Shown piece after piece: positions 1 through 64,000 of a DNA stretch of 64,000 bases. The notes beneath the pieces are model-generated. The model was not told where the DNA came from. It saw only the letters and a list, made by a program, of their open reading frames with translations, and searched no databases. Numbering within the stretch: the stretch's first letter is position 1; every line of letters begins with the position of its first letter. The position numbers were made by a program, and so were the translations under genes. This DNA is from Candidatus Doudnabacteria bacterium (lineage in GTDB: Bacteria > Patescibacteriota > Doudnabacteria > UBA920), in NCBI GenBank assembly GCA_963768175.1, contig CAVYGQ010000001.1:840717-904716 (forward strand), written 5' to 3'.

Positions 1-663
1 CTAGGTCTTTAGAGGATTTGTTAAAATAGGTTTCGCTGGCGGCTTCTACGCCATAGGCGTTTCTGCCATAGGGAATTTCATTTAAGTATAGCTGGAGGAT
101 TTGGCTTTTGGAAAAGTGCGCGTCTATGGCAATAGCTAAAATTACTTCGCGGATTTTTCTGTCTATAGATTTGTTGTCGGTTAAAATGGCATTTTTGACA
201 AACTGTTGGGTAATGGTGCTGCCGCCTTGGGCTTTGCGGCCGCTTAAGATATCGGTTAAAATGGCTCTGGCAGTGCCGGTTAAGGATACGCCACCTTCTT
301 TATAAAAACTTTTGTCTTCAATGGCAATGGTCGCTTCTTGGGCCAGGGGTGGAATTTGGTCCAAAGTAACGAGCGTGCGTTTGTATTCGCCGTGGATTTC
401 GTAAAGCAGGCTGCCGTCGCGTGCGTAAATTTTGGTGGACTGGGGAACGTTGCGGTCAAGCAGTTTATTCGGGTCGGGCAGATCTTTGGAATAATACAAA
501 AACATTACTGCAATCAGCACCACCCCCAGCGCCACCAGGCGGAAAGCCCAGGTGAAAAACCTTTTCCAGCCCGATTTAAAGCCGGAACTTTTTTTTATTT
601 TGCTTGGTTTCGGGAATTTCCCCGAAGTGCTGGGTTTGGGGGGTTGGTAGGAATATACACGCA
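1..663 (-). CDS. Class A penicillin-binding protein, N-terminal GT51 transglycosylase part (gene continues beyond window start)
   Basis: Not in the ORF track because there is no stop inside the window. My translation from ATG at 663 gives MRVYSYQPPKPS..., a TM helix FRLVALGVVLIAVMFLYY, then EDKSFYKEGG, GGSTITQQ and RKIRE, which are GT51 motifs. The + strand ORFs 108-305 and 338-673 are antisense artefacts. Confidence 0.85.
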
Positions 664-738
664 TGGTGTATAAATTATAGCTGTTTTTAAGGTTAAAGAA
701 AAATGCTATAATAAGAAGAAGAAATTAAGGTTACGCAA

Positions 739-1941
739 ATGGGCATCATTACGGATAGAAAAAGGATTGATGAAATATTAAACCGGGGCATAGTGGTTGA
801 GGTTTTGCCGTCCAAGGAAGAATTTGTAAAAAAATTACAGTCCGGTGAGCGCCTAAAAATTTATATCGGGGCCGACCCCACCTCAAACTCCTTGCATCTT
901 AGCCACGCGAAAAATTATATGCTCCTCGAGGAGCTGCGTCAGCTTGGGCACCAGGTGACAATTTTGTTTGGGGATTTTACCGCCCAAATAGGCGACCCCA
1001 CGGGTAAAAGCGCCGCGCGGCCCTTGCTTTCCGAAAAGGAAATAAAAAACAATGTTAAAGGCTGGCTGGCACAAATTAAATCGTTAATGGATTTTAAAAG
1101 TAAACAAAATCCTCCAAAAATTGCTTATAACGGCAAATGGCTTTCCAAATTAAGTTTAAAAGATGTAATCAAGCTGGCTGCGAATTTTACGGTTCAACAA
1201 ATGATAGAACGAGACATGTTTGAAAAGCGCTGGGACAGCAATGTTCCGATTTATTTGCACGAGTTTATTTATCCGTTAATGCAGGGTTATGACAGCGTCG
1301 CTTTGGATACGGATGTGGAGATGTGCGGTACGGATCAGACGTTTAATGCGCTCGCCGGGCGGCTGCTATTAAAAAGGTTGAAGGACAAAGAAAAGTTTGT
1401 GTTGATTGTTAATTTAATGGCTAACCCGAAAACCGGCCAGCTTATGTCCAAGAGCCAAGGTACCGGAGTATTTTTATCTTCTCCGCCGAATGAAATGTAT
1501 GGCGCCATTATGGCCCAACCGGATGAGATGATTGAAGTGTTATTTATTAATTGTACCAGAACCCCTTTGGCCGAAAAAAATATAGTTTTAGGGTTGGGGC
1601 CGAGGGACGCCAAGGCCAAAGTCGCGTTTGAGATTGTAAAAAAGTTTTATGGCGAGAAAAGGGCCGTTTTAGCCCAGGAGGCGTTCGTGTCCCAGTTTAG
1701 CAAAGGCGAGCTGCCCAAAGAAATTCCGACAAAAAAAATTAACCCAGGTTCTTATCAGATTTCGCAACTTATTGTTATGGTTGGTTTGGCAGCAAGCCGA
1801 TCTGAAGCCAGACGACTTATGGAGCAGGGAGGCGTTCAATTGTCCGGCCAAGTTGAAAAATTTGATGATACTTTACTGGTCAAAGGCGGTGACAATTTAC
1901 TGTTACAGGTAGGAAAAAGAAAATTTATCAGGATTATCTGA
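739..1941 (+). CDS. tyrS: Tyrosyl-tRNA synthetase
   Basis: 400 aa. HIGH-like motif (SLHLSH), KMSKS-like motif (LMSKSQG), and a C-terminal S4 domain (SRSEARRLMEQGGVQLSG). Confidence 0.9.
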   Translation: MGIITDRKRIDEILNRGIVVEVLPSKEEFVKKLQSGERLKIYIGADPTSNSLHLSHAKNYMLLEELRQLGHQVTILFGDFTAQIGDPTGKSAARPLLSEKEIKNNVKGWLAQIKSLMDFKSKQNPPKIAYNGKWLSKLSLKDVIKLAANFTVQQMIERDMFEKRWDSNVPIYLHEFIYPLMQGYDSVALDTDVEMCGTDQTFNALAGRLLLKRLKDKEKFVLIVNLMANPKTGQLMSKSQGTGVFLSSPPNEMYGAIMAQPDEMIEVLFINCTRTPLAEKNIVLGLGPRDAKAKVAFEIVKKFYGEKRAVLAQEAFVSQFSKGELPKEIPTKKINPGSYQISQLIVMVGLAASRSEARRLMEQGGVQLSGQVEKFDDTLLVKGGDNLLLQVGKRKFIRII

Positions 1942-1944
1942 AGC

Positions 1945-1973
1945 AAAACCCCTCCAGTTTGGAGGGGTTTTGC
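1945..1973. terminator. Bidirectional rho-independent terminator hairpin
   Basis: CCCCTCC agttt GGAGGGG, flanked by an A-run upstream and a T-run downstream, directly after the tyrS stop. Confidence 0.6.
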
Positions 1974-2319
1974 TTTACGTGTTATATTCTGGCGTAGTCC
2001 GCAGTTTTACAGAGTATCGCCTGGAACTTCACCGTCTTTATCTTCATCCTTGTCGTCATCTAAAGGGGTGGCAACTACGCCGCCATCGGTTAAAGTGTCG
2101 TCTTCGTCGTCAAAAAACATATTATTTTACCCCGCGCCAATTAAGTAAAGTATTGAATTTAACCAATGCAATTTTTTTAATTGGTGATCACCATTTTCCC
2201 AAAAATTAGTAAGGGAATTGGTGCGGGGTGAACTTAATGCTTAAAGCCTTAACTTTTTTGGCTTGCCGCAATTATACCAAGGGGCTTATGGCATTGCAAA
2301 CCCAGTTGTGCACAGCCGC

Positions 2320-2817
2320 TTACAAGCTATTGCGCAGGCTTTTTATAAAATAATGCCCGGCACATAGGGCGATAGCCAGAGCGTCCGCCGCGTCGTCGGG
2401 CCTAGGGGCTGATTTTAATTTAAAAGTCTTTTGGATGATATATTGCACTTGTTTTTTTTCCGCTTTGCCGTAACCGCAAATAAAACTTTTTACTTGTAGC
2501 GGAGTAAATTCCAGAATCGGGAGATTTAGCGTCTGGCAAATTAGCAGCACTACTCCCCTGGCTTGCGAAACGGTCATTACGGTTTTTTGGTTGGTGGTAA
2601 AAAAAAGCTTTTCCACACCTACGGCGTCCGGTTTATATTTTTTTATCAGCTTTTTTAAATCATCAGCCAAAATTTTTAACCGCTTGGCATCGCCCAAAGT
2701 TTTTTTTGTTGTAATAACCCCAAAATCAACCAAAGTAAAATCATTGGATTTTTTTGAGGACTGGATTATTCCAAATCCGGTGGTGGCGGTTCCGGGGTCA
2801 ATTCCGAGTATGGTCAT
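2320..2817 (-). CDS. ruvC: Holliday junction resolvase RuvC
   Basis: 165 aa. MTILGIDPGTATTGFGII N-terminus and a C-terminal DAADALAIA motif. Confidence 0.9.
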   Translation of the reverse strand: MTILGIDPGTATTGFGIIQSSKKSNDFTLVDFGVITTKKTLGDAKRLKILADDLKKLIKKYKPDAVGVEKLFFTTNQKTVMTVSQARGVVLLICQTLNLPILEFTPLQVKSFICGYGKAEKKQVQYIIQKTFKLKSAPRPDDAADALAIALCAGHYFIKSLRNSL

Positions 2818-2884
2818 GTTAACATATTATCATTTTAGCATTCTAACAATTGAAAAATGTTAGTATGTTAAAATGTTTAAATGA

Positions 2885-3601
2885 TCAGAGGTTTGCTGAC
2901 GTGTGCACCGCTATTACGTCTTCGTCATTTTCCAGCTCCTGAAACAGCGCGTCAACTTTCAGTTTTTGCTCTTCGGTTAGGTCCGTGCCTTGGGAGCTTT
3001 CTTTAATAATCTCCGCTTGGGCGATTTTGGCGCCGGCCTTTTCCAGGACTTGTTTGATTTTGTTCAAATCCGTGGGCTTGGTGTAAACTTCCAAACCTTC
3101 TTCTGACTCGCGTACATCATCGGCCCCCGCATCTATAGCCGCCAATTCAATATCAGATATTTCTGCATCGCGTTCTACCAAAATTTGTCCCTTGGTGGAA
3201 AATTGCCACGCCACGCTCCCTTGTGCCCCTAAGTTGCCGCTGTGTTTGGAGAACACATGTTTGATGTCATTGGTTGTCCTGTTGGGATTATCGGTTGCCG
3301 CTTCCACCAAAAATGCCGTGCCAAATGGCCCGTAGCCTTCATAAACCACTTCTTTTACTGCGCCGGCCCCTTCGCCAAGCGCGTTTTTGATTGCCCTGTC
3401 TATATTATCATTCGGCATGCCTTGTGCTTTGGCGGAATCCACGACGCTCTTTAATTTAAAATTCGCTTCTGGGTTTCCACCCCCGCCTTCCTTAACGGCA
3501 ATGGAAATTTTTTTGGAAAATTTGGAAAACAGCAGTCCTTTTTTTTGGTCAAGGGCTCCCTTAGTTCTTTTGATTTGCGACCATTTACTGTGACCGGACA
3601 T
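2885..3601 (-). CDS. yebC: YebC/PmpR family DNA-binding regulator
   Basis: 238 aa. MSGHSKWSQIKRTKGALDQKKG is the hallmark N-terminus of this family. Confidence 0.9.
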   Translation of the reverse strand: MSGHSKWSQIKRTKGALDQKKGLLFSKFSKKISIAVKEGGGGNPEANFKLKSVVDSAKAQGMPNDNIDRAIKNALGEGAGAVKEVVYEGYGPFGTAFLVEAATDNPNRTTNDIKHVFSKHSGNLGAQGSVAWQFSTKGQILVERDAEISDIELAAIDAGADDVRESEEGLEVYTKPTDLNKIKQVLEKAGAKIAQAEIIKESSQGTDLTEEQKLKVDALFQELENDEDVIAVHTSANL

Positions 3602-3672
3602 AAATAAGTAATGTAGCGCGCCGATTTATCGGCAACTTGAGACAGCCCATAAATGGGCATGCTACGCTGAGA

Positions 3673-4458
3673 TTATTTAAATGACACTAATACCGTAAAT
3701 TCTCCTTTAATGGAAGGTTTTTCTTTTAAAACATCAGAAACCTGCATCGGCGTACCGCGGATAAACTCTTCGTGCATTTTGGTGATTTCGCGGGCAATGA
3801 CGATTTGCGATGACGGAAAGGCATTGGTAATATAGTTTAAGGTTTTTAAAATCCGTTCCGGGGATTCATAAAAAATTGCTGTGGCTTCGGCATCGGCCGC
3901 GCTCTGCAGCGCCGAAACGGTTTTTGCCGCGGTTTTTTGTAAAAAACCCAAAAACATAAATTTATCGGTCGGCAAACCGGAGGCTGAAAGCGCGGCAATG
4001 GCGGCATTGGCTCCCGGGATCGGGACAACGGCCACATTTTCTTTTATGCACTCGCGCACCAAGCGAAAACCAGGATCGGAAATCCCGGGTGTGCCCGCAT
4101 CGGTAATTAAACAGCCGTCTTGTTTGGCCAGCCGGCGCGCCAGCTCTTTTACAATTTGTTGTTCGTTAAATTCCGCGAACTGAATAATTGGTTTCGCTGA
4201 AATTGCGAGGAGTGCATCCCGCCCCGACTCGCCGTCTTCGGCGAGGCGGGCCGACGAAGCAATCCCGTCTTTGTTTGAGATTGCCGCGCCCTCAGATGCA
4301 TTCGGGCTCGCAATTTCTAGACGTTCAATGTATTGCAGCAGCCTCCTGCTATATCCTGGATTTTCCGCAATAACAAAACTGCACGATTTTAAAGTTTCAA
4401 TCGCGCGCAGGGTTATGTCCCCCAGATTTCCTATTGGAGTCGCAACGATATACAACAT
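3673..4458 (-). CDS. rsmI: 16S rRNA (cytidine1402-2'-O)-methyltransferase RsmI, carrying an in-frame palindromic insert
   Basis: MLYIVATPIGNLGDITLRAIETLK and TDAGTPGISDPG motifs. Extra segment ASPNASEGAAISNKDGIASSARLAEDGESGRDALLAIS is encoded by a palindromic element at 4199-4317. Confidence 0.85.
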   Translation of the reverse strand: MLYIVATPIGNLGDITLRAIETLKSCSFVIAENPGYSRRLLQYIERLEIASPNASEGAAISNKDGIASSARLAEDGESGRDALLAISAKPIIQFAEFNEQQIVKELARRLAKQDGCLITDAGTPGISDPGFRLVRECIKENVAVVPIPGANAAIAALSASGLPTDKFMFLGFLQKTAAKTVSALQSAADAEATAIFYESPERILKTLNYITNAFPSSQIVIAREITKMHEEFIRGTPMQVSDVLKEKPSIKGEFTVLVSFK

Positions 4459-4487
4459 TAGAATTTTAAATTTAAAATTTTATATCC

Positions 4488-4766
4488 CTACCAGTTTTTA
4501 TCCGGCGCTTCCAAACCAAAAGCCGCTTCTATAAAATCGTATTCCGCCTTAAGCTTGTCGCGGTATTCTTCCAGTTCGTTTTTTTGCTCGCCTTCGGCCT
4601 CGTACCATTCGTCATAGGAATTTTTTAATTCGTCATCAATCTCCTGCAGTCTCGCGTAGGCTTCGGCTTCTCCCTGCGGGCCCTGCTCCGCCCATTCCTC
4701 GTAGCTCATGCCGAGCGTCTTTTTGTATTTATCATCGTATAGGCTTTGTATGTCTTCTTGGTCCAT
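4488..4766 (-). CDS. Small acidic hypothetical protein (92 aa)
   Basis: Only the ORF and its Glu/Asp-rich helical-looking sequence. No recognisable family. Confidence 0.45.
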   Translation of the reverse strand: MDQEDIQSLYDDKYKKTLGMSYEEWAEQGPQGEAEAYARLQEIDDELKNSYDEWYEAEGEQKNELEEYRDKLKAEYDFIEAAFGLEAPDKNW

Positions 4767-4930
4767 AGAAAGTTATATGATACGGATATACGGATTAAAT
4801 ACTGATGATACGGATAATACAGATATCCATCAAGACGTTGCCTGACAGAATCCGTATTATCAGTTTCATCCGCATGTATCAGTATATCAGTATCTCCAAT
4901 TAGTTATTATCTCTACCTATTTTACTCTAA

Positions 4931-4996
4931 ATCTCCAAAAAAGAAAAACCCTCTATGTATTGCCAAGGCCGTCGGGCCTGTTTGGCAATAGAGGGT
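4931..4996 (-). terminator. Rho-independent terminator (minus strand)
   Basis: On the minus strand a long imperfect hairpin CCCTCTATTGCCAAAC..GTTGGCAATACATAGAGGG is followed by TTTTTCTTTTTT. Confidence 0.6.
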
Positions 4997-5212
4997 CTTT
5001 CCGAAAAGTCAAAAGAAGCTTTTTGTAAGCCGAAAGATTTACCTTGCGGCCCATCGCCTTATAAATAAAGGCGATATACATCCTGACGAATCAGGATTGG
5101 TTAAAAAACTTTTAGTTGTTTTTTATTTTGGTTTCTTCTGATGAAGAACTAACTTTTCTATACTAAGTATAGCAAATTTTTAGGCAGTTGTCTAGGGCCC
5201 TGACCCGGCATT

Positions 5213-6199
5213 TTATAGCCTGCTAACTATTTTTGCCACGTTTCCATACATAATGCCGTAAATTTCATCATCCGTTAGTCCTGCTATTTCCGAGAGCTGT
5301 TCCGCAATAACCGACAGTTTTCCAATCTCATCAAACTCTTCAAAGAGATGTTGGGCGTCAAGCCCGCCGAAATCGGTCCCGATTGCCGAATATTCTGTTG
5401 AACCGGTTATATCACCGGCTTGTTTGTATGTTTCTATATAATTTTTGAAAGTTGGGAAAAAAGGATTTGCTGGCGTGAACCCGACCACTCCGCCGCGCTT
5501 GGCGATTTCTTTAAGTAATTCGGGAGTGATTAACCGCTGTTTTTCCGAACCCAGGCCGGTGTGGGTGGTGACAATTTTATTATAGTTTCGTACGCGCTCC
5601 AAAATATCGGCAGTAGTTTTGTGGTTGGCATGGGCGGTGTCTATTATCATTTTCAGCTCAACAAGCCGGTCAATTACTTTTTTTCCAAGGTCGGTCAAGC
5701 CCCTGTTTGGATCGCCTGACGAACCTCCGCCAAGCAGGTTGTCGTGGGAGTAGATTGGCCCAACTGACCTGACGCCGCGCGCATACAATTCGTCAGCTAT
5801 ATCGGGCGCAGTAACAATATCCCCGCCTTCTAAATGCAGGATGATTTGTTCTTGGCTGTAAGGCTGATTTTGCAAGCGTAAGTCTTGCGGTCGTGTAAGT
5901 ACTTTAAAGTCTTCGGTTGATTGGTAGTAATCGATCAACCTATTATATTCGTTGCGCACGCCTGCCAATACAACTTCATTTCCGGTTAAGGCGGCTTGTT
6001 TTATCTCCGTATTTGCCCGGCGGTAGATGGTGGCAAAATGCAAGTCTAGCAGTCTTAAGCCTTCGCGCGGCAATTGTTTGCCTCGTTCTTTGGCATGGGC
6101 AAGTTCGGGGTTGTTTAAAATTTGGCACAGCCAGGGATTGAGCCGGTCTTGGTGGAAATCCGCAGCGCGAAAATTTTTACCTTCCTTGGTGTTTAACAT
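5213..6199 (-). CDS. Membrane-dipeptidase family (peptidase M19-like) protein
   Basis: 328 aa. HLEGGD, VRSVGPIYSHDN, IDTAHANH and GTDFGG resemble M19 metal-ligand and signature motifs. Recognised by eye. Confidence 0.7.
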   Translation of the reverse strand: MLNTKEGKNFRAADFHQDRLNPWLCQILNNPELAHAKERGKQLPREGLRLLDLHFATIYRRANTEIKQAALTGNEVVLAGVRNEYNRLIDYYQSTEDFKVLTRPQDLRLQNQPYSQEQIILHLEGGDIVTAPDIADELYARGVRSVGPIYSHDNLLGGGSSGDPNRGLTDLGKKVIDRLVELKMIIDTAHANHKTTADILERVRNYNKIVTTHTGLGSEKQRLITPELLKEIAKRGGVVGFTPANPFFPTFKNYIETYKQAGDITGSTEYSAIGTDFGGLDAQHLFEEFDEIGKLSVIAEQLSEIAGLTDDEIYGIMYGNVAKIVSRL

Positions 6200-6202
6200 A
6201 AG

Positions 6203-7141
6203 CTATTTGCGGTTAAGGGATCTATAGAAACCTAAAAATAGATTATTTAAATTTTGGCCTTGGAATTTGGCGCTGGCAGTCGCCACGCTTGCCGCGCTAA
6301 AACCCGGGTGTACATCTACTTCTATGAGAAAAAGCTTGTTGCCTTTAATTAGAATATTGGATTGGGAAAAAGTGCGGCAACCAAGCGCTTGGTGGGCGAT
6401 TTTGCTAATCTGTTTGACTTTTTTGATAATTTTGGGATTTAAGTGTGCCGGGAATTCTTTTAAAATCGCAGCCTTTCCATCTTTGATTTTTTTGGAAAGT
6501 AGGTCGCCGAGGACGCCGACCGGATCAAAAATTTTTGGTTCCCGGTTTCCAACAACAAGGCATGTTATTTCATAAGTCTTATTTATGTACTGTTCGGCAA
6601 TCATAGCCGAAACAGTGCCAATGTGCTTGTTGACTATTTTAATGCAGTTTTTTTGGCTTTTTGCAATAAACAATCCTCGGCTGTCAGTGCCGGCAACGTC
6701 TTTAATAATACATGGATAACCAATTCTGCTGACAGCTTTTAGTATAGTAGCCCTGGAATTTGTCCATAAGACTTTATCAATAAAAATGTCTTTTGCTACA
6801 GGTAAATGGCATTGCCGGAAAAAGGTTTTGGATAAAAATTTATTGGTTCCCAGAAAGGTTGCCAACGGCCCGGAGCCAAAGTACGGGATATTATAAAGTT
6901 CCAAAAAAGATTCTATGTCCGCTTCATTGCCCCGGCCATAAGCATTTTTTAAGACCACGCCGACTTGTTTGCGTTTAAAATCCTTTAATAATTCATCTGC
7001 CCCGGTGCGGCCGAAGTCATAAGCCTTAATCCGGAAATTTTTTAACTCGCGCTTCAAATCCAAAAGCTGTCTTTGATTTGCTTGAGCTTGCCCGGGATTG
7101 CCGTAAATAACGACGCCTAATTTTATAAGTTTGTTTTTCAT
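6203..7141 (-). CDS. D-alanine--D-alanine ligase-like ATP-grasp protein (second, divergent paralog)
   Basis: 312 aa. AYGRGNEADIESFLELYNIPYFGSG matches the Ddl pattern HG..GEDG..Q..LE...PY.GS. ATP-grasp core YPCIIKDVAGTDSRGLFIA ... FLIEVDVHPGF. A canonical ddl is at 55654-56853. Confidence 0.7.
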   Translation of the reverse strand: MKNKLIKLGVVIYGNPGQAQANQRQLLDLKRELKNFRIKAYDFGRTGADELLKDFKRKQVGVVLKNAYGRGNEADIESFLELYNIPYFGSGPLATFLGTNKFLSKTFFRQCHLPVAKDIFIDKVLWTNSRATILKAVSRIGYPCIIKDVAGTDSRGLFIAKSQKNCIKIVNKHIGTVSAMIAEQYINKTYEITCLVVGNREPKIFDPVGVLGDLLSKKIKDGKAAILKEFPAHLNPKIIKKVKQISKIAHQALGCRTFSQSNILIKGNKLFLIEVDVHPGFSAASVATASAKFQGQNLNNLFLGFYRSLNRK

Positions 7142-8601
7142 AAATTGTTAAAGGTAATGCTGGCTAAATCGTTGAAATTTATGGTTTTCTCGAGTTTTTT
7201 TGCGGGCGGGATATATTTGGACGAGATATAGTCGTAAATATCGGCGGCGCCGGTTTTAAAGAAGTCGCCATATTTCATACTCACCGCCGCTTCAAGATAC
7301 TTTGGACTTAAAGGCCCGTCACAAAATATATCATGCGCGTATAAAGCCTTAAGCTGTCCGTCAAAGCGCCTGAAAAAAAGCGCCATACCGGCAACCAGCC
7401 CGGAGGTGTCAATGTTTTTAATAAGCGGGATTTCTTCCATAAAGGCGGAATGTTCAAGCGTTTTTAGCCATGCATTTTTAAACAGGCTTAAATAAATTGC
7501 GGACCCGTAGCCGGTTAGCGGACGCACGCCGGAGTAAAAATTTAACATTGAAAAAATCGAAAACAGGCTCGGGTAAATTTCTTTTTCCGCTAGCTTCTCC
7601 ATTATAGAACCCTTGTCCATATGGATTTTAAGATGTTCAAATCTGCTGTCGGCGGGAATCAGATATTCTCCTTGAAGGTACATGCGTAAAGAACGAGGCT
7701 GCCCGGGGTACTTTCTCCAGAAAAAGTGGGTGCCCTTTCCTTCTCTTTCCCGCCAGGTGATTATAATTCCTCGAAAGTTTTCCAGTATTTGATCCCGGAA
7801 AGGCTTATCAAAATAAGCGGCGGTTATAAAATTGTCTTCTTTTAACAGTTCAAGCAGACATTGGGTAGTAAGTTCTTCCTGGGTTATATAGAGCAAGTCC
7901 GGCAAAGTGGGGCGGGAGGCCTCGGGAAACAACAGTGGCCAGGTTTCTTTCACAATGACGGTAATTTGGTCGGCGTAGTCTTTGCATCTGTCAAAATTGA
8001 TTGATGAAATAAAGGTGTTAAAATCTTGTAAGAACTTTTGTTCTCCTTTAGTGAATTCATGCCATTGGTGGCTGATTTTAAGTCTGGCGACAAAATCAAA
8101 ATCTCTTTTTGTAATATAATAAGAGCAATGTTCCCGTTCGGCTACGCTAAAAAGGGGAACGTGCTTTCCATGCAGACAAAAGCCGCTTTTCCCGAAATAA
8201 TTATTGGGGGGCACATCGCCGCTGGAGACGACGATGGTGGCGTCCGCTTTTTCCTTTTGGAAAAATTTATTGACGCTGCTTATAACGTTGGCAGACAATA
8301 AAAACGGGTGGTTTAGTATCTGGTGATGGTCGGCAATATTGAAAGCAAGGGAATTTGCGAAGTTAATTTTTAATTTTTCTTTTGCATTGCCGCCGAACAA
8401 CCCTTCAAATTTACGGGTGATTTTATTTTTTAGCAGCTCCTGCCGTTTAAGGTGTAGAGCCGGAGTTTTAAAATTATATAGCCCGTCCGAAAACTCCCTG
8501 ATGCTTAATGGCATTTCAAAATATTCCCGGTAAAGCGGCGCATAACGGGTAATTTGGGAGATTATTTGGTCGCGCTCTTTTAAAATTTTAGCTATTTCCA
8601 T
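7138..8601 (-). CDS. Hypothetical protein, 487 aa, no family recognised
   Basis: Long uninterrupted ORF. Its stop overlaps the start of the ATP-grasp gene by 4 nt (ATGA), implying translational coupling. Confidence 0.7.
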   Translation of the reverse strand: MEIAKILKERDQIISQITRYAPLYREYFEMPLSIREFSDGLYNFKTPALHLKRQELLKNKITRKFEGLFGGNAKEKLKINFANSLAFNIADHHQILNHPFLLSANVISSVNKFFQKEKADATIVVSSGDVPPNNYFGKSGFCLHGKHVPLFSVAEREHCSYYITKRDFDFVARLKISHQWHEFTKGEQKFLQDFNTFISSINFDRCKDYADQITVIVKETWPLLFPEASRPTLPDLLYITQEELTTQCLLELLKEDNFITAAYFDKPFRDQILENFRGIIITWREREGKGTHFFWRKYPGQPRSLRMYLQGEYLIPADSRFEHLKIHMDKGSIMEKLAEKEIYPSLFSIFSMLNFYSGVRPLTGYGSAIYLSLFKNAWLKTLEHSAFMEEIPLIKNIDTSGLVAGMALFFRRFDGQLKALYAHDIFCDGPLSPKYLEAAVSMKYGDFFKTGAADIYDYISSKYIPPAKKLEKTINFNDLASITFNNL

Positions 8602-8681
8602 AGGTATTTAAACTTTACTCCAATTCAAAAAATCCCGCCAGAATACGGTAAAATGCCAAAATTGTGTTTTAAAGTAATATT

Positions 8682-9434
8682 TTATTTTGTTTCCGCCTTA
8701 TCCCACATATACCAAAACCATTTACGATAGCTGTCGGCCAAATCCTTACTGTGCAAAATAAAGAATACAACATTATCAGAAAGCCTAAATAGTTCCAGGC
8801 CGGTGTAGGTAACTACATAGTCGCCAAAGACATGAAAAATGGAATTTGTGGAATATTCTTTTGGCAGAAAACGATATTTTAAAAGTCCCGGCCAGGTTTT
8901 GGCAAAATCTGGCGCCTGGGTTTTGATTTCATGATCAAATAATTGGTGAAATTTAATTTTTTTCCTGGCGGCTTCTTTAAAAAACGCCTGCCTGCTGGCT
9001 TCCAGTTTCGGTTCAAACCAGCCGCCTTTGGCCCCTACAACAAAATTTTCCTCACCAACGCGCAAAACATCCCGCCAAAGATTTTTTTGCCCTTCCAAGC
9101 CCCGATAAATATAGGCTTCTTCCGGGGCAATGCGACGGGTGAATTTCTTTTTTAAATCAGGAAGTATTTTTCCTAGGCTGGTTTGTTTTTCCGCCAGTAA
9201 TTCCGTCAGCTTGTCTGGGTCAACTGCATTGTAGAGATTTTCCGAAGATGAAAAAATCTCAAAGACTAAGCCTTTGTCTATAAGCCGGGCAATGGCATCA
9301 TAGGCATTGCGGCGGTGAATTTTGGCACTAACAGCTATCTTGCTAATACCCGCTTCCCCTGTTTCCACAAGGGATTCGTAAATTTTGGCTTCATTTGGCG
9401 AAAGCCCTAAGCTTAGGAATAAATCTTGGTTCAT
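8682..9434 (-). CDS. TrmB-like winged-HTH transcriptional regulator (paralog 1)
   Basis: 250 aa. N-terminus LGLSPNEAKIYESLVETGEAGISKIAVSAKIHRRNAYDAIARLIDKGLV is typical of the TrmB HTH. Confidence 0.75.
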   Translation of the reverse strand: MNQDLFLSLGLSPNEAKIYESLVETGEAGISKIAVSAKIHRRNAYDAIARLIDKGLVFEIFSSSENLYNAVDPDKLTELLAEKQTSLGKILPDLKKKFTRRIAPEEAYIYRGLEGQKNLWRDVLRVGEENFVVGAKGGWFEPKLEASRQAFFKEAARKKIKFHQLFDHEIKTQAPDFAKTWPGLLKYRFLPKEYSTNSIFHVFGDYVVTYTGLELFRLSDNVVFFILHSKDLADSYRKWFWYMWDKAETK

Positions 9435-9570
9435 ATAATGTGGTGATGATTGCTACCATGTGGCGCTATTGGCCACTCAATATAGATAATATATGCTTAT
9501 CTGTCAACCGTCAACCCCGCCGCTCGCGAGCGGCGGGTCAAGAAACGGCTCTGATAGAAGGAGGAATACA

Positions 9571-9894
9571 ATGCTTGATCAAGAGTTGAAGAGTTCTGCG
9601 ATTGCCCAAAACCCTCTCTTGGAACCGATGCTCGGGCGGAGTTCGTATACCTGCACGATTTTCGTGATTGATCTCCTTGGGGGGAAATCGGATAACTTTA
9701 GGATTTCAGACGAAGTTCTGGAGCAAATTCGAAAGAGGGTGGAGGGGGCGGAGGATGCGACCTACTACATCATCCACTTCATCCCCAGAGACTTTGAAGT
9801 TAGTAGTCTTGAGGACTTGCCTGAGTCCGAGAAAAAGAAGGTTCGCGAAGCGCTTAACCAAGCACCCTTTCCTGTTTGTATCGTTTGGGTTTAG
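9571..9894 (+). CDS. Hypothetical protein (107 aa), GC-rich islet A
   Basis: ATG at 9571 is preceded by GAAGGAGG (9557-9564). The track ORF 9493-9894 is the same frame with a longer start. No family recognised. Confidence 0.55.
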   Translation: MLDQELKSSAIAQNPLLEPMLGRSSYTCTIFVIDLLGGKSDNFRISDEVLEQIRKRVEGAEDATYYIIHFIPRDFEVSSLEDLPESEKKKVREALNQAPFPVCIVWV

Positions 9895-9967
9895 GCTAAC
9901 TATCGTGTGAGGTCGCTAGTACGAGCGAAGCTTGGGCGAGCTAGTGGGAGATTAAGAAAGGGGTAAT

Positions 9968-10552
9968 ATGAAAGCGGTACTGTTTTTGGCCATTTGTCTC
10001 ACCATCCCCGCTTCGGCCCAGGACTGGCAGACGCGGGACAGCCTGCACGTGCAGGCGGACGTCAGCAAAAATTGGTTCGTCTCCGGCTGGTCGGTGACCA
10101 ACCTGCGGACCGAAACCCCCAACAACACCAACCTGTTCGCAGGCGCAGGCTACCGCGGCAAAAACTGGTGGCTGGAGGCCATAGTACAGCACCAGTGGAA
10201 CACTAAGGCTAACCAGTGGATGCTGGACTTCCGGTTCAACAAGCAGACCGAACGGTGGCGCTTGTATGCCGAGGTCTCGCCTTTTCTGATCAAGAAGGCC
10301 TTCTACGAGTACGTTATTGTAGAACGGCGGACTTGGAAAGGCTTCTCGTTCGGCGCGGAGACCGAGAACACGCACCAGATTGGGCCGGACATGATCGCAA
10401 TAGGCCCTAGGGTTAGTCGCAAGCTCGGCCGGTTTGCTGGCTTTGATGCATCGGCCGCTATTGCGGTTCGGCTTAGCCCTGTCGGTGGGCATACTGAACC
10501 GCGGTTGTCCCTGACGTTCAACCGCCGGCTTTATTTGAGAGACCGCAAGTAG
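9968..10552 (+). CDS. Secreted beta-rich (outer-membrane beta-barrel-like) hypothetical protein, GC-rich islet A
   Basis: 194 aa. Signal peptide MKAVLFLAICLTIPASA-QD. Alternating aromatic/polar strands (WFVSGWSVTNL, WWLEAIVQHQW, WMLDFRF, RLSLTFN). SD AAAGGGG lies upstream. The overlapping minus ORF 9941-10492 is judged a high-GC artefact. Confidence 0.6.
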   Translation: MKAVLFLAICLTIPASAQDWQTRDSLHVQADVSKNWFVSGWSVTNLRTETPNNTNLFAGAGYRGKNWWLEAIVQHQWNTKANQWMLDFRFNKQTERWRLYAEVSPFLIKKAFYEYVIVERRTWKGFSFGAETENTHQIGPDMIAIGPRVSRKLGRFAGFDASAAIAVRLSPVGGHTEPRLSLTFNRRLYLRDRK

Positions 10553-10572
10553 CGCGCGGTCTCTCTTTTTTA
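10537..10572 (+). terminator. Rho-independent terminator
   Basis: GAGAGACCGC aagtagcgc GCGGTCTCTC followed by TTTTTT. Confidence 0.7.
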
Positions 10573-10622
10573 TTTGTTTTTATGCTATAATAAGCAGTAT
10601 ATTATTAAAACAAAAAATTACT

Positions 10623-11357
10623 ATGCAAGATAAGTTTGGCGGAAAAGAACCAAAGTATTACGATATTTTTACTGGTTTGTTTGTGGCAATATTGCTGATT
10701 TCAGAAATTACCTCTACAAAAATTGTGTCTTTGGGGTTTATCCAAACAGCAGGCGCCGCGGTGCTGTTCCCTATCTCTTACATTTTTAGCGATATTTTAA
10801 CCGAAGTTTACGGCTACGCCAGAGCCAGGCGCGTCATGTGGATCGGCTTTGCGTCTTTGGTATTGCTTTCAGCAATCTTAATTATTGTCCAGTATCTGCC
10901 GCCGGCGCCCTCCTGGCACAACCAGGCCGCTTACGACGTGATTTTGGGTGTTGTGCCCAGAATTTCCTTTGCCAGCGTGATAGCTTATTGGGCCGGCGGT
11001 TTTGCCAACGATTTAGTCTTGGCCAAAATGAAGCTTTTGACCAAGGGCAAATATTTGTGGACGCGCACCGTGGGCTCCACCGTGGTTGGCCAGGCCGTGG
11101 ACACTTTTTTGTTCCTTAGCATCGCGTTTTATGGTACCTTGCCCAACGCGGTTATTTTACAAATTATCTTCAGCTTTTATTTGTTTAAGTGCGGTTATGA
11201 AGTCGTAGCCACCCCGATTACTTATTTTGTGGTCAATAAATTAAAAAAGGCCGAAGGCCTGGATGTGTTTGATTACCATACCAATTTCAACCCTTTCAAG
11301 TTCAAGGTTGAAAATTCGGTAGACCAAGGGGCATCCTTGGACCCGGAACAATCTTAG
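10623..11357 (+). CDS. yhhQ: Queuosine-precursor transporter (YhhQ/VUT, DUF165 family)
   Basis: 244 aa multi-TM protein. FPISYIFSDILTEVYGYARARRVMW is the conserved family motif. Confidence 0.8.
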   Translation: MQDKFGGKEPKYYDIFTGLFVAILLISEITSTKIVSLGFIQTAGAAVLFPISYIFSDILTEVYGYARARRVMWIGFASLVLLSAILIIVQYLPPAPSWHNQAAYDVILGVVPRISFASVIAYWAGGFANDLVLAKMKLLTKGKYLWTRTVGSTVVGQAVDTFLFLSIAFYGTLPNAVILQIIFSFYLFKCGYEVVATPITYFVVNKLKKAEGLDVFDYHTNFNPFKFKVENSVDQGASLDPEQS

Positions 11358-11377
11358 ACCAAGGATGCCCCTTGGTA

Positions 11378-12154
11378 CTATTGGTGTTTCAAAAACGGTT
11401 TTAATATTGGCGCGTATAAATCTTTTTTCGGCGGAATAACCAATTTGTGATATAAATCCTTTTTGGTAAACTTAACAAATTTCGCCCCTCTTAGCACCAC
11501 CACCGGCGTTTGCTCGCCGCCTTCGCCCATTATCAGCGCTCCCAAGTCCGCCAGCGTGTCCACCAAATTGCGCTGGGTGTATTTTAATTTGCGTTTAAAA
11601 ATATCTTTTTGTCCGCGGTAATCAAACAGTGGCTTTAACCCCCAAAAGCCGATGCTTACCCCTTGCGTTCCCCATCTTAGCGGCGTGGTGCGGCTGTCCA
11701 CGGCCACGGCCGCCAGTTTTTTTGTGCCAAATTTTGTTTGGTATCTTTTGACAATTTGTTTAAGTAATAAATTAACATTCTTCGGCCAAAGAATAAAATA
11801 ACCATTGCCGTTGCTTTCATCTATGCCGGCCGAAGGTATAAGCGTGTAGTCTTTAATGGTCAAAATAATTTCCGAATCGCCAATCATGTAAGCCGGCAAG
11901 CTAAAATCGGCTTCTTTTTTTACAAGCTGGTGTTTTTGGTTGTAGCGTGCCGATTTATCCGCCGTCGCTGAAGCTTTGGCGGACAAGTCGGCCTTCTCGA
12001 TTTTCACGCATCTGCCCTGATGAATCGCCAAAATCTTGGAAGCAATCAACAAAACATCGCCTTCTTTAAGCTTAGGCAGGCGTTTGTCCAGCTCTTGCAA
12101 AATGTCGTCCTTTGGCGGCAGGAACTTGCGGGTTTTTATGGGAATGAATTGCAT
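11378..12154 (-). CDS. CofE-like gamma-glutamyl ligase family protein (F420-0:gamma-glutamyl ligase / folate-type)
   Basis: 258 aa. MQFIPIKTRKFLPPKDDIL...GDVLLIASKILAIHQGR N-terminus resembles the CofE family. Contains an in-frame palindromic insert (SAKASATADKSARY). Confidence 0.6.
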   Translation of the reverse strand: MQFIPIKTRKFLPPKDDILQELDKRLPKLKEGDVLLIASKILAIHQGRCVKIEKADLSAKASATADKSARYNQKHQLVKKEADFSLPAYMIGDSEIILTIKDYTLIPSAGIDESNGNGYFILWPKNVNLLLKQIVKRYQTKFGTKKLAAVAVDSRTTPLRWGTQGVSIGFWGLKPLFDYRGQKDIFKRKLKYTQRNLVDTLADLGALIMGEGGEQTPVVVLRGAKFVKFTKKDLYHKLVIPPKKDLYAPILKPFLKHQ

Positions 12155-12254
12155 AGAAGTAGTGTATCAAAAAAAATAACCCCTGGTAAGGAGGGTTTGA
12201 CAAGATAAAGAGAACCATATAAAATGTTAATACTTAGTATTAATTTAAGTTATT

Positions 12255-12518
12255 ATGAGAAATACTTCCTTAGTCACCATATCTTTGCCGCCGGCCATGG
12301 TCAGGGAATCCGATAGTAGGGCAAAAAGCAGGCAGATGACCCGGTCGGAACTTGTCCGTGCGGCCTTGCGCGAGTATTTGGAGCGCTACGGCGCCAAAAG
12401 AATCGCCTGGGAAGAACAGGACACCCTGAAAGCCATTCGGTCCTATGGGCGGGCAAAAAAACAGGGAAAACTAAAAATTTTAAGGTCCGGCGATTTAGCA
12501 AAATGGGCAAGAGAATAA
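12255..12518 (+). CDS. Ribbon-helix-helix (CopG-like) antitoxin
   Basis: 87 aa. TISLPPAMVRESD...RSELVRAALREYL is an RHH pattern. Sits 4 nt upstream of a RelE-like ORF. Confidence 0.7.
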   Translation: MRNTSLVTISLPPAMVRESDSRAKSRQMTRSELVRAALREYLERYGAKRIAWEEQDTLKAIRSYGRAKKQGKLKILRSGDLAKWARE

Positions 12519-12522
12519 TCAA

Positions 12523-12789
12523 ATGAAAATCGCCAAAATCAATTATACCCCCTATTTCAAAAGGGCTTATAAAAGGTTGCCTTCGGAAATTAAAACGATT
12601 TTTTCGGAAAGAGAAAAAATGTTCCGTGAAAATTGTTTTGACCCGAAGCTCAAAACGCATAAGCTTTCAGGAAGGTTGGCGGGTTGTTGGTCGTTTTCCC
12701 TTGATTATTCTTACCGGGTCCTGTTTGTGTTTGTTAGTGGTGGCGGAGCGGACTTTTTAAACGTCGGCGATCATTCTATATATCAATAA
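12523..12789 (+). CDS. RelE/ParE-superfamily type II toxin
   Basis: 88 aa. FKRAYKRLP...KLKTHKLSG.L.G.WSFSL.YSYRVLF is typical of the RelE/YafQ-like family. Confidence 0.7.
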   Translation: MKIAKINYTPYFKRAYKRLPSEIKTIFSEREKMFRENCFDPKLKTHKLSGRLAGCWSFSLDYSYRVLFVFVSGGGADFLNVGDHSIYQ

Positions 12790-12795
12790 TTTTAT

Positions 12796-12872
12796 GGGCT
12801 AGTAGCTCAGCTGGTTAGAGCACGTCTCTTATAAGGACGGGGTCGATGGTCCGAATCCATCCTAGCCCACCA
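12796..12872 (+). tRNA. tRNA-Ile (anticodon UAU), CCA encoded
   Basis: Hand-folded cloverleaf: GGGCTAG/CTAGCCC acceptor, anticodon stem CGTCT/GGACG, loop CTTATAA. T loop is TCCGAAT (C at position 55). Confidence 0.85.
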
Positions 12873-12901
12873 TTGGGACTATATTATTAAATTGTAGAAA
12901 A

Positions 12902-13132
12902 ATGGCAAATAAACCAAAGCCGCTCGCAAAATGCACTAGGTGTGGAAAAAGTACAACAGACGTGCGTTTGGTGAACCAGAGATGCCCAATTGTTTATAAA
13001 AAGGGTGGTAGATGTAAGGGTGTATATAGAAGTTTTATAATGCCTGGAGATTGGAAAAAATGCCCAGATTGTTTAGGAGAGAATAGTGAATGTGAGACTT
13101 GCCACGGGGCAGGTTGGCTTTCAACCAGATAA
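12902..13132 (+). CDS. Small Cys-rich zinc-finger protein (76 aa)
   Basis: CTRCG, CPIV..C, CPDC and CETCHGAG, the last being a DnaJ-type CxxCxGxG knuckle. Confidence 0.55.
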   Translation: MANKPKPLAKCTRCGKSTTDVRLVNQRCPIVYKKGGRCKGVYRSFIMPGDWKKCPDCLGENSECETCHGAGWLSTR

Positions 13133-13162
13133 ATAGTAGAGCATCTTGGTACGTTTAAAAAA

Positions 13163-13188
13163 ACTCCGGCAGTTGCCGGGGTTTTTTC
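13163..13188. terminator. Bidirectional terminator between the zinc-finger gene and gyrA
   Basis: AAAAAACT CCGGC agtt GCCGG GGTTTTTTC. Confidence 0.65.
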
Positions 13189-13220
13189 TTTTCACTAAGC
13201 ACTTAGCACTAATCACTAAT

Positions 13221-15686
13221 TTAAATTATCGTCGCACTCGCCACTTTATCTCCCTCATCCAGCCTCATTACCCTTACGCCTTGGGTGGCGCGGCCTAATG
13301 TGGAAACTTTGTTCAGTGGCGTGCGGATGGTTTGGCCGGATTTGGAAATTATGACCAAGTCGTGCTCTTCACTGTTGTTTAAAATATGCATGCTGACAAT
13401 TTTCCCGGTCTTGGGCGTAACTTTTACGGTTTTAATGCCGCTGCCGCCGCGCTTTTGCACTTTATAATACGACGCTTCGGTTTTTTTACCCAAACCGTTT
13501 TCCGTAACCACCAGAACTTCCAGAGTTTTTACATCCACGCTTTTGCGGATAATATCCATGCTGATAATCTTGTCGTCTTTTTTCAGGCGCATGCCGGTAA
13601 CGCCGCTGGCGTTTCGGCCCATGGCCCGGACGTCCTTCTCGCTAAAGCGGATGGCTTGGCCGTTTTCCGTGGACAGCATAATTTGGTCTTCGCCACTGGA
13701 GGTTTCCACCCACTTTAATTCATCGGCGCCTTTTAGGGAAATAGCTATCATGCCGCTGCGCCGTACTTTACTGAATTCGTCGCGGCTGGTTTTTTTAATC
13801 AGTCCGTTTTTGGTGGCCATAACCAGGAATTTGGCGTTGTCTTTTTTGGAAAAAGTAAGCACGGCTTGCGAAGTCTCGCCGCTTTGCAGCTGCAGGAAAT
13901 TCACCAAAGCCTGGCCTTTGGAAACGCGCGTGCCCTCGGGTAGCTCGTAAACTTTGGTCTGGAATACCCGTCCTTTGTTGGTGAAAAAGAGAATATCGTC
14001 GTGGGTATTGGAAGAAATAAGCTTTTCCACCACGTCTTCTTCTTTTAAGGTTTGGCCGATCACGCCTTTGCCGCCGCGGCTTTGGGTTTTGTAGGTGTCC
14101 GGCGCCAGGCGCTTGACATAGCCGGATTTGGTAATGGTAATAATTACGTTACTTTCCGGAATCAGATCTTCGGCAGAGAAGCTTCCAATGGCATTTTTTA
14201 TTACTTGCGTCCGGCGTTCGTCGCCAAAGCGAGACTTCATATCTTCCACCTCACTTCTAATAATTCCCAAAATTTTCTTCTTGGATTGCAAAATACCTTC
14301 CAATTCTTCTATTAAATTCTTTTTTTCTTTTAATTCGTCGTCAATTTTTTTACGCTCCAGGCCGGCCAAAGTTTGCAGGCGCATTTCCAAAATCGCGTCC
14401 GCCTGGATGTCCGTGAGCTTGAATTTTTTGATTAAATTGACTTTGGCTTCTTCCTTGGTGGGTGATTTTTTGATGGTGTTTATAACCTCATCAATACGGT
14501 CCAGGGCTTTTTTTAAGCCTTCCAGAATGTGGGCGCGTTCTTTGGCCTTTTTGAGTTCAAATTCCGTGCGTTTGCGCACCACAATTTCGCGGTGCTGCAA
14601 ATATTTTTCCAGGACAGTTTTTAAATTCAGGACATGGGGCTCAATGCCGTCTACCAAAGCCAGCATGTTCATGTGGAAAGATTCCTGGAGTTGGGTGTAG
14701 GAAAACAGCTGGTTTAAAATTTTGTTGGGCAACCCGTCTTTTTTTATGTCTATGACAATGCGCACGCCGTCTTTGTCGCTTTCGTCGCGTACGTCGCGGA
14801 TGCCTTCTATTTTTTTATCGCGGACCAGTTCGGCAATTTTTTCAAGTAAGGTGGCTTTGTTCACGCGGTAAGGAATCTCGTGGACCAAAATTTGGTAAGC
14901 GCCGGATTTGCTTTCTGTAATTTCCGTTTTGGCGCGCATCACAATACTGCCTTTGCCCGTGGCATAGGCGTTCTTAATGGCCGCGATGTCGTAAATTATG
15001 CCGCCGGTGGGGAAGTCCGGTCCCTTAACAAATTCCATTAGGTCTTCGGTAGTGGCTTCCGGGTCGTCAATTAGTTTAACAATGGCATCGCAAATTTCGC
15101 CTAAGTTGTGGGGCGGGATGTCTGTGGCCATGCCTACGGCAATGCCGAGCGTACCGTTAAGCAACAGATTAGGCAGTTTGCCCGGCAAGACCACTGGCTC
15201 TTTGCGTGTGGCGTCATAGTTGTCGCGCCAGTCCACGGTTTCTTTATCCAAGTCTACCAACAATTCTTCGGCCAAAGCGGACATGCGGGCTTCGGTGTAA
15301 CGCATGGCCGCGGCGCCGTCGCCGTCCATGGAGCCAAAGTTCCCCTGTCCGTCTATTAGCGGATAGCGCATGGCAAACAGCTGGGCCATATGGACCATGG
15401 AGTCGTAAACCGCAATATCGCCGTGGGGATGGTACTTGCCCAACACGTCTCCGACTACGGCCGCGGATTTGCGGAATTTGACGTTGTGGCGCAGTCCCAG
15501 TTCGTGCATCACGTATAAAATGCGCCTGTGCACGGGCTTTAAGCCGTCGCGGACATCCGGCAGGGCGCGGCTGACAATTACGCTCATGGCGTAATCCAAA
15601 TACGATTCCTGCATTTCCGTCTGGATGTCGCGCTGCTTGATTTCCCCGATGTCGGTGCTAAGTTCTGCTTTGGAATCTTTAGGCAT
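13221..15686 (-). CDS. gyrA: DNA gyrase subunit A
   Basis: [27 protein letters not shown], followed by C-terminal beta-pinwheel repeats. The ATG at 15686 (MPKDSK) is preferred over the TTG at 15701 used by the ORF track. Confidence 0.95.
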
Positions 15687-15760
15687 AAAGGTAATGAACA
15701 AAAATTAAAAAAATGACACAAATGAGCAAAAATGAACTGTGGTAATTTCCGTCATTTTTA

Positions 15761-15967
15761 TTATTTTTTATTGTAGCTCTCTTTTATATTATGAATCCCT
15801 TGGCCAATGGTTTGGAACAACGACATATTTTTGGCCACGTTCTTCTGGAACCTTGTGCTTACAACCCAAACCAAAATTAAAATTACCACAACAGTAACTG
15901 AAACAATCCACATTATCTTAATTTTCGTGTGTTGGGGCTGGTTTTGGATTTTTTGAATTATATTCAT
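15761..15967 (-). CDS. Small membrane protein (68 aa), hypothetical
   Basis: ORF with one hydrophobic helix (IMWIVSVTVVVILILVWVV). Confidence 0.4.
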   Translation of the reverse strand: MNIIQKIQNQPQHTKIKIMWIVSVTVVVILILVWVVSTRFQKNVAKNMSLFQTIGQGIHNIKESYNKK

Positions 15968-16056
15968 AATTTTCTACTAAATACTAAAATGGGCTAAATA
16001 CGAAACTTTGGATATCCGTTGTTTAGTATTTTGCTCCTTTTCGTATTTAGTAGAGG

Positions 16057-16683
16057 TTATCTTAATGGTTCCAAAACAACCACTTTTGTCCCCTCTTCCG
16101 GCAAATCTTTTTTCTTGAGCGTCAGTTTGTCCATTTCTTCCTTTTTCCCGCCCATTTCTTTGATAAACTTGTCCAAAGACTCCAAATCCAAAATTAACTC
16201 TTTGGTTTTATAATGGCTGGGGATGACAATTTTCGGCTCAACTTCGTTAATGACTTTGCCGGCGGCTGATGCCGAAAGCACCGTGTTGCCGCCGACGGGC
16301 AGAATTAAAATATCTATATCGCCCAGCTCTTCCAGCTCGTTTTCCGTTAAATTAAATTCTTTAATGTGGGTAAGGTTCAGTATACGGATGTCCTCGCTCT
16401 CAATTAAAAAGATCGTAATGTATTTGTTTTCCTGCTTTAAGGGTATCCCGGTGACCGTTACGCCTTTTATGTCGTATTCGCCGGGATCGGTAATGTCAAA
16501 ATGCCCGCCGGAAATGCCGGAGACAGCCGAGTAAAGTTTGCTGTTTTTTTGGGCCAAAATTAAAATATCAGCCGCTCCCCTTGGCGGAGTCAGGCCGGAG
16601 TCTTTATTAAACGGGTCGGTTATAATGGTGGCTAATTTGGTGCTGATTTTAAACGAAGATAAACCAAAATACTGGATTTGCAT
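16057..16683 (-). CDS. MBL-fold metal-dependent hydrolase (UPF0173-like)
   Basis: From the internal ATG at 16683: MQIQYFGLSSFKISTKLATIITDPF...ADILILAQ...ILPVGG. The N-terminal extension in the track ORF looks non-coding. Confidence 0.7.
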   Translation of the reverse strand: MQIQYFGLSSFKISTKLATIITDPFNKDSGLTPPRGAADILILAQKNSKLYSAVSGISGGHFDITDPGEYDIKGVTVTGIPLKQENKYITIFLIESEDIRILNLTHIKEFNLTENELEELGDIDILILPVGGNTVLSASAAGKVINEVEPKIVIPSHYKTKELILDLESLDKFIKEMGGKKEEMDKLTLKKKDLPEEGTKVVVLEPLR

Positions 16684-16802
16684 ATAATGAATTGTATCAT
16701 TTTTTAGGCAAAAAGAAAAGGGCAAAATAAGGCAAAAACAGTCTTGACTTTTAAGAAAATTTGCCATATTCTTAACTGTTGGAGAATTGTTGAGGAGGCA
16801 CT

Positions 16803-17084
16803 ATGTACCTTGAAGTAGGGTTATTTGGCTTCGTTATCATAAAGGAGGGACCCTCTTCTTTTGCAGATATCGAAGTCGAGCTCGTGAGGCAAGAGCTGGT
16901 TGGTCGGGGGGTGATTTTTGACCTCACCGGCCAGCAGGCCGACCCGAGCGAGGTCAAGAAGATTGCCATGGCGCTGCGCGTGCCGTGGATTGTCGTCGGG
17001 AGTGGTGCCGACGGCCTGGAAGGCCACACTGCCCAGACCGTTGAGCAGGCGGAGGACCAGCTCATGAGAGGGTATGGGAGCTGA
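16803..17084 (+). CDS. Hypothetical protein (93 aa), GC-rich islet B
   Basis: ATG preceded by GAGGAGG. A GC-rich hairpin GGGGTTGG..CCAACCCC follows the stop. The antisense ORF 16772-17125 is judged less likely. Confidence 0.5.
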   Translation: MYLEVGLFGFVIIKEGPSSFADIEVELVRQELVGRGVIFDLTGQQADPSEVKKIAMALRVPWIVVGSGADGLEGHTAQTVEQAEDQLMRGYGS

Positions 17085-17129
17085 GACTTTCTCGACGGGG
17101 GTTGGTTGTGCTGTGCGCCGGCCAACCCC

Positions 17130-17157
17130 TTGATTTATATCTTAAAACTGCTATAAT
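17130..17157 (+). promoter_or_regulatory. Sigma70-like promoter upstream of rpsA
   Basis: TTGATT, 16-nt spacer, then TGC-TATAAT (extended -10). Confidence 0.45.
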
Positions 17158-17361
17158 CTTAATACTTATTTGGCGCAAAGCGCTACATTAAATAAAATCA
17201 TTGACCCCCAAATAAGTTTTATTTAAGCGCTTTTTAACAATTAACCAAATGCAATAAGGTTTGTAATTGGACAACGATTAGCCGTTGTTTTATTTTTGCT
17301 CCGACGGCAATTTTGTTTAATGTTACTTAATTTTATCTAATTTTGGTCAATTATAATTATT

Positions 17362-18588
17362 ATGTCAGAAGAAAAACAGCAAAATGTAATTCCGGCGGCC
17401 GCGGCTACGGCCCAAACCATGGGCGACTTGCTCGGTAGTGGGATTGAAATTAAAGTTTTAAAACAGGGTGATATGGTGGAAGGCACCCTGATTTCCGTAG
17501 GCAAGAACGAAGTCTACGTGGACTTGGAAGGCTATGGCGTAGGCGTAGTGCGCGGGCGCGAACTTTACGACGACGAAGCCACCCTTAGTGCGCTCAAACC
17601 CGGCGACAAAATTTTTGTTTCCGTGGTAGAGCCGGAAAATAAGGAAGGCATTTCGGAACTGTCTTTGCGTCAGGCCGGCCAAGAGCGGGTTTGGCAGACG
17701 CTTAAAGAAAAAATGGAAAACAAGGAAGTTTTGCGCACCAAAATTTTGGAAGCCAATAAGGGTGGGCTGATGGTGGAAATCAACAACGTTATGGGTTTTT
17801 TGCCGGTCTCCCAGCTGTCGCTTGAGCATTATCCGCGCGTGGAAGACGGCGATAAAAACCGGATTTTAGGCGTCCTGCAAAGTTACATTGGCCAGTTGTT
17901 TGACGTGCAGATTATTACTGCTGACTCCGCCGAGGAAAAATTAATCGTCAGCGAAAAAGCCGTATTTGAAAAAGAGATGGAAAATCGCCTGGGCCAGCTG
18001 AAAATCGGCATGGTGGTGGAAGGCGCGGTTACCGGCGTGGTGGATTTCGGCGCTTTTGTGAAGTTTGGCGAAATGGAAGGGCTGGTCCATATAAGTGAGC
18101 TTGCCTGGCAGAGAATCGAAAATCCTAAAGATATTGTAAAAGTCGGGCAAAAAGTAACGGCTAAAATTATTTCCATAGATAAGGGCCGCGTCTCTTTGTC
18201 CATTAAGCAGCTGCAGGAAGACCCGTGGCTGGAAGCGGTAAAGAAATATCAAATCGGCCAGACCGTAAAAGGCAAGGTTGCCAAAATTATGCCCTTTGGC
18301 GTGTTTGTGGAGCTGGATAAAGATATCCAAGGGTTAGCCCATGTTATGGAATTGTCCCACGAAGCCGTAAAAAATCCGGAAGATATTTTAAAGCCTGGCG
18401 AAGAAAAGGAATTTAAAATTATTTCCATTGAACCGGCCGAGCATCGTTTGGGACTTTCTTTAAAAGCTTTGCAGGAAGCGCCCAAGAAGATTGCAGAGCC
18501 GCTGGTTGAAACTCCGCCAGTCGCAGATTCAAAACAGCAAGAAGAACCGGAGAAAGAAAACGAAGTCGTCCCGGAAGAAGCTAAGTAA
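17362..18588 (+). CDS. rpsA: 30S ribosomal protein S1
   Basis: 408 aa with repeated S1 domains (GxxVxGxVxxxxxxGxFVxL patterns, four or more). Confidence 0.9.
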   Translation: MSEEKQQNVIPAAAATAQTMGDLLGSGIEIKVLKQGDMVEGTLISVGKNEVYVDLEGYGVGVVRGRELYDDEATLSALKPGDKIFVSVVEPENKEGISELSLRQAGQERVWQTLKEKMENKEVLRTKILEANKGGLMVEINNVMGFLPVSQLSLEHYPRVEDGDKNRILGVLQSYIGQLFDVQIITADSAEEKLIVSEKAVFEKEMENRLGQLKIGMVVEGAVTGVVDFGAFVKFGEMEGLVHISELAWQRIENPKDIVKVGQKVTAKIISIDKGRVSLSIKQLQEDPWLEAVKKYQIGQTVKGKVAKIMPFGVFVELDKDIQGLAHVMELSHEAVKNPEDILKPGEEKEFKIISIEPAEHRLGLSLKALQEAPKKIAEPLVETPPVADSKQQEEPEKENEVVPEEAK

Positions 18589-18600
18589 GTCTGTGAATTT

Positions 18601-18634
18601 AAAAACCCCGCTTCTCGCGAGAAGCGGGGTTTTC
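18601..18634. terminator. Bidirectional terminator
   Basis: AAAAA CCCCGCTTCTC gcga GAGAAGCGGGG TTTTCC. Confidence 0.7.
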
Positions 18635-18648
18635 CATATCAGGATAAA

Positions 18649-18882
18649 TTACATTCCGGCCGGTTTGTTCGGCATCATAGGAGACGATGACGAACACGAT
18701 TTACAGTTGGCTTTGTGGGTGAATAACTCGTAAAGAGCGCCGAGGCCTACGAGCACATAAACAATTCTGGCAAGCGTTTCGCCAAGGTAAGTTACGACAT
18801 TAACACCAAACAATCCGACTATCAGCCAGACCAGCCCTCCAATTATAACCAGTATCCAGGCAATCATGTGTAGAGCTTTCAT
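18649..18882 (-). CDS. DUF378-family small membrane protein
   Basis: MKALHMIAWILVIIGGLVWLIVGLFGVNVV...LVGLGALYEL. The ATG at 18882 lies 8 nt after AAGGGGG. The track ORF starts at GTG 18891. Confidence 0.7.
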   Translation of the reverse strand: MKALHMIAWILVIIGGLVWLIVGLFGVNVVTYLGETLARIVYVLVGLGALYELFTHKANCKSCSSSSPMMPNKPAGM

Positions 18883-19169
18883 GTTGTTCACCCCCTTTTT
18901 ATCCGTCTTTGGAGATTTGGTTCAAAGGACGGAGCTTTTGTTTCTTTAAGTTTTAATTTCCGCAAAGACCTGCGCGGATAACCCTTTAATGCCCCGATAC
19001 AGCCAAGGCTAAGAGTCACCTCTAGTATACTGTTTAAGCCAGAAATTGCAAATCGGTTATCCCCCAGAGAGGAAATGACAAAAATGAACAAAAATTAAAA
19101 AATGACAAAAGTTATTGCAGTAGTATTTTTGTCATTTTTATTATTTATTTAATTTTTGTCATTATCCCC

Positions 19170-20597
19170 TTACCATCCGAACATTTTTCCGACCTCTTCC
19201 GACGTTTCACGGCGCCGGGCGATTTTAATTTCCCCGTTTTGGGCAATTAGCTTGGCCGGGGAAGACAGCAGGCAGTGGTGCGAGGCCAGGGAGTCTTGGT
19301 AGGCTCCGGTATCTAAAAATGCGATAAACAGTTCGTCTACATCTCCAAGGCGCGGAAGCAGTATATAGCCGCCGCCGGAGGTGTATTTGTCGTCGCTGTC
19401 GCAGGAACTGCCGGCCAGCCAGACCTTCTCGAGTTTTTTGGTTGTCATATTGTTGACCGGAATTACGTGCCATTTTTGGTGGATGGCCCAAGTATCAATT
19501 AAGTCATTCATAAAGCTGCCATCTATAACGTACCATTTGTTGTTGCCTTTATTGGTCACGGTTTTTTCGGCCAAGATTTTGTAAATGGTAATTTGCGCCG
19601 GCGCCGCAACATACCTGCCCCATTCGGCAATTAGATTGGGATGTCGTATGCCCAGTTTTTCGCTGTGGTTTTTTGCCGTTTTTACTAAGGCATGAATTAA
19701 ACTTTTGGCCGAGTAAAAATGTTTTTTCTTTTCGTAAGGCACGCCCGCCCCGCCGCCAATATCCAAAGTATCCAGTCCCGGATTTTTTTCCTTCAGCTTG
19801 GCGTAAAGTTCCAGCGCGCGCTTAAGCGGTTTGGCCATGCCGTCAATTTTTTCTATCTGGCTGGAAATGTGGTAGTGCAAAACCGAGAGGTTGCGGACTT
19901 TCCCCAAATCCAAAAGTTCTTTTTCCGTAAAGCCGTAACGGTTAAATTTTTTATCCCAATGGCTGTTGACTTTAAGGTCTAAATTTACGCGCACGCCCAT
20001 CTCGCCTTTGAATTTGGACATGTGTTCCAGTTCCACATAATCTTCTATAATCGGGATAACAATTAACCCTTTGGCTTTTAGCTCGTCAATTAATTCAATA
20101 TATTTGGGGGTCTTGGGGCCGTTACAAATAACGCGGATTTTGGAATTAAATTTATCCTGCTCTATCATCCTTTTAACTAAAAACAGCTCATTAGCGCTTG
20201 CTACGTCCAGGTTGGCGCCTTCGGCTACCGCCGGCAAAACAATTTCCTTGTTTTGGTTGACCTTCATGGCGTAGTGGTAGTAAAATTTGCCGCGGTAGCC
20301 CAATACTTTAATGTAGGCGTTAAAGGTTTCAATAAGGTCGCGCACGCGGCTTTCAATAACGGTGGGAAAAACAATTTCCGTTGCCGTGCCGTATTTTTTT
20401 ACAATATCAAAAATATTGTATTGGAAGTTCCCCTCCCTTACAATCAACTCGCCGTCCGGAGAAATGTCGAACATCTGGGTGTTGTATTCTTCAATGCCCA
20501 AACGCCAGAATTTTTTAGAGTCATTCTTTTTTTTCTTTGCTCGAGCTGTTGGGGTCATACGTGCGATTAGGTTGGAAGAGGACTGTCCTCTGGCCAC
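19170..20597 (-). CDS. speA: PLP-dependent (fold type III) arginine decarboxylase-like enzyme
   Basis: 475 aa. YHYAMKVNQNKEIV carries the PLP lysine. Also DIGGGAGVPY and a C-terminal beta-barrel domain. Substrate is inferred from size and context only. Confidence 0.65.
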   Translation of the reverse strand: MARGQSSSNLIARMTPTARAKKKKNDSKKFWRLGIEEYNTQMFDISPDGELIVREGNFQYNIFDIVKKYGTATEIVFPTVIESRVRDLIETFNAYIKVLGYRGKFYYHYAMKVNQNKEIVLPAVAEGANLDVASANELFLVKRMIEQDKFNSKIRVICNGPKTPKYIELIDELKAKGLIVIPIIEDYVELEHMSKFKGEMGVRVNLDLKVNSHWDKKFNRYGFTEKELLDLGKVRNLSVLHYHISSQIEKIDGMAKPLKRALELYAKLKEKNPGLDTLDIGGGAGVPYEKKKHFYSAKSLIHALVKTAKNHSEKLGIRHPNLIAEWGRYVAAPAQITIYKILAEKTVTNKGNNKWYVIDGSFMNDLIDTWAIHQKWHVIPVNNMTTKKLEKVWLAGSSCDSDDKYTSGGGYILLPRLGDVDELFIAFLDTGAYQDSLASHHCLLSSPAKLIAQNGEIKIARRRETSEEVGKMFGW

Positions 20598-20688
20598 AAT
20601 TAATATCGTTTAATAAATAATAGCTTGGTATTTATAGATCATTTTCTAAAATTATCAGTCTCTGCCAGAGGACAGTCCTCGTCATCAA

Positions 20689-21867
20689 TTATTGGTTAAT
20701 GTGTACTACCTTGGCCACCGGGAAGCCATTAAAGTCGGTGGCCGAGGCTAAAGTATAGGCGCCAATGTTTTCCGCGTAAAGCAAATCGTCAATCTGTAAA
20801 TCCTCCGGCAGTTCGTCTGCCAAGGAAATCGTATCAAACGCATCGCAGGTCGGACCGAAAGTTGCGCAAACTTTCAAATCGCCGTCCTTAAAAGAATGAA
20901 GCGGGTAATGCTGGTGGTCGTAAACCTGGCCGGAGAAAGTATGGTACACGCCGTCATCTAGATAATAACAGGTCTTGCCATCACGGATAGATTTGCCGAT
21001 AATTTTGGTAATCAAAGTGCAGGCCGTGGCAACCATAAATCGTCCGGGTTCGGCAATAACTTGAATATTGTCTTTTCCAAACAAGCGCTTTATTTCCGAA
21101 TTCAGTTTTTTGGCAAGTATGGTAAAAGATTTGGCGTCAGAGTCGTATTTTACCGGAAAGCCGCCGCCGATGTCCAAAACCTTTTTTCTCTTTTTCTCTT
21201 TGTCTAGAAAACCGATTTCAAACCCGCGCAGTTGCGCTTCTTTAAAAATTGAAGAGCAGATTTGCAAGGCTTGAATGTAATTGTCAAAATTATTGCATTG
21301 GCTGCCGACGTGGAAACTGATGCCTTCCACGCCTAGACCTAAATTAATGGCTTCCGCAATCAAATCCACCGCTTCGCCCGGATGCGCGCCGAATTTGGAA
21401 GACAGCTCTACCATGCTTCCGGTATTGGGGACGCGTATTCTTAATATTAAACCGACATCGGGGGCATGCTGTTTGATTTTTTTCAGCTCCTCTATGTTGT
21501 CAAAGGTTACCAAAATTTTATAAGGGTTAAGTTTGGTCAAAACTTTAGCCGGCTTAATGGTATTGGCATAGATTATTTTGTCCCAAATAAAATCCTGTCG
21601 CTCTTTTTCCGGCCAGTCTTCAATGTGCTTATAAACCAATTTGAATTCAAAAATGGAGGCCACGTCAAAGCTTGAGCCCATATTGAACATGGTCTTGATA
21701 ATCTCCGGATTGGAGTTGGCTTTAACTGCGAAATATAGTTGCACGTCCGGCAGTTTTTCTCTAAATTCTTTAAAATTTTGCTTTAAGATTTCGTGGTCAA
21801 CCACGAACAACGGGGTACCATTTTTAGCTGCCAATTCTAGCAAAAGTTTTTTGCGTTCTTGGGTCAT
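20689..21867 (-). CDS. Ornithine/lysine/DAP decarboxylase family (fold type III PLP) enzyme
   Basis: 392 aa. LYFAVKANSNPEIIKTM, DIGGGFPVKY and EPGRFMVA motifs. Confidence 0.75.
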   Translation of the reverse strand: MTQERKKLLLELAAKNGTPLFVVDHEILKQNFKEFREKLPDVQLYFAVKANSNPEIIKTMFNMGSSFDVASIFEFKLVYKHIEDWPEKERQDFIWDKIIYANTIKPAKVLTKLNPYKILVTFDNIEELKKIKQHAPDVGLILRIRVPNTGSMVELSSKFGAHPGEAVDLIAEAINLGLGVEGISFHVGSQCNNFDNYIQALQICSSIFKEAQLRGFEIGFLDKEKKRKKVLDIGGGFPVKYDSDAKSFTILAKKLNSEIKRLFGKDNIQVIAEPGRFMVATACTLITKIIGKSIRDGKTCYYLDDGVYHTFSGQVYDHQHYPLHSFKDGDLKVCATFGPTCDAFDTISLADELPEDLQIDDLLYAENIGAYTLASATDFNGFPVAKVVHINQ

Positions 21868-21904
21868 TAGAAAGTTAATAACACTTTTAATTATTCACGC
21901 TTTC

Positions 21905-22459
21905 TTAGAGTATCTGATGATTTTTTGACAAACTTAAACCATGCGATAACAACCAGGCCTCAACCTCTTTAGCTATTTTTTCGCTCATCCAATAACCCCT
22001 GGAAAGAGCAGCAATATCGGTTTTGGTAAGATCTTCAATAGTTTGAATGTTTGATCGTTTTGCCGTGGTATAAAAAGAGTTCGTGGCTCTAGTTCTTGAA
22101 AGCTTAATTATTGTCACTGGTTGTTTTAACAATTCTTGCTTAATATGTATCTCATTTTCTGCTATACGTTCTGCTTCCTTGTCTAATAAAGGTTTAAGTT
22201 TCCTAATCTCCGGATTAGTTTTTTCGTTTCGAGAAAGATCGCGAATAGGTTTTTCAATTTCAGCCATGGTTTCAGCTGTAATTGGATCTTCCACTTGGTT
22301 TATTCTTCTCTCTATTTCTTCGGAGCGGCGTTGAGTATTTTCAGGATTCACGAAATACCCTTTCTTATTATCATTCCCGCGAAAGCGGAAATTAGATTCC
22401 CGATCAGCTTTGGAATGACATAATGATAATAAATTATGGAATAAACCTAAAATTCTCAA
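21905..22459 (-). CDS. Hypothetical protein with RpoA C-terminal-domain-like helix-hairpin-helix
   Basis: C-terminus IKLSRTRATNSFYTTAKRSNIQTIEDLTKTDIAALSRG...IAKEVEAWLLSHGLSL resembles the alpha-CTD HhH. The start is uncertain. The annotated start overlaps the hss stop by 26 nt, and an internal ATG at 22267 is possible. Confidence 0.45.
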   Translation of the reverse strand: MRILGLFHNLLSLCHSKADRESNFRFRGNDNKKGYFVNPENTQRRSEEIERRINQVEDPITAETMAEIEKPIRDLSRNEKTNPEIRKLKPLLDKEAERIAENEIHIKQELLKQPVTIIKLSRTRATNSFYTTAKRSNIQTIEDLTKTDIAALSRGYWMSEKIAKEVEAWLLSHGLSLSKNHQIL

Positions 22460-23924
22460 ACTGCCAAACGTCCGCGGCCGGTTTGCTGGCCGGGTTTTCT
22501 TTGAAGTAGATTTTACGATTCTTTAGGGGCGTCCAGTCAGACGGCGTGGAAATAAAGTCGCCGAGATAAGGTTTTGCAATATCCAGCACAAAATCGTGCG
22601 GCAAGTCGTCAGGCAGGCAAATACCTTTTTTCGGATTTTCAAACATCCATAGTACGGCGGCAATTACGCCTAGCGCGACCTGTAAAGTGGTGGCATTTTG
22701 GCCAGGTGCCAGCCTCCGGGCTTCCTGTATGCTTAAATCGCTCCCTGTCCACCAAGAATTATACCGATGCCCCATCAGTAGCGCGCCTAAAATGTCCGCC
22801 CCGGAAGTAATCTCATCTTCCAAAATTCTTATCTTGGACTGCATTTCGTAATTCCTGCCGCGAAGTTCGCATAAAGAAGATAGTGTTTCGTGGCACGGCA
22901 TATACGCGTAATGCACTGTCGGGCGGTAAACTGCCCTATCTCCATCCCAAACTGTTAACCTGTCGGATAACCCAAATGCTTCGCCGTGGCGAATGACCAT
23001 GCCCACAATTTCTTCGTTGGGAATCCATGACCTTACCCAGGTATTAATTCCCATTTGGGAGAGCATAATCTGATTTTTTGGCCCGTAAGGCGGAATATTA
23101 GCCAAGTCCGGTAGCCTTTGTTCGTGTGTGCCCCAACCCATCTCGGCCGGCGCGGTTCCTTCTTCCCGCAAGCCTTCCACGCTCCAGGTTCCTACAAATT
23201 CATCAACTTCTTTTGGGCGATTGGTAATTTGCGTGTCGCGCTCGCTGCAGTGGATTACTTTGATTCCCAATTTTTGTCCGAGCAAATTGAATTTGAGGTT
23301 TTTAATATAATTTTCCAGTTCTTCCCTGTCTTTGCCAGCCACTTTTTTATCTGCGATTGTTTTATTGCCGATATCAATCAATCCTTGTTTGACAAAATGG
23401 GAGATCAAACCGGGGTTTGCGCCATGGTCCACGACTGCCGTAGTGGCGTCTTTCCAGTCTTTGGACATGTCGTGCAGTTTCATTTGGCGCCAGTAAAGCG
23501 ATTTTTCAAATGGGCTGTCAGTAAATAATCCCTTAATGGAATCCCAGATTTCAACCGAAGTATTTACATACAAAACATTATGGTCGTGGCACCAGCCGAT
23601 AATATCATTAGCACCAATATTCCATGCCAAATCTATAATCAGGCCGCCCTTGTCTGTGTATTTGGCCAACTCCGGGCCTAGGTTTTCCGGCGTAATCCTG
23701 TTGCGTACAAATTTGATGCCCTTGTCCGTGAATTTTTTTAAAGCCGCTGCTTTGTCTTCAAAATCCATTACCGTGACGTTTTTTGGGTCAACCTCAATTT
23801 TTTCCAGCAGAATCGGCAGGGTGCACTGCGACACCGCGCCATAACCGATAATCAAAATTTTGCGGTCAAACTTTTTTTTTCCGCCGGAGGCGGATCCGCC
23901 TTTAGCGGACATACGTTTTTCCAT
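22434..23924 (-). CDS. hss: Homospermidine synthase-like (saccharopine dehydrogenase family) enzyme
   Basis: 496 aa. KILIIGYGAVSQCTLPILLEKI resembles the bacterial HSS Rossmann N-terminus. The N-terminus carries the AKGGSASGG palindromic insert. Confidence 0.7.
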   Translation of the reverse strand: MEKRMSAKGGSASGGKKKFDRKILIIGYGAVSQCTLPILLEKIEVDPKNVTVMDFEDKAAALKKFTDKGIKFVRNRITPENLGPELAKYTDKGGLIIDLAWNIGANDIIGWCHDHNVLYVNTSVEIWDSIKGLFTDSPFEKSLYWRQMKLHDMSKDWKDATTAVVDHGANPGLISHFVKQGLIDIGNKTIADKKVAGKDREELENYIKNLKFNLLGQKLGIKVIHCSERDTQITNRPKEVDEFVGTWSVEGLREEGTAPAEMGWGTHEQRLPDLANIPPYGPKNQIMLSQMGINTWVRSWIPNEEIVGMVIRHGEAFGLSDRLTVWDGDRAVYRPTVHYAYMPCHETLSSLCELRGRNYEMQSKIRILEDEITSGADILGALLMGHRYNSWWTGSDLSIQEARRLAPGQNATTLQVALGVIAAVLWMFENPKKGICLPDDLPHDFVLDIAKPYLGDFISTPSDWTPLKNRKIYFKENPASKPAADVWQFENFRFIP

Positions 23925-24085
23925 ATTAAACTTAGATTTAGGGGTAAAAAATAAAAAGACAAACCCTTTTTGAGAATTTGCCTATAATGAACTAAGCCAT
24001 TGGATTGACTTGCAGGTTTCAGATGCGTTAGCCGTGCGAATGTCTTTTCTGTTCACCTCTCTATAAAATATTAAATATTACACCT

Positions 24086-24114
24086 AATTTAACATCTGCA
24101 GCCGGGTTTGTCAA
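24086..24114 (-). promoter_or_regulatory. Sigma70-like promoter for hss (minus strand)
   Basis: On the minus strand: TTGACA, 17 nt, TAAATT. This implies a 5' UTR of about 150 nt. Confidence 0.4.
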
Positions 24115-24167
24115 ATCTTGATTTAAAAGCCGATTTCAAGTAAAATAAAAAAGCTATTTACTGATTT

Positions 24168-24244
24168 GGCGCAGTGGTGAAGTAGTCCAACACGGCGGTC
24201 TGCAAAACCGCTATCCATGGGTGCAAATCCCATCTGCGCCTCCA
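24168..24244 (+). tRNA. tRNA-Cys (GCA), CCA encoded
   Basis: Acceptor GGCGCAG/CTGCGCC, anticodon stem GCGGT/ACCGC, loop CTGCAAA. T arm is ATGGG TGCAAAT CCCAT (G at position 55). Confidence 0.8.
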
Positions 24245-24388
24245 CTTCTTCGCTAAAGCTACGAAGTGCGAGCAACTTAGTTGGTATGCTCATTTTAATA
24301 GTTAACTGTAAATTTTAGAAGCGAAGAAGTGCCCTACGTAGCCTTGGCGAAGTAGGGCAGAAAACGGCTATATTCGGTGTCCTTATGT

Positions 24389-24473
24389 GCCCGGGTGGCG
24401 TAATTGGCAGCCGCGCTTGACTTAAGATCAAGTGCCGAAAGGCGTGCGGGTTCGAGTCCCGCCCTGGGCACCA
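24389..24473 (+). tRNA. tRNA-Leu (UAA), CCA encoded
   Basis: Acceptor GCCCGGG/CCTGGGC, anticodon arm CTTGA CTTAAGA TCAAG, long variable arm, T arm GCGGG TTCGAGT CCCGC. Confidence 0.9.
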
Positions 24474-24483
24474 CGAACAAATT

Positions 24484-24511
24484 AAAACCCTCCCTGTGCA
24501 GGGAGGGTTTT
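24484..24511. terminator. Bidirectional terminator
   Basis: AAAA CCCTCCCTG tgc AGGGAGGG TTTTA. Confidence 0.7.
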
Positions 24512-24518
24512 ATGGTTA

Positions 24519-25205
24519 TTATTGCGCGATTGTCGCCAATTCCCGGTCAGATTGTTGGGTAATGGCGCTGGCCCTGGCTATTTCTGTCCTTTCCATGTTG
24601 GAGAAGTTTTCAAGCTCTTGGAGCTGGGCAAACATTTTTTTGGAGCCGACTTTCCAGTTATAGCTATAAGGCTGGACATAAACGCCATCCATTTTATCCA
24701 AGGTCCAACCATTATAACGGGTTGCCAACACGCTGCTCATATCATCAATCCACTCGCTATAGTTATTATATTTTTTTAGGTATTCCTGACCTCCGATGCC
24801 GCTGCAGTTATAGTAATAACTGTGAGCACACATGTTGCTTTCCACAAAACTTATAGCTACAACGGTTTTCCAGTTATCGTGACTGAGTAGTTGGCTGGCA
24901 AAACCTTGGAGAGGCGAATTATTATCTTGCAGGAAAGCCTGCAAGTTAACCGTTAAAGGGTCTGTAGTCTGGATATCGTTTAAAGTTATGGAATTTTGGC
25001 TGATATTTTGTTTTGGAGCGGAACCAAGCAAACTTGGGTCCGAGATGTTGATTTCAAAAACTTGAGCTGTTGATTGCCCTGAAGCCTGTAGCGCGGCGGC
25101 TGATGCTAACTGCGGTTGTAACAACGGGGTTAGCAAGACCAAAGCAATAATGCCGACAAAAGAGCTTTGATCTATGGCAGACTTGAGAGTTAAAAGAGCT
25201 TTCAT
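24519..25205 (-). CDS. Secreted/anchored hypothetical protein (228 aa)
   Basis: N-terminal hydrophobic segment FVGIIALVLLTPLL..ASA. No family recognised. Confidence 0.6.
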   Translation of the reverse strand: MKALLTLKSAIDQSSFVGIIALVLLTPLLQPQLASAAALQASGQSTAQVFEINISDPSLLGSAPKQNISQNSITLNDIQTTDPLTVNLQAFLQDNNSPLQGFASQLLSHDNWKTVVAISFVESNMCAHSYYYNCSGIGGQEYLKKYNNYSEWIDDMSSVLATRYNGWTLDKMDGVYVQPYSYNWKVGSKKMFAQLQELENFSNMERTEIARASAITQQSDRELATIAQ

Positions 25206-25616
25206 TCTTTAAATCAAACTCCTTTCTCCCCTGTCCCGATTCGCCATCTGGCGGACTATCGAGAAAGTACATTATGTTAAAGTGCGACTGTTGGACCCGT
25301 TCCTGTCCGCCAGTTGGCGGATTAAGGAACGTCAGCCGTCCCGCCAAAGCCTAGAAGGCCTTTTTGGGATACACGCTTACTTTTACCCTGTTAAATGCCG
25401 TTTTACGGCTTCTGCCTAAAAGGAAGAAATTTAACTGGGTAAACAAAAAAGTGCTAAAAAGCACCTTTACTATTTAATTATACTCTTTAAGGAGACCTTT
25501 TTCAAGGTCTTTTAGCCATTTTATCGCTCAAATAAGACAAAAAACATTATATTACTGGCAAAATAGGCAATAAAAAACCCCTTGTTTAAAAGAGATTTTT
25601 TATAAAAATTTTAGTT

Positions 25617-26510
25617 TTAAGGCCTGGTCGCCTTGCAATATTTATAAACCTGATAGCCGTAAACGGTAACTAAAGGGGTCCAAACAAGCGAAAAAATATT
25701 GCCTATCCACGAAAGATTATTATATTTTATGCCTGTTAGTGAGCCAAAAATTGCTAAAATAATCATCAAACCAATATAAATGCCAAAAGTTATAATACCA
25801 ACATAAAACAGCTTGCCAAAAATTTGGCTGATTCTTCCTTTTACGTAATATTTGCTTCTTTTTAGCGCGGCGGTGTTGTTTAGGCCTTCTTCTATGACTA
25901 TATATGGCGACTGGCTGAACCATAAAGCAAAAATTATGCCCGGTATTATAAATAAAATCATCCCTCCTAATACCGCCAAGCCGTTAAGCAGGCCGGTAAA
26001 AAAGAATGGGTTTATTTTAGGGCGAGACCTTTTAAAAGACTCTTTCCAGCCAATACCTTCCGTTTGGTCTTTTATGGCGTATAGCTGTGCCACGGTCGCC
26101 CAAACATAAAGATAAATAAAGAAGATAACGGCGATCGCGGCTAAAATTATTCCAACAATGGCCAAGACCTGGATACTGCCGGGGCTTTGTTTAAGAAGTC
26201 CTCCCGTGATGGCGGCTATTAGGGCTCCCAAAAGTATAAATAGCAAGTAACATGTTGCGGGTATTAATATAATAGTGATTAAGGTTTTAAAACGGTTTTT
26301 GTAAATTGCCCAAGACTCCTTTAGGATTTGTTTGGATTTGGGGAGTTCGGCGGCAACCGGCAAGGGTGCGCCGGAAGTCATACCGGCAAAAGCCTGTTCC
26401 ACATCTTGCGCTCGCCAGCCCTTAGCAAGCAAGGCCGTGGTAATTTCTTCTTTATTTTTGCCGGTTTGCGTTTGTTGTTTTATATAATCCAAGAGTTGTT
26501 GGGTAACCAT
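25617..26510 (-). CDS. Polytopic membrane protein (297 aa), hypothetical
   Basis: Soluble N-terminal helix bundle (LLDYIKQQTQTGKNKEEITTALLAKGWRAQDVEQAF), then about six hydrophobic helices. Confidence 0.65.
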   Translation of the reverse strand: MVTQQLLDYIKQQTQTGKNKEEITTALLAKGWRAQDVEQAFAGMTSGAPLPVAAELPKSKQILKESWAIYKNRFKTLITIILIPATCYLLFILLGALIAAITGGLLKQSPGSIQVLAIVGIILAAIAVIFFIYLYVWATVAQLYAIKDQTEGIGWKESFKRSRPKINPFFFTGLLNGLAVLGGMILFIIPGIIFALWFSQSPYIVIEEGLNNTAALKRSKYYVKGRISQIFGKLFYVGIITFGIYIGLMIILAIFGSLTGIKYNNLSWIGNIFSLVWTPLVTVYGYQVYKYCKATRP

Positions 26511-26621
26511 AGGTTTTTGTTTGATTATTTATTCTACTTATAGTTTAACCTAGAATCTAATAAACGCAAATTTAAAAGTCTGATGCTAACAAAAAACACC
26601 ATCTTACAATGATGTCTTTTG

Positions 26622-26695
26622 TGGAGCGGCTAACGGGAATCGGACCCGTCCCCCAACCTTGGCAAGGTCGCGTACTACCACTATACTATAGCCGC
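26622..26695 (-). tRNA. tRNA-Gly (GCC), CCA encoded
   Basis: Minus strand: GCGGCTA..TAGCCGC acceptor, anticodon arm CGACC TTGCCAA GGTTG. T arm is ACGGG TCCGATT CCCGT (C at position 55). Confidence 0.85.
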
Positions 26696-26720
26696 GTAAA
26701 ATTATTATATCAGATTTTTT

Positions 26721-26796
26721 TGGTGCCGGGCCCCAGAGTTCGAACTGGGCACGCCTGCCTCTTCAGGGCAGCGCTCTACCGATGAGCTAGCCCGGC
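26721..26796 (-). tRNA. tRNA-Phe (GAA), CCA encoded, atypical T arm
   Basis: Minus strand: GCCGGGC/GCCCGGC acceptor, anticodon arm CTGCC CTGAAGA GGCAG. The T arm CCCAG TTCGAACT CTGGG needs an 8-nt loop or a bulged stem. Confidence 0.75.
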
Positions 26797-26938
26797 GTAA
26801 TAAATTTGTACTGTTTCTTAACTCGTCGTCTAACTCCTCGCTCGAGACACTCGCCTCGCTTTAACGTTCGTGGTTGCTTGAGGCCGTTCTACGGCCGAAA
26901 CCACGAGCGAGCTTTGACGTTAGTCAAAACGAGTTGAG

Positions 26939-27013
26939 TGGTGGGCAATGTAGGGATTGAACCTACGACCCCTTCCGTGTAAAGGAAGTGCTCTACCACT
27001 GAGCTAATTGCCC
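26939..27013 (-). tRNA. tRNA-Val (UAC), CCA encoded
   Basis: Minus strand: GGGCAAT/ATTGCCC acceptor, anticodon arm CTTCC TTTACAC GGAAG, T arm GTAGG TTCAATC CCTAC. Confidence 0.9.
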
Positions 27014-27061
27014 CTTAAGTTTGAATATTGTATCAAGATTCGGCCGTTTTGGCAAGAGAAC

Positions 27062-27364
27062 TTAAATAAATTTTGGCCCCAACCTTAAGATATTTTCAAA
27101 ATTGTCTTCCGGAGCTATTTTGTTTTTCTTTTTTTGGCCGCACTTTTGGCATTGGTGGACTAAAATGTAATCGCCGGATTTTATTTCTACAGCTACGGGC
27201 TTCATCATCCCCCCACAGGCTTCGGCGCGATCCCCCGGATTAACATCTATATGTTTGCTCCACAGGCAATTCGGGCAGTGGTTGGTATAACCCGTGCCTT
27301 TTATCTTTGCGCCGCAATGCTCGCAGACAAAATCTTCAATTGTCCTGGTGAATTTTTTGGACAT
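27062..27364 (-). CDS. RNHCP domain-containing protein
   Basis: 100 aa. FVCEHCG...GYTNHCPNCLWSKHID is the RNHCP signature. Confidence 0.75.
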   Translation of the reverse strand: MSKKFTRTIEDFVCEHCGAKIKGTGYTNHCPNCLWSKHIDVNPGDRAEACGGMMKPVAVEIKSGDYILVHQCQKCGQKKKNKIAPEDNFENILRLGPKFI

Positions 27365-27496
27365 AATAGGCTAATTATAGCTTAAAATAAATCAAGGGGC
27401 ACGTCATCAATCCTTTCGGACGAATCAGTGTCCCCTTGGGTTGTTTTGGCCTTTTAGCGGTTCCTCCTCGTGCCGCTTTTAAGCCGGTGGTGTTGT

Positions 27497-28132
27497 TCAG
27501 GCCGTTGGGAACAAGTAGGCCAAGATCTCATCGTGGGTAGCTTGGCCAATCTTCCCTGCCGACAGGTATAGTCCTAGCAGTTCTGATATCCGCCAAGCTA
27601 CGTAGCCTTTATAGTTCGCATTGGCGAGCTCGGCCATGCCGCCCTGCTCCCGGTCCACGAGCATGAAGATACCCGCGACATGGAGACGTTCGGCTTCTAA
27701 CACCTTAATGGACGCCAGTTTGGAATCCGCTTTGGTGATCAGGTCATCGAAGAGAGCCACGCGCTGGCCAGGCTGGTAAGCGCCGTCAATGTTGGCGCCA
27801 GAGCCGTGTGTCTTCATCTCTCGTGGAGTGATCATTGGTATCGTGGTAAAACTGGAGATTAGCGTAACCAGCGGAGTGGCGGCGGTCGGTACGTCGGCAA
27901 CCAAGTCACAGGTCACGCCTTCCATCATTTCTGTTAGGAGCCATGCGGTGTCCACCAGCAGCGTTGGAAACGAGCGGAGCAGGCGGAAGTTCAGGTAGAA
28001 TGGTGAGAGCGGGGCGTCGGGGTTTTTTTCGTGTAACTTGAGACGAAACCCTTTGCCTTGAGGCGACCTGGACTTGTCCAGGAAGATGCCGGCGTCAAAC
28101 CACGCCAGCGCGAGAGTTTCTTTGTCGATCAT
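27497..28132 (-). CDS. Orotate phosphoribosyltransferase-like PRTase, GC-rich islet C (second copy)
   Basis: From ATG 28132: MIDKETLALAWFDAGIFL...KLHEKNPDAPLSPFYLNFR...VALFDDLITKADS (PRPP-binding motif). The track ORF start at 28222 overlaps the upstream gene and is rejected. Confidence 0.7.
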   Translation of the reverse strand: MIDKETLALAWFDAGIFLDKSRSPQGKGFRLKLHEKNPDAPLSPFYLNFRLLRSFPTLLVDTAWLLTEMMEGVTCDLVADVPTAATPLVTLISSFTTIPMITPREMKTHGSGANIDGAYQPGQRVALFDDLITKADSKLASIKVLEAERLHVAGIFMLVDREQGGMAELANANYKGYVAWRISELLGLYLSAGKIGQATHDEILAYLFPTA

Positions 28133-28136
28133 GGTG

Positions 28137-28937
28137 TTAGTCCTGGCAGGCCTCGATGATGTTGTCGATGATGAGCTCCACCGCCGCCAGAGGATCCTGG
28201 GCGGCAGTAATGTCGCGGCCAACTACAATGCCGTTAGCGCCGCCGCTGATGGAGTTTCCTGGCGTTGCCACTGCCTTCTGCTCTTGCTTTGCGGAGCCAG
28301 GCAGTCGGACGCCAGGGGTGTAAATCAGGAAGTCCGGCCCGCAGGCTTCGCGGATAGCGGCGACTTCCAAAGGTGAGGCGATGACACCGTCGCAGCCGCA
28401 TTCCTGGGCCAGCTTGGCGTATCGAACAACGAGCTTGAGCCGATATGGCTCCTCGACCCCTTCTGGTTTCAGGCCAAGATCCACCAGGTCTTCCTCGCCG
28501 AGGGTGGTCAAGAGAGTTACGGCCAGCAGGAGAGGCTTGCGTTGCAGGTCGAGCTTAGCGGCGGTGGTGTCGATGGCTTCGCGGGCGGCTTTCATAGCCG
28601 CCTTGCCGGCAAAGGCGTGCATGTTGAACATAAGCGGTCGGAGACGGGTCAGGGCTGTTGCCGCGCCCTTGACCGTATTGCCTATATCGGCGAGTTTGCA
28701 GTCCATGAAGTCGGTGCCGACAAGCTCGCCAAACAGGTCCCGCAGGTCCTCGAGCGCCGTAAGCGCATCATCGTAGTCGGCGGTCACCAGAGTGGTAAAC
28801 ACCGAAAGTATGAACTCAAAGCCGATCTTGAACCCGCGCACCTTGCCTTTCAGCATGGTGACGAGCCCTGTGGCTTTGATCACATTGTCTACATCCAAGG
28901 CCACGATAATCCGTGACCCCGCGTCTTTTCGAGTCAT
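28137..28937 (-). CDS. Orotidine-5'-phosphate decarboxylase-like protein, GC-rich islet C (second copy)
   Basis: 266 aa. RIIVALDV, FKIGFEF and DCKLADIGNTV are OMPdecase family motifs. Confidence 0.75.
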   Translation of the reverse strand: MTRKDAGSRIIVALDVDNVIKATGLVTMLKGKVRGFKIGFEFILSVFTTLVTADYDDALTALEDLRDLFGELVGTDFMDCKLADIGNTVKGAATALTRLRPLMFNMHAFAGKAAMKAAREAIDTTAAKLDLQRKPLLLAVTLLTTLGEEDLVDLGLKPEGVEEPYRLKLVVRYAKLAQECGCDGVIASPLEVAAIREACGPDFLIYTPGVRLPGSAKQEQKAVATPGNSISGGANGIVVGRDITAAQDPLAAVELIIDNIIEACQD

Positions 28938-29113
28938 TGTCTAGTCCTTTCACGTGAAATGAAAAGAAGACCCCACTATACAGCTAATTGGGCCTCCTTT
29001 TGCTTGTGGACGGAGTATACCAAAAGGAAAGCTTAAAATCAAGGCTTTTTTAATGGTGAATTTTCCAAAAATTTGATATGATAAAAGCAGCCCAAAATTA
29101 AAAATTATCAAAA

Positions 29114-30004
29114 ATGAGCTCCGCATCCAAGGTAACCTTAGTGTCCCCGAATTTTTCCGATATCTTTACCCCAAATATTGAAATTGGCCAGTTTCCGGAC
29201 GGTGACAGCCACGTGCGCATCCCATTGATTGCGGAGTGCAAAGATGCCGATGTAGTGGTTTTTCACAGGCTTTACCCCAACCAGAACAGCTTACTGGTGA
29301 GCCTGCTTTTTATTTTGGACTCATTAAAAGAAGTTGGAGCAAAACATATAAGCGTGGTAGCGCCGTATTTGCCGTATTCCCGCCAGGATAAAAAAAAGCT
29401 CAACGGCGAAGTGGCAAGCGCGTACGTGGTTTGCAACATGCTTGCCCGGGCCGGCTGCGGCAAGCTGGTGGCGTTTGACTGCCATTTTTTAAATAATGAA
29501 GGTCCGGCGGAGTTTAACGGTTTGAAAATTCAAAACATATCCATGGGCAAGGCTTTGGTGGAGTACGCCAAGACAGCCGCGTTTTTGGGCGAGGACTGCG
29601 AGGTGATTTCGCCGGATATGGGCGCAAACTATTTGGTTAAAGACCTTGGGGGCAAGTCTTATAAAAAATCCAGGAAAGAATATGACGGTGAAAAAATTAA
29701 TTATCGCGACGTGGAAACCATGGACGGCGACTTTGACGTTAAGGGGAAAAACGTCTTGCTTTTGGACGATATGATAAGCACTGGCGCCACCATGCTCCGG
29801 GCTTTGGAAAAATTAACGGCTAGTGGAGCAAAGAAAATCTGCTGCGCCGCCACCCATGGGTTGTTCTTATACAATTGCGTGGATAAAATCAAAAAGTTTA
29901 CGGATTGTGTTTATTCCACGGATACGATTATTAACGACAACGCCAAAGTTTCCATCAAAGAAAAGTTGGCGGACATTGGTAGCAACCAGCCGACGTTATT
30001 TTAA
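29114..30004 (+). CDS. prs: Ribose-phosphate pyrophosphokinase
   Basis: 296 aa. FPDGDSHVRI, APYLPYSRQDKK and VLLLDDMISTGATM motifs. Confidence 0.85.
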   Translation: MSSASKVTLVSPNFSDIFTPNIEIGQFPDGDSHVRIPLIAECKDADVVVFHRLYPNQNSLLVSLLFILDSLKEVGAKHISVVAPYLPYSRQDKKKLNGEVASAYVVCNMLARAGCGKLVAFDCHFLNNEGPAEFNGLKIQNISMGKALVEYAKTAAFLGEDCEVISPDMGANYLVKDLGGKSYKKSRKEYDGEKINYRDVETMDGDFDVKGKNVLLLDDMISTGATMLRALEKLTASGAKKICCAATHGLFLYNCVDKIKKFTDCVYSTDTIINDNAKVSIKEKLADIGSNQPTLF

Positions 30005-30020
30005 ACCTATCGGCCAAATT

Positions 30021-30647
30021 ATGGAAAATATTCTGGATATCTTAAAAAAATCCGGGGCGATACTAGACGGCCATTTTGTTTTGACGTCCGGCAAGCACGC
30101 CAACGCTTATTTGAATAAAGACGCGCTTTATCCGCACATTCAAGATACCTCGGATGTCTGCAGGATGTTTGCCGAAAAAGTAAAAAATTTGGATATTGAT
30201 ACGGTTGTCGGCCCGGCTTTGGGGGGAATTATCCTTTCCACTTGGACGGCGCATCACCTTTCTAAATTTAAGGGCAAAGAGGTATTTGGCGTTTATACGC
30301 AAAAAGCCGCTGACGGCAGCATGCAATTTGCCAGGGGCTACGATAAATTTGTTGCCGGTAAAAAGGTTTTGGTGGTTGAGGACTTAACTTCTACCGGCGG
30401 GAGCGCGAAAAAAGTCGTGGATGCCGTAAAGGCCATTGGCGGCATGGTGGTTGGGGTTTGCGTTATGGTTAACCGCAATCCCAAAGAGGTGACCGCGGAT
30501 TATTTTGGCGTGCCGTTTTTTCCGCTCGGTACTTTTGAAGTTGAGGCTCATGAGCAAGTCGATTGTCCCATGTGCAAAGCCGGTGTACCGATAAATACAG
30601 AAGTCGGGCATGGGAAAGAGTATTTGGAAGCTAAAGGGTTGTTATAA
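30021..30647 (+). CDS. pyrE: Orotate phosphoribosyltransferase (native low-GC copy)
   Basis: ATG at 30021: MENILDILKKSGAILDGHFVLTSGKHANAYLNK ... VLVVEDLTSTGGS. The track ORF 29823 start overlaps prs. Confidence 0.85.
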   Translation: MENILDILKKSGAILDGHFVLTSGKHANAYLNKDALYPHIQDTSDVCRMFAEKVKNLDIDTVVGPALGGIILSTWTAHHLSKFKGKEVFGVYTQKAADGSMQFARGYDKFVAGKKVLVVEDLTSTGGSAKKVVDAVKAIGGMVVGVCVMVNRNPKEVTADYFGVPFFPLGTFEVEAHEQVDCPMCKAGVPINTEVGHGKEYLEAKGLL

Positions 30648-30659
30648 TTTTGCAACTTT

Positions 30660-31358
30660 ATGCTGACGGAAACAAAAGTTATCTTATCGGCCGATGGTTA
30701 CGATAAAGAGGGATTGCTTGGACTTGTGGAAAAAATCGGCAAGAAAGTTTATTGTGTGAAAATCCATAATTTGTATGACCGGTATGGGCCGCAAATTGTA
30801 AATGATTTGCGCAGAGCAGGGGCGCGAAAAGTTTGGGTGGACGTAAAATTACACGATATCCCCAATACGGTTAAATTGAGGGCGCGAGCCTTAGCCGAAT
30901 CCGGCTGTGAGATTATTACGGTGCACGCTTCGGGCGGTATGGAGATGATGCGGGCGGCCAAAGAAGGTTTTAATAAAGGCAAGGTTTTTGCCGTAACAGC
31001 GCTGACCTCCCTGAACAACGAGGCTATTAAGATTATTTATGGCGCCCAAGATGCCAAAGAATTGGTCATGCGTTTGGCGCTTTTGGTTAAAATGTCGGGG
31101 GTGGACGGTTTGGTATGTTCTCCGCAAGAAGTCCCGGCATTGCGCGCAGTTCCCGATTATAATGATTTAGAGCTGGTTGTACCGGGCATCCGCTCGGCAG
31201 GGGTCGGTGTGGATGACCAAAAGCGTTTTGATACCCCTTCAAATGCCTTAAGAGCCGGAGCGAATTTTTTAGTAATCGGCAGGCAAATAACTAAAGCCCC
31301 CAATCCGGTGGAGGCCGTAGATGCGTTGGAGTCTGAAATTGCGCAAGCCGTAAAATAA
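30660..31358 (+). CDS. pyrF: Orotidine-5'-phosphate decarboxylase (native low-GC copy)
   Basis: 232 aa. VILSADG, CVKIHNLY, DVKLHDIPNTV and ITVHASGG motifs. Confidence 0.85.
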   Translation: MLTETKVILSADGYDKEGLLGLVEKIGKKVYCVKIHNLYDRYGPQIVNDLRRAGARKVWVDVKLHDIPNTVKLRARALAESGCEIITVHASGGMEMMRAAKEGFNKGKVFAVTALTSLNNEAIKIIYGAQDAKELVMRLALLVKMSGVDGLVCSPQEVPALRAVPDYNDLELVVPGIRSAGVGVDDQKRFDTPSNALRAGANFLVIGRQITKAPNPVEAVDALESEIAQAVK

Positions 31359-31364
31359 TGGTAA

Positions 31365-32435
31365 ATGTATAAATTATTTAGGCCGTTAATCTTTAAAGCT
31401 TCGTCCGATCCCGAAGACATACACAGGGTGGTGATGGGGCTTTTGCATATGGTTGGCAGCATTAGTCCACTTGGCTGGGCGGAGCGGCGGGTTTTTGATT
31501 TTGCCGACAAAAGGCTGGCACAAAACCTTTTTGGTTTGAATTTTAAAAATCCGGTCGGTCTGGCTGGAGGTTTTGATAAGCATGGGGAAGCCATTTTAGG
31601 CTTGGCCAATGTAGGTTTTGGGTTTTTGGAAATCGGCACGGTCACACGTTTTGGTCAGCCGGGCAACCCCAGGCCGCGCATTTTTAGATTACAAAAAGAT
31701 GAAGCCTTAATTAACCGTATGGGTTTTAACAACGAAGGCGCGGATTTTTTGGCAAGCAAATTGTCAAAAACAAAAAAATTAACAATTCCGCTGGGCATTA
31801 ATTTGGGTAAGTCTAAAGTTACCGAACTGGCCAATGCGGCGGAAGATTATTTGTATTCCTTTTCCAAACTTTACGATTATGGCGATTATTTTGTGGTTAA
31901 TATTAGCTCGCCCAATACCTCGGGGCTGCGGCAGTTGCACGAAAAAAGTTTTTTGGTTGATATTTTGTCGGGTTTGAACGGTTACAGATTAAGGCAGCCG
32001 GTAATAAAACCGGTCTTGGTAAAAACCGTTGTGGACTTGTCTTTGGAGGCAATTGACGAGGCATTGGAAGTTTGCAAAAACCAAAATGTTGACGGTATAA
32101 TTATTAGCAACACTTCAATTGGTAGGGATGGCTTCAAAATTAAAACCGATGAAACAGGAGGTTTAAGCGGCAAGCCGATAAGACAGAAATCTACTGATTA
32201 TATAAAATATATTCATCGGCAGGCTCCAGGCCTTCCAATTGTAGGTGTTGGTGGAATTTTTAGTGCGGAAGATGCTTACGAAAAAATTAAAGCGGGAGCA
32301 TCGCTTGCCCAAATTTATACCGGATTGATTTACGAAGGCCCGGGAGTGGTAAAAAAAATAAACCAGGGTTTGGTAAAATTGCTTGAGCGCGACGGGTTTA
32401 AAAATATTGGTGAAGCGGTTGGGAAAGGAAACTAA
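31365..32435 (+). CDS. pyrD: Dihydroorotate dehydrogenase (quinone), class 2
   Basis: 356 aa. GLNFKNPVGLAGGFDK, GFGFLEIGTVT..GQPGNPRPRIFRL and IVGVGGI motifs. Confidence 0.9.
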   Translation: MYKLFRPLIFKASSDPEDIHRVVMGLLHMVGSISPLGWAERRVFDFADKRLAQNLFGLNFKNPVGLAGGFDKHGEAILGLANVGFGFLEIGTVTRFGQPGNPRPRIFRLQKDEALINRMGFNNEGADFLASKLSKTKKLTIPLGINLGKSKVTELANAAEDYLYSFSKLYDYGDYFVVNISSPNTSGLRQLHEKSFLVDILSGLNGYRLRQPVIKPVLVKTVVDLSLEAIDEALEVCKNQNVDGIIISNTSIGRDGFKIKTDETGGLSGKPIRQKSTDYIKYIHRQAPGLPIVGVGGIFSAEDAYEKIKAGASLAQIYTGLIYEGPGVVKKINQGLVKLLERDGFKNIGEAVGKGN

Positions 32436-32440
32436 AGGAC

Positions 32441-32550
32441 GACGTCATTCCGAGCGCCTGCAATATCGCGCGAGGAATCTCTTATTGGCAGTTCGTTATT
32501 TAAGAGATCCTTCACCCTTCGGATGCACTCGGGGTTCAGGATGACGCCGC
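32441..32550. repeat. Palindromic MITE/RPE-like element, intergenic copy 1
   Basis: GACGTCATTCCGAG...GAGGAATCTC...AGAGATCCTTCACCCTTCGGATGCACTCGGGGTTCAGGATGACGCC. Terminal inverted repeats GTCAT..ATGAC. Same family as 43990-44075, 54178-54277 and 57344-57451. Confidence 0.8.
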
Positions 32551-32569
32551 TAATTTGGATGTTTGAGCC

Positions 32570-32598
32570 TTGAAAAATGTCAGTACTTGGGGTATAAT
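32570..32598 (+). promoter_or_regulatory. Near-consensus sigma70 promoter for tRNA-Leu(GAG)
   Basis: TTGAAA, 17 nt, TATAAT, ending 20 nt upstream of the tRNA 5' end. Confidence 0.6.
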
Positions 32599-32618
32599 CT
32601 ATAGGCAAATTTGATAAT

Positions 32619-32705
32619 GCCCAGGTGGTGGAACTGGTATACACGTAGGCTTGAGGTGCTTATGGGAGCAATCCCGTGCGGGTTCGAGTCCCGCCCTGGG
32701 CACCA
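32619..32705 (+). tRNA. tRNA-Leu (GAG), CCA encoded
   Basis: Acceptor GCCCAGG/CCTGGGC, anticodon arm TAGGC TTGAGGT GCTTA, long variable arm, T arm GCGGG TTCGAGT CCCGC. ORFs 32580-32879(-) and 32611-32850(+) overlap it and are spurious. Confidence 0.9.
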
Positions 32706-32846
32706 GACAGGAAAAGTCAAAGAGTTTCGGTTCGCCTCGCTTCGCTCGGCGACTAATTTGTATTCAATTTTGGGGGTAAAAACGAATTCGCGATTTCGCA
32801 TTTTGGGAGAAGAAAATTTTTTAATCATCTGGAAAAAGGAAAAAAC

Positions 32847-33239
32847 TTGAATATGAATTTTCCAAGCAGAATATTCCATAGGGTCGTTGCAATGCTGTAT
32901 GTGTTCGGCGTTGTTCTCCTTACATCCAGAGTACTTATCGGGTTTGAGCCGAGCTTGATACCGAGAATAGTTGATGTGATTATTTTAATTGGCGCTCTTT
33001 ATGGAGGAATTGGTTATCTAAAGTTCTGGAAAAATATTGATTTTCCAAGAACAATCACAAAGGTACTCTACGCCATTATCACTTTTCATCTTCTTGGATC
33101 TGTTATTATACATGCTTTTGTTATCGCCATTCCCAACAATAAAATCTTAGATATATTTCCTGTCTGGTATAGTTATATTATGGCTCCGATAATGGCTTTA
33201 TTTGCTTACTATAGCTGGAATGTGAGATTTAAAAAATGA
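32847..33239 (+). CDS. Membrane protein (130 aa), hypothetical
   Basis: Four hydrophobic helices. No family recognised. Confidence 0.55.
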   Translation: MNMNFPSRIFHRVVAMLYVFGVVLLTSRVLIGFEPSLIPRIVDVIILIGALYGGIGYLKFWKNIDFPRTITKVLYAIITFHLLGSVIIHAFVIAIPNNKILDIFPVWYSYIMAPIMALFAYYSWNVRFKK

Positions 33240-33476
33240 TCATAATTTGCCGCCAAAGAAAAACTTGAAATTGTTATCGGCGCGGCTCCGCCGCCTTTCC
33301 GGATTTTCGCGGGGGGGGATTTTCCGGGAAAATGCGTTCGGACTAATTCAAGAATACTGCACCAATTTAAAATTTCAAATATCAAATTACAAATTTCAAA
33401 CGAATGTCCAATGACAGAATTTTGGAATTTAATAATTAGGATTTTATTTGACATTTGAAATTGGAAATTTGGAATT

Positions 33477-34058
33477 ATGCTCAATATCCCCGTAATTTTA
33501 GGTTCGGTGCGCGAGGGCCGCAAGAGCGAGGCGCCAGCTAAATATATAGTGGAAAAAATCAAAACCGCCGGATACCAAACCCAGCTGGTTGATTTTAAAG
33601 AGCTGCCTTTGCCGTTTTATGACGCTAAGGCTGTGCCGGTGGTATATTTTAAATCGCAATATCCCAATGCCAATGCCCAAAAGTGGAGCCAGATTGCCCG
33701 GGCGGCGGACGCTTTTGTTATTGTTTCTCCGGAATACAATCACGGTTACTCGGCGGTTTTAAAAAATGCGCTGGATTGGGGCTATTTGGAGTTTGAGAAA
33801 AAACCGTTTGGTTTGGTCGGGGTTTCTAATGGAACGGTCGGAGGGGCGCGGATGATTGAAAGCCTGCGTCTGGTGGTTGCGAATTTTGGTGCGGTGACTA
33901 CGCAGGAAACCATTATGATCGGCCCGGTACAAAGCTACTTTGCCGATGACGGGGAAATGATAAATCCCGAACTGGACAAAAGAATCGACGGCCTGCTAAA
34001 AAGTTTAACCTGGTGGGCCGAGGCTTTGAAAGATCACAGATACGCAGATAAAAAATAA
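33477..34058 (+). CDS. NADPH-dependent FMN reductase family protein
   Basis: 193 aa. ILGSVREGRKS...FVIVSPEYNHGYSAVLKNALDW is the typical motif. Confidence 0.8.
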   Translation: MLNIPVILGSVREGRKSEAPAKYIVEKIKTAGYQTQLVDFKELPLPFYDAKAVPVVYFKSQYPNANAQKWSQIARAADAFVIVSPEYNHGYSAVLKNALDWGYLEFEKKPFGLVGVSNGTVGGARMIESLRLVVANFGAVTTQETIMIGPVQSYFADDGEMINPELDKRIDGLLKSLTWWAEALKDHRYADKK

Positions 34059-34134
34059 TAACACAGATTTAAAAACACCTGGCAATCCAGGTGTTTTATT
34101 AGTCTAATTTGCCCCCTATCTGTGTATTTGTGAT

Positions 34135-35085
34135 CTAAACCACTTTCCACTTCCCTTGCTCATCTTTCATCAGCTTTCCGGCTACGGAAAATCCGGCCGC
34201 TAGTTTATGCCCGCCGCCGCCAAAAATATGGGCGATTTTGGAAACATCTATATTTTTAAAAGTATCCGAGCGCAGGCTTCCCTTTATTACCCCGCCGTCC
34301 TGGCGCAAAAACATGGCGAACTTGGCTTCGGGCATGGTATTTAAGGTCTCGGTAAACCCTTCAAAGGCGGCCTGCGGCAAACTTGTGAATTCCGCCAAAT
34401 CTTTTTCCGTCATTACGGAATAAATGATCTTATTTTTTTTGTCGTAGTAGGAATTTTCCATAGCTTTGCCCCAGGCTTTTAAAATTTGAGGCGATTTGTT
34501 TTTGTAGGTTTCCCGGATAATTTTATGGCTCTGCGCGCCTTTGCGCAAAAGCAGTCCGGCGGTTTTTAGTGTGGAGCTTTGGGTGTTTGAGTGCATAAAA
34601 CCACCCGTGTCGGTAATAATTCCTGTGAGCAGACAAGTGGCAATGTCTTTGGTAATTGGCCAGTTATTAAAGTTAAAAAAGTCATAAACCAGTTCCGCCA
34701 CCGAAGATTTTTTTGCATCCACCACATTGACATGGCCAAAGCCCGTATTGTCGGGATGGTGGTCTATATTTAATATTGGGATATCCAATTCCATAATTTT
34801 TGGGCTGCCACAGCGGGTTTTTTCCGAGCAGCCAAAAGTAATCACAAGATCAAAGTTATTATTTTCAATATCATCGACAATTTTTTCCGCACCGGGCAAG
34901 AAGCTTAAATTCGGCGGCACTCCTTTTTTAACGGCGTAAGTTACCTGCTTGCCCATTTTTTCCAGTTGTTGCCCCATAGCCAAAAGCGCGCCCCCGTCAT
35001 CGCCGTCCATGCGCTCGTGCATGGTTAGGATAATACGCTTTGATTGATCAATTAAGTTTTTTGCTTTTGTAAATTCTTGCTCCAT
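34135..35085 (-). CDS. nrnA: DHH/DHHA1 phosphoesterase (NrnA-like oligoribonuclease / pAp phosphatase)
   Basis: 316 aa. HERMDGDDGGA, NIDHHPDN and C-terminal GGGHKLAAGF (DHHA1). Confidence 0.8.
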   Translation of the reverse strand: MEQEFTKAKNLIDQSKRIILTMHERMDGDDGGALLAMGQQLEKMGKQVTYAVKKGVPPNLSFLPGAEKIVDDIENNNFDLVITFGCSEKTRCGSPKIMELDIPILNIDHHPDNTGFGHVNVVDAKKSSVAELVYDFFNFNNWPITKDIATCLLTGIITDTGGFMHSNTQSSTLKTAGLLLRKGAQSHKIIRETYKNKSPQILKAWGKAMENSYYDKKNKIIYSVMTEKDLAEFTSLPQAAFEGFTETLNTMPEAKFAMFLRQDGGVIKGSLRSDTFKNIDVSKIAHIFGGGGHKLAAGFSVAGKLMKDEQGKWKVV

Positions 35086-35205
35086 AATACCGTTAATGCA
35101 AAATTTTCAATTTTTAATTTTCAGTTTTCAAACAATTTTTAATTATCCAATTTTAAAATTAAGTTATTGAAAATTGTTTAGAAATTAGAAATTGAGAATT
35201 ATAAA

Positions 35206-35691
35206 TTATTTTTCCTCGTGTATTTTACGTATAACTTCGTCTATATGCTGCACATATCTCGGGCTAGTGTCTAGATGGAAGCTTATTCGGGGAATGACTT
35301 TGGTGGCAAAGTGCTTGTTAACTTCGCCCTGGAGGTCGTAAATGTTTTTTCCCAAAAATGTTAAGATTTTATAGTCCAAAGATAGAGCAGTCTGAGATTT
35401 TTTATCAGCCTGCGACAAACTTTTTTTCCCTCTCCCTTCTTGCCCGCCGTAGCCTTGGCGAAGGCGGGTGGGAGAGGGTGCCCCAAGCCCGTCTTGGGGC
35501 GGGTGAGGGTCTGGGTTAAAAATAGAAATCCAAATTTTGGCGTACTTCATATCTTTGCTGGTTTCCACTTTGGTTATGGTCACCAGGCCTTTTTGCCAAT
35601 CCAAAAATTTATGCAAAACCGGCCCCAATTCGTGCTGGATTAAGGAGTTTACCTTAGCTATGCGGTTGGTGTCTTTTTTTACCGGCTTCAT
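35206..35691 (-). CDS. rbfA: Ribosome-binding factor A with a roughly 45-aa in-frame palindromic insert
   Basis: RIAKVNSLIQHELGPVL...ITKVETSKDMKYAKIWIS ... FHLD...HIDEVI are RbfA motifs. The inserted PDPHPPQDGLGAPSPTRLRQGYGGQEGRGKK is encoded by hairpins at 35428-35499. Confidence 0.8.
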   Translation of the reverse strand: MKPVKKDTNRIAKVNSLIQHELGPVLHKFLDWQKGLVTITKVETSKDMKYAKIWISIFNPDPHPPQDGLGAPSPTRLRQGYGGQEGRGKKSLSQADKKSQTALSLDYKILTFLGKNIYDLQGEVNKHFATKVIPRISFHLDTSPRYVQHIDEVIRKIHEEK

Positions 35692-35750
35692 AAATTTAAG
35701 TTAGCTGAGTATTGTATATCTTTTATTGCCTTTTAGCAAGAGTGTAAAGT

Positions 35751-36482
35751 TTATATGGTATTCCAAAAATGGTTGAGAATTATGCTTACGGTTTCATATA
35801 TATCGGCGCTTTCAACCACCAGCCCCAGCGAGCTGTCCCCTTCCTGGGTAATAAAAGCCACTTTTCCGTTATAGGCAAACATTTCATTTTTAAACGGAAA
35901 ATTTTGGGCTGGTATTAACTTGGTTTGCCTTAAAGCGAATTTGTCTTTTGATTGTAAATCTTGATAAAAGGGAATATCAGGGGCGATTATTTTTACAAAA
36001 TTTCCTTTTTTTACCCTTCTTTCCACGTATTCTTCGCCCCAATAGTCTCGGATTTTTTCATCAGGCAGTTTTGTGGAAAGTACCTCTATATAGTTGGCAT
36101 GCTTGGATAAAATATCTTCATAAATTTCCTTAATGCCCTCAAGCCCTTGATATATCCTGACTGATGGTTTTTTGCCGGCATGGCTCTGGATAGCCAAAAG
36201 CTGTCCCATGATGTTATCTAAGGCATTCTCTTTTTGTTTAATCAATGGAAAAATATTCTGTGGGTCTTCCACGATGTATATTTTGCGTTTGCCTTTCAAA
36301 ATAGTTTTAATCAATCCTTTTTCTTTTAAGCTGTCTACGAGTTCATAAACCGTGGCGCGTTTTAATTTGGCATTATTAACCAGTTCCTGCATAGTCGCGG
36401 GACCGGTTTGCAGGCCGGCCAAGTAAAGAGCGGACTCTTTTTCGCTTAGTCCGATTTTTTGCAGGTTTTGTTCTAAATTCAT
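35751..36482 (-). CDS. TrmB-like winged-HTH transcriptional regulator (paralog 2)
   Basis: 243 aa. IGLSEKESALYLAGLQTGPATMQELVNNAKLKRATVYELVDSLKEKGLI. Confidence 0.75.
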   Translation of the reverse strand: MNLEQNLQKIGLSEKESALYLAGLQTGPATMQELVNNAKLKRATVYELVDSLKEKGLIKTILKGKRKIYIVEDPQNIFPLIKQKENALDNIMGQLLAIQSHAGKKPSVRIYQGLEGIKEIYEDILSKHANYIEVLSTKLPDEKIRDYWGEEYVERRVKKGNFVKIIAPDIPFYQDLQSKDKFALRQTKLIPAQNFPFKNEMFAYNGKVAFITQEGDSSLGLVVESADIYETVSIILNHFWNTI

Positions 36483-36632
36483 AAAGTATCGGTAAAACCG
36501 ACGATATTTTAATTACAATATAACCTTATTTTAAAGGATATTTTTAATATTGTCAATAATATATATCAAGATTATTGATATATTTAACAAATTAGTGTAT
36601 AGTGTTTGGTCAACCTTAAGGAGGGTTGGGTT

Positions 36633-37277
36633 ATGAGAATATTAGTCGTTGACGACGAGCCCATCAATTTGCTCGCCGCGCAGCAGACTTTGGTTGGGCA
36701 CGAGTTAGTGCTCGTTGACGGTTACGATAAGGCAACGGTACTTTTGGAGCCGGCCGCATACGAAGAAGAGATCACAAAACTCCAGGGAGGGGAAGGCCAC
36801 CGCATTAGCTACCGGCAAGTGCAAGAGATGTTACGCAAGTCTACCAAAGTGTTTGATGCCGTCTTAACTGACCTGCTCATGCCCCCAGGCAAGAGGGGGC
36901 AATCACCGCGGTCTCGCGAAACGTTCCAGAACCTCCCATTTCCTTCGGGGGTGATGCTCGCCCTGCACGCGATCCGGCAAGGCGCAAAGTATGTCGCTGT
37001 GTTCACAAGCGGGATCAACCATCACCACAATCCCGCGGTCTGGATGATGGAGCCGCTCAGGTGGGGCTGGAACGCTACGCCGCAGAAGTTCTTGGTCAAC
37101 GGAGCCATTTTGGGATTCTTTGATGAGTGCGATGGCGGTCGCGTCCCTGTAGATGGCACTGTGTGTCAGGAATGCAATGGCAAAGGTTGCCTAACATATT
37201 GTCATGAAACTGGCAAGCTTTTTGCCAAGAACTGGGGAAGGGTTCTTGAGGAGCTCATCAAGCACCACAACAGCTAG
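36633..37277 (+). CDS. Stand-alone receiver (CheY-like)-related protein with C-terminal zinc knuckle, GC-rich islet D
   Basis: ATG 36633 follows TAAGGAGGG. MRILVVDDEP ... FDAVLTDLLMP ... VAVFTSG follows the REC beta1/beta3/beta4 pattern. C-terminal CQECNGKGC..C. Homologous by eye to 40433-40876. Confidence 0.65.
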   Translation: MRILVVDDEPINLLAAQQTLVGHELVLVDGYDKATVLLEPAAYEEEITKLQGGEGHRISYRQVQEMLRKSTKVFDAVLTDLLMPPGKRGQSPRSRETFQNLPFPSGVMLALHAIRQGAKYVAVFTSGINHHHNPAVWMMEPLRWGWNATPQKFLVNGAILGFFDECDGGRVPVDGTVCQECNGKGCLTYCHETGKLFAKNWGRVLEELIKHHNS

Positions 37278-37286
37278 GGAGTTTCG

Positions 37287-37328
37287 TACCGGACGCGAAT
37301 GCACTTTTTGCGCCCGGTTTTCTTTTGG
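37287..37328 (+). terminator. Rho-independent terminator after the receiver-like gene
   Basis: ACCGGaCGC gaatgcacttttt GCGcCCGGT followed by TTTCTTTT. Confidence 0.55.
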
Positions 37329-37396
37329 CCAAAAATAAACCCCCTTATGGGGGTTCGGCGTTATCTCAGCGTCGCTATCAGCGATTGATCAGCGGT

Positions 37397-39331
37397 TTAT
37401 AACGTCTTCTGTTTTATCTTTTCCTCAAAACTCTCCAAGACATCCCCGACTAAAATTTTAATCGGGGTTTTTATTTTCATGCCGAATTCTTCGCCGGAGT
37501 TTACCGACTTAGATATAACTTTGCTTTGCTGGAGCTCCTCAATTTCTCCGCGGCCTAGCTCGGTATCGGCTCGCCAAACGTTAATGTGGCTGGTCTTTTT
37601 TAACAAGCCTTCTTCCACGCGGCCGCCAACAATCATTTGGCCTTTTTCCGTCATAAAAATTGCTAGAACTTTAGCCTTGCCTAAAACGTGTTTTTCCAGC
37701 TCAGGCGTAAACATCTTTATAACCGCCGAAGTAATATCTTCCAAAAGTTCGTAAATGACGTCGTAGGTATCTATAATAACCTTTTTTTGCTTGGCTAAAT
37801 TAATGGCTTTGGGGTTTACTTTGGTGCGAAAGCCGACAATTACGGCTTTGGAGCTGCCGGCGAGCAAAACATCGGACTCGTTAATTTCCCCCACGCCTTC
37901 GCTTAAGATGTTAATTTTAACCTCATCATTTTTTAATTTGGCCACGCTCTGTTTAATGGCTTCCAGCGAGCCGGCTACGTCGGTTTTTAAAATCAAATTT
38001 AAAGTTTTATTTTCCAAATTCCCCACAATGGCTTGTTTGCTGGAAAGTTTGTGGCTGTGGTTTTTGCGCTGGACCAAAACGGCAATAGCCTTGGCTTCGT
38101 CCAAAGTCGCGGTGGTCTGCAAAATGTCGCCGGCCTGCGGAACTTCCGAAAGCCCGGAAATTTGCGCGGCCGTGGAAGGCGTGGCTTCTTTAAGCTTGCG
38201 GCCGGTCTCGTCTTCCAGGCTCCTGACCCTGCCAAACGCGGCGCCCGCGGCAAAAATATCGCCAACCCTTAGCGTGCCGTTTTGCACCATAACCGTGGCC
38301 GTGGCCCCTTTGCCCTGGGTGATTTTGCTTTCTATAATTGTGCCCACCATTTTGCCGTGCGGGTTGGCGCGCAAATTTTCCATTTCCGCCGTCAGTAAAA
38401 TCATTTCTAAAAGCTGGTCTATGCCCTTGTTTTGTTTGGCGGAAATTTCGCAGGCAATGACCTTGCCTCCCCATTCTTCGGTAAGCACCCCTTGACCGGC
38501 CAGCTCTTGCTTAACCCTGGTAACGTTGGCTTCGGGCTTATCTATTTTGTTTATGGCCACAATCATGGGCGTGTTGGTGAATTTGGCGCGATTGATGACT
38601 TCCAAAGTCTGCGGCCTGACGCCGTCGTCCGCTGCCACAACCAACACGATAATGTCCGTTACGTTGGCACCGCGCGAACGCATCTCAGAAAAAGCTTCGT
38701 GGCCAGGAGTGTCCAAAAAAGTTATCCATTTGTCGTTTTTCTTTACTTTGTAGGCGCCAATATGCTGGGTAATGCCGCCGCTTTCGCCTTCGGCCACTTT
38801 GGTTTTACGGATGGTATCCAAGAGTGTGGTTTTGCCGTGGTCAACGTGTCCCATAATGGCAACTATGGGCGGGCGCGGTTTTAGGTTTTCTTCTTTTTCA
38901 GCTTTTAAGACTTCGTTTAAAAACCCTAAGCCGTATTCCGCTACGCTCTGGTCAGCTTCTGTCTCTACCTCAAAACCTAAATCCTGGGCCACAATGCTGG
39001 CGGTATCAAAATCTATTTCCTCGTTAATGGAAGCCATGACCCCGTTGTTTATCAGCACGGTAATAACTTTGGTTACCGGCAATTTTAACAGTAAGGCAAA
39101 ATCGCGGACTTTAATGAACGAAGGCAATTTAACTTTTATTGGCGTAATAGGAAGGCTGGTCGAAGATCCTGAGCGATTAGTCGAGGGACCAAAAGCTTCC
39201 AGCAGTTTTCGCGCTACGTAATTGTCTACCTTGTTGGCTTTGGGCGAAATGAAATAGCCTTTCTCCTTGGCCTTAAGGCGAACGTCTTGTATGGACATAT
39301 TCAGTTGTGAGGAGAGAGATGAGAGGTTCAT
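37397..39331 (-). CDS. infB: Translation initiation factor IF-2
   Basis: 644 aa. [20 protein letters not shown] and NKID GTPase motifs plus C-terminal IF-2 domains. Confidence 0.95.
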
Positions 39332-39417
39332 GTTTTATTCCTCTCCTTTTTAAGGAGAGGCTAGGTGAGGTTATTTTGCGTTTAACTTATTGATTATACT
39401 CATAAATCTTAATAAAA

Positions 39418-40174
39418 TCAAGACATTTTAGCGCTTGGACTTGCGTCCCAAATTGTCTCAAACAACTTAATTTCTCCAGCCACGATATCCGGGCTTTCAA
39501 TAATTACCGTTACCAATTCTTTTTTGGAACTGAAGATTGCCACTTTATTTCCGTAAATTAGTTTTGAACTGTTATATAAATGGTTTTCCGGCAAATATTT
39601 TACTTCCCTTAGAAGTTCGGCGTGATTGGCTGTTAAAAAAGATTCCGGCATCTGGGATTTAAAATATAAAGCTTTAAAGTTTATACGTTTTTTCAATCTG
39701 GTTGGGATATAGTAGTTTAAATCCCAGATCCTCGCCGATGACTTTATGGATTTCGCTAATTGAGCCAATGTGCCTGACGGTGGAATTGAAAGTTTTGAGG
39801 GAATCCTCCGAGGCAATAAAGTATCCTTCTTTGCCTTCGTAGTAAGTAATCTGCGGTTTCAGATCTGGTTTTTGCGCCAGACTGTTTAATTGCGGCAAGA
39901 TACTTTTTAAGTCGTCTAATTCTTTTTCTGTTTTAGATGCCAAAATATGCGGCGGTGTGGCCACAAATTTTAACCCGCTCCGCATTTTAAAACTGCCCAT
40001 TAAACCCTTTTTCTCCAAAGCCTGGAAAATTACATAAGCCGAAGTTCGTTTTAGTTGCGCTTCCAGCGCCAATTCCGACATCCCCGCCTCACCAAGTTTA
40101 AGCGATGCCAAATACAAAGCCACTTCGCCGTCTTCCAGCCCTAATTCTTTAAGAGTTTGTTTAATGTCTTGCAT
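39418..40174 (-). pseudogene. TrmB-like regulator (paralog 3) split by a frameshift
   Basis: ORF 39674-40174 holds the HTH (LGLEDGEVALYLASLKLGEAGMSELA..KRTSAYVIFQALEKKGLM). ORF 39418-39816 continues the family C-terminal domain in another frame (WDLNYYIPTRLKKRINFKALY.. compare WGEEYVERRVKKGNFVKII in paralog 2). The frames switch near 39723-39733. This could be a sequencing error. Confidence 0.65.
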
Positions 40175-40432
40175 ATTAAATACAAATAAATTGATGCCTG
40201 AGCTTGTCGAAGGCTCAATTTATTTGTCCCTTCGACTTTGCTCAGGGGACAAATAAATTTAAATTTGACGTTTTTTACGTCAACAGTATATCAAATCTAA
40301 TAAAAATAAGCAAATAAAGGCAAAATATATAATAAATTATGCCACAATTATTGACGTTATGTCAATTTTGATGTATTGTTATCGGTCAAAACAAAAACAC
40401 CTGACGAGGTTAACAACGCAAAGGAGGTAGTT

Positions 40433-40876
40433 ATGAATATTTTGGTTGTAGAAGACGATCCGAAGCATATGAAGGAGGCTGTTGAGGTCATTCAAGCCGC
40501 CGGACACGAAGTGATACAGGCAACTGATATGTATAGAGCCAGGGAGTATCTCTACGATGACCGCCCCGACGGAGTAATTACTGACCTTTTTATTCCGGAT
40601 GGTGCGGGAGGAGTAAATGAAGATGCGGATCAGCCGCGAGGCCTAGGAATTGTCTTAATGGCGCAGCAGGAAGGCATTCCTTGCATCATCTGCACCGCAG
40701 GATATCACCACGGATCCAAGTACAACTGGATCTGCGGACTCGGGCGGAGGTTGCACTGGCCACCGATGGTAGATCAGCTTCAGGATCGGCACAACTACGA
40801 GGTGGAAAGCCAGTCGAAAGACTGGCAAGAAGCGCTCGACACCCTGGTCAAGATCATAGTGGCCAAGGGATATTAA
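40433..40876 (+). CDS. Stand-alone receiver (CheY-like)-related protein, GC-rich islet E
   Basis: ATG 40433 follows AAAGGAGG. MNILVVEDDP ... PDGVITDLFIP ... CIICTAGYHH. Confidence 0.6.
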   Translation: MNILVVEDDPKHMKEAVEVIQAAGHEVIQATDMYRAREYLYDDRPDGVITDLFIPDGAGGVNEDADQPRGLGIVLMAQQEGIPCIICTAGYHHGSKYNWICGLGRRLHWPPMVDQLQDRHNYEVESQSKDWQEALDTLVKIIVAKGY

Positions 40877-40995
40877 CAGCCAATGTGTTCAAAAACCGGC
40901 GGTTGTTCGGCGTTAGGAGGCGCGCGAACTACTGACCGGTTTTGTTTTGGCAGAATTGTTTACTTGCTAAACTCACGGCCGTGAGTTTAGCAAGT

Positions 40996-41322
40996 TTAGG
41001 TATTTGCTCTGGCCAAAGTCGCAAATTGCAAAAAGTATTTATTTAAACCTTCCGGGTTTTGCGGTTTATCGGATAGCTCCAGGCAGGCGTTTTCCCGCAG
41101 GCGGCATAGCTCTTTTAGTCTTGGCCCGCGCCAACGGGGATCGTTTATGGTTAAATCCGTCAATTCAAGCATTCTATCAAAGGCTTTTTGGAAATAAGCG
41201 GGCTGGTTTTTTTGTTTCCATCTTAAAGCCCGTCCGAACTCACTGCCTATGTTGCCAAGCTGTTCTTCAAGCGACATTTTTTGCCATTTTTGTTTTATCT
41301 CAGGACCATGGATGTATCCCAT
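40996..41322 (-). CDS. Hypothetical helical protein (108 aa)
   Basis: ORF only. No family recognised. Confidence 0.5.
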   Translation of the reverse strand: MGYIHGPEIKQKWQKMSLEEQLGNIGSEFGRALRWKQKNQPAYFQKAFDRMLELTDLTINDPRWRGPRLKELCRLRENACLELSDKPQNPEGLNKYFLQFATLARANT

Positions 41323-41423
41323 AAATTTATTTTAGGTTATCTGCGTTCTAGATCCCGGATATTTTTTGTGGCTTGTGATAATCATCAGCACAAAAAATTC
41401 CGGGATGGAACACTAAGGGGTAT

Positions 41424-42266
41424 TTAGAATGTACGGTTTTTTCCCACAATCATCTTCAGCCTCTGAGGGATTATTTCCACGGTGCTGGGGAATTTGGCAA
41501 CAACGCGGCCGAGCATGGTCAAATTGGTGCCGCGCGGCTCCAAAAATTCAATTTTTTTGCATTTAATGACTGTGGTATTGGGCACCTTTTCCAGACAGCC
41601 TTCTGAAATAATGTTGCGGTATTTTAAAACCTGCATTTTATTAAGGTGCTCCATTATGAGCAGATCTAAATTGCCGTCCGTGGGGTTGGCGATTTTTTCG
41701 CTTTGGCAGGAAGTGGAACGGATGTTGGCCACCAGTCCGCCGAGCCCGTTTATGGTCACGTTGTAAGAATCATCCACCCGGATGGTAAAGCCTTTTGCCT
41801 CCGAAGAAAGCAGCTTCAGGCTTTGCCACAAAGAGGCGGTTTTGATGTTGTGGGACATTACGCCAAATTCCAGAAAGCTGATAAAATAATTGCCGGAAAT
41901 TTTGGCCAGGTCAATTTTTTCTATGCGCCTGGCGGCAATGGTTTTTACGCCCAAAAAGACGTTTTCAATGCCTAAAATTTTTGCCAAATTTGAATTTTCA
42001 TCAAACGGGATAAAACCCAAAGTAAAATCCCGCCCCTTAAGCGCCGCCAGCATTAAGTTAAAGGTATCGTCACTGCCGCAGGCCACCAAAGTATTGGTGC
42101 CTCTTTGGCTGGCCGTATCCACCAAATCCTGCACGCTGCGCAAGGGAGTTACCCTTGAAGCCTCGCCGGAAACTTTAAATTCGGCCAAAAGCCCGGAAAG
42201 CTCGGTCTGGAGCTTCTCAAATTTTTCCATGGGCAAATTGTGCTGGTCGAGGATATAGTAGTGCAC
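41424..42266 (-). CDS. Diacylglycerol/lipid kinase catalytic-domain (YegS/BmrU-like) protein
   Basis: 280 aa. LVACGSDDTFNLML sits at the position of the GGDGT motif, within overall DAGK_cat-like topology. Confidence 0.65.
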   Translation of the reverse strand: MHYYILDQHNLPMEKFEKLQTELSGLLAEFKVSGEASRVTPLRSVQDLVDTASQRGTNTLVACGSDDTFNLMLAALKGRDFTLGFIPFDENSNLAKILGIENVFLGVKTIAARRIEKIDLAKISGNYFISFLEFGVMSHNIKTASLWQSLKLLSSEAKGFTIRVDDSYNVTINGLGGLVANIRSTSCQSEKIANPTDGNLDLLIMEHLNKMQVLKYRNIISEGCLEKVPNTTVIKCKKIEFLEPRGTNLTMLGRVVAKFPSTVEIIPQRLKMIVGKNRTF

Positions 42267-42369
42267 AAAAGAAATGACAAAAATTAAAAAAATAATAAAA
42301 ATGACAAAAATAAATGGGCCTATAATTTTTGCTCATTTATGCCAATTTTGTCATTTTTGCTCATTACCT

Positions 42370-42788
42370 TTACTCTTCTGGTTCAATAAGGGGTTCGGCT
42401 TTTTCCACGGGAGTTTTCTTGCCGCTGCCCCCGCTTACTCCGTTGCCGCCCATAACGCACTTGCCGGAAAATTGGGCACCGTCTTCCACCCTAAAAACCG
42501 TGCAGACAATATCCCCTAAAACTTTTGCCGTACTCTGTAATATCAAATGCCCGGATATTTTTAAGTTACCCTGTATTTCCCCGCCGACCACGGCATTGCC
42601 CGCCAAAATGTCTGCCGCAATTTTGGCCCCGGGACAACAAATACGCTCTGGCTAGTTTTGACTTTGCCGCTTACCTGGCCTTCTATTTTTATGTTGCCTT
42701 CGCTGTTTAAATCTCCTTGAATTTTAACGCTGGGGCCGACTACGGTTTCGGCCGGGCTGTTTAGGTTCTCGTCTAAGGTTTTGTCCAT
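42370..42788 (-). pseudogene. Bactofilin-like protein split by a frameshift
   Basis: ORF 42561-42788 (..VKIQGDLNSEGNIKIEGQVSGKVKTSQSVFV) and ORF 42370-42606 (AGNAVVGGEIQGNLKISGHLILQSTAKVLGDIVCTVFRVEDGAQFSGKCVM) together give a bactofilin beta-helix repeat. The frames switch at the CCCCGGG run near 42627-42633. Confidence 0.65.
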
Positions 42789-42984
42789 AAATGTCTTTTT
42801 CCGCCGGGTTTCCCGGCTTAATTAATGGTTGGGTCCGGTATTTGTTTAGGTTTTAATATAAATTTGAAGCATTAAATCCGAAATTCGAAACAAATTCTAA
42901 TATCTAAATTGTAAATTCAAAATCCTGGATGTGCCCGTTTAAATATTAAGTATTTGAATTTGTGAATTGTTTCGGATTTCGATA

Positions 42985-43455
42985 TTAGGATTTCAAATTT
43001 GCCTTTTCTACTGCCTGTTGCTCTTCATCGGTCAGTTTAATCTCACATTTCCCCTGGTCTATTTTTTTGGTGTAAATCCTGTTTTGCTCGCGTCCATACA
43101 TGGAGGTAATAATTATTCCGGTATTGTGTTCATCCAATAAAGCCAAAGAAAAACTAAAATTCCCGCCGCCATCGTTAAACGGATTAAAACGTACAAGCCC
43201 CACTTTCTGAACGGCAAAAGTAACCTTAGTTTTTAGTTCATTTAATTCCTGCATCAAAGCCGTTTCCTGCTCCCGGCTGTTCTGTAATTCTTGCTTTAAG
43301 GAGTAAATCACACTTTCTAAACTTAGAGCTTTTCCACCCGCGAAAAAAGCCTTTTTTAGCTTATTAATAGAAATTATTTGCCAGGTGCAGTATCCGGCTA
43401 AAATCAGGGCCAAGCCGGCCAAAATTAAGGTGATTGTAGGTAGCTGTGTTATCAT
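42985..43455 (-). CDS. DUF4446-family protein
   Basis: 156 aa. N-terminal TM helix, coiled coil, then VGLVRFNPFNDGGGNFSFSLALLD, which is typical of DUF4446. Confidence 0.7.
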   Translation of the reverse strand: MITQLPTITLILAGLALILAGYCTWQIISINKLKKAFFAGGKALSLESVIYSLKQELQNSREQETALMQELNELKTKVTFAVQKVGLVRFNPFNDGGGNFSFSLALLDEHNTGIIITSMYGREQNRIYTKKIDQGKCEIKLTDEEQQAVEKANLKS

Positions 43456-43586
43456 ATCTAAGCTATTGTAGCACTAGTTATGGCTTGCGTTCAAATGATA
43501 AATTGTATCATTATCCTTTATCTTTTATCCTTGACAACCTTCGCTTGGTAAAGGATAATGGATAAAAGATTAAAGATAAATTTATT

Positions 43587-43793
43587 ATGTCCAAAAAGCA
43601 CAAAAGAAGCGATTACCAAATACCCCAGCAAGCCGGTATTTCCCATGCCGCGGAATACCGCATTATTAAGTTTGATTTGGTAAAAGTGGTAATTTTAAAC
43701 CTTGTTTATTTAGCGGTTATTTTGTCGTTGTATTTTGGCAACCAGCATACGCATTTTTTGGATAACTGGTTTGCGAAACTTCTCCATTTCTAG
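43587..43793 (+). CDS. Small membrane protein (68 aa), hypothetical
   Basis: ORF with one hydrophobic helix. Followed by the hairpin AACAACGGGCATCATTGG..CCAATGGTGCCCGTTGTT. Confidence 0.4.
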   Translation: MSKKHKRSDYQIPQQAGISHAAEYRIIKFDLVKVVILNLVYLAVILSLYFGNQHTHFLDNWFAKLLHF

Positions 43794-43989
43794 TTTATCT
43801 TTGAACAACGGGCATCATTGGTCTTAGAAATATTTCAATCCAATGGTGCCCGTTGTTACCTTTTGTTATAGACGCCCCATAATGGGCGGGTTTTGTCATA
43901 TATGATATAAAGTGGATAATTTTGGTTGACCAAAGGGCAAAAATTTGCTAAAATTGTAATACATATATCACATACGATAGTTTCCCTTT

Positions 43990-44075
43990 GGCGTCATCCT
44001 GAGCGTAGCGAAGGATCTCATTAAAGAAAGAGATTCTTCACCCTTCGGATGCTACTTCAGGTTCAGAATGACGCC
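43990..44075. repeat. Palindromic MITE/RPE-like element, intergenic copy 2
   Basis: GGCGTCATCCTGAGCGTAGCGAAGGATCTC...AGAGATTCTTCACCCTTCGGATGCTACTTCAGGTTCAGAATGACGCC. Confidence 0.8.
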
Positions 44076-44094
44076 TTAGGAAAGAAAATATTAT

Positions 44095-45648
44095 ATGCAA
44101 AACCTTATAAAGGATCAGCAGAAAATCGGCCAGTTTATAGCCGAAGTCCGTGAGCTTAAAGGCTTTACCCAAAGCCAGTTTGCCAAAAGCTTAAAAACCA
44201 GCCAGTCAGCCGTAGCCAGGATGGAAAGCGGCCAGCAAAACTTAACTACAGAGATGCTGGCTAAGATTAGCGCAGTTTTGAACCATGAAATTATTACGTT
44301 GGCCGACAAGTCGGTAAATTTTAAAATAGAAGGCGGGCGGAAACTTTCGGGAAGGGTCGCGGTTAATACTTCCAAGAATGCCGCGGTGGCGCTGTTGTGC
44401 GCTTCTTTGCTTAATGAAGGTAAAACTATTTTTAAGAATGTGCCTAAAATAGAGGAAGTCTACCGGGTAATTGAAGTTTTGGTCAGTCTTGGCGTCTCGG
44501 TAAAATGGCAGGGCGCGGATGTGGAAATTTTGCCGGGCAAAAAAATTACCATAAATAAAATAGACAAAGAAGCCGCGGTTAAAACCAGAAGCGTTCTTAT
44601 GCTGCTTGGGCCTTTGGCTCATATTCTTCCCGCTTTTAACCTGCCTTTGGCCGGCGGCTGCAAACTGGGCGAACGGACCGTGAGGCCGCATTTGTTTGCT
44701 TTGGAAAAGCTTGGAGTTAAAATTCAGACCCATCATGACCATTACGCCGTAAGCTCGGCTAAAGCTCCCGCCAAAGGCGGATCCGCCTCCGGCGGAAAAA
44801 CCGCGGAGGTAGTGCTTTACGAAATGGGTGACACAGTGACGGAAAACACGCTTATGGCCGCGGCAAAAATAAACGGCGTGACCACCATCAAGCTGGCCTC
44901 TTCCAATTACATGGTGCAGGATTTATGTCATTTTTTGCAAAGTTTGGGCGTAAAAATTGAAGGCGTGGGTACCTCCACCTTAAAAGTGCATGGCAAACCG
45001 CACATTAACCAGCGTGTGGTCTTTTATTTAAGCGAAGACCCCATAGAAGCCATGCTGTTTTTGTCTTTGGCTGTCACCACAAATTCTTCCATAACCGTTG
45101 AGCGCTGCCCCATAGACTTTTTGGAGCTGGAACTGTTGAAATTGGAAAAGATGGGGTTTAAGTACCGGATTATTAAGCGTTATAAAAGCCATAACGGTAT
45201 TACCAATTTGGCAGATATTAAGACTTTCCCGTCTAAATTAATCGCGCTGGAAGAAAAAATCCACCCGTTGACGTCCTCGGCCGGAATTAATATAGATAAC
45301 CTGCCGTTTTTTGTGCCCATTGCCACCCAGGCCAAAGGCACCACGCTGATTCACGACTGGGTTTACGAAAATCGCGCTATTTACTATTTGGAATTAAATA
45401 AGCTGCGGGCCAATATAATTTTGGCCGACGCCCACCGCGTTTACATAGACGGCCCGACCGAACTTAAAGCAGGCGAAGTCATTTGTCCCCCTGCCCTGCG
45501 CCCGGCCGCGATAATTCTAATTGCGATGTTAGCCGCCAAAGGCACCTCTATTCTCCGCAACGTTTATTCCATAAACCGCGGCTATGAGAATTTGGTGCAG
45601 CGATTACAGAAGCTCGGAGCCAAGATCGAAATGATACATGGCATGTAA
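44095..45648 (+). CDS. murA: UDP-N-acetylglucosamine 1-carboxyvinyltransferase with N-terminal XRE-type HTH domain
   Basis: 517 aa. Residues 1-70, IGQFIAEVRELKGFTQSQFAKSLKTSQSAVARMESGQQNLTTEMLAKISAVL, form a Cro/C1 HTH. The rest is MurA (KLSGRVAVNTSKNAAVALLCASLL, LAGGCKLGERTVRPH with the active-site Cys retained). In-frame AKGGSASGG insert. Confidence 0.85.
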   Translation: MQNLIKDQQKIGQFIAEVRELKGFTQSQFAKSLKTSQSAVARMESGQQNLTTEMLAKISAVLNHEIITLADKSVNFKIEGGRKLSGRVAVNTSKNAAVALLCASLLNEGKTIFKNVPKIEEVYRVIEVLVSLGVSVKWQGADVEILPGKKITINKIDKEAAVKTRSVLMLLGPLAHILPAFNLPLAGGCKLGERTVRPHLFALEKLGVKIQTHHDHYAVSSAKAPAKGGSASGGKTAEVVLYEMGDTVTENTLMAAAKINGVTTIKLASSNYMVQDLCHFLQSLGVKIEGVGTSTLKVHGKPHINQRVVFYLSEDPIEAMLFLSLAVTTNSSITVERCPIDFLELELLKLEKMGFKYRIIKRYKSHNGITNLADIKTFPSKLIALEEKIHPLTSSAGINIDNLPFFVPIATQAKGTTLIHDWVYENRAIYYLELNKLRANIILADAHRVYIDGPTELKAGEVICPPALRPAAIILIAMLAAKGTSILRNVYSINRGYENLVQRLQKLGAKIEMIHGM

Positions 45649-45652
45649 ATTT

Positions 45653-45683
45653 AAGCCCAGGCAAATTGGCAGGGCTTTTTTGT
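45653..45683 (+). terminator. Rho-independent terminator after murA
   Basis: AGCCC aggcaaattggca GGGCT followed by TTTTTTG. Confidence 0.5.
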
Positions 45684-45713
45684 TTTGTGCTAAAATAAAG
45701 ATATAAAAGCGCC

Positions 45714-48209
45714 ATGGCGGAAACAAACAACAATTTGGGTTTATCATCAGCCGAAGCCGCTAGCAGATTAAGGCAGTACGGCTATAACGAAATTGCGGAA
45801 AGCAAAAGGCTATCCGGGCTTTTGGCTTTTTTGTTAAGGTTCCGCAATCCGCTGGTGCTGATTTTGGTCTTTGCGGCTACGATATCAGCTGTAACCGGGG
45901 ATCCCGTCAGTGCGCTGATTATCATCAGTATTGTACTGCTGTCCGTTATCTTAGATTTTTTTAATACCTACAAATCCCAAAAAGCCGCGGAAGAGCTGAT
46001 AGAAAAAGTGGAAATTACAGCCGAGGTATTGAGAGGCGGCATAGTGACTCCCCTGCCGCTGCGCTTGATTGTGCCCGGAGACGTGGTGGAACTTGAGGCC
46101 GGAGACGTAATTCCCGCAGACGGCAAAATTTTAAGCGCCAAAGATTTATTTTTGAACGAATCTTCGCTAACCGGCGAATCTTTTCCCGCGGAAAAGCAGG
46201 AAGGCTTGCCTATTTTTTTGGGAACCAACGTGGTTACCGGCACTGGCCGGATGCTGGTGGAAGTTACGGGTAAAAAAACCAAGTTCAGCAAAATCGCGGA
46301 AAGTCTGGAAGCGCCGGAAAGGCCTACGGATTTTGACCGCAGCATAAAAGATTTTAGCTACTTAATTATGAAGATAACTTTTGTCTTGGTTATCTTTATT
46401 TTTTTGGTTAACGCCATACTCAAAGGCAGCACTTATATTTTGGAGTTGTTTTTGTTTGCCGCGGCCTTGGCCGTGGGCTTGACGCCGGAGCTTTTGCCCA
46501 TGATTATTACGCTTAATTTATCCAAGGGCTCTTTGGCCATGTCCAAGCACGGCGTAATTGTAAAAAAACTATCGGCCATCCAAAACTTTGGCGCTATGGA
46601 TGTATTGTGCACCGATAAAACCGGCACGTTGACGGAAGACAGGATTGAACTGGTCAAGTACGTGGACGCCGAGGGCAAGCCGGATGAAAACATTTTTAAG
46701 TACGCTTACCTTTCCAGCAGTTTCCGCAGCGGCTTTAAGAATCCGCTGGATGTGGCTGTAAAAAATTTCAAGATGTTTGATATTGGCGGCAAATCCGCCT
46801 TCGCTGAAGCTTCGGCGGATGACTCGCTATCAAATATATTAATGGGAGTCAAAAAAATAGACGAAATCCCCTTTGATTACCGGCGCAAGCGCGATTCCAT
46901 TATCGTGAAAACTTCTCAAGGCTATGAGCTTATTTCCAAAGGCGCGCCTGAAGAAATGTTTGAGACCTGCAGTTTTTATAGCCAGATGGGTAAAAAACTC
47001 ACCCCTACTATAGCCAAAAAATTGGAAAAAGAATATCAGGCTTTAAGTGCCGACGGCTTTAGGGTTTTGGCTGTGGCCTGCAAGACGCTTCCGGAAAAAA
47101 CGGCATACGAAAAAGAAGACGAAAGGGATTTGGTTATATTGGGCTTTATTGCTTTTTTGGATCCGCCCAAAAAGAGCGTGACCGAAACCCTGCGGACTTT
47201 GGAAAATTATGGCATCGCCATAAAAGTTATTACCGGCGATAACGAAATTATTACCAAAAAAATCGCTCAGGAAATTAATTTGCCCGTTTTGGGCAGTTTG
47301 ACCGGGGCAGAGATAGAAAAATTGACCGATCGGCAGCTAGCAATAGATGCGGAGAAAACTACAGTTTTTGCGCGCGTTACGCCGGAACAAAAAAAGCGCA
47401 TTATTTTGGCTTTGCAAAAAAATAAACACGTAGTCGGGTTTATGGGCGATGGTATAAATGACGCGCCGTCGCTTAAGACCGCGGACGTGGGCATTTCGGT
47501 TAACAACGCGGTGGACGTGGCCAAGGAATCGGCCGATTTAATTTTATTGCACAAGAGTTTAAAGGAGCTGGCTTTAGGCGTTATCCAGGGCCGCAAAACT
47601 TTTGCCAATACTTTAAAGTATTTAATGATGGGTTTGAGCTCAAATTTCGGCAATATGTTTTCCATGGCCGGAGCATCCATGTTTTTTCCGTTTTTGCCCA
47701 TGCTGCCGGCCCAGATTTTGCTAAATAATCTGCTGTATGACGGCTCGCAGTTTGTCATTCCGCTGGACAATGTGGATGAGCAGGACATTGCCAGGCCACG
47801 GCAAATGAAGATCCATTTTTTGCGCAGATTTATGGTGGTTTTTGGCATTTTAAGTTCGGTGTTTGATTTTGTGACGTTTTTAGTGTTAACTTTTGTCTTC
47901 CATTATACCAACCACTACTTCCAGACCGGCTGGTTTATTACCTCTTTTGCCACGCAAATTTTAGTGGTATTTGTTATCCGCACCAAGCAGGTGCCGTTTT
48001 TCAAAAGCAAGCCGGCTAAGTCCTTAGTTATTTCCGTGTTTAGTTTTTTGGCTTTAGCCCTGCTTTTGGCCTTAGGCCCGATAAAAAATATCTTCGGCTT
48101 TGCCCCGCTTTCGCTGGCCATGGTTTTAAGCGCTTTCCTTATTACCCTGCTCTATTTAATCTGTATTGAGTTCGCCAAAAGCAAATTTTACCAATATGTT
48201 TCGGAATAA
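45714..48209 (+). CDS. mgtA: Magnesium-translocating P-type ATPase
   Basis: 831 aa. CTDKTGTLT, MGDGINDAPSLKTADVGISV, and an MgtA-like N-terminus (GLSSAEAASRLRQYGYNE). Confidence 0.85.
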   Translation: MAETNNNLGLSSAEAASRLRQYGYNEIAESKRLSGLLAFLLRFRNPLVLILVFAATISAVTGDPVSALIIISIVLLSVILDFFNTYKSQKAAEELIEKVEITAEVLRGGIVTPLPLRLIVPGDVVELEAGDVIPADGKILSAKDLFLNESSLTGESFPAEKQEGLPIFLGTNVVTGTGRMLVEVTGKKTKFSKIAESLEAPERPTDFDRSIKDFSYLIMKITFVLVIFIFLVNAILKGSTYILELFLFAAALAVGLTPELLPMIITLNLSKGSLAMSKHGVIVKKLSAIQNFGAMDVLCTDKTGTLTEDRIELVKYVDAEGKPDENIFKYAYLSSSFRSGFKNPLDVAVKNFKMFDIGGKSAFAEASADDSLSNILMGVKKIDEIPFDYRRKRDSIIVKTSQGYELISKGAPEEMFETCSFYSQMGKKLTPTIAKKLEKEYQALSADGFRVLAVACKTLPEKTAYEKEDERDLVILGFIAFLDPPKKSVTETLRTLENYGIAIKVITGDNEIITKKIAQEINLPVLGSLTGAEIEKLTDRQLAIDAEKTTVFARVTPEQKKRIILALQKNKHVVGFMGDGINDAPSLKTADVGISVNNAVDVAKESADLILLHKSLKELALGVIQGRKTFANTLKYLMMGLSSNFGNMFSMAGASMFFPFLPMLPAQILLNNLLYDGSQFVIPLDNVDEQDIARPRQMKIHFLRRFMVVFGILSSVFDFVTFLVLTFVFHYTNHYFQTGWFITSFATQILVVFVIRTKQVPFFKSKPAKSLVISVFSFLALALLLALGPIKNIFGFAPLSLAMVLSAFLITLLYLICIEFAKSKFYQYVSE

Positions 48210-48284
48210 ACTTTAACTCATTCTCTAGTGCTTATTCGTGCGAATTAGCACTCGCTCGATAAAAAACAAGCCCTGCGATGAGGC

Positions 48285-48524
48285 TTATTTTTTTATCAGT
48301 TTTAACTTTTTTATCCGTGGCCACTTTTTTATTTCCGCCTCGCGCTTAAGCGCCTTGCCCCAGCTCTTGAATTTTTCATGGTAAACAATTTTTCCGCCGC
48401 CGTGGGCGATTACATATTTGGAACCTTTACCGGAATTGTGTTTTTGCTCCCGCTTTTTTAAATCCTTGGCGCTGCCGGAATATAGCGTGCCGTCTTTGCA
48501 TTTTAGGATGTAGAAATAGAACAT
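48285..48524 (-). CDS. GIY-YIG nuclease superfamily protein (UPF0213-like)
   Basis: 79 aa. FYFYILKCKDGTLYSGSAKDLKKREQKHNSG. Confidence 0.75.
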   Translation of the reverse strand: MFYFYILKCKDGTLYSGSAKDLKKREQKHNSGKGSKYVIAHGGGKIVYHEKFKSWGKALKREAEIKKWPRIKKLKLIKK

Positions 48525-48570
48525 GTCTTTACTTAAGTTCGGATTATAGCTAAAATTATAGAGATTTACT

Positions 48571-48771
48571 GGGCCTATAGTAAAGTGGTATTACGCGGCA
48601 TTTTCACCCCGTCACTAAATTGCATACAATACAAATGCTGGGCCTATGGTCCAGTGGTAAGACACGGCATTCGCATTGCCGGGACGCGAGTTCGATTCTC
48701 GCTAGGTCCACCAGCGTTTAGTGACGGGGCGAGTTGCTGAGGCGGGAGTTCGATTCTCCCTGGGTCCACCA
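48571..48771 (+). tRNA. Interrupted tRNA gene: 5' part 48571-48606 and 3' part 48734-48771 (Ala-type acceptor G3:U70/A73, anticodon UUC if joined at 37/38), 127-nt insert
   Basis: Hand fold: GGGCCTA TA GTAA AGTGGTA TTAC G CGGCA TTTTCA | insert | T TGCTG AGGC GGGAG TTCGATT CTCCC TGGGTCC A CCA. All four stems pair. The insert starts and ends with a perfect 13-bp helix CCCCGTCACTAAA/TTTAGTGACGGGG. Confidence 0.5.
48640..48713 (+). tRNA. tRNA-Ala (CGC), CCA encoded, nested inside the insert of the interrupted tRNA
   Basis: GGGCCTA/TAGGTCC acceptor with G3:U70, anticodon arm CGGCA TTCGCAT TGCCG, T arm GCGAG TTCGATT CTCGC. Confidence 0.9.
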
Positions 48772-48944
48772 TTTGACTTCGTTTCAGCAAGTTGAAACTT
48801 CGCTTATGGTTTTCGACCATATTACCGACGAATGTTTATACTTAGATAAAGTCGAATGTCTTGAGCGAGCGAAGCGAGTCGAAAGGCACTCACTCTCGTG
48901 GCCTTCGGCCAAATAATTCCCCCGATAAGGGGTTTTATCGTCTT

Positions 48945-49415
48945 ATGTTAAAAATTGAAATAATCGCTTTAGGAAAATTCAAGGAAAAGGCTTACAGGGA
49001 TCTGGAAGCCGAGTTTTTAAAGCGCTTGTCCCCCTTTGCCAAAATTAAAGTTATTGAACTGCCGGAAATCGGTTACGGCAAGAACCAGGATTTGGGAAAA
49101 ATTAAACAGCAGGAAGCGGAAAAAATAGTTAAACAATTGCCGGACGGCGGGGTAATAATTTTGCTGGAAGAAAAGGGAACATTGCGCAATTCCAAGGATT
49201 TTGCCGGTTTTTTAGAGCGGGTTGGCGGCTTGGGCAAAAAATTGGTTTTTGTCATCGGCAGCGGTATTGGTCTGCACGAATCAATCCGCCAATACAGCAA
49301 CTACACCATTTCCCTGTCCCCTCTTACTTTCCCGCACAATATGGCCAGGATCATTCTTGAGGAGCAGATATACAGAGCGTGTACCATTTTGTCCGGGAAA
49401 GACTATCATAAGTAG
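48945..49415 (+). CDS. rlmH: 23S rRNA (pseudouridine1915-N3)-methyltransferase RlmH
   Basis: ATG 48945: MLKIEIIALGKFKEKAYRDLEAEFLKRL...FVIGSGIGLHESI...SLSPLTFPHNMARIILEEQIYRA. The track ORF start 48861 runs through repeat sequence. Confidence 0.85.
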   Translation: MLKIEIIALGKFKEKAYRDLEAEFLKRLSPFAKIKVIELPEIGYGKNQDLGKIKQQEAEKIVKQLPDGGVIILLEEKGTLRNSKDFAGFLERVGGLGKKLVFVIGSGIGLHESIRQYSNYTISLSPLTFPHNMARIILEEQIYRACTILSGKDYHK

Positions 49416-49509
49416 ATTTAAGATTAAAGATTTAGGTTTTAAGACTTCCCTCACCCGAGGGATTTTTTGAATCCGCGGCGATCAATGCCAAAAATATCCA
49501 AAGTAAAAG

Positions 49510-50805
49510 TTAAGTCTGGTCAAGAGTGTAAAAGTAGTGGTCAAATTGCATCAAAATTAGAAAAGTTACAAAAATAGTAACAAGAAGTAAGCTATAAGTA
49601 GTAAGTTTTTGTTTTAAAAGTTTATAAAGGTGTGAGAAAAATATCCAAACCAAAATTAACATTGCCGGGATGCCCATTTCCGCGGCGGCGATAATAAAAT
49701 AGTTGTGCGGCGGTTGTTTGTCCCACGGGGCTAGTGTTTTACCAGAGATGGTGTCCATCTCAAGCAGGCTCTCCCCTAGCCCAACTCCAAAAATTGGATT
49801 TTTTACTGCCATTTTTATGCCGGTAACATCGTAAAATTTTCTTGCTATAGTGGATTGGTCGAAAAAGGTCGCTCGGGTAATGAGAAAAGGCTTAAAAAGA
49901 ATAAACGAGGCTATAAGCGAAGCAACAAGAATAATTATGGCTGACGCTATCCTTCGAATGCCGGTCTCGGTATGATGCCAAAGAAGAAAACCAAAGAAAA
50001 TAACCAATCCGGCGGCTAGAGCAAGGAATGCTCCACGTGAAAAGGTAACTGTAAGCCCAAGAATATCAATGAATAGCAGAATTGAGTATAAAACCCTAGA
50101 TTTTTTAGTAATTAGGTTGGTTAATAAGTAAATAGTAATTAGAATCCCCGCCACCAGGAAGGCAGAAAATGGGTTTGGGTGAGGAAAGGTGCCATATCCG
50201 CGTATATAGGCTGTTCCACCTGAAACAATTTTTGCCACCCCAAGGATGCTTGGAGCCAAATGCGACTCCCCTAGTTTGTAAAGTCCGATTGAAGATTGCT
50301 TGGCAAATTGAATTAGAGCAAGGATGGATTCCAAGCCACAGAGCCAGGCAAAAAGCTTTAAAAACAAGTTTTTTATGGCATTTTGCTCAAATAGTAAGCT
50401 AAATGTTCCATATGCAACAATTAATTCTAGCCATTTTATCAATAAATAAGCATTAAGCCTTATATTTAAGCTAAAATGTATAAAAAATATAACAAAAATG
50501 GCTAAAATAAGCCATTTTAACGATTTTGCCACGTGGTAGAAATTTACACCACGTGGTGGAAAAACGGTCAAAGCAGTAAAAAATATCAATATGTCGCTTA
50601 AATATAAGGAAAAAGAAGTAAAATCCGAATAATCGCCGATTAAATAAGCTTCTTTTGTCAGAAAAACATGGCGGACAGGGAAAAAGATGCTAAAAATCGC
50701 TAAAATAAACAGCAAAACGAGGATTTTGTAATAATTTTGACTATTTTTAAGATTTATGATATAATTATGCATAATAAATAATTTTGCCAGGACAATGGTG
50801 CCCAT
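49510..50805 (-). CDS. O-antigen ligase/polymerase (Wzy_C) family membrane protein
   Basis: 431 aa with 10 or more TM helices. TFSRGAFLALAAGLVIFF sits in the position of the Wzy_C motif. The start is ambiguous (alternative ATG at 50772). Confidence 0.65.
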   Translation of the reverse strand: MGTIVLAKLFIMHNYIINLKNSQNYYKILVLLFILAIFSIFFPVRHVFLTKEAYLIGDYSDFTSFSLYLSDILIFFTALTVFPPRGVNFYHVAKSLKWLILAIFVIFFIHFSLNIRLNAYLLIKWLELIVAYGTFSLLFEQNAIKNLFLKLFAWLCGLESILALIQFAKQSSIGLYKLGESHLAPSILGVAKIVSGGTAYIRGYGTFPHPNPFSAFLVAGILITIYLLTNLITKKSRVLYSILLFIDILGLTVTFSRGAFLALAAGLVIFFGFLLWHHTETGIRRIASAIIILVASLIASFILFKPFLITRATFFDQSTIARKFYDVTGIKMAVKNPIFGVGLGESLLEMDTISGKTLAPWDKQPPHNYFIIAAAEMGIPAMLILVWIFFSHLYKLLKQKLTTYSLLLVTIFVTFLILMQFDHYFYTLDQT

Positions 50806-50888
50806 TGTAAAATACGCTTATCTCTTTAACCATTCTAGCACAGCGGGTTTTTGTGTTATAATTTTTGAGTCCTGATGCTAAATTTTAT

Positions 50889-50963
50889 CTCCTCGTAGCT
50901 CAACGGATAGAGCAGCGGCGTCCTAAGCCGTTGATGTTGGTTCAATTCCAGCCGAGGAGACCA
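50889..50963 (+). tRNA. tRNA-Arg (CCU), CCA encoded
   Basis: Acceptor CTCCTCG/CGAGGAG, anticodon arm GCGGC GTCCTAA GCCGT, T arm GTTGG TTCAATT CCAGC. Confidence 0.85.
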
Positions 50964-50988
50964 AAATAATCTATGTTATAATAAAACC

Positions 50989-51357
50989 ATGATTGACCCG
51001 GATTTAAAAAGCCAATTAGATCAAGTTAACGCAAATCTGATTGTTATCAAAAATCGAAAGAGTGGGGGAGTCTGGCGTGCTTTTTTTAACGGCGTGTTTG
51101 GGGCCCTTGGTTATGTGGTCGGTTTGGCAATCGTTGTACTCATTTTGGGCTGGTTTTTGCAAAAAAACGGCTTGCTGGGTGCATTTGAGACGCAGCTAAA
51201 GAATTTTACAGACTTAATTGACTCCGCTAAAAATTTAATTCCCAGCAATCAAAGCACCTCAACCTCAAAGACCATCCAACAGAACGGGGGAACGCCAACT
51301 ATGGTAACCTTGCCGAACGGCCAGCAAATAAAGGTAAATTTGCCTCAGGGGTACTGA
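50989..51357 (+). CDS. Membrane-anchored hypothetical protein (122 aa)
   Basis: One TM helix (FFNGVFGALGYVVGLAIVVLILGWFL). The stop lies immediately upstream of a CCCCG..CGGGG hairpin. Confidence 0.5.
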   Translation: MIDPDLKSQLDQVNANLIVIKNRKSGGVWRAFFNGVFGALGYVVGLAIVVLILGWFLQKNGLLGAFETQLKNFTDLIDSAKNLIPSNQSTSTSKTIQQNGGTPTMVTLPNGQQIKVNLPQGY

Positions 51358-51511
51358 CCCCGTTAGAAGTCCAGCATATATCTTTTTAGCGGGTACTTTT
51401 AAGGTGTCCGACTTCTAACGGGGTTGATAAAATAAGCTAAATCTAATAAAATATCTAAGCAACATTTTGTTGATCGTTTAAGGTTTGCCCTACGTAGCCT
51501 TGGCGAAGTAA

Positions 51512-51585
51512 GGGCCTGTAGTATAATGGTAATACGGATCCATGGCATGGATTAGTCGGGGGTCCGATTCCCCCCAGGTCCACCA
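51512..51585 (+). tRNA. tRNA-Ala (GGC), CCA encoded
   Basis: GGGCCTG/CAGGTCC acceptor with G3:U70, anticodon arm GATCC ATGGCAT GGATT. T arm is GGGGG TCCGATT CCCCC (C at position 55). Confidence 0.85.
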
Positions 51586-51727
51586 CTCGACTCGCTTTGA
51601 CTAAAAGTCAAAGCTCGCTCGTGGCCTTCGGCCAAATCGAAGCGAGTTGACTGTCCCGAACGAAGTTGAGGGGCAAAAGTAACTCTCGTTGCGAGGGTTA
51701 TTTTTGTAAGGTATAATTAACCAGATT

Positions 51728-51801
51728 CGGGATGTAGTATACCGGTAGTACACACGCTTCGGGTGCGTGGAGACTGGGTTCGATTCCCAGCATCCCGACC
51801 A
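51728..51801 (+). tRNA. tRNA-Pro (CGG), CCA encoded
   Basis: CGGGATG/CATCCCG acceptor, anticodon arm CACGC TTCGGGT GCGTG, T arm CTGGG TTCGATT CCCAG. Confidence 0.9.
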
Positions 51802-51949
51802 GAGATAAAGCCCCAGTAAAATCTGGGGTTTTATCTTAGGTAAAGCAATGGTATGATATAGGTATGAACCCCGTTAGAAATTTATTCTTTCGGGAAACTT
51901 AGAGTAAATTGTTGAACATATCAAATATCTATTGTTTTATTGTTATTCC

Positions 51950-52783
51950 ATGGCTATTTCTAACGGGGTGAATAAGCAGGTTGTTATAAACAATCTTTTG
52001 ATTAGTTACAGCGAGGTACAAAGCGGCGGCGCTCAAACGCTGTTGTTTTTGCATGGCTGGCGGAGCCAAAAGGAAGTTTGGCTGCCGGTAATCCAAAAGT
52101 TGTCGGTCATAAACAGTCAGTTATCAATTTACGCAATAGATTTGCCTGGATTTGGCGGGTCGCAAGCTCCAACCACCCCGCCCCGTCAGACGGGCCACCC
52201 CTCCTTAAATAAGGAGGGGAATACTGCAGGATGGACGGTGGGGGATTATGTGAATATTGTTGCGGAATTTATTGGGAAATTAGAATTAAAAAATGTCATC
52301 GTTGTTGGCCATTCTTTTGGCGGCAGGGTGGCTATAAAATTAGCTTCGGTAAATCCGAAATTGGTAAATAAAGTGGTGTTGGTGGATAGCGCTGGATTTG
52401 CTATGGAAGCATCAAAGAAAAAATTGGCGGCCTTAGCCGCAAAAATTGTTAAACCGGTTTTTAAGCCCAAAGTCATGCAGGGACTACGCAAAAAAATTTA
52501 TCAGACAATCGGCGCGGAAGATTACGTAGCCATCCCGGAACTGCAAAAAACTTTTGTGAACGTTACGAACGAGGATTTGTCGGATGACATGAAAAAAATA
52601 CAGGCACCTACTCTTATAATTTTCGGGGAAAACGATAAAGAAACGCCGGCAACTTACGGCGAGTTAATGAAGTTTTTAATCCCAAAATCCAAATGCTTAA
52701 TTTTGAAAGGCACTGGGCACTTTAGTTTTTTGGAAAGGCCGGAGGAATTTGTAAAAATATTAAGTGATTTTATTCTATCTTAA
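51950..52783 (+). CDS. Alpha/beta hydrolase fold protein
   Basis: ATG 51950. LLFLHGW and the nucleophile elbow VVGHSFGG. In-frame hairpin insert encoding PPRQTGHPSLNKEGNT (CCCCTCCTT aaat AAGGAGGGG near 52198-52219). Confidence 0.75.
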   Translation: MAISNGVNKQVVINNLLISYSEVQSGGAQTLLFLHGWRSQKEVWLPVIQKLSVINSQLSIYAIDLPGFGGSQAPTTPPRQTGHPSLNKEGNTAGWTVGDYVNIVAEFIGKLELKNVIVVGHSFGGRVAIKLASVNPKLVNKVVLVDSAGFAMEASKKKLAALAAKIVKPVFKPKVMQGLRKKIYQTIGAEDYVAIPELQKTFVNVTNEDLSDDMKKIQAPTLIIFGENDKETPATYGELMKFLIPKSKCLILKGTGHFSFLERPEEFVKILSDFILS

Positions 52784-52819
52784 CTATCTCTAATTCGCGC
52801 GAATAGGAGAACACTTAAA

Positions 52820-54403
52820 ATGGACTTGTTTGTTCCAAAATTTATCCAATACCAATTATACCTGCTCCAGCTGGAAAATTATGAGCTGGGAAGGTATTGG
52901 AAATTGCTTATAAAAAAGGGAGTTTTCCCTAAAAAAAGCCAACCTTTGCGCAAAGAGCTGGTCTGGACCGCTAAAGCTCGGGCGTTAATGCTTATGGCTG
53001 TGGCCCTGCATGGTTTGGTGGTCGTTTTGGTTGGGCTTATGGTTTTAACTTTAAAGCCGGGCATAGATAACTTTTTTACCACAATAATTTTGGCGGTATT
53101 AATTTTGTTGCCGTTTTATTTTGTTTTTTTCAGTCTGGCTTTGTTAATCCTTAAGCCTTTGGACACTCTGGTAAAACAAAGCCTTGTGGCTAAAGCCAAA
53201 ACCAAGCTGGCTGGATTGCCTGATGTCAAGATAATCGGCGTTGCCGGCAGTTACGGCAAAACTACAATGAAGGAAGTGTTGAGGGCAGTGCTAAGTGCTA
53301 AGTTCAAAGTGCTAAGTACGCCGGAGAGCATAAACACGCCGGTGGGGATTGCCAGATGGATTATAAATAAAATAACGGACGAAACCCAAATTCTGATTGT
53401 AGAAATGGGGGAGCATTATGAGAAAGACGTTAAAGAAATTTGCGATATAGCAAAACCCGACATCGCGGTGGTTACCGGCATTAACGAATCCCACTTGGAG
53501 CGGATGAAAAAAATGGATACGGTTATTGCCACAATTTTTGAAATCGTGAGTAACGCCCAGCCCGGCGCGGCTATTGTGCTAAACGGCGATGATCGCAGGG
53601 TTATGGAGAATTATAAAAAATTTGTCTGGCCAGACCATCGGCTGGAATTTTTTACAAAAAATCCCGGCAGTGAAAAGTGTAAAGTGAAAAGTGCAAAGTT
53701 TAACACAGACAAGCTGTGTTGGAATTTAGAGATTGATGATCTTGGCTCGGTAGAACTGGATTTACTTGGGGAATACGCGTTGGGCGACGTTGACGCGGCC
53801 GTGAAAATTGCCAAAAGTTTGGGTATGAGCAATGAGCAAATTATCGCGGGGATCAAAAATATCAAGCCCGTGGAGCACAGGCTCCAGCCGATAAAGTCTG
53901 CCACGAATGTTTTGGTAATAGACGACAGTTACAACGGCAATTCCGACGGAGTAGTGGAAGCCATAAAAGTTTTGTCGCGCTTTTCCGCCAAAGGCGGATC
54001 CGCCTCCGGCGGAGAAGGCCGCCGGAAGATTTATATCACTCCCGGGCTGGTGGAAATAGGCAAAAGTTCCGCCGATATTCATCGCAGTATTGGCAAACAG
54101 CTGGCGGACGTTGCGGATGTGGTTATTTTGATAAAAAATAGCGCGACGGGGTTTATTGAAGAGGGAATCCTCTTAGGGCGTCATTCTGACCCTGAGCGGA
54201 GCGAAGGGGAAGAATCTCAAACTAAGGATAAAGAGATCCTTCGTCCCTCGGATGCACTCGGGGCTCAGGATGACGCCGCTGGTAAGAGACCAAGAATTAT
54301 CTGGTTTAATTCCGCCTTGGAAGCGTACGCGGGGCTAAAAGACATTTTAAAACCCGGGGATGTAATTTTGTTTCAGAACGATTGGGGAGACCAGTATTTG
54401 TAA
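52820..54403 (+). CDS. murF: Mur ligase, MurF-like (UDP-MurNAc-tripeptide--D-Ala-D-Ala ligase) with N-terminal membrane segment and in-frame repeat inserts
   Basis: 527 aa. GVAGSYGKTTMKE P-loop and VIDDSYNGN. The first 115 aa or so contain 3 hydrophobic helices. Inserts at 53985-54012 (AKGGSASGG) and 54178-54277 (RPE-like). Confidence 0.8.
   Translation: MDLFVPKFIQYQLYLLQLENYELGRYWKLLIKKGVFPKKSQPLRKELVWTAKARALMLMAVALHGLVVVLVGLMVLTLKPGIDNFFTTIILAVLILLPFYFVFFSLALLILKPLDTLVKQSLVAKAKTKLAGLPDVKIIGVAGSYGKTTMKEVLRAVLSAKFKVLSTPESINTPVGIARWIINKITDETQILIVEMGEHYEKDVKEICDIAKPDIAVVTGINESHLERMKKMDTVIATIFEIVSNAQPGAAIVLNGDDRRVMENYKKFVWPDHRLEFFTKNPGSEKCKVKSAKFNTDKLCWNLEIDDLGSVELDLLGEYALGDVDAAVKIAKSLGMSNEQIIAGIKNIKPVEHRLQPIKSATNVLVIDDSYNGNSDGVVEAIKVLSRFSAKGGSASGGEGRRKIYITPGLVEIGKSSADIHRSIGKQLADVADVVILIKNSATGFIEEGILLGRHSDPERSEGEESQTKDKEILRPSDALGAQDDAAGKRPRIIWFNSALEAYAGLKDILKPGDVILFQNDWGDQYL
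54178..54277. repeat. Palindromic MITE/RPE-like element, in-frame inside murF (copy 3)
   Basis: GGCGTCATTCTGACCCTGAGCGGAGCGAAGGGGAAGAATCTCAAAC...AGAGATCCTTCGTCCCTCGGATGCACTCGGGGCTCAGGATGACGCC. Translated as GRHSDPERSEGEESQTKDKEILRPSDALGAQDDAA. Confidence 0.8.
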
Positions 54404-54442
54404 TGACAAAAATTAAAAAAATGACATAATTGACAAAAATTC

Positions 54443-55588
54443 ATGGGGACAATCGGAAAAATTTTTAATAAGATAGTATCACCAAAAATTAACTATCAAC
54501 CGCTTATAGAAGTGAGGATTTTTAAAGATGCCTTGCTGCATAATTTACACGTTTTCCAAGAAAAATATCCGAGCCTTGAGTTTGCCCCAGTGATAAAAAG
54601 CAACGCTTACGGACACGGTATGGTACAGGTGGCAAAAATTTTTGACAGCAAACCCAAAGCTTTTTTTATGGTGGACTCATTTTATGAGGCTTTGGTGTTA
54701 AGGCGCGCCGGAATTAAATCTAAAATTTTAATGCTGGGTTTTAACCGGATTGAGCAATTGATTAACCCCAAATTAAAAAATTGTTCCTCGGCGATTATTG
54801 ATTTCTCCACTTTGCAGGAAGTGGTGGCAAAATTAAAAAAGCCGGCGATCTTTCATCTCAAGATTGATACGGGTATGCACCGGCAGGGACTGTGGGGGGA
54901 AGAAGTAAATAAGGCAATTGCGTTAATCAAGTCTAACCCAAACTTTAATTTGGAGGGCTTATGCAGCCATTTGGCGGATGCCGACGGGGCTGGGCAGGAT
55001 TTTACCAAACAGCAGATTAGACTGTGGAATCAAGTCGTGGAAAAATTCAAACAAAACTTTCCCTCCATTAAATATTTCCATTTAGCCAATACCGCCGGGA
55101 CTTTTTATACCAACGAAATTACGGCCAACGTGGCGCGCATCGGCATCGGGCTGTATGGGTTAAATAATTCACAGTTTGAAAAGTTGGACTTAAAACCGGC
55201 TTTGGAAATGGCCTCTATTGTCACTTCCGTAAAAACTATTCCGGCTGGGGAGAAAATCGGTTACAATATAACTTATGAGGCGCCGAAAGAAACAAAAATC
55301 GCCACCGTACCGGCGGGATTCAACGAAGGCGTGGACCGCAGGCTTTCAAATAAAGGATTTTACCAAATTAAGGGGCAAAACTGTCCTTTGCGGGGCAAGG
55401 TGAGCATGAACATAAGCAGCGTGGAAGTAACCAGTGTCCCTGGAGTTAAAGTGGGGGATGAGGTGGTAATTATAAGCCGAAATCCGAGCGATAAAAATTC
55501 GGTGGAAAATATTGCCAAAATGTGCGACACGGTACATTACGAAATTCTGGTTCATATACCTTCTATATTAAGAAGAATAATAGTGTAG
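54443..55588 (+). CDS. alr: Alanine racemase
   Basis: 381 aa. PVIKSNAYGHG carries the PLP lysine, with the typical C-terminal beta domain. Confidence 0.9.
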   Translation: MGTIGKIFNKIVSPKINYQPLIEVRIFKDALLHNLHVFQEKYPSLEFAPVIKSNAYGHGMVQVAKIFDSKPKAFFMVDSFYEALVLRRAGIKSKILMLGFNRIEQLINPKLKNCSSAIIDFSTLQEVVAKLKKPAIFHLKIDTGMHRQGLWGEEVNKAIALIKSNPNFNLEGLCSHLADADGAGQDFTKQQIRLWNQVVEKFKQNFPSIKYFHLANTAGTFYTNEITANVARIGIGLYGLNNSQFEKLDLKPALEMASIVTSVKTIPAGEKIGYNITYEAPKETKIATVPAGFNEGVDRRLSNKGFYQIKGQNCPLRGKVSMNISSVEVTSVPGVKVGDEVVIISRNPSDKNSVENIAKMCDTVHYEILVHIPSILRRIIV

Positions 55589-55653
55589 CGCGCCGATTTA
55601 TCGGCATCCTAAGATAGCCCATAAATGGGCACGCTACAGATGGAAAAAATTTT

Positions 55654-56853
55654 ATGAAAAAAAACATTGGCGTATTTTTTGGCTCGGGCTCTACAGAACA
55701 CGATATTTCGATAATTACGGCCCAGCTGATTATTGCCGGGCTAAAAGGTTTGGAATACCCGGTAACCCCCGTCTATATTACCAAGCAGGGCAAATGGATG
55801 CTCGGGGAAGAGCTGGGGAACTTGAAATTTTTTATTGACCCGAGTAAAAAAGTTGAAGACGAAAAAAAATATTACGAATATTATTTGGATATGCAAGAGT
55901 TGGTGGGGAAGATGGTGTTTAAGCGTAAGGGATTTTTGGGCAAATCTATTGTCATCGATGTGGCTTTTCCGGCCTTACACGGCGCTTTCGGCGAAGACGG
56001 AACCATTCAGGGGGTGTTCGAGATGCTCGGTGTGCCTTACGTGGGCTGCGGCGTGCCGGCCTCGGCCATTGCCATGGACAAGGCTCTGACCAAGATAATT
56101 ATGAAGGACGCGGGCGTGCCGACCACTAAATTTGCTTTTTTCTATAAACAGGATTGGGAAAATAGCAAGCCGCAAATTATAAATCAAATTAATCAGCTCA
56201 AGTGGCCGGTGTTTGTAAAACCGGTACATTTGGGCTCTTCCATCGGCATCGGCAAAGTAAAGGCGGGGGATATTAAAGATTTGGAAAATAAGATTGAAGT
56301 TGCGCTACATTATGACGAAAAAGTTTTGGTGGAAGAAAGCGTGGAAAATTTAATGGATGTGACATGCTGTATAATCGGCAACAACCAGCTGCGCGCCTCG
56401 TTGCTTCAGGAGTCGGTGTTTAGCAGCGAACTGTTTGATTTTGAAAACAAGTATATTTCCGGCGGCGGCAGCCAGACCGGCAAAGCCGTCAATAATTTGA
56501 TTATTCCCGCCAGACTGGACGAGGCCACCACCAAAGCAATTCAGGATTGCGCCATAAAAGTTTATAAAGCTTTGGGCTGTTTTGGCATCGCCAGGGTGGA
56601 TTTTTTATACAACAAGCAAACCAAAGAATTTTTTGCCAATGAAGTTAATCCTTTACCGGGTACGCTTTATCACCATTTGTGGAAAGCCAGCGGTTTGGAA
56701 TTAGGCCAACTTTTGCAGCAGCTGATAAAATTTGCGGAAGAAAAATACGAACAAAAACGCGAAATTACTTTTACCTTTGAATCTAGCGTGTTAAAACAGT
56801 TAAGTAGCGTTAAGTTAAAATCAAAAAAGTTAGATAGTGGTGTTTCATCATAA
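55654..56853 (+). CDS. ddl: D-alanine--D-alanine ligase
   Basis: 399 aa. FPALHGAFGEDGTIQGVFEMLGVPYVGCG, with the ATP-grasp core ..ARVDFLY..EVNPLPG. Confidence 0.9.
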   Translation: MKKNIGVFFGSGSTEHDISIITAQLIIAGLKGLEYPVTPVYITKQGKWMLGEELGNLKFFIDPSKKVEDEKKYYEYYLDMQELVGKMVFKRKGFLGKSIVIDVAFPALHGAFGEDGTIQGVFEMLGVPYVGCGVPASAIAMDKALTKIIMKDAGVPTTKFAFFYKQDWENSKPQIINQINQLKWPVFVKPVHLGSSIGIGKVKAGDIKDLENKIEVALHYDEKVLVEESVENLMDVTCCIIGNNQLRASLLQESVFSSELFDFENKYISGGGSQTGKAVNNLIIPARLDEATTKAIQDCAIKVYKALGCFGIARVDFLYNKQTKEFFANEVNPLPGTLYHHLWKASGLELGQLLQQLIKFAEEKYEQKREITFTFESSVLKQLSSVKLKSKKLDSGVSS

Positions 56854-57010
56854 TAATGACGATTTTATGAGGAAATATGATTTGCCCCGCCAGACAAGGG
56901 TATTTTGTCTTGTTTCATTTAAGCTAGTTGGCAATAAACTTAGTAATAAGCCGGTAATTTTGTCTGACGGGGTGAAACCCTCCCACTACGTGGTGGGTTT
57001 GATATAAAAC

Positions 57011-57739
57011 ATGACTTTTAGATACGAAAACCAAAAGTACAAACAAGGCTATAGCCATGTTATCGGCTGTGATGAAGTGGGTAAGGGCAGTTTGGCCGGG
57101 CCGGTGGTCGCGGTGGCAATAATATTGGATTTAAGATGTAAGATTAAAGATTTAAGCGAAGTCAGGGATAGTAAAATGTTGTCTCAAGAACAGAGGGAAA
57201 AACTTCAACCATTGATAAAGCAACATTGCCTGGCTTGGGGGATAGGCGTAGTCGATGAAAAAACTATAGACAAAATAAATATTCACCGCGCAACCTTGGC
57301 CGCGATGAAACTGGCTGTGGGAAATTTGTTGGCCTCTTTCTCCGGCGTCATTCTGAGGCCAAAGTGCTACTCCGAGGCTGAAGAATCTCAAACCGGGAAG
57401 AGATCCTTCGCCCGCACTGATAACTCCAGGGAACGGGCCCAGGATGACGCCGCTAAAGGAGTTTTGGTAGCCATAGACGGCAAGTTTATTATCCCCGATT
57501 TGAATTTGGAACAGGAAGCCGTAGTAGGAGGCGACAATAAAATTCTTTCCGTTGCTGCTGCCTCCATTGTTGCCAAAGTTTACCGCGATGATTTGATGCG
57601 CAAGCTTCATCGTCAATATCCGGTTTACAATTTTGCCCGGCACAAAGGCTACGGCACTTTGTTTCATCGAACAATGATTAAACAAAATGGTCTGTCGCCA
57701 ATACATCGCAGAAGTTTTTGCAAAAACCTATCAATTTAA
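57011..57739 (+). CDS. rnhB: Ribonuclease HII with in-frame repeat insert
   Basis: VIGCDEVGKGSLAGPVV, LAAMKLAV, IDGK, GGDNKILSVAAASIVAKVYRD and HKGYG motifs. A 36-codon insert lies at 57344-57451. Confidence 0.85.
   Translation: MTFRYENQKYKQGYSHVIGCDEVGKGSLAGPVVAVAIILDLRCKIKDLSEVRDSKMLSQEQREKLQPLIKQHCLAWGIGVVDEKTIDKINIHRATLAAMKLAVGNLLASFSGVILRPKCYSEAEESQTGKRSFARTDNSRERAQDDAAKGVLVAIDGKFIIPDLNLEQEAVVGGDNKILSVAAASIVAKVYRDDLMRKLHRQYPVYNFARHKGYGTLFHRTMIKQNGLSPIHRRSFCKNLSI
57344..57451. repeat. Palindromic MITE/RPE-like element, in-frame inside rnhB (copy 4)
   Basis: GGCGTCATTCTGAGGCC...GCTGAAGAATCTCAAACC..AGAGATCCTTCGCCC...CCCAGGATGACGCC. Translated as GVILRPKCYSEAEESQTGKRSFARTDNSRERAQDDAA. Confidence 0.8.
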
Positions 57740-57844
57740 TCCACAAGGGGCATCCTTGTGCTGCACAAGGATGCCCCTTGTATTGATTGGAAGCCGCTGA
57801 CAAACAGCGGTTTTTGTTTTATAATAAGCTAAGTAGCCACTTAT

Positions 57845-57936
<92 letters not shown>

Positions 57937-57963
57937 AATTAGAAAAATTAGATTAAAATTTTT

Positions 57964-59286
57964 ATGAAAAAATATTACGGTGAGCAAACGCAAAAAGCCA
58001 TCAGAAATTTTCCTTTCCACGTTTACCGCGTGCACAGCGAATTTATTATGGCTCTGGCCATGATAAAGCGCTCTGCCGCTATTGCCAATTGCGAAGCGGG
58101 TAATTTTAGCCAGAGCATTAAAGGCGCGATTGTAAAAGCTTGTGATGAAATTTTAGCCGGCAAAATGCTCGACCAGTTCCCGTTAAGGGCCCTGCAGGGC
58201 GGAGCAGGCACTTCCATTAATATGAACGTGAATGAGGTAGTAGCTGCCCGGGCCACGGAAATATTGGAAAAGCAGGGCAAGAAAATCGTGGTTCATCCGA
58301 ACGATCATGTAAATTGCAGTATGTCTACAAATGACGCTAACCCCTCGGCCATTAAAATCGCCTCCATTTTTTTAGCCCGTGACTTGCAAAAGACCACGGC
58401 AATTTTGGCTAACGCCTTGGAAGCCAAAGCCAGGGCGTATAAAAACATTATTAAGCTTGGGCGCACTCATTTGCAGGACGCAGTGCCAACAACTCTGGGC
58501 GCGGTCTTTGCTTCTTATGCTGGCATTGTCCGTTGGCATCAGGAAAAAATAAACCGGGTTATCTCCTATATGCAGGAGCTAAATTTAGGAGGCACGGTTT
58601 TGGGTAATAGCATTAATGCCAGTCCAAAATATATTAAAGTAGTATATCGTGAGCTAAATAAACTTACTAAACAGAATTTTCACCCGGCAAAAAATTTAAT
58701 GTCCCAGACTTCCAGCCAGACCGACTTTTTGGCCATTTCTCAGGCAGTTACGGCCCTGTGCGTGGATTTATCCAAAATAGCCAATGATTTAAGGCTACTC
58801 TCCAGTGGGCCGCGCGGCGGCATCGGCGAAATTACCTTGTTGGAACTGCAAAAAGGCTCTTCTATTATGCCCGGAAAAGTGAACCCGGTATTGCCGGAAA
58901 CCGTAAACCAACTTTATTTTTTAATTTCTGGTAACAATTTAACCATTGAACATGCCGCCGCCGCCGCGCAATTTGAACTGGGCGTGATGTTTCCGATTAT
59001 CGCCGACCGCTTGCTTCAAAGCTTAAAATTGACTTCAGAAGTGATTGAACAGTTTGTGAAGGTATGCATTAATAAGATTAAAGCCAATCCTAAGCGTTGC
59101 AAGGAGCTTTTAGAAAAATCCACGGCTTACGCCACGCTATTTAGCCCCAAACTTGGTTACGACGCCACGGCAGAGCTTGTCAAAGAATCGGTTAAAAGCG
59201 GCAAAACTATCCGCGAACTGGTTTTGGGGAAAAAGCTAATGGCTAACAAAGAGTTTGAGGCGGTGGTGAAATCTTTTAGACCGTAA
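57964..59286 (+). CDS. aspA: Aspartate ammonia-lyase / class II fumarase family lyase
   Basis: 440 aa. GSSIMPGKVNP signature. The N-terminus YYGEQTQKAIRNFPF is aspartase-like. The aspartase versus fumarase assignment is uncertain. Confidence 0.7.
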   Translation: MKKYYGEQTQKAIRNFPFHVYRVHSEFIMALAMIKRSAAIANCEAGNFSQSIKGAIVKACDEILAGKMLDQFPLRALQGGAGTSINMNVNEVVAARATEILEKQGKKIVVHPNDHVNCSMSTNDANPSAIKIASIFLARDLQKTTAILANALEAKARAYKNIIKLGRTHLQDAVPTTLGAVFASYAGIVRWHQEKINRVISYMQELNLGGTVLGNSINASPKYIKVVYRELNKLTKQNFHPAKNLMSQTSSQTDFLAISQAVTALCVDLSKIANDLRLLSSGPRGGIGEITLLELQKGSSIMPGKVNPVLPETVNQLYFLISGNNLTIEHAAAAAQFELGVMFPIIADRLLQSLKLTSEVIEQFVKVCINKIKANPKRCKELLEKSTAYATLFSPKLGYDATAELVKESVKSGKTIRELVLGKKLMANKEFEAVVKSFRP

Positions 59287-59399
59287 TTTCAGGCCCCTCC
59301 CCTTAGAATAAGGGGAGGCAGGGAGGGGATATTATTCGAGGATAAATATCATCCTCTAACCCCCTCTTATGAATAAGAGGGGGTAACTCGTATCTATTT

Positions 59400-60044
59400 A
59401 TGTACATAGACCTCTCCCACATTTTTAATAACAACATGCCAGTTTACCCCGGCGATCCAGAGCCGGAGCTGGTTAAAATTGCCTCTGTGGGAAAAGACGG
59501 TTTTGCAAACCACCAGCTTAAAACCACCATGCATGTGGGCACGCATATGGATGCGCCGGCGCATATGATTCAAGATGGAAAATATTTGTCCGATTATCCG
59601 GCGGGGAAATTTTTTGGTCGTGGTGTTATAATCGACGCCCGTGGAAAGCCGTTGGCCGATGCCAATTTGTTGGCAAGTCACGAAATCCAGGCCGGCGATA
59701 TAGTAATAGTTAATTTTGGATGGGCACAAAATTTTGGCAGGGATGAATATTATAAAAAATATCCCGAACTGACCGAAGCTTTTGCAAAAAAATTAATTGA
59801 TCTTGGCGTTTCCATCGTGGGCACGGATACCCCAAGTCCGGATCGCCCGCCTTACAATGCCCATAAAATTTTACTTTCACATGATATCTTAATTATCGAA
59901 AACCTTACAAACCTGGAAGCCCTTATCGGCAAAACAAACTTTGAAATTATTGCTCTCCCAGCTAAATTTGCAGCCGAGGCCGCGCCTTGCAGAGTTGTGG
60001 TAAAGCTACTTGCTAAAACCGCGGCCGCGGTTTTAGCAAGTTAA
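59400..60044 (+). CDS. Cyclase family protein (kynurenine formamidase-like)
   Basis: 214 aa. MPVYPGDPEP and HVGTHMDAPAH motifs. The last 11 aa (LLAKTAAAVLAS) are encoded by a perfect hairpin repeat. Confidence 0.75.
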   Translation: MYIDLSHIFNNNMPVYPGDPEPELVKIASVGKDGFANHQLKTTMHVGTHMDAPAHMIQDGKYLSDYPAGKFFGRGVIIDARGKPLADANLLASHEIQAGDIVIVNFGWAQNFGRDEYYKKYPELTEAFAKKLIDLGVSIVGTDTPSPDRPPYNAHKILLSHDILIIENLTNLEALIGKTNFEIIALPAKFAAEAAPCRVVVKLLAKTAAAVLAS

Positions 60045-60072
60045 TCTAATCTTTGCAACTTTTTAATTCCAA

Positions 60073-61164
60073 ATGAATAAGAAGATCCTCATTTTTTATA
60101 CTTCTGTAGGTCTGGGGCATAAAAGCATTGCCGAGAATATCGGTTTTTATTTGGAACAGGCCGGTTACGAGGTTAAACTCACCGATATTGGCAAAGTGCA
60201 AAAGGGGAAGTTTGAACATATTGTGGTCGGTGTCCACCAATTTATCAACCGCAATCTCCCATTTGTCTGGGGCTGGCTATATCGGTGGGGGTATTATCCG
60301 ACTTTGCCATTTCGAACCTTTATTGCCGGGTTTAATTATAAATCGGCCAAAAATTATATAGATGAGTTTAAGCCCGATCTGATTATTAGCACTCAAACCA
60401 CCGCCTCGGCCGTGGTTGCTTACTTAAAAAAGCAAAAATTATACAATGGCAAGTTTGGCATAGCGTTTTCGGATTTCCATTTGCACAAGTATTGGCTATA
60501 CCATCAAGCCGATTTTTATTTGGCCAACACCGAGGAGCAAAAAAAGCAAATGGTAGAGCTTGGCACATCAGAAAATATAATTTATGTCTGCGGCATTACC
60601 CTAAAACCGCAAATAAAGATTGCTCTATTATCAGTAAAACAAAAACTTGGCATCCAGCCTACAGAAAAGGTGGTTTTGGTCGGCACCGGATCTTTGGGCT
60701 TGGGTTTTAAGGAAAAAGATTTGGAAGAACTGTCAAAATTGCAGAGCACAAAAATAATTTTTGTCTGTGGGAAGAACGCGGAGCTTTATCAAAAAATTAA
60801 AAAATTAAATTATCCAAATATTTTACCCTTAGGTTTTTATCAGCCCATGGACGAGCTTTACGCCATTGCCGATATTTTTGTGGGCAAGCCCGGGGGCTTG
60901 AGCACGGCGGAATCTTTAAGGTGGGATTTGCCTTTGGCGGTTTGTTACACTTTGCCCGGACAGGAAGAAGAAAACCTTAAATATTTAAATAAACGCAAGT
61001 TGGTTATTGCAAAACCAAAGCATCTTATTTCGGCGGTCAGCGGGGAACTTGAGACCGGAGAGTTTAGAGAATCGTTAAAACACAATCCCGAGAAACTTAA
61101 AATGTTTCAGGAAGGCGAGGCGCCGGTTTTGGCTGTAAAAACAGTTTTAGAGGGTTCTATTTGA
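60073..61164 (+). CDS. MGDG synthase-like glycosyltransferase (GT28 family, UgtP-like)
   Basis: 363 aa. KILIFYTSVGLGHKSIAENI N-terminus and FVGKPGGLSTAESL C-terminal motif. Confidence 0.7.
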   Translation: MNKKILIFYTSVGLGHKSIAENIGFYLEQAGYEVKLTDIGKVQKGKFEHIVVGVHQFINRNLPFVWGWLYRWGYYPTLPFRTFIAGFNYKSAKNYIDEFKPDLIISTQTTASAVVAYLKKQKLYNGKFGIAFSDFHLHKYWLYHQADFYLANTEEQKKQMVELGTSENIIYVCGITLKPQIKIALLSVKQKLGIQPTEKVVLVGTGSLGLGFKEKDLEELSKLQSTKIIFVCGKNAELYQKIKKLNYPNILPLGFYQPMDELYAIADIFVGKPGGLSTAESLRWDLPLAVCYTLPGQEEENLKYLNKRKLVIAKPKHLISAVSGELETGEFRESLKHNPEKLKMFQEGEAPVLAVKTVLEGSI

Positions 61165-61303
61165 AGAGTGTTGCACGGGGGTTTGGCATACATCTTAAAG
61201 TTTGATTGGCCGGGTTTGACGTAATTTTAGTGATAGTTTATTATGAAGGTAATCAGAGGGAAAAGTTTGACAAGATTTTGAAAATTATATTAAGCAAAAA
61301 TTT

Positions 61304-61900
61304 ATGGCAAAGAAAGAAAAAACATCGTTTTTTGGCAAGATAATGGGGGGAAACGTTACAGAGGACACGGTTGTGACGCAGCCTGTTTCACAAACGCAGG
61401 AAGAAGATCTGGCTGAAGAACTCGCGCCGGATGATGACAATATAGTGGAGGAACGGGAAATGGTCATAGAGGAAGACTTGGTAGAGCCAGCTGTGCCGGC
61501 AGAGAAGGCCGCGGGGCAACAGGAGGCAGGTCAAGCCAAAGAAGGCAACGAGGAATGGCTTAACGACTTTGAGGGCCAGCTGAACATAGATATGTATCAG
61601 ACCAAGGACAATGTTATTATTAAGTCCACCATTGCCGGAGTCCGCCCCGAAGACATAGATATTACCGTGGCTAACGATATGGTAACCATAAGGGGCGCGC
61701 GCAAAAAAGACGAGAATATCCCGCAGGACGATTATTTTTACCAGGAATGCTACTGGGGCAATTTTTCCCGCTCGGTCATTATTCCCGTGGACATTGAAAG
61801 CGAAAGCATTGAAGCCGACCTAAAAGATGGTATTCTGACAGTGATTATACCAAAGGCGGCTAAGGCGAAGACAAAGAAAGTAAAAGTAAAAGGTTTATAG
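61304..61900 (+). CDS. Hsp20/alpha-crystallin family small heat-shock protein with acidic N-terminal extension
   Basis: 198 aa. DMYQTKDNVIIKSTIAGVRPEDIDITV...GILTVIIPK is the alpha-crystallin domain. Confidence 0.85.
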   Translation: MAKKEKTSFFGKIMGGNVTEDTVVTQPVSQTQEEDLAEELAPDDDNIVEEREMVIEEDLVEPAVPAEKAAGQQEAGQAKEGNEEWLNDFEGQLNIDMYQTKDNVIIKSTIAGVRPEDIDITVANDMVTIRGARKKDENIPQDDYFYQECYWGNFSRSVIIPVDIESESIEADLKDGILTVIIPKAAKAKTKKVKVKGL

Positions 61901-61935
61901 TGCTTAGTGCTTAGTGCTTAGTGCTTAGTGCTTAG
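61898..61935 (+). repeat. Heptamer tandem array (TGCTTAG x5) starting at the hsp20 stop codon
   Basis: TAG TGCTTAG TGCTTAG TGCTTAG TGCTTAG TGCTTAG. TAG recurs every 7 nt and therefore in all three frames. Confidence 0.9.
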
Positions 61936-61989
61936 AGAGTAGTGAATCCGCCTTCGCTAAAGCTACGGCGGACAAGTAGGATAAAACAC

Positions 61990-62235
61990 ATGAAAATTGT
62001 CAGAAATATTTATCAATACACCGCGGTATTTGAACCTGACAAAAAACGGGGCGGATTTACCGTGACCATTCCTTTTTTGCCAGGGTGTATTTCCGAAGGC
62101 GATACTTTTGAACAAGCTACCTTAAACATTCAGGAAGCCGCTGAGCTTTATCTTGAAGTAATGAAAAAGAAGAGAACAAAAATCTTGCGGGAAGAAAAAG
62201 GCGTGGTTGTGGCGCCCATTCAAGTTAGAGCTTAA
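61990..62235 (+). CDS. hicB: HicB-family antitoxin (UPF0150)
   Basis: ATG 61990: YTAVFEPDKKRGGFTVTIPFLPGCISEGDTFEQATLNIQEAAELYLE. Confidence 0.75.
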   Translation: MKIVRNIYQYTAVFEPDKKRGGFTVTIPFLPGCISEGDTFEQATLNIQEAAELYLEVMKKKRTKILREEKGVVVAPIQVRA

Positions 62236-62236
62236 T

Positions 62237-62455
62237 ATGCCAAAATTACCCGTTCTTACACCCAGAGTGGTTTGCAAGGCTTTGGAAAGAGCGGGTTTTG
62301 TTTTGGTTCGGCAAAAAGGCAGCCATAAAATGTATTTAAAAGATAGTTTAGGAGTAACCGTCCCGTATCACAACAAGGATTTAAAACCAAAAACTCTAAA
62401 ACACATTATTCAGGCATCCGGAATGGACTTGGTTGAGTTTATGGATTTGCTGTAA
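62237..62455 (+). CDS. hicA: HicA-family mRNA interferase toxin
   Basis: ATG 62237: LTPRVVCKALERAGFVLVRQKGSHKMYLKD...VPYHNKDLKPKTLKHIIQ. Confidence 0.8.
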   Translation: MPKLPVLTPRVVCKALERAGFVLVRQKGSHKMYLKDSLGVTVPYHNKDLKPKTLKHIIQASGMDLVEFMDLL

Positions 62456-62504
62456 AAGTTATTTAACAATTCCGCTCCCAAAAGGCGCGGGATTTTGAAT
62501 ACAA

Positions 62505-62545
62505 AAAGAAAAGGCAAGTCGCGACGGCCTGCCTTCAATACTGGA
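62505..62545 (-). terminator. Rho-independent terminator (minus strand)
   Basis: Minus strand: AAGGCAG gccgtcgcgac TTGCCTT followed by TTCTTTTTG. Confidence 0.55.
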
Positions 62546-62619
62546 GAGATGTCGCTCTTCCGGGCGCTTTGCGTTGGTACCCCGCAAAGCGGGTTTGTGA
62601 TGTGACGCCCAATTTCCAT

Positions 62620-62883
62620 TCAGATGGACGGCAAGTCTTTCCTTTTTTGGAACTCTTGATAAGAGATTTTTTCGCCGTTGGGCAAAAGGACGTGGGTTAT
62701 TGGTTGATTCCAAACAAGCTTCCGCCGATGGTCAAAAACAAGATACTCACAACTCAATTTACCAGAGCCTTTGCAAAAGCCGCACGCTTTTGCTACCGTG
62801 TCGCCTGGGTCAACTGGCCCCCAAAGTCCTGTCATACAGCAGTGGTGGCATCCGGTTATTATGAGTTTAGTTTTTATTTTCAT
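62620..62883 (-). CDS. Small zinc-finger protein (87 aa), islet F
   Basis: From ATG 62883, 1 nt after the upstream stop: GCHHCC..., CGFCKGSGK (CxxCxGxG knuckle). The longer track start 62922 overlaps the upstream gene. Confidence 0.5.
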   Translation of the reverse strand: MKIKTKLIITGCHHCCMTGLWGPVDPGDTVAKACGFCKGSGKLSCEYLVFDHRRKLVWNQPITHVLLPNGEKISYQEFQKRKDLPSI

Positions 62884-62884
62884 T

Positions 62885-63130
62885 CTACTTATCCCCGAGT
62901 TTTTCAAGAAGGTCAAGGACACCCCCGTAAAGCAGGTACCAAACGGAGAAAACCTTCAGCCCAATTGCTCCAAGCATAGCCGCACTGACTAACAACACTT
63001 TGCCGATAGTTCCTCCGAACACTAAGGCAAGAACAACGAGAAACAGAGCGGCGATGAAAAGGGATAGCGAGATTTTTCCGCAAACCCGTTTTTCCCTCTC
63101 AAAACTCAGTTCTTTGTCCGTATCCATCAT
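62885..63130 (-). CDS. Small membrane protein (81 aa), islet F
   Basis: ATG preceded by AAGGAGG. Two hydrophobic helices. Confidence 0.55.
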   Translation of the reverse strand: MMDTDKELSFEREKRVCGKISLSLFIAALFLVVLALVFGGTIGKVLLVSAAMLGAIGLKVFSVWYLLYGGVLDLLEKLGDK

Positions 63131-63285
63131 AGTTTCCTCCTTGGGGATTGAGCTTTATAATCGTCAAAAAATGAAAAATAGTCAATAAAAATCGACTATT
63201 TATTTAGTGGATATAAATTTTATTAGTAAACATTGATTAAATATGTTATATTTTTGTTGTCAGAAAGCAATGACAAATATTGTTT

Positions 63286-64000
63286 ATGGAAGAAGAATTG
63301 CAAAAATTAGGCTTAAGTGAGCACGAAGCCAAAATATATTTGGCGGCTTTGAGTTTGGGTCCTTCATCGGCGGCCCAAATATCGACGCAGACTAGTATAA
63401 AGCGGCCCACTGTTTATTTGGCTTTGGACAGTTTAATTAAGCAAGGATTAGTTTTAGAAAATTTTGCCGGGAAAAAGAGGTTGTTTGAGGCTGAGAAGCC
63501 TCAAAAGTTAGAAAAGCTGACCAAACGAATGAGGCGGCAAGTTATTGATGCGGAAATTTTGTTAGAAAGCGTATTGCCGGGACTAATTAAACTTCCTAAA
63601 CAATACTCACAAGAGCCGAAAGTAAGTTTTTATTCAGGAGAAGAAGGTTTAAAAAATATTGCGCTTGAAATTTCAGCTTGCTCATCTTCCTGGTATGCTT
63701 TTGGCTCCGGCGCAAAAATATTGGAAAAACTTGCAAAATTCAAAAGGATGGACATACTTTACGATTCTTGGGATATACGCAGTAGCCCGAGCAGGCCGAA
63801 AATTTATATAATTACAGACGCAGGAGTTTTTTCTTTGGGAAAAGAATGGGAAAAAAACAAAACTCCCTGGCGGGAAGTAAAGATTTTACCCGGGATCATT
63901 GGTGTCGGCTCCGGACTTATTATTTATGAAGATAAAGTGGCAGTATTGAGTCTTGAAAATAAACCTTTTGTTGCGGTAATTAAGAGCAAAGAGGTTGTGG
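63286..64000 (+). CDS. TrmB-like winged-HTH transcriptional regulator (paralog 4), 3' end beyond window
   Basis: My translation: MEEELQKLGLSEHEAKIYLAALSLGPSSAAQISTQTSIKRPTVYLALDSLIKQGLV..., open to the window end. Confidence 0.75.
   Translation, partial: MEEELQKLGLSEHEAKIYLAALSLGPSSAAQISTQTSIKRPTVYLALDSLIKQGLVLENFAGKKRLFEAEKPQKLEKLTKRMRRQVIDAEILLESVLPGLIKLPKQYSQEPKVSFYSGEEGLKNIALEISACSSSWYAFGSGAKILEKLAKFKRMDILYDSWDIRSSPSRPKIYIITDAGVFSLGKEWEKNKTPWREVKILPGIIGVGSGLIIYEDKVAVLSLENKPFVAVIKSKEVV

Follow-up and report, generated by a model that had tools for sequence, protein, structure and literature searches.

Translationally coupled and co-conserved genes of Patescibacteria encode a protein with a predicted BshC-like fold, a divergent Ddl-fold paralogue and an M19-family metallohydrolase

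The described systems that come closest to the locus reported here each share only part of its content. In VanA/VanX-type pairs the dipeptidase belongs to family M15, whereas the ligase studied here is accompanied by an M19 enzyme, of the amidohydrolase fold, and by a third, BshC-like enzyme, without VanH, VanR or VanS. The BacD, RizA and LysX/ArgX clusters form amide bonds with ATP-grasp enzymes in small-molecule pathways, as we propose for this trio. BshC itself is found in a gene context with BshA and BshB, in contrast to the 487-residue protein that resembles it in fold (hereafter U487), whose partners are the ATP-grasp ligase and the M19 enzyme. The BshC reaction was still without in vitro reconstitution as of a 2018 review (PMC5790435), and for this reason the structural analogy between U487 and BshC transfers little mechanism. 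In the literature we found no BshC-like enzymes outside bacillithiol synthesis, no operon of this kind, and no description of an actinomycete HypE/HypF cluster.

A preliminary description of the window, a 64,000-nucleotide stretch of DNA from a Candidatus Doudnabacteria bacterium, had placed four same-strand genes at this locus, with the U487 and ligase genes overlapping in ATGA and 3 nt separating the ligase gene from that of M19. An ORF check of the window confirmed all four open reading frames on the minus strand, and the coordinates and junctions proved exact. The genes and the putative signals around them are as follows.

9479..9507, minus strand: promoter-like site TTGACA-17-TATATT, a consensus match only, at 11 of 12 positions
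8682..9434, minus strand: TrmB-family winged-helix protein, 250 residues (Pfam TrmB, 5.9e-14)
7138..8601, minus strand: U487, 487 residues, unnamed family with a predicted BshC-like / class I aaRS-like nucleotide-binding fold
6203..7141, minus strand: Ddl-fold ATP-grasp ligase of a distinct clade, 312 residues (Pfam Dala_Dala_lig_C, 5.7e-19)
5213..6199, minus strand: M19-family (renal-dipeptidase-like) metallohydrolase, 328 residues (Pfam Peptidase_M19, 4e-32, 112.1 bits)
4937..4995, minus strand: long GC-rich hairpin with a T-run, terminator-like (sequence reading and folding)

The TrmB-like start codon lies 45 nt downstream of the promoter-like site, which, judged from its motif, is the likely start of a four-gene transcript. 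The TrmB-like and U487 genes are separated by 80 nt, in which a pattern scan found no terminator-like site and in which GGAG precedes the U487 start; the TrmB-like gene is thus probably co-transcribed with the trio, or shares its promoter, in this genome. The hairpin at 4937..4995 is the first strong terminator-like structure 3' of the M19 gene. It is absent from the pattern-scan list, and may serve a separate small transcript beginning near 5160. A riboswitch or other known RNA was considered and rejected, as Rfam gave no match at E ≤0.1 within 4000-10700.

The TrmB assignment rests on PF01978 at residues 8-73 (5.9e-14; 52 bits, cut-off 25.6); no sensor domain was recognised in the C-terminal half, and the NCBIfam TrmB equivalogs scored far below their cut-offs. 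U487 has no TrmB gene ahead of it in any of the other trio loci, and one locus (L017) carries a TrmB gene about 2 kb from a fusion of U487 with an ATP-grasp domain. The TrmB-headed operon of the preliminary description therefore stands for this genome only. We rejected TrmB as a conserved module component; the gene is a local addition.

The remaining three genes keep the order U487-ligase-M19 in a further eight loci of the tiny-celled Patescibacteria, one of which ends inside the ligase gene, so that the comparison of related genomes which the preliminary description had called for bears out their co-conservation. Across the nine loci, which span several lineages, the junctions are tight or overlapping, the flanking genes otherwise differ, and the M19 orthologues are 54-62% identical. 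These data show that the U487, ligase and M19 genes are translationally coupled and co-conserved. The genes are real and not chance open reading frames, since U487 has 108 homologue clusters with a mean column identity of 54%. The coupling is not universal, with exceptions at L005, L009, L010, L014 and L022, and this could be taken to mean that three unrelated genes merely travel together; that explanation is highly improbable, and already disfavoured, given the shared order and junctions amid differing flanks and the existence of a natural fusion between a U487-like protein and an ATP-grasp domain. As a counterpoint to the reading of the trio as a module, coupling is also not obligate: a close U487 orthologue (61% identical) in L005 has a different partner, L009, from a close relative, retains U487 after deletion of the ligase and M19 genes, L022 has the ligase-M19 pair but no U487, and distant relatives of U487 stand by themselves in housekeeping surroundings.

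The predicted fold of the ligase superposes on Ddl and VanA, its closest matches, with 280-293 of 312 residues aligned and the N-terminal domain included. The preliminary description had assigned it the Ddl N-terminal pattern, which is not borne out: Pfam PF01820 (Dala_Dala_lig_N) is detected neither in the window ligase nor in any member of its clade, and the window ligase has Gln and Asn where DdlB has Glu15 and Ser19 of the GGxSxE...S motif, a motif replaced across the clade by (Y/F)Gxxx Q xxx N. The residues that bind the first D-alanine (Glu15/Ser150/Tyr216) fare no better in the comparison with Ddl that the description had proposed. Across 41 clade members they are Gln (one Arg, one His), Asp, and Asp (two Asn), giving E15Q, S150D and Y216D in the window ligase, whereas the canonical Ddl of the window and 14 true Ddl proteins keep the triad. 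Numbering here follows E. coli DdlB, the residue numbering of the reference sequence having been checked. The clade is set apart by a sharp score gap (at least 227 bits, against at most 74 bits for true Ddl), and the window ligase falls well short of the curated cut-offs: it reaches 111.6 bits with the best NCBIfam Ddl model, which requires 243, and 30-65 bits with the NCBIfam Van models, which require 495-775.

Outside the triad, the clade keeps K97, K144, E180, K215, R255, E270 and G276, as well as D257 with one exception, and has Asp at the N272 position. The ligase is thus an extra, divergent paralogue of the Ddl fold, as had been proposed, in which ATP- and Mg-binding residues are kept clade-wide and the first-substrate pocket is rebuilt. 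The two new acidic residues in this pocket suggest a substrate that is not D-alanine and is possibly basic; the clade would then present a clean case of a Ddl scaffold retargeted to another substrate. Several database entries name clade members D-alanine--D-alanine ligase, an annotation that should be dropped. In the window copy, and in none of the clade relatives compared with it, R255 is replaced by Gln and D257 by Asn (Q260 and N262), with loss of the catalytic Arg and of a Mg-ligand Asp, and this enzyme may consequently be weakened or inactive; the ligases of L023 and L024, for example, have the FSR[AS]D motif intact. The change at the catalytic Arg is a further counterpoint to the module reading.

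The M19 protein, correctly recognised in the preliminary description, scores 112.1 bits against a Pfam cut-off of 26 and covers profile positions 29-317 of 319. Nine orthologues share H16-x-D18, E124, H190, H213 and D276 without exception; H16, D18, E124, H190 and H213 (zinc) and D276 (catalytic) were equated with residues of the human enzyme via the literature (PMC9305348). Its PDB matches are weak M19 hits, in which the HxEG, DxxHxN and THxx motifs fall on E124, H190 and H213. By these motifs, the protein keeps every metal-binding element of a binuclear zinc site and the catalytic Asp. No N-terminal signal sequence was found in it.

The preliminary description had likened the ligase and dipeptidase to VanA/VanX and suggested a variant dipeptide or peptide stem. 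In a cell-wall role of this kind the ligase would make an alternative stem dipeptide or depsipeptide, the M19 enzyme would, like VanX, remove the normal or an unwanted dipeptide, and U487 would attach an amino acid to a wall precursor. The nearness of the ligase to Ddl and VanA in fold is consistent with such a role, but its first-substrate triad is replaced in every clade member and all Ddl and Van models score far below their cut-offs. Characterised M19 enzymes (Sco3058, renal dipeptidase) tolerate a D-residue at the C-terminus of their dipeptide substrates, which would suit the scheme; VanX, however, is an M15 enzyme. The ligase-M19 pair of L022 lies directly after MurT/GatD, and in L005 an alanine racemase gene precedes U487 by two genes, yet no trio locus holds a Mur-type ligase, VanH, VanR or VanS, and neither the window region nor the trio loci contain dehydrogenase or two-component genes. 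Furthermore, a standard MurF-like/Alr/Ddl set is already encoded elsewhere in the window, as had been noted, where 52820-56853 holds the canonical Mur ligase, the alanine racemase and a full two-domain Ddl. The pair is also dispensable, because it is deleted in L009 and the window ligase has lost its catalytic Arg. We consider the cell-wall role distinctly unlikely, and the VanA/VanX analogy and the peptide stem are not supported; amide or peptide chemistry stays plausible because of the BshC / class I aaRS fold of U487.

The preliminary description had left U487 unrecognised, and it has no match in Pfam, NCBIfam (E ≤0.1), PADLOC or, by phmmer, the PDB. PADLOC gave no match for any of the three enzymes, and anti-phage defence was rejected. 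The remote-homology search that had been recommended succeeded at the level of fold and failed with sequence profiles: a U487 profile found no BshC at E ≤10, or any other match, among PDB sequences, and hhalign gave 0.9% probability against class I aaRS. A word-indexed homology search with an alignment of distant members gave six hits, all unnamed, and cluster name look-ups yielded a single label, 'hypothetical protein' for a Magasanikbacteria entry, with the proteins of the window left unnamed. The superfamily nevertheless comprises at least 970 clusters at 50% identity and is very widespread in Patescibacteria. U487 therefore represents a very large family without a name or a Pfam model.

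Fold comparison places U487 with BshC and the class I aaRS, the best structural match being BshC (PDB 4wbd), followed by others that include class I LysRS, CysRS, GlnRS and MshC. The BshC match aligns 338 of 487 residues, compared with 253 for LysRS, at 7-12% identity and without a Pfam BshC or profile-level match. U487 is about 50 residues shorter than BshC and has short C-terminal helices, all of at most 12 residues, where BshC has a long coiled coil. About half of U487 aligns with class I LysRS, CysRS and MshC, with no sequence similarity. A conserved motif, D91-H92-H93-Q94, lies just past the first Rossmann strand as DHH(Q/G); neither of the canonical class I aaRS motifs, HIGH and KMSKS, was identified in U487. 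Further conserved motifs are V130-P131-P132-x-N134, D211-Q212, K289-G290-T291-H292-F293-F294-W295 and G364-x-G366-S367. By the Pfam, NCBIfam and PDB sequence searches, U487 belongs to no named family, and fold comparison alone places it. The lack of any sequence-level link to BshC or an aaRS is another counterpoint to the module reading.

The aaRS matches (LysRS, CysRS, GlnRS) raise the alternative that U487 is an aaRS-like housekeeping enzyme that acts on tRNA or another macromolecule, for instance in modified base aminoacylation or non-canonical charging, the ligase and M19 enzyme being no more than common neighbours with a part in amino-acid supply or recycling. The breadth of the superfamily, whose distant members are solitary among housekeeping genes, and the survival of U487 without its partners in L009 fit this role. 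However, fewer residues align to LysRS than to BshC, which is not a tRNA synthetase. The genes of the actinomycete homologues, such as that of the S. clavuligerus cluster (L001), show translational coupling to HypE/HypF-like genes and belong to a secondary-metabolite-like cluster, and the fusions to an ATP-grasp domain and to a region with a racemase-like match point to small-molecule chemistry. We regard a role on macromolecules as unlikely.

The BshC, CysRS and MshC matches could instead indicate that the trio makes or recycles a low-molecular-weight thiol or cysteine conjugate, with U487 adding Cys in the manner of BshC/MshC, the ligase corresponding in action to GshF's Ddl-like glutathione-synthetase domain, and the M19 enzyme serving as a Cys-Gly-type dipeptidase. 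A GCS2-family (glutamate-cysteine-ligase-type) gene stands alongside a U487-like fusion in L018, and U487 genes of actinomycetes are coupled to homologues of HypE/HypF, proteins whose target in hydrogenase maturation is a cysteine thiol. The homologue alignment of U487, on the other hand, shows neither a conserved cysteine nor an evident zinc-thiolate site, and no BshA (GT4) or BshB (deacetylase) type genes occur in the loci examined. This thiol chemistry, which is argued from analogy, is very unlikely.

The best reading is one in which a small-metabolite amide module is favoured over a Van-like cell-wall system, its function being one that we infer. We hold tentatively, and with rather less than even confidence, that the trio works in the cytoplasm of Patescibacteria as a module for forming and hydrolysing amide bonds in a small metabolite derived from amino acids. 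By analogy with BshC and MshC, U487 would join an amino acid, or another carboxylate, to an amine acceptor, in a step that is possibly nucleotide-dependent via the DHH motif. The ATP-grasp ligase would add or prepare a second residue through an acyl-phosphate, and the M19 enzyme would cleave the dipeptide-like bond so formed, whether for turnover, for recycling or as proofreading. As Patescibacteria genomes are tiny, a conserved three-enzyme module likely matters for physiology or host interactions.

U487-like proteins also adjoin LAL-type and GCS2-type ligases and other ATP-grasp-fold enzymes, which, with the biosynthetic-type cluster of actinomycetes, links them to L-amino-acid-ligase and carboxylate-amine-ligase clusters. 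Pur6, the 'unique peptidyl-aminonucleoside synthetase' of puromycin, was rejected as a relative because it is described as gingipain-like. A broader proposal, possible but doubtful, is that the U487 family forms a large branch, so far undescribed, within the class I aaRS / BshC fold and supplies one half of a two-enzyme amide-forming system, completed by a partner of ATP-grasp fold, which would make a small metabolite in Patescibacteria and take part in a HypE/HypF natural-product pathway in actinomycetes. Candidate partners would be the Ddl-derived ligase, the fused RimK-like domain, a LAL-type ligase, and a PPDK_N and swivel-domain pair. If this were true, an absent ATP-grasp-type partner could also explain why BshC had yet to be reconstituted in vitro. 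The recurrent pairing of U487 with ATP-grasp-fold enzymes, fusion included, offers a concrete and testable proposal for the way in which such folds come by an activated substrate.

The four minus-strand open reading frames lie at exactly the coordinates of the preliminary description, and a promoter scan places a strong promoter-like site ahead of them:

9507-9479, minus strand, strong promoter-like site (TTGACA-17-TATATT)
8682-9434, minus strand, TrmB-like protein, 250 aa (Pfam TrmB, 5.9e-14)
7138-8601, minus strand, U487, a protein of an unnamed family with a BshC-like/class I aaRS-like fold, 487 aa (no Pfam match)
6203-7141, minus strand, Ddl-fold ATP-grasp ligase, 312 aa (Pfam Dala_Dala_lig_C, 5.7e-19)
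5213-6199, minus strand, M19 dipeptidase-family protein, 328 aa (Pfam Peptidase_M19, 4e-32)

The junctions also read as had been claimed, with U487 and the ligase overlapping in ATGA and a three-nucleotide gap between the ligase and M19 (TAG-CTT-ATG). The spacer between the TrmB-like gene and U487 is 80 nt long and contains GGAG, and the scan listed no terminator-like sites between any of the four genes. The TrmB-like gene, described as the head of the operon, probably shares its promoter in the window genome but falls outside the conserved unit. A standard Mur-type ligase, an alanine racemase and a second, full two-domain Ddl are located at 52820-56853, and the ATP-grasp gene is thus an extra paralogue, as previously suggested. 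U487, for which no motif or family could be placed, likewise returned no match in searches of Pfam, NCBIfam, PDB sequences and PADLOC. Directly upstream of the promoter, a GC-rich patch (9500-10550; 0.52-0.545 against ~0.40-0.47 around it) holds overlapping ORFs on both strands; one of these, encoding 194 aa on the plus strand (9968-10552), begins with a signal-peptide-like stretch, MKAVLFLAICLTIPASAQ, and matches no Pfam family.

The U487-ligase-M19 trio is co-conserved beyond the window genome. Comparison of gene neighbourhoods finds the same order and strand in loci L006, L008, L011, L012, L013, L023 (Kerfeldbacteria) and L024, with flanking genes that otherwise differ; L007 also carries this order, but the locus is cut off. 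Of the ligase-clade clusters, 27 lie on contigs of at least 3 kb; 17 of these have a contig equal in size to that of a U487 cluster, and three further ones are linked to U487 through the loci. The contigs of L006 and L013 carry the deposited title 'uncultured Gammaproteobacteria'. With 44-62% identity to the window's proteins, their U487, ligase and M19 fall in the same range as those of the Patescibacteria loci, and these contigs may therefore be mis-binned.

The coupling is not absolute. In L009, from a Doudnabacteria relative syntenic with the window, U487 is kept and is accompanied by a 55-aa stub (7466-7630) corresponding to the ligase N-terminus (49% identical over 39 residues) and followed by stop codons; the remainder of the ligase and M19 are missing, an indication that the pair was deleted recently. 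Locus L022 (3548-8090) has a divergent ligase-M19 pair without U487, directly downstream of gyrB-gyrA-MurT-GatD and preceded by a small LEA_5/KGG protein; MurT and GatD function in peptidoglycan iso-glutamate amidation. Its M19 protein is divergent: 42 residues that never vary among the other orthologues are changed in it, one of them the His at window position 152. After U487, L005 (whose U487 is the closest homologue of the window protein, 61% identical), L010 and L014 carry a ~360-aa protein ending in a PEP-utilizer swivel domain, and a PPDK_N ATP-binding protein lies near U487 in L005 and L010. Distant members of the U487 superfamily are often solitary among housekeeping genes. A tRNA-directed housekeeping role for U487 is unlikely in our estimation.

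The ligase belongs to a clade, at present entered in some databases as 'D-alanine-D-alanine ligase', that we regard as retargeted Ddl. The D-Ala pocket is gone, and two new acidic residues in the pocket hint at a basic substrate. In the window protein, codons 258-262 (6356-6370) read FSQSN, against FSR[AS]D in every other member of the clade; Q260 (CAA) and N262 (AAT) replace the counterparts of the catalytic Arg255 and the Mg-ligand Asp257 of DdlB. The VanA/VanX-like or peptide-stem logic first proposed is weak, and we consider a peptidoglycan role for the trio quite improbable: the D-Ala pocket has been lost, the dipeptidase is of another family, the module has no Mur, VanH or VanRS genes alongside it, and a close relative manages without the ligase-M19 pair.

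The M19 protein spans nearly the whole Pfam profile and has no evident signal peptide; solved M19 structures are only distantly similar to it (E ~1e-8, PDB sequence search). Residues H16-x-D18, E124, H190, H213 and D276 are invariant in nine orthologues, and none is lost in the window copy. M19 homologues that lack these metal ligands, PvdM among them, are non-hydrolytic (PMC9305348). That the window protein keeps the ligands is evidence for an active metallohydrolase.

As the best-supported, still tentative, reading, we propose that the trio is a cytoplasmic module that makes and hydrolyses the amide bonds of a small metabolite derived from amino acids. The analysis establishes the gene structure, the folds, the conserved residues and the co-conservation; for the chemistry, we infer that U487 would act as a ligase in the manner of BshC/MshC, the Ddl-derived enzyme as an acyl-phosphate-forming ligase with a substrate other than D-alanine, and M19 as a hydrolase serving turnover or editing. 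That the trio serves a thiol cofactor seems very unlikely. Among the papers searched, none describes the U487 family, BshC-like proteins outside bacillithiol synthesis or the U487-ligase-M19 operon. All three components fall in known fold classes; what the trio adds is an enzyme family that is large and has no name, and a clade of retargeted Ddl enzymes.

Relatives of U487 recur beside other ATP-grasp enzymes. In P0260 (L017, 3311-6139), a U487-like domain is naturally fused to a C-terminal RimK-like ATP-grasp domain; an ornithine/DAP decarboxylase gene adjoins it, and a TrmB gene lies ~2 kb away. Upstream of P0222 (2971-5511) in L018 lie genes for a GCS2 carboxylate-amine ligase and a LAL-type ATP-grasp enzyme; P0222 is U487-like and has an additional region, which carries a precomputed Pfam match to CntK_N (histidine-racemase-type) that our own Pfam scan did not recover. 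P0268 joins a U487-like domain to an N-terminal DUF2332 region. Streptomyces clavuligerus (L001) and Kitasatospora (L003) share a conserved cluster around the U487 homologue (~2.7-11.5 kb of each locus). One side comprises DUF3865, HypE-like (AIRS), full-architecture HypF-like and U487 genes, with U487 translationally coupled to the HypE-like and HypF-like genes; the divergent side comprises isochorismatase, arginase-family, ATP-grasp_4 and MFS transporter genes, which a nitroreductase joins in Kitasatospora. The arrangement has the look of a biosynthetic cluster not yet characterised, and our literature search found no paper on it. PPDK_N is itself an ATP-grasp-fold domain. Taken together, the fusion, the L018 neighbours, the actinomycete ATP-grasp_4 and PPDK_N indicate a recurring pairing of a U487-type protein with an ATP-grasp-fold enzyme.

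A separate promoter-like site (TAGACA-17-TGcTATACT, 5194-5166, minus strand) lies in the spacer that separates the M19 stop from the gene after it. The ~230 nt downstream of this site have a very stable fold (-87.3 kcal/mol, z = -6.5), with the following feature at their end:

4995-4937, minus strand, long hairpin and T-run

We regard 4937-5194 (minus strand) as a candidate small RNA without an assigned family; an Rfam search of this spacer gave no match. At the same position, L009 preserves the promoter and the first ~90 nt at 70% identity, and the counterpart there likewise ends in a hairpin and T-run.

Follow-up and report, generated by a model that had tools for sequence, protein, structure and literature searches.

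The locus raises the question of whether a handful of short, GC-rich gene islets that start behind strong Shine-Dalgarno (SD) sequences represent foreign DNA, a special class of the genome's own genes or an artefact of the assembly. A sequence-only reading of the 64,000-nucleotide stretch analysed here (the window) had listed six such islets, A to F, and had proposed their repeated horizontal acquisition from a higher-GC donor, conceivably the host of an episymbiont, with a distinct expression class as the alternative. According to our analysis the five GC-rich patches of this ultra-small genome, which belongs to a Doudnabacteria-like Patescibacterium, are real accessory genes with a codon dialect of their own and strong ribosome-binding sites. 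With about even confidence we furthermore regard the islets as a clade-restricted pool of laterally shuffled cargo, often placed by a divergent TrmB-type gene, that is translated by means of SD sequences in a genome whose core genes do without them.

Composition and translation signals

The four 60-nucleotide hand counts of the sequence-only reading (37, 35, 17 and 25 G or C per 60) proved exact on recount. The background that it called low in GC is moderate, hardly low: the window has a GC content of 0.440, and the 51 background genes serving as reference set have a GC content of 0.440±0.033 and a GC3 of 0.482±0.062. The GC contents of the islets are 0.537 (A), 0.586 (B), 0.576 (C), 0.541 (D), 0.502 (E) and 0.471 (F). 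Measured against the reference set, the islet genes reach z-scores of 4.2 (A2), 4.3 (B), 3.7 (pyrE'), 4.7 (pyrF'), 3.1 (D), 2.3 (E), 1.4 (A1), 1.0 (F2) and 0.3 (F1), and A2, B, C and D are outliers in GC3 as well, A2 with the highest GC3 of any gene in the window. The claim of six GC-rich islets thus holds strongly for A2, B, C and D and mildly for E, but not for F, since a GC content at least as high occurs in 30% of same-length segments. The boundaries had been placed in intergenic spacers, in agreement with the compositional change-points, which fall in spacers or at most ~70 nt from gene ends; the steps are abrupt, amounting to up to 0.37 within 150 nt, and the step-up of islet A starts at position 9508.

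The codon-usage comparison, which had been suggested as a check, showed the islet dialect to be foreign to the genome and different in quality, not an extension of the host bias (codon-usage z-scores of -2.1 to -4.0 across A1 to E, with -4.0 for A1). Background genes use AAA (0.70-0.78), GAA (0.71-0.74) and TTT (~0.8) and rarely CTC (~0.05) at every tier of GC3, whereas the islet genes use AAG (0.65), GAG (0.55), TTC (0.53), ATC (0.49) and CTC (0.30). The cargo dialect consists of G/C-ending codons for Lys, Glu, Phe, Ile, Asn and His together with CTC for Leu and CGG for Arg, and the islet genes are GC-rich because of it. It is common to all seven genes from A1 to E and absent from the native pyr operon and from two GC peaks in gyrA and infB, which are equally high and had not been listed before (Table 1). 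Since both peaks keep the host dialect, they are different in kind from the islets. High-expression codon bias was rejected as the cause of the GC content, as gyrA, infB and the ribosomal-protein genes retain the host dialect.

The contrast between SD-led islets and an SD-poor background is even stronger than had been claimed. Scored as duplex energy with the anti-SD (kcal/mol) and compared with random positions, the background genes are essentially devoid of SD sequences (mean -1.1 versus -1.9 at random positions), whereas the islet genes reach -11.7 (A1), -7.3 (A2), -12.2 (B), -12.6 (D), -12.9 (E) and -11.4 (F2). The sites in islet C, already described as weaker, score -4.0 (pyrE') and -5.3 (the other gene), and the SD-like sites reported for infB (-8.7) and the DUF378 gene (-12.0) were found as well, both genes retaining the host dialect. 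Among 32 related cargo contexts that are not identical, 24 have 5-7 nt between SD and start codon. No 16S rRNA gene was found in the window or in ~900 kb of related loci; in Parcubacteria the anti-SD motif was detected in only 48% and is missing in about half (Tsurumaki et al. 2022, PMC9297842). Hexamers resembling a -10 box are enriched about 3-fold at 0-12 nt from the background starts, without a sharp peak, and we do not claim that the background genes are leaderless.

Organisation of the islets and their predicted products

Where its anatomy was resolved, a unit comprises a predicted sigma70-like promoter, a leader of ~20-70 nt with a consensus GGAGG SD and one or two small genes, followed by a GC-rich hairpin in A, B and D (Table 1). 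Units A, D, E and F each stand head-to-head with a TrmB-family gene, as the sequence-only reading had noticed; the family assignment is based on Pfam for the neighbours of A, D and E and on 28% identity to TrmB_D (225 aa, E = 2e-21) for that of F. No TrmB gene adjoins B or C. Translation of the core genes, to which the TrmB genes belong, starts without SD, and in D and E the promoter-like site of the regulator abuts or overlaps that of the cargo. As to the cargo products, A2 is predicted to be a β-barrel that is secreted or located in the envelope, D and E are receiver-like, A1, B, F1 and F2 are small ORFans, and islet C encodes a divergent second pyrF/pyrE pair.

Table 1. Features of the islets and their surroundings in the window
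Feature	Position	Strand	GC	Basis or remark
TrmB_A, TrmB-family regulator	8682..9434	-	0.420	PF01978, 52.1 bits (cut-off 25.6)
Predicted sigma70-like promoter of TrmB_A	9507..9479	-		11/12 positions matched
Perfect GC-rich 11+11 palindrome, A1 leader	9516..9537	+		CCCGCCGCTCG/CGAGCGGCGGG
A1, 107-aa near-ORFan cargo gene	9571..9894	+		behind GAAGGAGG
A2, 194-aa signal-peptide protein, predicted β-barrel	9968..10552	+	0.578	model with pLDDT 90; GC3 0.749
Hairpin and T-run after A2	~10538-10572			read by eye from the sequence
GC peak, gyrA N-terminus	14901-15700		max 0.607	host dialect
Islet B: promoter-like site, GAGGAGG leader, 93-aa ORFan, GC-rich hairpin	16744..17129	+		parts in the next three rows
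Promoter-like site of B	16744..16772			
B gene (ORFan)	16803-17084		0.582	
Hairpin of B	~17097-17129			
tRNA cluster	26622-27013			
pyrE', divergent orotate-PRTase-like, islet C gene 2	27497..28132	-	0.560	starts 4 nt after pyrF' stop; GC3 0.675
pyrF', divergent second OMP decarboxylase, islet C gene 1	28137..28937	-	0.596	PF00215, 139 bits (cut-off 27); GC3 0.715
prs-pyrE-pyrF-pyrD operon, native composition, divergent from islet C	29114..32435	+		Pfam on Logan contig L020
Native pyrF	30660-31358			
TrmB_D regulator, part of block between rbfA and infB	35751..36482	-	0.385	PF01978, 49.8 bits
Promoter-like site of TrmB_D	36556..36528	-		
Islet D: promoter-like site, leader with TAAGGAGGG, receiver-like protein	36575..37277	+		sequence, promoter scan
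Promoter-like site of D	36575-36603			
D gene, 214 aa	36633-37277		0.543	CxxCxGxG zinc knuckle
Hairpin beyond D	37337-37356	-		called by scan
GC peak, infB G-domain	37951-38525		max 0.587	host dialect
TrmB_E regulator, split into two overlapping ORFs	39418..40174	-		PF01978, 36.2 bits; pieces 39674-40174 and 39418-39816
Islet E: divergent promoter-like sites, leader with AAAGGAGG, receiver-like protein	40336..40876	+		promoter scan, PF00072
Combined -35 boxes of islet E	40351-40365			TTGACGTTATGTCAA
E gene, 147 aa	40433-40876		0.516	
Islet F, F2 and overlapping F1	62620..63130	-		SD-led, not GC-rich
F1, 100 aa, with CGFCKGSG	62620-62922	-	0.449	
F2, 81 aa, behind AAGGAGG	62885-63130	-	0.472	codon-usage z = -3.6
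TrmB_F regulator, divergent from F2, runs past window end	63286..64000	+		28% identical to TrmB_D

In islet A, TrmB_A follows the host codon dialect and lacks an SD. A search of 1.8 billion representative proteins with A1 returned the protein itself, one 106-aa protein of 35% identity and one spurious match, and the A1 ORF is identical in the Logan gene call. A2 has 26 homologues, those with names all belonging to Patescibacteria. Its model with 11 long strands predicts a small antiparallel β-barrel behind a signal peptide, similar in fold to the 12-stranded outer-membrane porins KdgM and NanC, as suggested by structural matches that all have a probability of 1.0 (TM 0.53-0.60 to 4pr7 and 4fqe, ~0.50 to NanC 2wjr and 2wjq). 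Unlike these porins A2 has no Pfam match at E <= 0.01, and the structural alignments share 9-14% identity. The organism belongs to a group that is commonly regarded as having no outer membrane.

The B protein has no homologue but itself among 5.8 billion proteins. In islet C, pyrF' is 33% identical to native pyrF and scores 135.9 against TIGR01740 (cut-off 92.3), but 181.9 against the equivalog NF001273 (cut-off 193), for which the native copy scores 206.9; pyrE' attains only 74 bits against the NCBIfam OPRT models (cut-off 208). The native pyr operon passes its NCBIfam equivalog cut-offs and has a host-like dialect index of 0.11-0.35. A tRNA cluster lies ~0.5 kb from islet C, with an RNHCP gene in between.

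The D protein has 13 homologues of at most 38% identity on CPR-like contigs, those with names being Patescibacteria. D8, D80, T125 and K199, which may represent the canonical receiver positions, are invariant in the alignment of 13 sequences, and the acidic residue before D8 is D or E. The best Foldseek matches of its model (pLDDT 83) are receiver domains (3m6m_D with E = 7e-4; 2rdm, 3a0u), although at TM values of only 0.29-0.54 and with Rossmann-type enzymes interleaved among the matches, and the protein has no PF00072 match. The hairpin beyond D was called on the strand of infB and, being palindromic, may also stop transcripts of D. The E protein, a weak relative of the D family, matches PF00072 with 30.6 bits (cut-off 30.2) over 57 of 111 model positions. 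Its promoter-like site overlaps that of TrmB_E, whose orthologue in the Doudnabacteria MAG L002 is an intact protein of 250 aa with 72% and 68% identity to the two pieces in the window. F1 and F2 have no Pfam match; to judge from the translations F2 appears hydrophobic and membrane-like, and the CGFCKGSG of F1 reads as a zinc-knuckle motif. Islet F is adjoined by a HicAB toxin-antitoxin pair.

Each islet spacer has palindromes of its own, and these overlap the divergent promoter-like sites, as TTGACGTTATGTCAA does in islet E. A shared operator with the motif GTCAAC was rejected, since the motif is the -35 box of the divergent TrmB promoters read from the other strand. Likewise, CGCTCGCGAGCG is no repeat family: the window and L002 have one copy each, and one match is obtained in 11% of shuffles.

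Distribution and origin of the islets

Islet B, TrmB_D with D, and E are absent at the corresponding sites of the closest relatives. B is missing from the MBL-rpsA spacer of L003, L014 and L017. TrmB_D and D form a clean extra block of 1527 bp, infB and rbfA being adjacent in L002 and L003, and the spacers left around the block (119 and 59 nt) together have approximately the length of the 179-nt infB-rbfA spacer in L002. The whole block of TrmB_E and E is missing in L003, and in L002 other cargo stands beside the orthologous TrmB_E. Islet A is found at the syntenic site in L014, L015 and L017 with a synonymous divergence equal to that of the flanks (fourfold sites of the window versus L015: A2 0.52, gyrA 0.55, Vut_1 0.53), and the trio of TrmB, small gene and A2 is also present in L016, in an unrelated neighbourhood. 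The identities of A2 and TrmB are uncoupled (rho = 0.02 over 356 pairs), in a test of low power because the TrmB identities cluster at 65-75%. The pyrF' gene is 66% identical to the GC-rich pyrF of the Doudnabacteria MAGs L002 and L003 and at most 39% identical to homologues elsewhere; a pyrE' homologue was not found in L002 or L003, and the gene content of the pyr islet differs between genomes. Judging from synteny and divergence, A and C are old and were inherited together with their flanks. Orthologues of pyrF' and A2 are still GC-rich although their synonymous sites are near saturation, which is hard to fit to a simple decay and favours a maintaining force.

The proposal of repeated horizontal acquisition is therefore upheld as to the foreign composition and as to B, TrmB with D, and E, which are extra DNA, but not as to a recent entry, A and C being old. 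Its higher-GC, possibly host-derived donor does not agree with the homologue search, in which the closest relatives of pyrF', A2 and D were found in the own lineage and every detectable homologue in Patescibacteria, nor with the native composition of the partner TrmB genes. Closest homologues in the same lineage were an outcome that the sequence-only reading had itself named as refuting it. No donor of the islets was found; A1 has almost no homologues and B has none.

The pattern recurs in related genomes. Homologues of D in four other CPR contexts and of A2 in four more lie 6-15 GC points above their hosts and are mostly SD-led, whereas the core and TrmB genes there are not, and the three-way contrast between cargo, TrmB and core is found in 10 of 11 loci. 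We furthermore surveyed 54 related metagenomic TrmB_A loci, taking the gene divergent from the TrmB orthologue as cargo. Its GC content exceeds that of TrmB by 0.064 (49/54 loci, p = 5e-10) and that of the other genes by a modest 0.036 (30/40 loci, p = 3.5e-5). On the dialect index, cargo scores 0.47 and TrmB 0.34 (shifted in 43/53), and an SD of -8 or stronger precedes 37 of the 54 cargo genes versus 3 of the 54 TrmB genes. These contrasts hold in the 33 loci without a tblastn homologue of A2 by TrmB, some of whose neighbours were placed in the A2 family by blastp. Cargo GC follows host GC, from 0.543 in a host of 0.44 up to 0.679 in a host of 0.60, so that there is no single donor value; in the 60% GC genome L007 the dialect index of the cargo is below that of the core (0.71 versus 0.81). 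The recurrence in dozens of related genomes suggests a clade-wide gene class and not DNA derived from an episymbiont's host. The alternative of a distinct expression class thus holds in the one sense that SD-led, TrmB-adjacent cargo recurs statistically.

The islets might also be entirely native: long-resident genes of the clade in which selection preserves G/C-ending codons and SD sequences. The advantage might lie, for instance, in conditional translation via the tRNA pool or its modification, in mRNA stability or in a burst of expression after de-repression by TrmB. Such an expression class would account for the persistence of high GC3 and dialect in syntenic orthologues at near-saturated synonymous divergence, but not as readily for the presence and absence relative to the closest relatives and the swapping of cargo at the same slot. 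The single dialect of all seven islet genes fits it, yet this dialect is unlike that of presumably highly expressed genes (ribosomal proteins, gyrA, infB), and the SD-led DUF378 gene and infB keep that of the host. Similarly, the cargo GC offset tracks host GC, the SD position is clearly constrained and the cargo/TrmB/core contrast recurs in the 10 of 11 loci and the survey, but the index of the L007 cargo falls below that of its core, B is an ORFan and A1 nearly one, and the histories of A2 and TrmB are uncoupled. Taking both sides into account, we consider this explanation unlikely, though worth serious consideration.

That the islets are remnants of integrated mobile elements or prophages, in which the TrmB-like gene would be the repressor of an element that also comprises the small SD-led genes, appears improbable. 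No integrase was detected among the neighbouring genes scanned with Pfam, no terminal repeats or target duplication were found at the D junction, and units of only 0.3-1.5 kb are small for such an origin, although a repressor-like gene does stand divergent to strings of small unknown genes in L007 and L013. The accessory distribution and the HicAB pair beside F would suit an element; the host composition of the TrmB genes and the conservation of TrmB_A and TrmB_E as orthologues at fixed sites would not. A viral origin was rejected, since D and A2 have no relatives among 2.9 million viral contigs.

A recent transfer from outside the CPR, with a higher-GC organism that uses SD sequences as donor, for instance an episymbiont's host, seems highly improbable. 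It would agree with the foreign GC content and codon usage, with the strength of the SDs and with the sharpness of the boundaries in spacers, and the outer-membrane-type barrel predicted for A2 is typical of diderm bacteria; pyrF', however, is at most 39% identical to any homologue outside Patescibacteria, the named homologues of A2 and D are exclusively patescibacterial and lie on CPR-like contigs, A and C are syntenic and old, the TrmB gene within the inserted block is native in composition and the same pattern extends across many related genomes. Finally, we give next to no credence to a chimeric or contaminated assembly with spliced-in GC-rich fragments of other organisms, as which the abrupt compositional steps might be taken, because contigs of Logan, a separate re-assembly of run ERR10755942, span both junctions of A, B (L019), C and D with 99.98-100% identity to the window, and orthologous islets with the same gene order occur in other MAGs and metagenomes.

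Proposed mode of expression and relation to known systems

For the pool of shuffled cargo, three steps are proposed. Through lateral exchange among Patescibacteria, cargo would enter intergenic slots or replace what stands there, the donors probably being GC-richer members of this group; presence and absence as well as the replacement of cargo were observed. The neighbouring TrmB-type protein may then repress or gate transcription locally, at the promoter region common to both genes, a putative role that we infer from the architecture and the palindromes. After transcription, the cargo mRNAs would be drawn to the ribosomes by pairing between SD and anti-SD, as suggested by the tight and conserved SD spacing. 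This step would let GC-rich mRNAs be translated where the cell's own AU-rich mRNAs use SD-independent initiation. Two regimes of initiation might exist side by side, an SD-independent one for the core and a strictly SD-dependent one for the shuffled cargo with an actively maintained dialect, a reading that we put forward only tentatively. Within it, TrmB gate and SD leader may constitute a built-in adaptor for foreign or exchangeable genes.

Patescibacteria (CPR) account for a large share of bacterial diversity, and to our knowledge almost nothing is known about their gene regulation and gene uptake. Their accessory genes, among them candidates for surface and signalling proteins, can be recognised by a simple signature: two-fold codons that end in G or C, preceded by a strong SD and in many cases accompanied by a TrmB gene in divergent orientation. 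The result raises the question of whether core and acquired genes are separated at translation initiation. If the two regimes exist, many envelope and signalling proteins of the cargo may matter for the symbiotic lifestyle. For the curation of MAGs it follows that small GC-rich patches of this kind are genuine sequence, to be kept instead of being removed as contamination.

In the amelioration framework of Lawrence and Ochman, transferred genes are reportedly recognised by atypical GC content and codon usage. The islets resemble genomic islands in their atypical GC3 and codons, sharp intergenic boundaries, patchy presence and ORFan or narrowly distributed content. Unlike genomic islands, they are tiny, have no integrase among the neighbouring genes scanned and no att sites, do not abut a tRNA gene and have homologues confined to their own phylum; A and C are old and syntenic without having ameliorated, the adjacent regulator is native in composition, and dozens of genomes show the same contrast at orthologous slots. 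Bacteroidota are one example of SD-poor lineages in which a small number of genes are still SD-led. The present genome is similar in that most genes lack an SD and a minority has strong, well-spaced ones, but here this minority consists mainly of accessory cargo with a separate codon dialect.

The xenogeneic silencers H-NS, Lsr2, MvaT and Rok act genome-wide on AT-rich DNA. The likeness to them is a functional analogy only, namely newly acquired genes under repression, which is putative here, whereas the TrmB regulators sit locally beside cargo rich in GC. With the archaeal sugar-sensing TrmB/TrmBL proteins (PF01978) the regulators share the N-terminal winged helix, the length of ~250 aa and the divergent position of a local regulator. 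Unlike in archaea, the neighbouring cargo genes, which are the putative targets, are not sugar genes, and no Pfam family such as the sugar-binding effector domain covers the C-terminal half of TrmB_A, TrmB_D or TrmB_E. The only NCBIfam match of a TrmB protein in the window is to a haloarchaeal TrmB equivalog (23.3 bits, cut-off 500). An expansion of the TrmB family was rejected on the basis of only six extra paralogues in 600 kb of related loci. The window itself contains four TrmB genes in 64 kb, a density that should not be extrapolated to other loci.

GC content and codon usage of the islets

The window has a GC content of 44.0% (sd 0.055 in 300-nt windows), and a recount agreed exactly with the four 60-nt hand counts of the sequence-only reading, which had proposed six GC-rich islets (A to F). 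Compared with 51 background genes (GC 0.440±0.033, GC3 0.482±0.062), this held for A2, B, D and the islet C genes pyrE' and pyrF', which are GC outliers (z = 3.1–4.7, GC3 0.65–0.75), while E is mildly (z = 2.3) and A1 weakly (z = 1.4) elevated. It did not hold for islet F, since F1 and F2 are no outliers against the same genes and 30% of equal-length windows match or exceed its GC. The compositional change-points of A–E were located in the intergenic spacers, as had been claimed, or at most about 70 nt from gene ends. Two GC peaks of comparable height, absent from the sequence-only reading, lie inside core genes (gyrA N-terminus, infB G-domain); within these genes GC is higher in the conserved domains than in the remainder.

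Coordinates of the islets and neighbouring features in the window, with the contigs of the Logan re-assembly
Feature	Position	Strand	Remark
Islet A	9480–10572		GC 0.537
A1	9571–9894	+	ATG start
A2	9968–10552	+	
Islet B	16790–17125		GC 0.586
B	16803–17084	+	
Islet C	27400–28940		GC 0.576
pyrE'	27497–28132	-	
pyrF'	28137–28937	-	
Islet D	36606–37330		GC 0.541
D	36633–37277	+	ATG start
Islet E	40376–40990		GC 0.502
E	40433–40876	+	ATG start
Islet F	62460–63130		GC 0.471
F1	62620–62922	-	
F2	62885–63130	-	
TrmB_A	8682–9434	-	
TrmB_D	35751–36482	-	
TrmB_E	39418–40174	-	ORFs 39674–40174, 39418–39816
TrmB_F	63286–64000	+	runs off window end
12-mer in A1 leader	9521–9532		
Vut_1/YhhQ-type gene	10623–11357		
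tRNA-Ile	12796–12872		anticodon TAT (ARAGORN)
DUF378 gene	18649–18882		
prs–pyrE–pyrF–pyrD	29114–32435		
infB apparent SD	~39340–39362	-	infB start 39331
HicB/HicA pair	61942–62455		
Logan L001	4227–10906		100% identity, islet A
Logan L019	16603–18631		100% identity, islet B
Logan L020	26966–32692		99.98% identity, islet C
Logan L018	35480–38605		100% identity, islet D

The sequence-only reading had also considered a chimeric assembly. This is excluded for islets A, B, C and D, as separate contigs of an independent re-assembly (Logan, run ERR10755942) span both junctions of each at 99.98–100% identity.

Background genes of every GC3 tier prefer AAA (0.70–0.78), GAA (0.71–0.74) and TTT (~0.8), keep ATT and rarely use CTC (~0.05), whereas these preferences are inverted in the islet genes (AAG 0.65, GAG 0.55, TTC 0.53, ATC 0.49, CTC 0.30, CGG 0.33). 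This dialect of the islet-type or “cargo” genes is common to all seven genes from A1 to E, with a dialect index of 0.48–0.64. The index is 0.25 in the gyrA peak, 0.18 in the infB peak and 0.11–0.35 in the native pyr operon, and the dialect is also missing from DUF378, a host gene led by a Shine-Dalgarno (SD) sequence; the islets are therefore not merely the upper tail of the host bias.

The host usage is peculiar in itself. Background genes favour G/C endings in four-fold families (GCC, GGC, ACC, CCG; GC at conserved four-fold sites 0.6–0.8) and strongly favour A/T endings in A/T-rich two-fold families (AAA, GAA, TTT, ATT). ATA accounts for 21–29% of their isoleucine codons, and a tRNA-Ile with the anticodon TAT was detected, which is uncommon, bacteria usually reading ATA via a lysidine-modified CAT tRNA. 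Directly downstream of islet A lies a gene for a transporter of the Vut_1/YhhQ type, a family linked to the uptake of queuosine precursors. Queuosine affects the decoding of NAC/NAU codons; the islet genes strongly favour NAC (AAC 0.76, CAC 0.81), and this tRNA modification may conceivably be connected with the dialect of the cargo.

Shine-Dalgarno signals and TrmB-type regulators

Strong SD sequences on an SD-poor background had been postulated for the islet genes, with weaker sites in islet C. Duplex energies with the anti-SD (positions −20 to −4) bear this out: the mean of the background genes, −1.1 kcal/mol, does not improve on that of random positions (−1.9), and only 8% of these genes reach −6, whereas A1, B, D, E and F2 have −11.4 to −12.9, A2 has −7.3 and the islet C genes have −4.0 and −5.3. 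A list-independent scan of the window for a strong SD followed by a start and an ORF returned exactly the SD-led islet genes plus DUF378. The SD cores are placed in AT-rich leaders and are thus no by-product of the islet GC. In the nearest relevant report about half of the Parcubacteria were without a detectable anti-SD motif (PMC9297842).

The apparent SD just upstream of infB forms part of a perfect hairpin of 9 bp, CCTCTCCTT-aaa-AAGGAGAGG, and lacks conservation ahead of infB in the Doudnabacteria MAG locus L002; rather than an ordinary ribosome-binding site, this may be a structure that terminates transcription or sequesters the SD.

TrmB-family regulator genes are located divergently beside A, D, E and F, in agreement with the sequence-only reading; the first three were recognised by PF01978. 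All are of native composition and lack an SD. A divergent pair of σ70-like promoter sites was found in each of the D and E spacers, the two −35 boxes of the latter forming the palindrome TTGACGTTATGTCAA. In the A spacer a promoter site of TrmB_A is accompanied by a GC palindrome (11+11) located in the A1 leader. Islet B is equipped with a separate promoter-like site and, at its end, a hairpin.

TrmB_E is broken up into a pair of overlapping ORFs that differ in frame; its L002 orthologue is intact (250 aa). The split reflects either a sequencing error or a frameshift that has made TrmB_E a pseudogene, in which case E could be left de-repressed. The palindromic 12-mer CGCTCGCGAGCG occurs as one exact copy each in the A1 leader and in the infB–rbfA spacer of L002 (6833–6844), both within longer GC-rich hairpins and the latter at the insertion site of TrmB_D and D in the window; this may be chance. 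Directly upstream of islet F a HicB/HicA antitoxin–toxin pair is encoded.

Distribution and age of the cargo genes

According to tblastx the window shows long collinearity with L002 and with L003, a second Doudnabacteria MAG locus. In both, infB and rbfA are adjacent, and the window carries TrmB_D and D between them, the residual spacers of 119 and 59 nt approximating the 179-nt spacer of L002. TrmB_E and E are wholly absent from L003; L002 has E replaced by genes for 80 and 202 aa beside the TrmB_E orthologue. No counterpart of B was found in the MBL–rpsA spacer of L003, L014 and L017. Missing at matching relative sites, B, D and E hence behave as accessory DNA.

There are 26 homologues of A2 (P0014–P0039), those with names belonging to Patescibacteria. 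A2 is found at the syntenic slot in L014, L015 and L017, and L016 carries the TrmB–small gene–A2 trio in another neighbourhood. Between the window and L015 the fourfold-site identity of A2 (0.52) is similar to that of the flanking genes gyrA (0.55) and Vut_1 (0.53), with a saturation expectation of 0.32–0.35 for A2 and gyrA, which shows islet A to have been co-inherited with its flanks. The nearest relatives of pyrF' are found in L002 and L003 (66% identity; next-best at most 39%), where the gene is likewise GC-rich (0.544 vs 0.42 and 0.614 vs 0.48) and adjoins the same RNHCP gene and tRNAs, the other pyr-islet content varying among genomes. Fourfold-site identities of 0.37–0.39 (expected 0.29–0.35) for A2 between the window and L017 and for pyrF' between the window and L002/L003 are close to saturation, so that islets A and C have remained GC-rich through near-saturating synonymous change.

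The pyrF'/pyrE' pair, a divergent second copy with 33% identity and scores under the NCBIfam equivalog cut-offs, lies directly beside the native-composition pyr operon, to which the gene of a quinone-dependent DHODH belongs. Two gene sets for the last steps of UMP synthesis thus stand back to back. L002 instead has a GC-rich pyrF', a PRTase gene, a pyrD-like and a pyrC-like gene.

With 13 proteins of at most 38% identity, the D family is a rare one. Its members in four further CPR contexts, where the background GC is 50–60%, are SD-led and about 8–10 GC points above their host, whereas the ribosomal-protein, AlaRS, UvrA and TrmB genes there are neither GC-raised nor SD-led; a 247-aa TrmB gene is adjacent to or just upstream of the D homologue in three of the four. 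Homologues of A2 show the same GC and SD behaviour, and in 10 of 11 locus comparisons cargo genes were set apart by dialect from TrmB and core genes, with L007 from a 60%-GC genome as the exception.

Metagenomes scanned with an alignment of TrmB_A yielded 80 loci (64–86% identity); the 54 of them that have a divergent ORF no more than 600 nt away were analysed. Cargo GC exceeds that of TrmB by 0.064 (49/54, p = 5e-10) and that of other genes by 0.036 (30/40, p = 3.5e-5), and the dialect index is 0.47 in cargo vs 0.34 in TrmB (43/53, p = 6e-8). An SD of −8 or stronger precedes 37/54 cargo genes and 3/54 TrmB genes, the mean of other genes at these loci being −4.0. These contrasts are kept in the 33 loci without a tblastn A2 homologue beside TrmB, some of these neighbours being placed in the A2 family by the more sensitive blastp clustering. 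Members of the A2 family occupy the slot in 27 loci; elsewhere it holds signal-peptide proteins of other kinds, small proteins resembling ORFans and, once, a canonical receiver domain. The distance from the SD core to the start is 5–7 nt in 24 of 32 non-identical contexts, a spacing that points to selection for pairing with the anti-SD. Identities of A2 and TrmB are uncorrelated (rho = 0.02, 356 locus pairs), the narrow range of TrmB identity limiting the power of this comparison.

On related contigs, other types of cargo divergent to TrmB paralogues (L022, 1570–1956, minus strand; L014, 3047–4384; L016, 11844–12551; L021; L030) comprise a canonical receiver domain (PF00072, 78 bits), a radical-SAM/B12-binding protein and a histidine phosphatase. 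Each of them is GC-elevated and, except for the L014 radical-SAM gene (−0.9 at the called start), SD-led.

These sequence comparisons support a clade-restricted class of cargo genes that are accessory, are swapped at fixed intergenic slots, are written in a G/C-ending dialect and usually have a TrmB-type regulator of native composition, presumably a local one, as a partner; their translation would depend on the SD in genomes that are otherwise SD-independent. No description of this pattern was found in the searchable literature. Lateral shuffling within the Patescibacteria is the favoured source of the dialect, with about an even chance of being correct; the dialect resembles the native one of GC-richer Patescibacteria such as L009 and L011. 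A native class maintained by selection is a serious rival which we regard as rather unlikely; in its favour, the dialect has persisted in islets A and C, which are old and syntenic. The transfer from a higher-GC host conceived in the sequence-only reading is strongly argued against if recent and from outside the CPR, given that the kin of pyrF' are Doudnabacteria and the named kin of A2 Patescibacteria.

Predicted cargo proteins

The structural model of A2 (pLDDT 90) comprises a signal peptide and a beta-barrel with the best TM-scores for the porins KdgM and NanC. The members of its family, signal-peptide proteins restricted to Patescibacteria, are predicted with high confidence to form small KdgM/NanC-like transmembrane beta-barrels. 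Such a barrel is odd in Patescibacteria, generally regarded as lacking an outer membrane; A2 could be part of an envelope of unusual build or be delivered to a host membrane.

Neither D nor A2 has relatives among the 2.9 million viral contigs searched. A1 is almost an ORFan and B is an ORFan. The model of D (pLDDT 83) shows a divergent receiver-like domain, and E is a distant relative of D. Within the D family D8, D80, T125 and K199 are invariant and an NHH motif is present; its members have anywhere from no CxxCxGxG knuckle to several. F1 contains a DnaJ-type knuckle of this kind (CGFCKGSG), resembling the C-terminal part of the D family.

Follow-up and report, generated by a model that had tools for sequence, protein, structure and literature searches.

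Patescibacteria (CPR bacteria) are thought to depend on their hosts for nucleotides, and the biosynthetic steps that remain in their genomes decide what must be imported. The locus described here, from a tiny Doudnabacteria genome, raises the question of why such a bacterium should carry two gene sets for the end of the UMP pathway, its final two reactions. Genes were surveyed in a 64-kb window, that is, the whole stretch of 64,000 nucleotides that was analysed, of a contig of 949,077 bp (Table 1). A first-pass annotation had described a second, compositionally foreign pyrF-pyrE-like pair that diverges from an operon of prs, pyrE, pyrF and pyrD. It had suggested that the pair either acts on a different substrate or is a recent xenolog in the process of displacement. 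A search of the literature on orotate phosphoribosyltransferase (OPRT) in CPR bacteria and on pyrimidine genes in Doudnabacteria found no account of this locus. We consider it probable that the locus represents the co-residence of exchangeable xenologous pyrimidine cassettes.

Two sets of pyrimidine genes at one site

The GC-rich genes, here called pyrF' and pyrE', are both intact, lie on the minus strand and are transcribed away from prs-pyrE-pyrF-pyrD. The pair and its orientation were found as first described, and so were its motifs. The translation of PyrF' includes IIVALDV, FKIGFEF and DCKLADIGNTV, and that of PyrE' includes the PRTase motif VALFDDLITKADS. The stop codon of pyrF' lies at 28137-28139 and the ATG of pyrE' at 28132, which leaves a gap of 4 nt; a longer pyrE' ORF that starts with TTG extends to 28222. 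The GC content of pyrF' is 0.596 and that of pyrE' is 0.560, against a window mean of 0.44, while the operon genes are host-like (0.42-0.48).

Table 1. Positions and features of the pyrimidine locus within the window
Feature	Position	Strand	Remarks
RNHCP-domain gene	27062-27364	-	PF12647 at 1.5e-31; left edge of variable slot
Left 13-nt direct repeat	27379-27391	+	AGCTTAAAATAAA; brackets GC-rich module
Intrinsic-terminator-like hairpin (27393-27438) and U-rich tail	27379-27438	-	Downstream of pyrE'; fold
pyrE'	27497-28132	-	Divergent UMPS-type orotate phosphoribosyltransferase-like gene; 211 aa from ATG
pyrF'	28137-28937	-	Predicted type-1 OMP decarboxylase; 266 aa; clade-specific insertions
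pyrF' 5' leader	28938-29012	-	Hairpin P1 (AAAGGAGGCC...GGUCUUCUUUU), U-rich tail, dyad UUUCACGUGAAA overlapping pyrF' ribosome-binding site
Predicted sigma-70-like promoter of module	29014-29042	-	TTGATT, 17 nt, TATACT; TG preceding second hexamer; consensus scan
Right 13-nt direct repeat	29030-29042	+	AGCTTAAAATCAA; overlaps module -35 hexamer
prs, ribose-phosphate diphosphokinase	29114-30004	+	TIGR01251 at 185 bits
pyrE, Thermus-type OPRT	30021-30647	+	TIGR01367 at 155.9 bits (cut-off 150.25)
pyrF (PyrF1), type-1 OMP decarboxylase	30660-31358	+	NF001273 at 206.9 bits (cut-off 193)
pyrD, class-2 quinone-dependent dihydroorotate dehydrogenase	31365-32435	+	NF003652 at 438.9 bits
tRNA-Leu(GAG)	32619-32705	+	ARAGORN; right edge of variable slot
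FMN-reductase-like gene	33477-34058	+	Syntenic anchor; 55-79% identity in related loci

The two sets could simply stem from a recent in-lineage duplication, after which the copies diverged. The sets are adjacent and their predicted activities are the same, as this origin would have it. However, PyrF' and PyrF1 share an identity of 30-33%, BLAST gives no match between PyrE' and PyrE, and of these two the former is a UMPS-type and the latter a Thermus-type OPRT, so that their subfamilies differ. Moreover, each copy is much closer to genes of other genomes than to its partner copy (identities of 64-67% and 85% in the case of the GC-rich pair, 75% in that of PyrF1). A duplication, which the first-pass annotation had named as part of the outcome that would speak against its reading, is ruled out by these identities and by the closer relatives elsewhere, and we give it next to no credence. 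As judged from their sequences, both sets are full, each covers the final two UMP steps, and they are not duplicates of each other.

An assembly artefact, in which the alternative cassettes of two co-occurring strains are joined in one contig, was also considered. Populations with alternative cassettes do co-occur, as L170 and L176 in JGI sample 3300014839 and as L171 and L175 in ERZ27248448, and an identical 4.3-kb operon block is found in two contexts, L174 and L175. Against this stands a separate assembly, Logan contig L001 (run ERR10755942), which has the order RNHCP-pyrE'-pyrF'-prs-pyrE-pyrF-pyrD with 99.98% identity and has a single mismatch over the 4,972 nt from RNHCP to pyrD. In addition, there is no shared repeat that would let an assembler set the cassettes in tandem, and the contig of the window spans 949 kb. 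An artefact is thus very improbable.

The operon had been called native. It is, however, itself a mosaic, since a type-1 pyrF occupies the position at which all other operon-bearing relatives except L175 have pyrF_sub2. Using tblastn, PyrF1 gave no match to the pyrF position of L005, L006 and L007, where the genes belong to TIGR02127. PyrF1 has one cluster of relatives at 50% identity, its single close relative is P0361 (75%), and the next matches reach at most 51%. Prs is 80-85% identical to the copies of L006, L007 and L170, and pyrE is 82% identical to that of L006. The relatives of PyrD form a dense gradient from 80 to 50% identity, and the named ones are Patescibacteria down to about 55%.

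Predicted enzymes of the GC-rich pair

PyrF' resembles the bacterial type-1 OMP decarboxylases of B. subtilis (1DBT), E. coli (1EIX) and Coxiella (3TR2). Its PDB matches include 3tr2, 1dbt and 1eix at about 1e-30. It is recognised by PF00215 (2.4e-40, 139.2 bits; cut-off 27) and by TIGR01740 (135.9 bits, above the cut-off of 92.3), and its score for the equivalog NF001273 (181.9 bits) is slightly below the cut-off of 193. In an alignment of 15 diverse OMP decarboxylases (OMPDCs), D15, K37, D79, K81 and D84 are invariant. These residues represent the strand-1 Asp, the strand-2 Lys and the D-x-K-x-x-D motif. The ring and phosphate ligands T144, Q220, G240 and R241, which include the Gln and the Arg of the known enzymes, are likewise invariant, and the ligand positions align with those of 1dbt and 3tr2. 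Unlike the three enzymes of known structure, PyrF' is approximately 30 aa longer owing to two clade-specific insertions, one after strand 2 and one at about residues 148-165. It also reads DIGNTV where many bacterial OMP decarboxylases have DIPNTV. Most likely, PyrF' converts OMP to UMP.

PyrE' is harder to place by profiles. Pfam yielded no match at an E-value of 0.01 or better, and none to PF00156, and the NCBIfam OPRT profiles all scored below threshold: TIGR00336 with 71.1 (cut-off 106.8), NF010382 with 74.2 (208) and NF004034 with 66.9 (656). The top matches in sequence and structure are the Leishmania donovani OMPDC-OPRT (3QW4) and the OPRT domain of human UMPS (2WNS). The best PDB sequence matches were 3qw4 (6.8e-21) and 2wns (4.2e-20). 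An AF2 model of PyrE' reached a pLDDT of 95.3, and every entry at Foldseek ranks 1-38 was an OPRT or an OPRT-type phosphoribosyltransferase, with 2wns as the best (E 2e-18, TM 0.84/0.89, rmsd 2.1 A).

PyrE' residues K107, H109, K32, F45-Y46 and R161 align to E. coli K103, H105, K26, F34/F35 and R156, and these positions show little or no variation within the family. In E. coli OPRT, K103 and H105 belong to the flexible catalytic loop, and K26, F34/F35 and R156 contact orotate. The acidic pair D129-D130 and T133 are also kept (D124-D125 and T128 in E. coli). In common with UMPS-type OPRTs, PyrE' has the Lys and the His of the catalytic loop, the two adjacent Asp residues and the Arg that binds orotate. 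Unlike these, it has a hood insertion of 6 residues after the K26 equivalent, with the motif LKLHEKxPDAPLSP in the family, and a flexible loop that is one residue shorter; one basic residue of the E. coli R99/K100 pair is missing from this loop. The canonical PRPP 5-phosphate loop T-[S/T/A]-G-x-[S/T/A] is not matched. UMPS-type OPRTs have STGET or TSGSS at this site, whereas the sequence in PyrE' is T-K-A-D-S-K, in which an Ala replaces the conserved Gly. The family signature is T-x-A-[D/E/H]-S-K, in which the conservation of A135, S137 and K138 is 90% or higher across 61 sequences. PyrE' is most likely a divergent UMPS-type orotate phosphoribosyltransferase that would convert orotate and PRPP to OMP. 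We infer this specificity, and do not take it as certain, because of the non-canonical 5-phosphate loop, the hood insertion and the missing basic residue. The enzymatic activities of both proteins are predictions from sequence and, for PyrE', from the structural model.

The arrangement of the pair recalls fused enzymes. PyrE' aligns to the C-terminal half of the fused pyrF-pyrE family NF004034/PRK05500, which is presumably cyanobacterial. The gene order, pyrF followed by pyrE with a spacing of 4 nt or an overlap, parallels the domain order of OMPDC-OPRT fusions. Unlike UMPS, OMPDC-OPRT and PRK05500, pyrF' and pyrE' are two unfused genes. The order pyrF'-pyrE' is shared by the window and L002; two further arrangements of Doudnabacteria type are pyrD-pyrF-pyrE' in L172/3 and pyrE'-pyrD in L180/1, and an overlapping pyrF-pyrE' occurs in Pyrinomonadaceae (L178/9). 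Clustered at 90% identity, the subfamily of PyrE' yields 975 clusters or more. The Pyrinomonadaceae pair is set among HipA, methylase and HNH genes, neighbours that suggested a role in defence; PADLOC was negative for PyrF', PyrE' and one PRTase partner, and this role was rejected.

The proposal that the GC-rich pair acts on something other than orotate and OMP, for instance on an analogue of a nucleotide or the precursor of a cofactor, could draw on several of these features. They include the TxA[D/E/H]SK loop and the hood insertion, scores below all Pfam and NCBIfam OPRT thresholds, the name "hypothetical protein" that several family members carry in NCBI records, and the unusual neighbours in Pyrinomonadaceae. 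Furthermore, pyrF' is paired with at least five very different PRTases across related loci. However, comparison with characterised PyrE and PyrF, a check proposed at the outset, found the catalytic and the orotate- and OMP-contacting positions conserved in both proteins. The nearest structures of the PyrE' model are all OPRT-type, relatives of PyrE' are embedded in pyr operons with pyrD and pyrC, and the GC-rich pair is the sole pyrE/pyrF of the slot in L168/9 and L170/1. The lack of PADLOC matches points the same way. A different substrate is thus poorly supported and, in our view, quite improbable.

A variable slot in related loci

Related loci were gathered via alignment of the FMN reductase, which gave six useful loci from genomes and at least two related ones from metagenomes; the whole sample of the slot comprises about 15 loci. 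As far as the contigs reach, all of them share the order tRNA-Val, RNHCP, slot, tRNA-Leu(GAG), FMN_red, DHH and RBFA. The RNHCP gene flanks the slot in all related loci whose contig includes that side, and the same tRNA-Leu(GAG) delimits it on the other.

Five states of the slot were found. Type A (prs-pyrE-pyrF-pyrD with host GC) is present in L005, L006, L007, L008, L009 and L175. Type B, a GC-rich pyrF' with a PRTase gene and sometimes pyrC or pyrD, occurs in L002/3, L004, L168/9 and L010, and consists of the GC-rich pair alone in L168/9. Type B is combined with prs in L170/1, the slot is empty in L011 and L088, and it holds pyrC and upp in L012. In this sample, only the genome described here has A and B together. 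The idea of a xenolog in displacement is consequently apt at the level of the clade, in which relatives have A or B and this genome has both. It is not apt in the sense of a unique exotic import, as the closest relatives of the pair are found at the same syntenic position in related Doudnabacteria-like genomes and are GC-rich there as well.

Signs of a mobile element were sought at the slot. LAGLIDADG ORFs adjoin tRNA-Leu(GAG) in four relatives, and the slot of the window contains neither an integrase nor a transposase gene. A candidate serine-recombinase gene beside the slot, based on a weak "Zn_ribbon_recom" match in L171, L174 and L175, was discarded; its ORF partly overlaps tRNA-Leu in antisense and matches tRNA regions in many loci. 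When the flanks of the module were joined to reconstruct an empty site, the prs-proximal side alone aligned convincingly with type A spacers. Homology of the window to the prs-upstream spacer of L171 starts at window position 29042.

Composition, trees and proposed exchange

The GC-rich genes depart from the window in several measures. Their GC3 values are 0.715 (pyrF') and 0.675 (pyrE'), and their GC z-scores are 3.6 and 2.9, respectively, relative to 52 long ORFs of the window. The same excess was observed in five other hosts: module genes lie 0.10-0.14 above host GC in each sampled lineage, while the copies differ by dS >1. A single old acquisition fails to explain this excess, because it persists in every lineage despite such divergence.

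The history of the module also differs from that of its flanks. Slot types interleave on the flank tree, where L002 (type B) groups with L006/L007 (type A) with 85% bootstrap support and L011 (empty) groups with L009 (type A) with 100%. PyrF' of L004 clusters with PyrF' of L168 (74%), whereas the flanks place L168 outside (63-65%); RNHCP of L004 likewise clusters with L168. Between the window and L002, dS is 0.52 for pyrE' and ranges from 1.2 to >3 for the flanks. By this measure of sequence divergence, pyrE' is younger than its flanks. In addition, DNA identity changes abruptly where pyrF' meets pyrE', with 47-77% on the lower side and 78-90% beyond the junction.

Horizontal gene transfer in Patescibacteria has been reported mainly from Patescibacteria to Patescibacteria, that is, within the phylum, and genomic islands have been reported as well (PMC12455944). 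The locus resembles xenologous displacement at tRNA-flanked island hot spots in its atypical composition, its tRNA-bounded slot, contents that differ among close relatives, and the disagreement between gene and flank trees. It differs in that an integrase or transposase is absent from the slot of the window and in that the GC excess of the module is present in all sampled lineages. Moreover, typical islands carry mixed cargo, whereas all cassette types at the RNHCP/tRNA-Leu(GAG) slot belong to pyrimidine metabolism.

Putative control elements of the module

The GC-rich module has putative signals at both ends. Downstream of pyrE', a 126-nt fold of the terminator region has an MFE of -38.2 kcal/mol and a z-score of -4.06, and none of the shuffled sequences was as stable. 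Upstream of pyrF', hexamers equivalent to those of the predicted promoter are conserved in the other module-bearing loci. The pattern AGCTTAAAATMAA occurs twice in 64 kb (0.04 expected), once on each side of the module. This 13-nt repeat may not be a target-site duplication, because its right copy doubles as the -35 region of the module itself.

The leader of pyrF' is kept in all six module-bearing loci. RNAalifold predicted 10 pairs, with compensatory changes at 2, from this small sample of six sequences, and single-sequence folds gave z-scores of -1.9 to -2.9. A covariance model (R1) run on 615 kb of related loci returned the six training sites and no further copies. Rfam searches of the leader and the rest of the module, at gathering thresholds and at a permissive E-value, gave chance-level matches only, none of them credible. 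The leader also contains an SD-like AAAGGAGG, and behind it a short open frame extends across the hairpin. The SD is followed by ATG in L002 and L170 (2/6 loci) and by ATT or ATA elsewhere, and the frame runs into pyrF' in two loci.

In E. coli, pyrBI and pyrE are controlled by UTP-sensitive leader attenuation. The pyrF' leader resembles these attenuators in its promoter-proximal hairpin, its U-rich 3' arm and tail, and its SD-like site with a putative short leader frame. Unlike the E. coli leaders, with which it shares no sequence similarity, it has the ATG of the short frame in only two of the six loci.

Transitional redundancy or specialisation

Both sets could be retained by stable functional specialisation, in which the module and the operon supply OPRT and OMPDC under different conditions, for example at different UTP or orotate levels, or for salvage of host orotate as opposed to PyrD flux from dihydroorotate. 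Both sets are intact with complete catalytic residues, and the module has the conserved leader while the operon lacks it. Purifying selection on pyrE' (dN/dS 0.17 against the L002 copy) and the slot of L168/9, where the pair alone would fit a stand-alone route from orotate to UMP, may be read in the same sense. However, this dN/dS covers the whole path to L002 and not the period of co-residence, and no other sampled locus keeps both sets. Specialisation therefore appears unlikely, although we give it some weight.

A bolder reading takes the GC-rich unit not as a redundant copy but as a mobile module with its own regulation, whose core would be a PRTase subfamily that has so far escaped recognition and whose specificity or regulation would be unlike that of a classical OPRT. 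The pyrF' leader would then be a new pyrimidine-responsive attenuator, and the unit would be kept next to the classical operon as a distinct route, such as one that salvages orotate from the host or an analogue of orotate. We regard this as a rather small chance.

The co-residence of exchangeable cassettes, which we prefer, would proceed as follows. The two GC-rich genes would make up one autonomous transcription unit, which starts from a promoter of its own, carries the conserved leader hairpin and ends in a terminator. The conserved site between RNHCP and tRNA-Leu(GAG) of Doudnabacteria-like genomes hosts alternative, non-orthologous pyrimidine cassettes, and these cassettes, as well as single genes inside them, would have been swapped between related lineages, probably by recombination via the conserved flanks. 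The genome described here, with A and B together, would represent a co-resident intermediate of xenologous replacement. We infer that its redundancy is transitional rather than adaptive.

Implications

Current annotation misses two components of this locus. A large OPRT-like subfamily falls outside the Pfam and NCBIfam thresholds, and the conserved leader RNA upstream of pyrF' escapes notice. The doubling of pyrE and pyrF is real, but it probably results from cassette exchange and is not evidence for new chemistry. If the cassette reading is correct, the last steps of UMP synthesis act as interchangeable cassettes at one tRNA-bounded site, which may contain them once or twice, lack them, or have salvage (upp) in their place. 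The locus may thus serve as a concrete and testable case of metabolic capacity reshuffled among ultra-small bacteria.

Two pyrimidine gene sets in one window

The genes pyrF' and pyrE' lie 4 nt apart (pyrF' stop codon to pyrE' start codon), are GC-rich, and diverge from a prs-pyrE-pyrF-pyrD operon of host-like GC, which is the layout described in the first-pass annotation; the motifs it quoted are also found in their translations. The pyrE' frame in the ORF list can be extended to 28222 with a TTG start. The GC fraction of pyrF' is 0.596 and that of pyrE' 0.560 (window mean 0.44), GC3 is 0.715 and 0.675, and the genes rank first (z = 3.6) and third (z = 2.9) in GC among the 52 long ORFs of the window. 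An assembly chimera is very improbable: the window comes from a contig of 949,077 bp, and a separately assembled Logan contig has the same entire arrangement, with 1 mismatch in 4,972 nt. Duplication within the lineage was also considered and can practically be dismissed, because PyrF' and the operon PyrF share 30–33% identity and BLAST found no similarity between PyrE' and the operon PyrE.

The second strongest GC outlier is an ORF at 9968-10552 (+; GC 0.58, GC3 0.75, 194 aa) with a signal-peptide-like N terminus, no Pfam hit, and, by eye, a composition seemingly rich in beta-strand-forming residues; it is possibly another acquired gene. A further GC-rich ORF (36606-37277, +; GC 0.54, 223 aa), with a receiver-domain-like N terminus (RILVVDDEP) and no Pfam hit, is flanked by trmB-like and infB genes. 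This may be another variable site, since in relatives the position is occupied by other genes, such as one for a PALP enzyme or one for a metallo-beta-lactamase.

Predicted function of PyrF' and PyrE'

PyrF' is a member, and PyrE' a divergent variant, of known enzyme families. PyrF' scores 139 bits against PF00215 and 135.9 against TIGR01740 (cut-off 92.3), its closest solved structures are bacterial type-1 enzymes, and an alignment of 15 diverse OMP decarboxylases shows all invariant positions retained (D15, K37, D79-x-K81-x-x-D84, T144, Q220, G240-R241). For PyrE', a Pfam profile search gave no match, and the NCBIfam matches are exclusively orotate phosphoribosyltransferase (OPRT) models, each sub-threshold (NF010382 74, TIGR00336 71, and NF004034 67, the last a fused family matched over the C-terminal half of the model). 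In sequence it comes closest to two OPRT domains, one from Leishmania UMP synthase (6.8e-21) and one from human UMPS (4.2e-20). An AlphaFold model built from 61 family members (pLDDT 95.3) retrieved, as its best 38 Foldseek matches in the PDB, OPRT or OPRT-type phosphoribosyltransferases without exception, led by human 2WNS (TM 0.84/0.89, rmsd 2.1 A). Equivalents of E. coli PyrE K26, F34/F35, K103, H105, D124-D125, T128, and R156 are present in an alignment of PyrE' to the E. coli enzyme. Between the window and the related locus L002, pyrE' has dN 0.087, dS 0.52, and dN/dS 0.17.

The PyrE' family (at least 975 clusters, E < 1e-3) is marked by LKLHEKxPDAPLSP, a six-residue insertion; ADVPTAATP; PMITPRExKTHG, with one basic residue fewer than the canonical loop; DDLITxADSK, in which the conserved loop Gly is replaced by Ala; and LVDREQGG. 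Members are named OPRT or UMP synthase at JGI, and several are “hypothetical protein” at NCBI. Their neighborhoods include pyrD-pyrF-pyrE' (L172/3), pyrE'-pyrD (L180/1), and a Pyrinomonadaceae contig in which pyrF and pyrE' overlap and match the local GC (0.54-0.55). In that contig (L178/L179 1-12630) the pair lies among HipA, DNA methylase, HNH, and MZB-domain genes, near a 1,145-aa HTH_17 protein with a weakly mad1-like N terminus; PADLOC gave no match for the pair.

The window pair most likely encodes a working OPRT and OMP decarboxylase. The earlier suggestion that it may act on a different substrate appears improbable; what speaks for such a substrate is confined to the atypical phosphate loop of PyrE' and its HMM scores below cut-off.

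A variable slot beside tRNA-Leu(GAG)

The compared loci (L-numbers) are contigs encoding relatives of PyrF', PyrE', PyrD, and PyrF1 (the operon PyrF), together with loci retrieved via the neighboring FMN-reductase gene. As far as each contig extends, all have one gene order: tRNA-Val, RNHCP, slot, tRNA-Leu(GAG), FMN_red, DHH, RBFA. The slot holds a host-GC operon (type A), a GC-rich module (type B), other genes, or nothing.

Slot contents and coordinates of the features
Feature	Location	Strand	Details
pyrF'	28137-28937	-	266 aa; ORF list
pyrE'	27497-28132	-	211 aa from ATG matching homologues' starts
prs	29114 (start)		first gene of divergent operon; host-like GC
pyrE	30021 (start)		Thermus-type; TIGR01367 155.9 vs 150.25; host-like GC
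pyrF (PyrF1)	30660-31358		type 1; host-like GC
pyrD	31365 (start)		quinone-dependent; host-like GC
Module promoter, sigma-70-like	29042-29014		TTGATT, 17 nt, TATACT
pyrF' 5' leader	28938-29012	-	~75 nt, after promoter
Leader counterparts	L002 9920-10012, L004 9920-10012, L168 9923-10012, L170 2834-2931, L010 8814-8900	- (L010)	
Terminator-position hairpin and U-tract	27379-27438		downstream of pyrE'; strong, z = -4.06
13-nt direct repeat AGCTTAAAATMAA	27379-27391 and 29030-29042		flanks module on both sides
Type A	L005, L006, L007, L008, L009, L175		prs-pyrE-pyrF-pyrD, host GC
Type B	L002/3, L004		GC-rich pyrF' and PRTase, with pyrC, sometimes a pyrD
Type B, pair alone	L168/9		
Type B, pair and prs	L170/1		
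Type B, pyrF' split	L010		two ORFs
Empty slot	L011, L088		46-56 nt from RNHCP to tRNA-Leu
Other slot	L012 5988-9913		pyrC (dimer type), radical-SAM-like gene, upp; genome GC 0.61
LAGLIDADG-like ORFs beside tRNA-Leu(GAG)	L004 9185-9835, L005 5236-5889, L008 2581-3228, L009 4617-5264		
LAGLIDADG-like ORFs, other inter-tRNA spacers	L002 14637-15278 and 20039-20653		

Among the sampled loci, types A and B occur together in the window only; stable specialization of the two sets is an unlikely reading of this pairing. At L012, gene content suggests that the orotate route was replaced by pyrimidine salvage; the tRNA-Leu(GAG) is inverted there, and the radical-SAM-like ORF has 496 aa. Four relatives carry low-GC (0.30-0.34) free-standing LAGLIDADG-like ORFs on the slot side of tRNA-Leu(GAG), at a distance of 6-11 nt; such ORFs, absent from the window, could favor recombination there. 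Two unannotated ORFs inside pyrimidine cassettes (L002 11785-12471, -, 228 aa, GC 0.56; L180 9314-9853, 179 aa, GC 0.53) have about the GC of the module and no match in Pfam and NCBIfam searches; decayed pyr genes or accessory proteins of an unknown kind are possible identities.

Module ends and the pyrF' leader

The repeat AGCTTAAAATMAA occurs only twice in the window (expected 0.04), and from 29042 onward the sequence is homologous to the spacer that precedes prs in L171. Together these suggest that a type A locus received a 1.64-kb module between RNHCP and prs. The opposite order, in which the operon entered beside tRNA-Leu, is also possible because the right repeat copy coincides with the module's own -35 region and the module lies where type B loci have it with respect to RNHCP.

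The pyrF' leader is kept in all six type B loci. In its hairpin P1, an SD-like AAAGGAGGCC is paired to GGUCUUCUUUU; the leader also has a U-rich tail, and a dyad, TTTCACGTGAAA, overlaps the pyrF' ribosome-binding site. The dyad center varies, yet is always palindromic (CACGTG, CACGCGTG, CACATGTG, or TCGCGA). The RNAalifold consensus has 10 pairs, 2 with compensatory changes, and single-sequence folds are concordant. A covariance model matched just the six known sites in 615 kb, and no credible match was found in Rfam. The pyr operons of E. coli are regulated by leader-peptide attenuation; the likeness lies in the SD-like box and the short open frame after it, whose first codon is ATG in L002 and L170 but ATT or ATA in the other loci. 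The leader may be a pyrimidine-responsive attenuator.

Probable exchange of cassettes and single genes

Slot types interleave on a neighbor-joining tree of concatenated flanks: type B L002 joins type A L006/L007 (85% bootstrap), and empty L011 joins type A L009 (100%). The PyrF' nearest to that of L004 is from L168 (74%), which the flanks place outside the remaining loci (DHH 63-65%); the RNHCP of L004 also sides with L168 (72% vs 54-59% for others). The window PyrF' is equally far (64-66%) from every sampled copy, and 5.8 billion clusters contained no closer relative. PyrE' is 85% identical between the window and L002, and its dS is far below those of DHH (1.19) and FMN_red (above 3), and also below that of pyrF' (1.30); DNA identity rises at the pyrF'/pyrE' junction from 47-77% to 78-90%. 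At least five PRTases, very different from each other, partner pyrF', and type B genes are 0.10-0.14 above host GC in all lineages examined.

Mosaicism extends to the type A operon. The window has a type 1 pyrF in it where L005-L009 have pyrF_sub2 (TIGR02127), and L007 carries a different pyrE. The sole close relative of PyrF1 (75%) lies in the same operon of L175, and a search of 1.84 billion representatives gave relatives in one 50%-identity cluster only. The type 1 pyrF with such confined relatives argues for in-place gene replacement in the “native” operon as well. L174 8297-12616 and L175 8297-12616 share, at 99.95% identity, a 4.3-kb block made up of prs-pyrE-pyrF-pyrD, tRNA-Leu, and a truncated ORF. 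The upstream context in L174 is a different one: of the two contigs, one has ribosomal S12-S7-EF-G and toxin genes before the block and the other has RNHCP. Either the block is mobile or a contig is chimeric.

The doubled set is real, and probably caused by cassette exchange, not new chemistry. A literature search found no description of the slot, the PyrE' subfamily, or the pyrF' leader. One study (PMC8407418) reports that Doudnabacteria from soil are without most genes of nucleotide biosynthesis and that they acquired operons for ubiquinol oxidase. The process would be xenologous displacement at a hot spot flanked by a tRNA gene, in line with reported gene exchange in Patescibacteria that takes place mainly within the group (PMC12455944).
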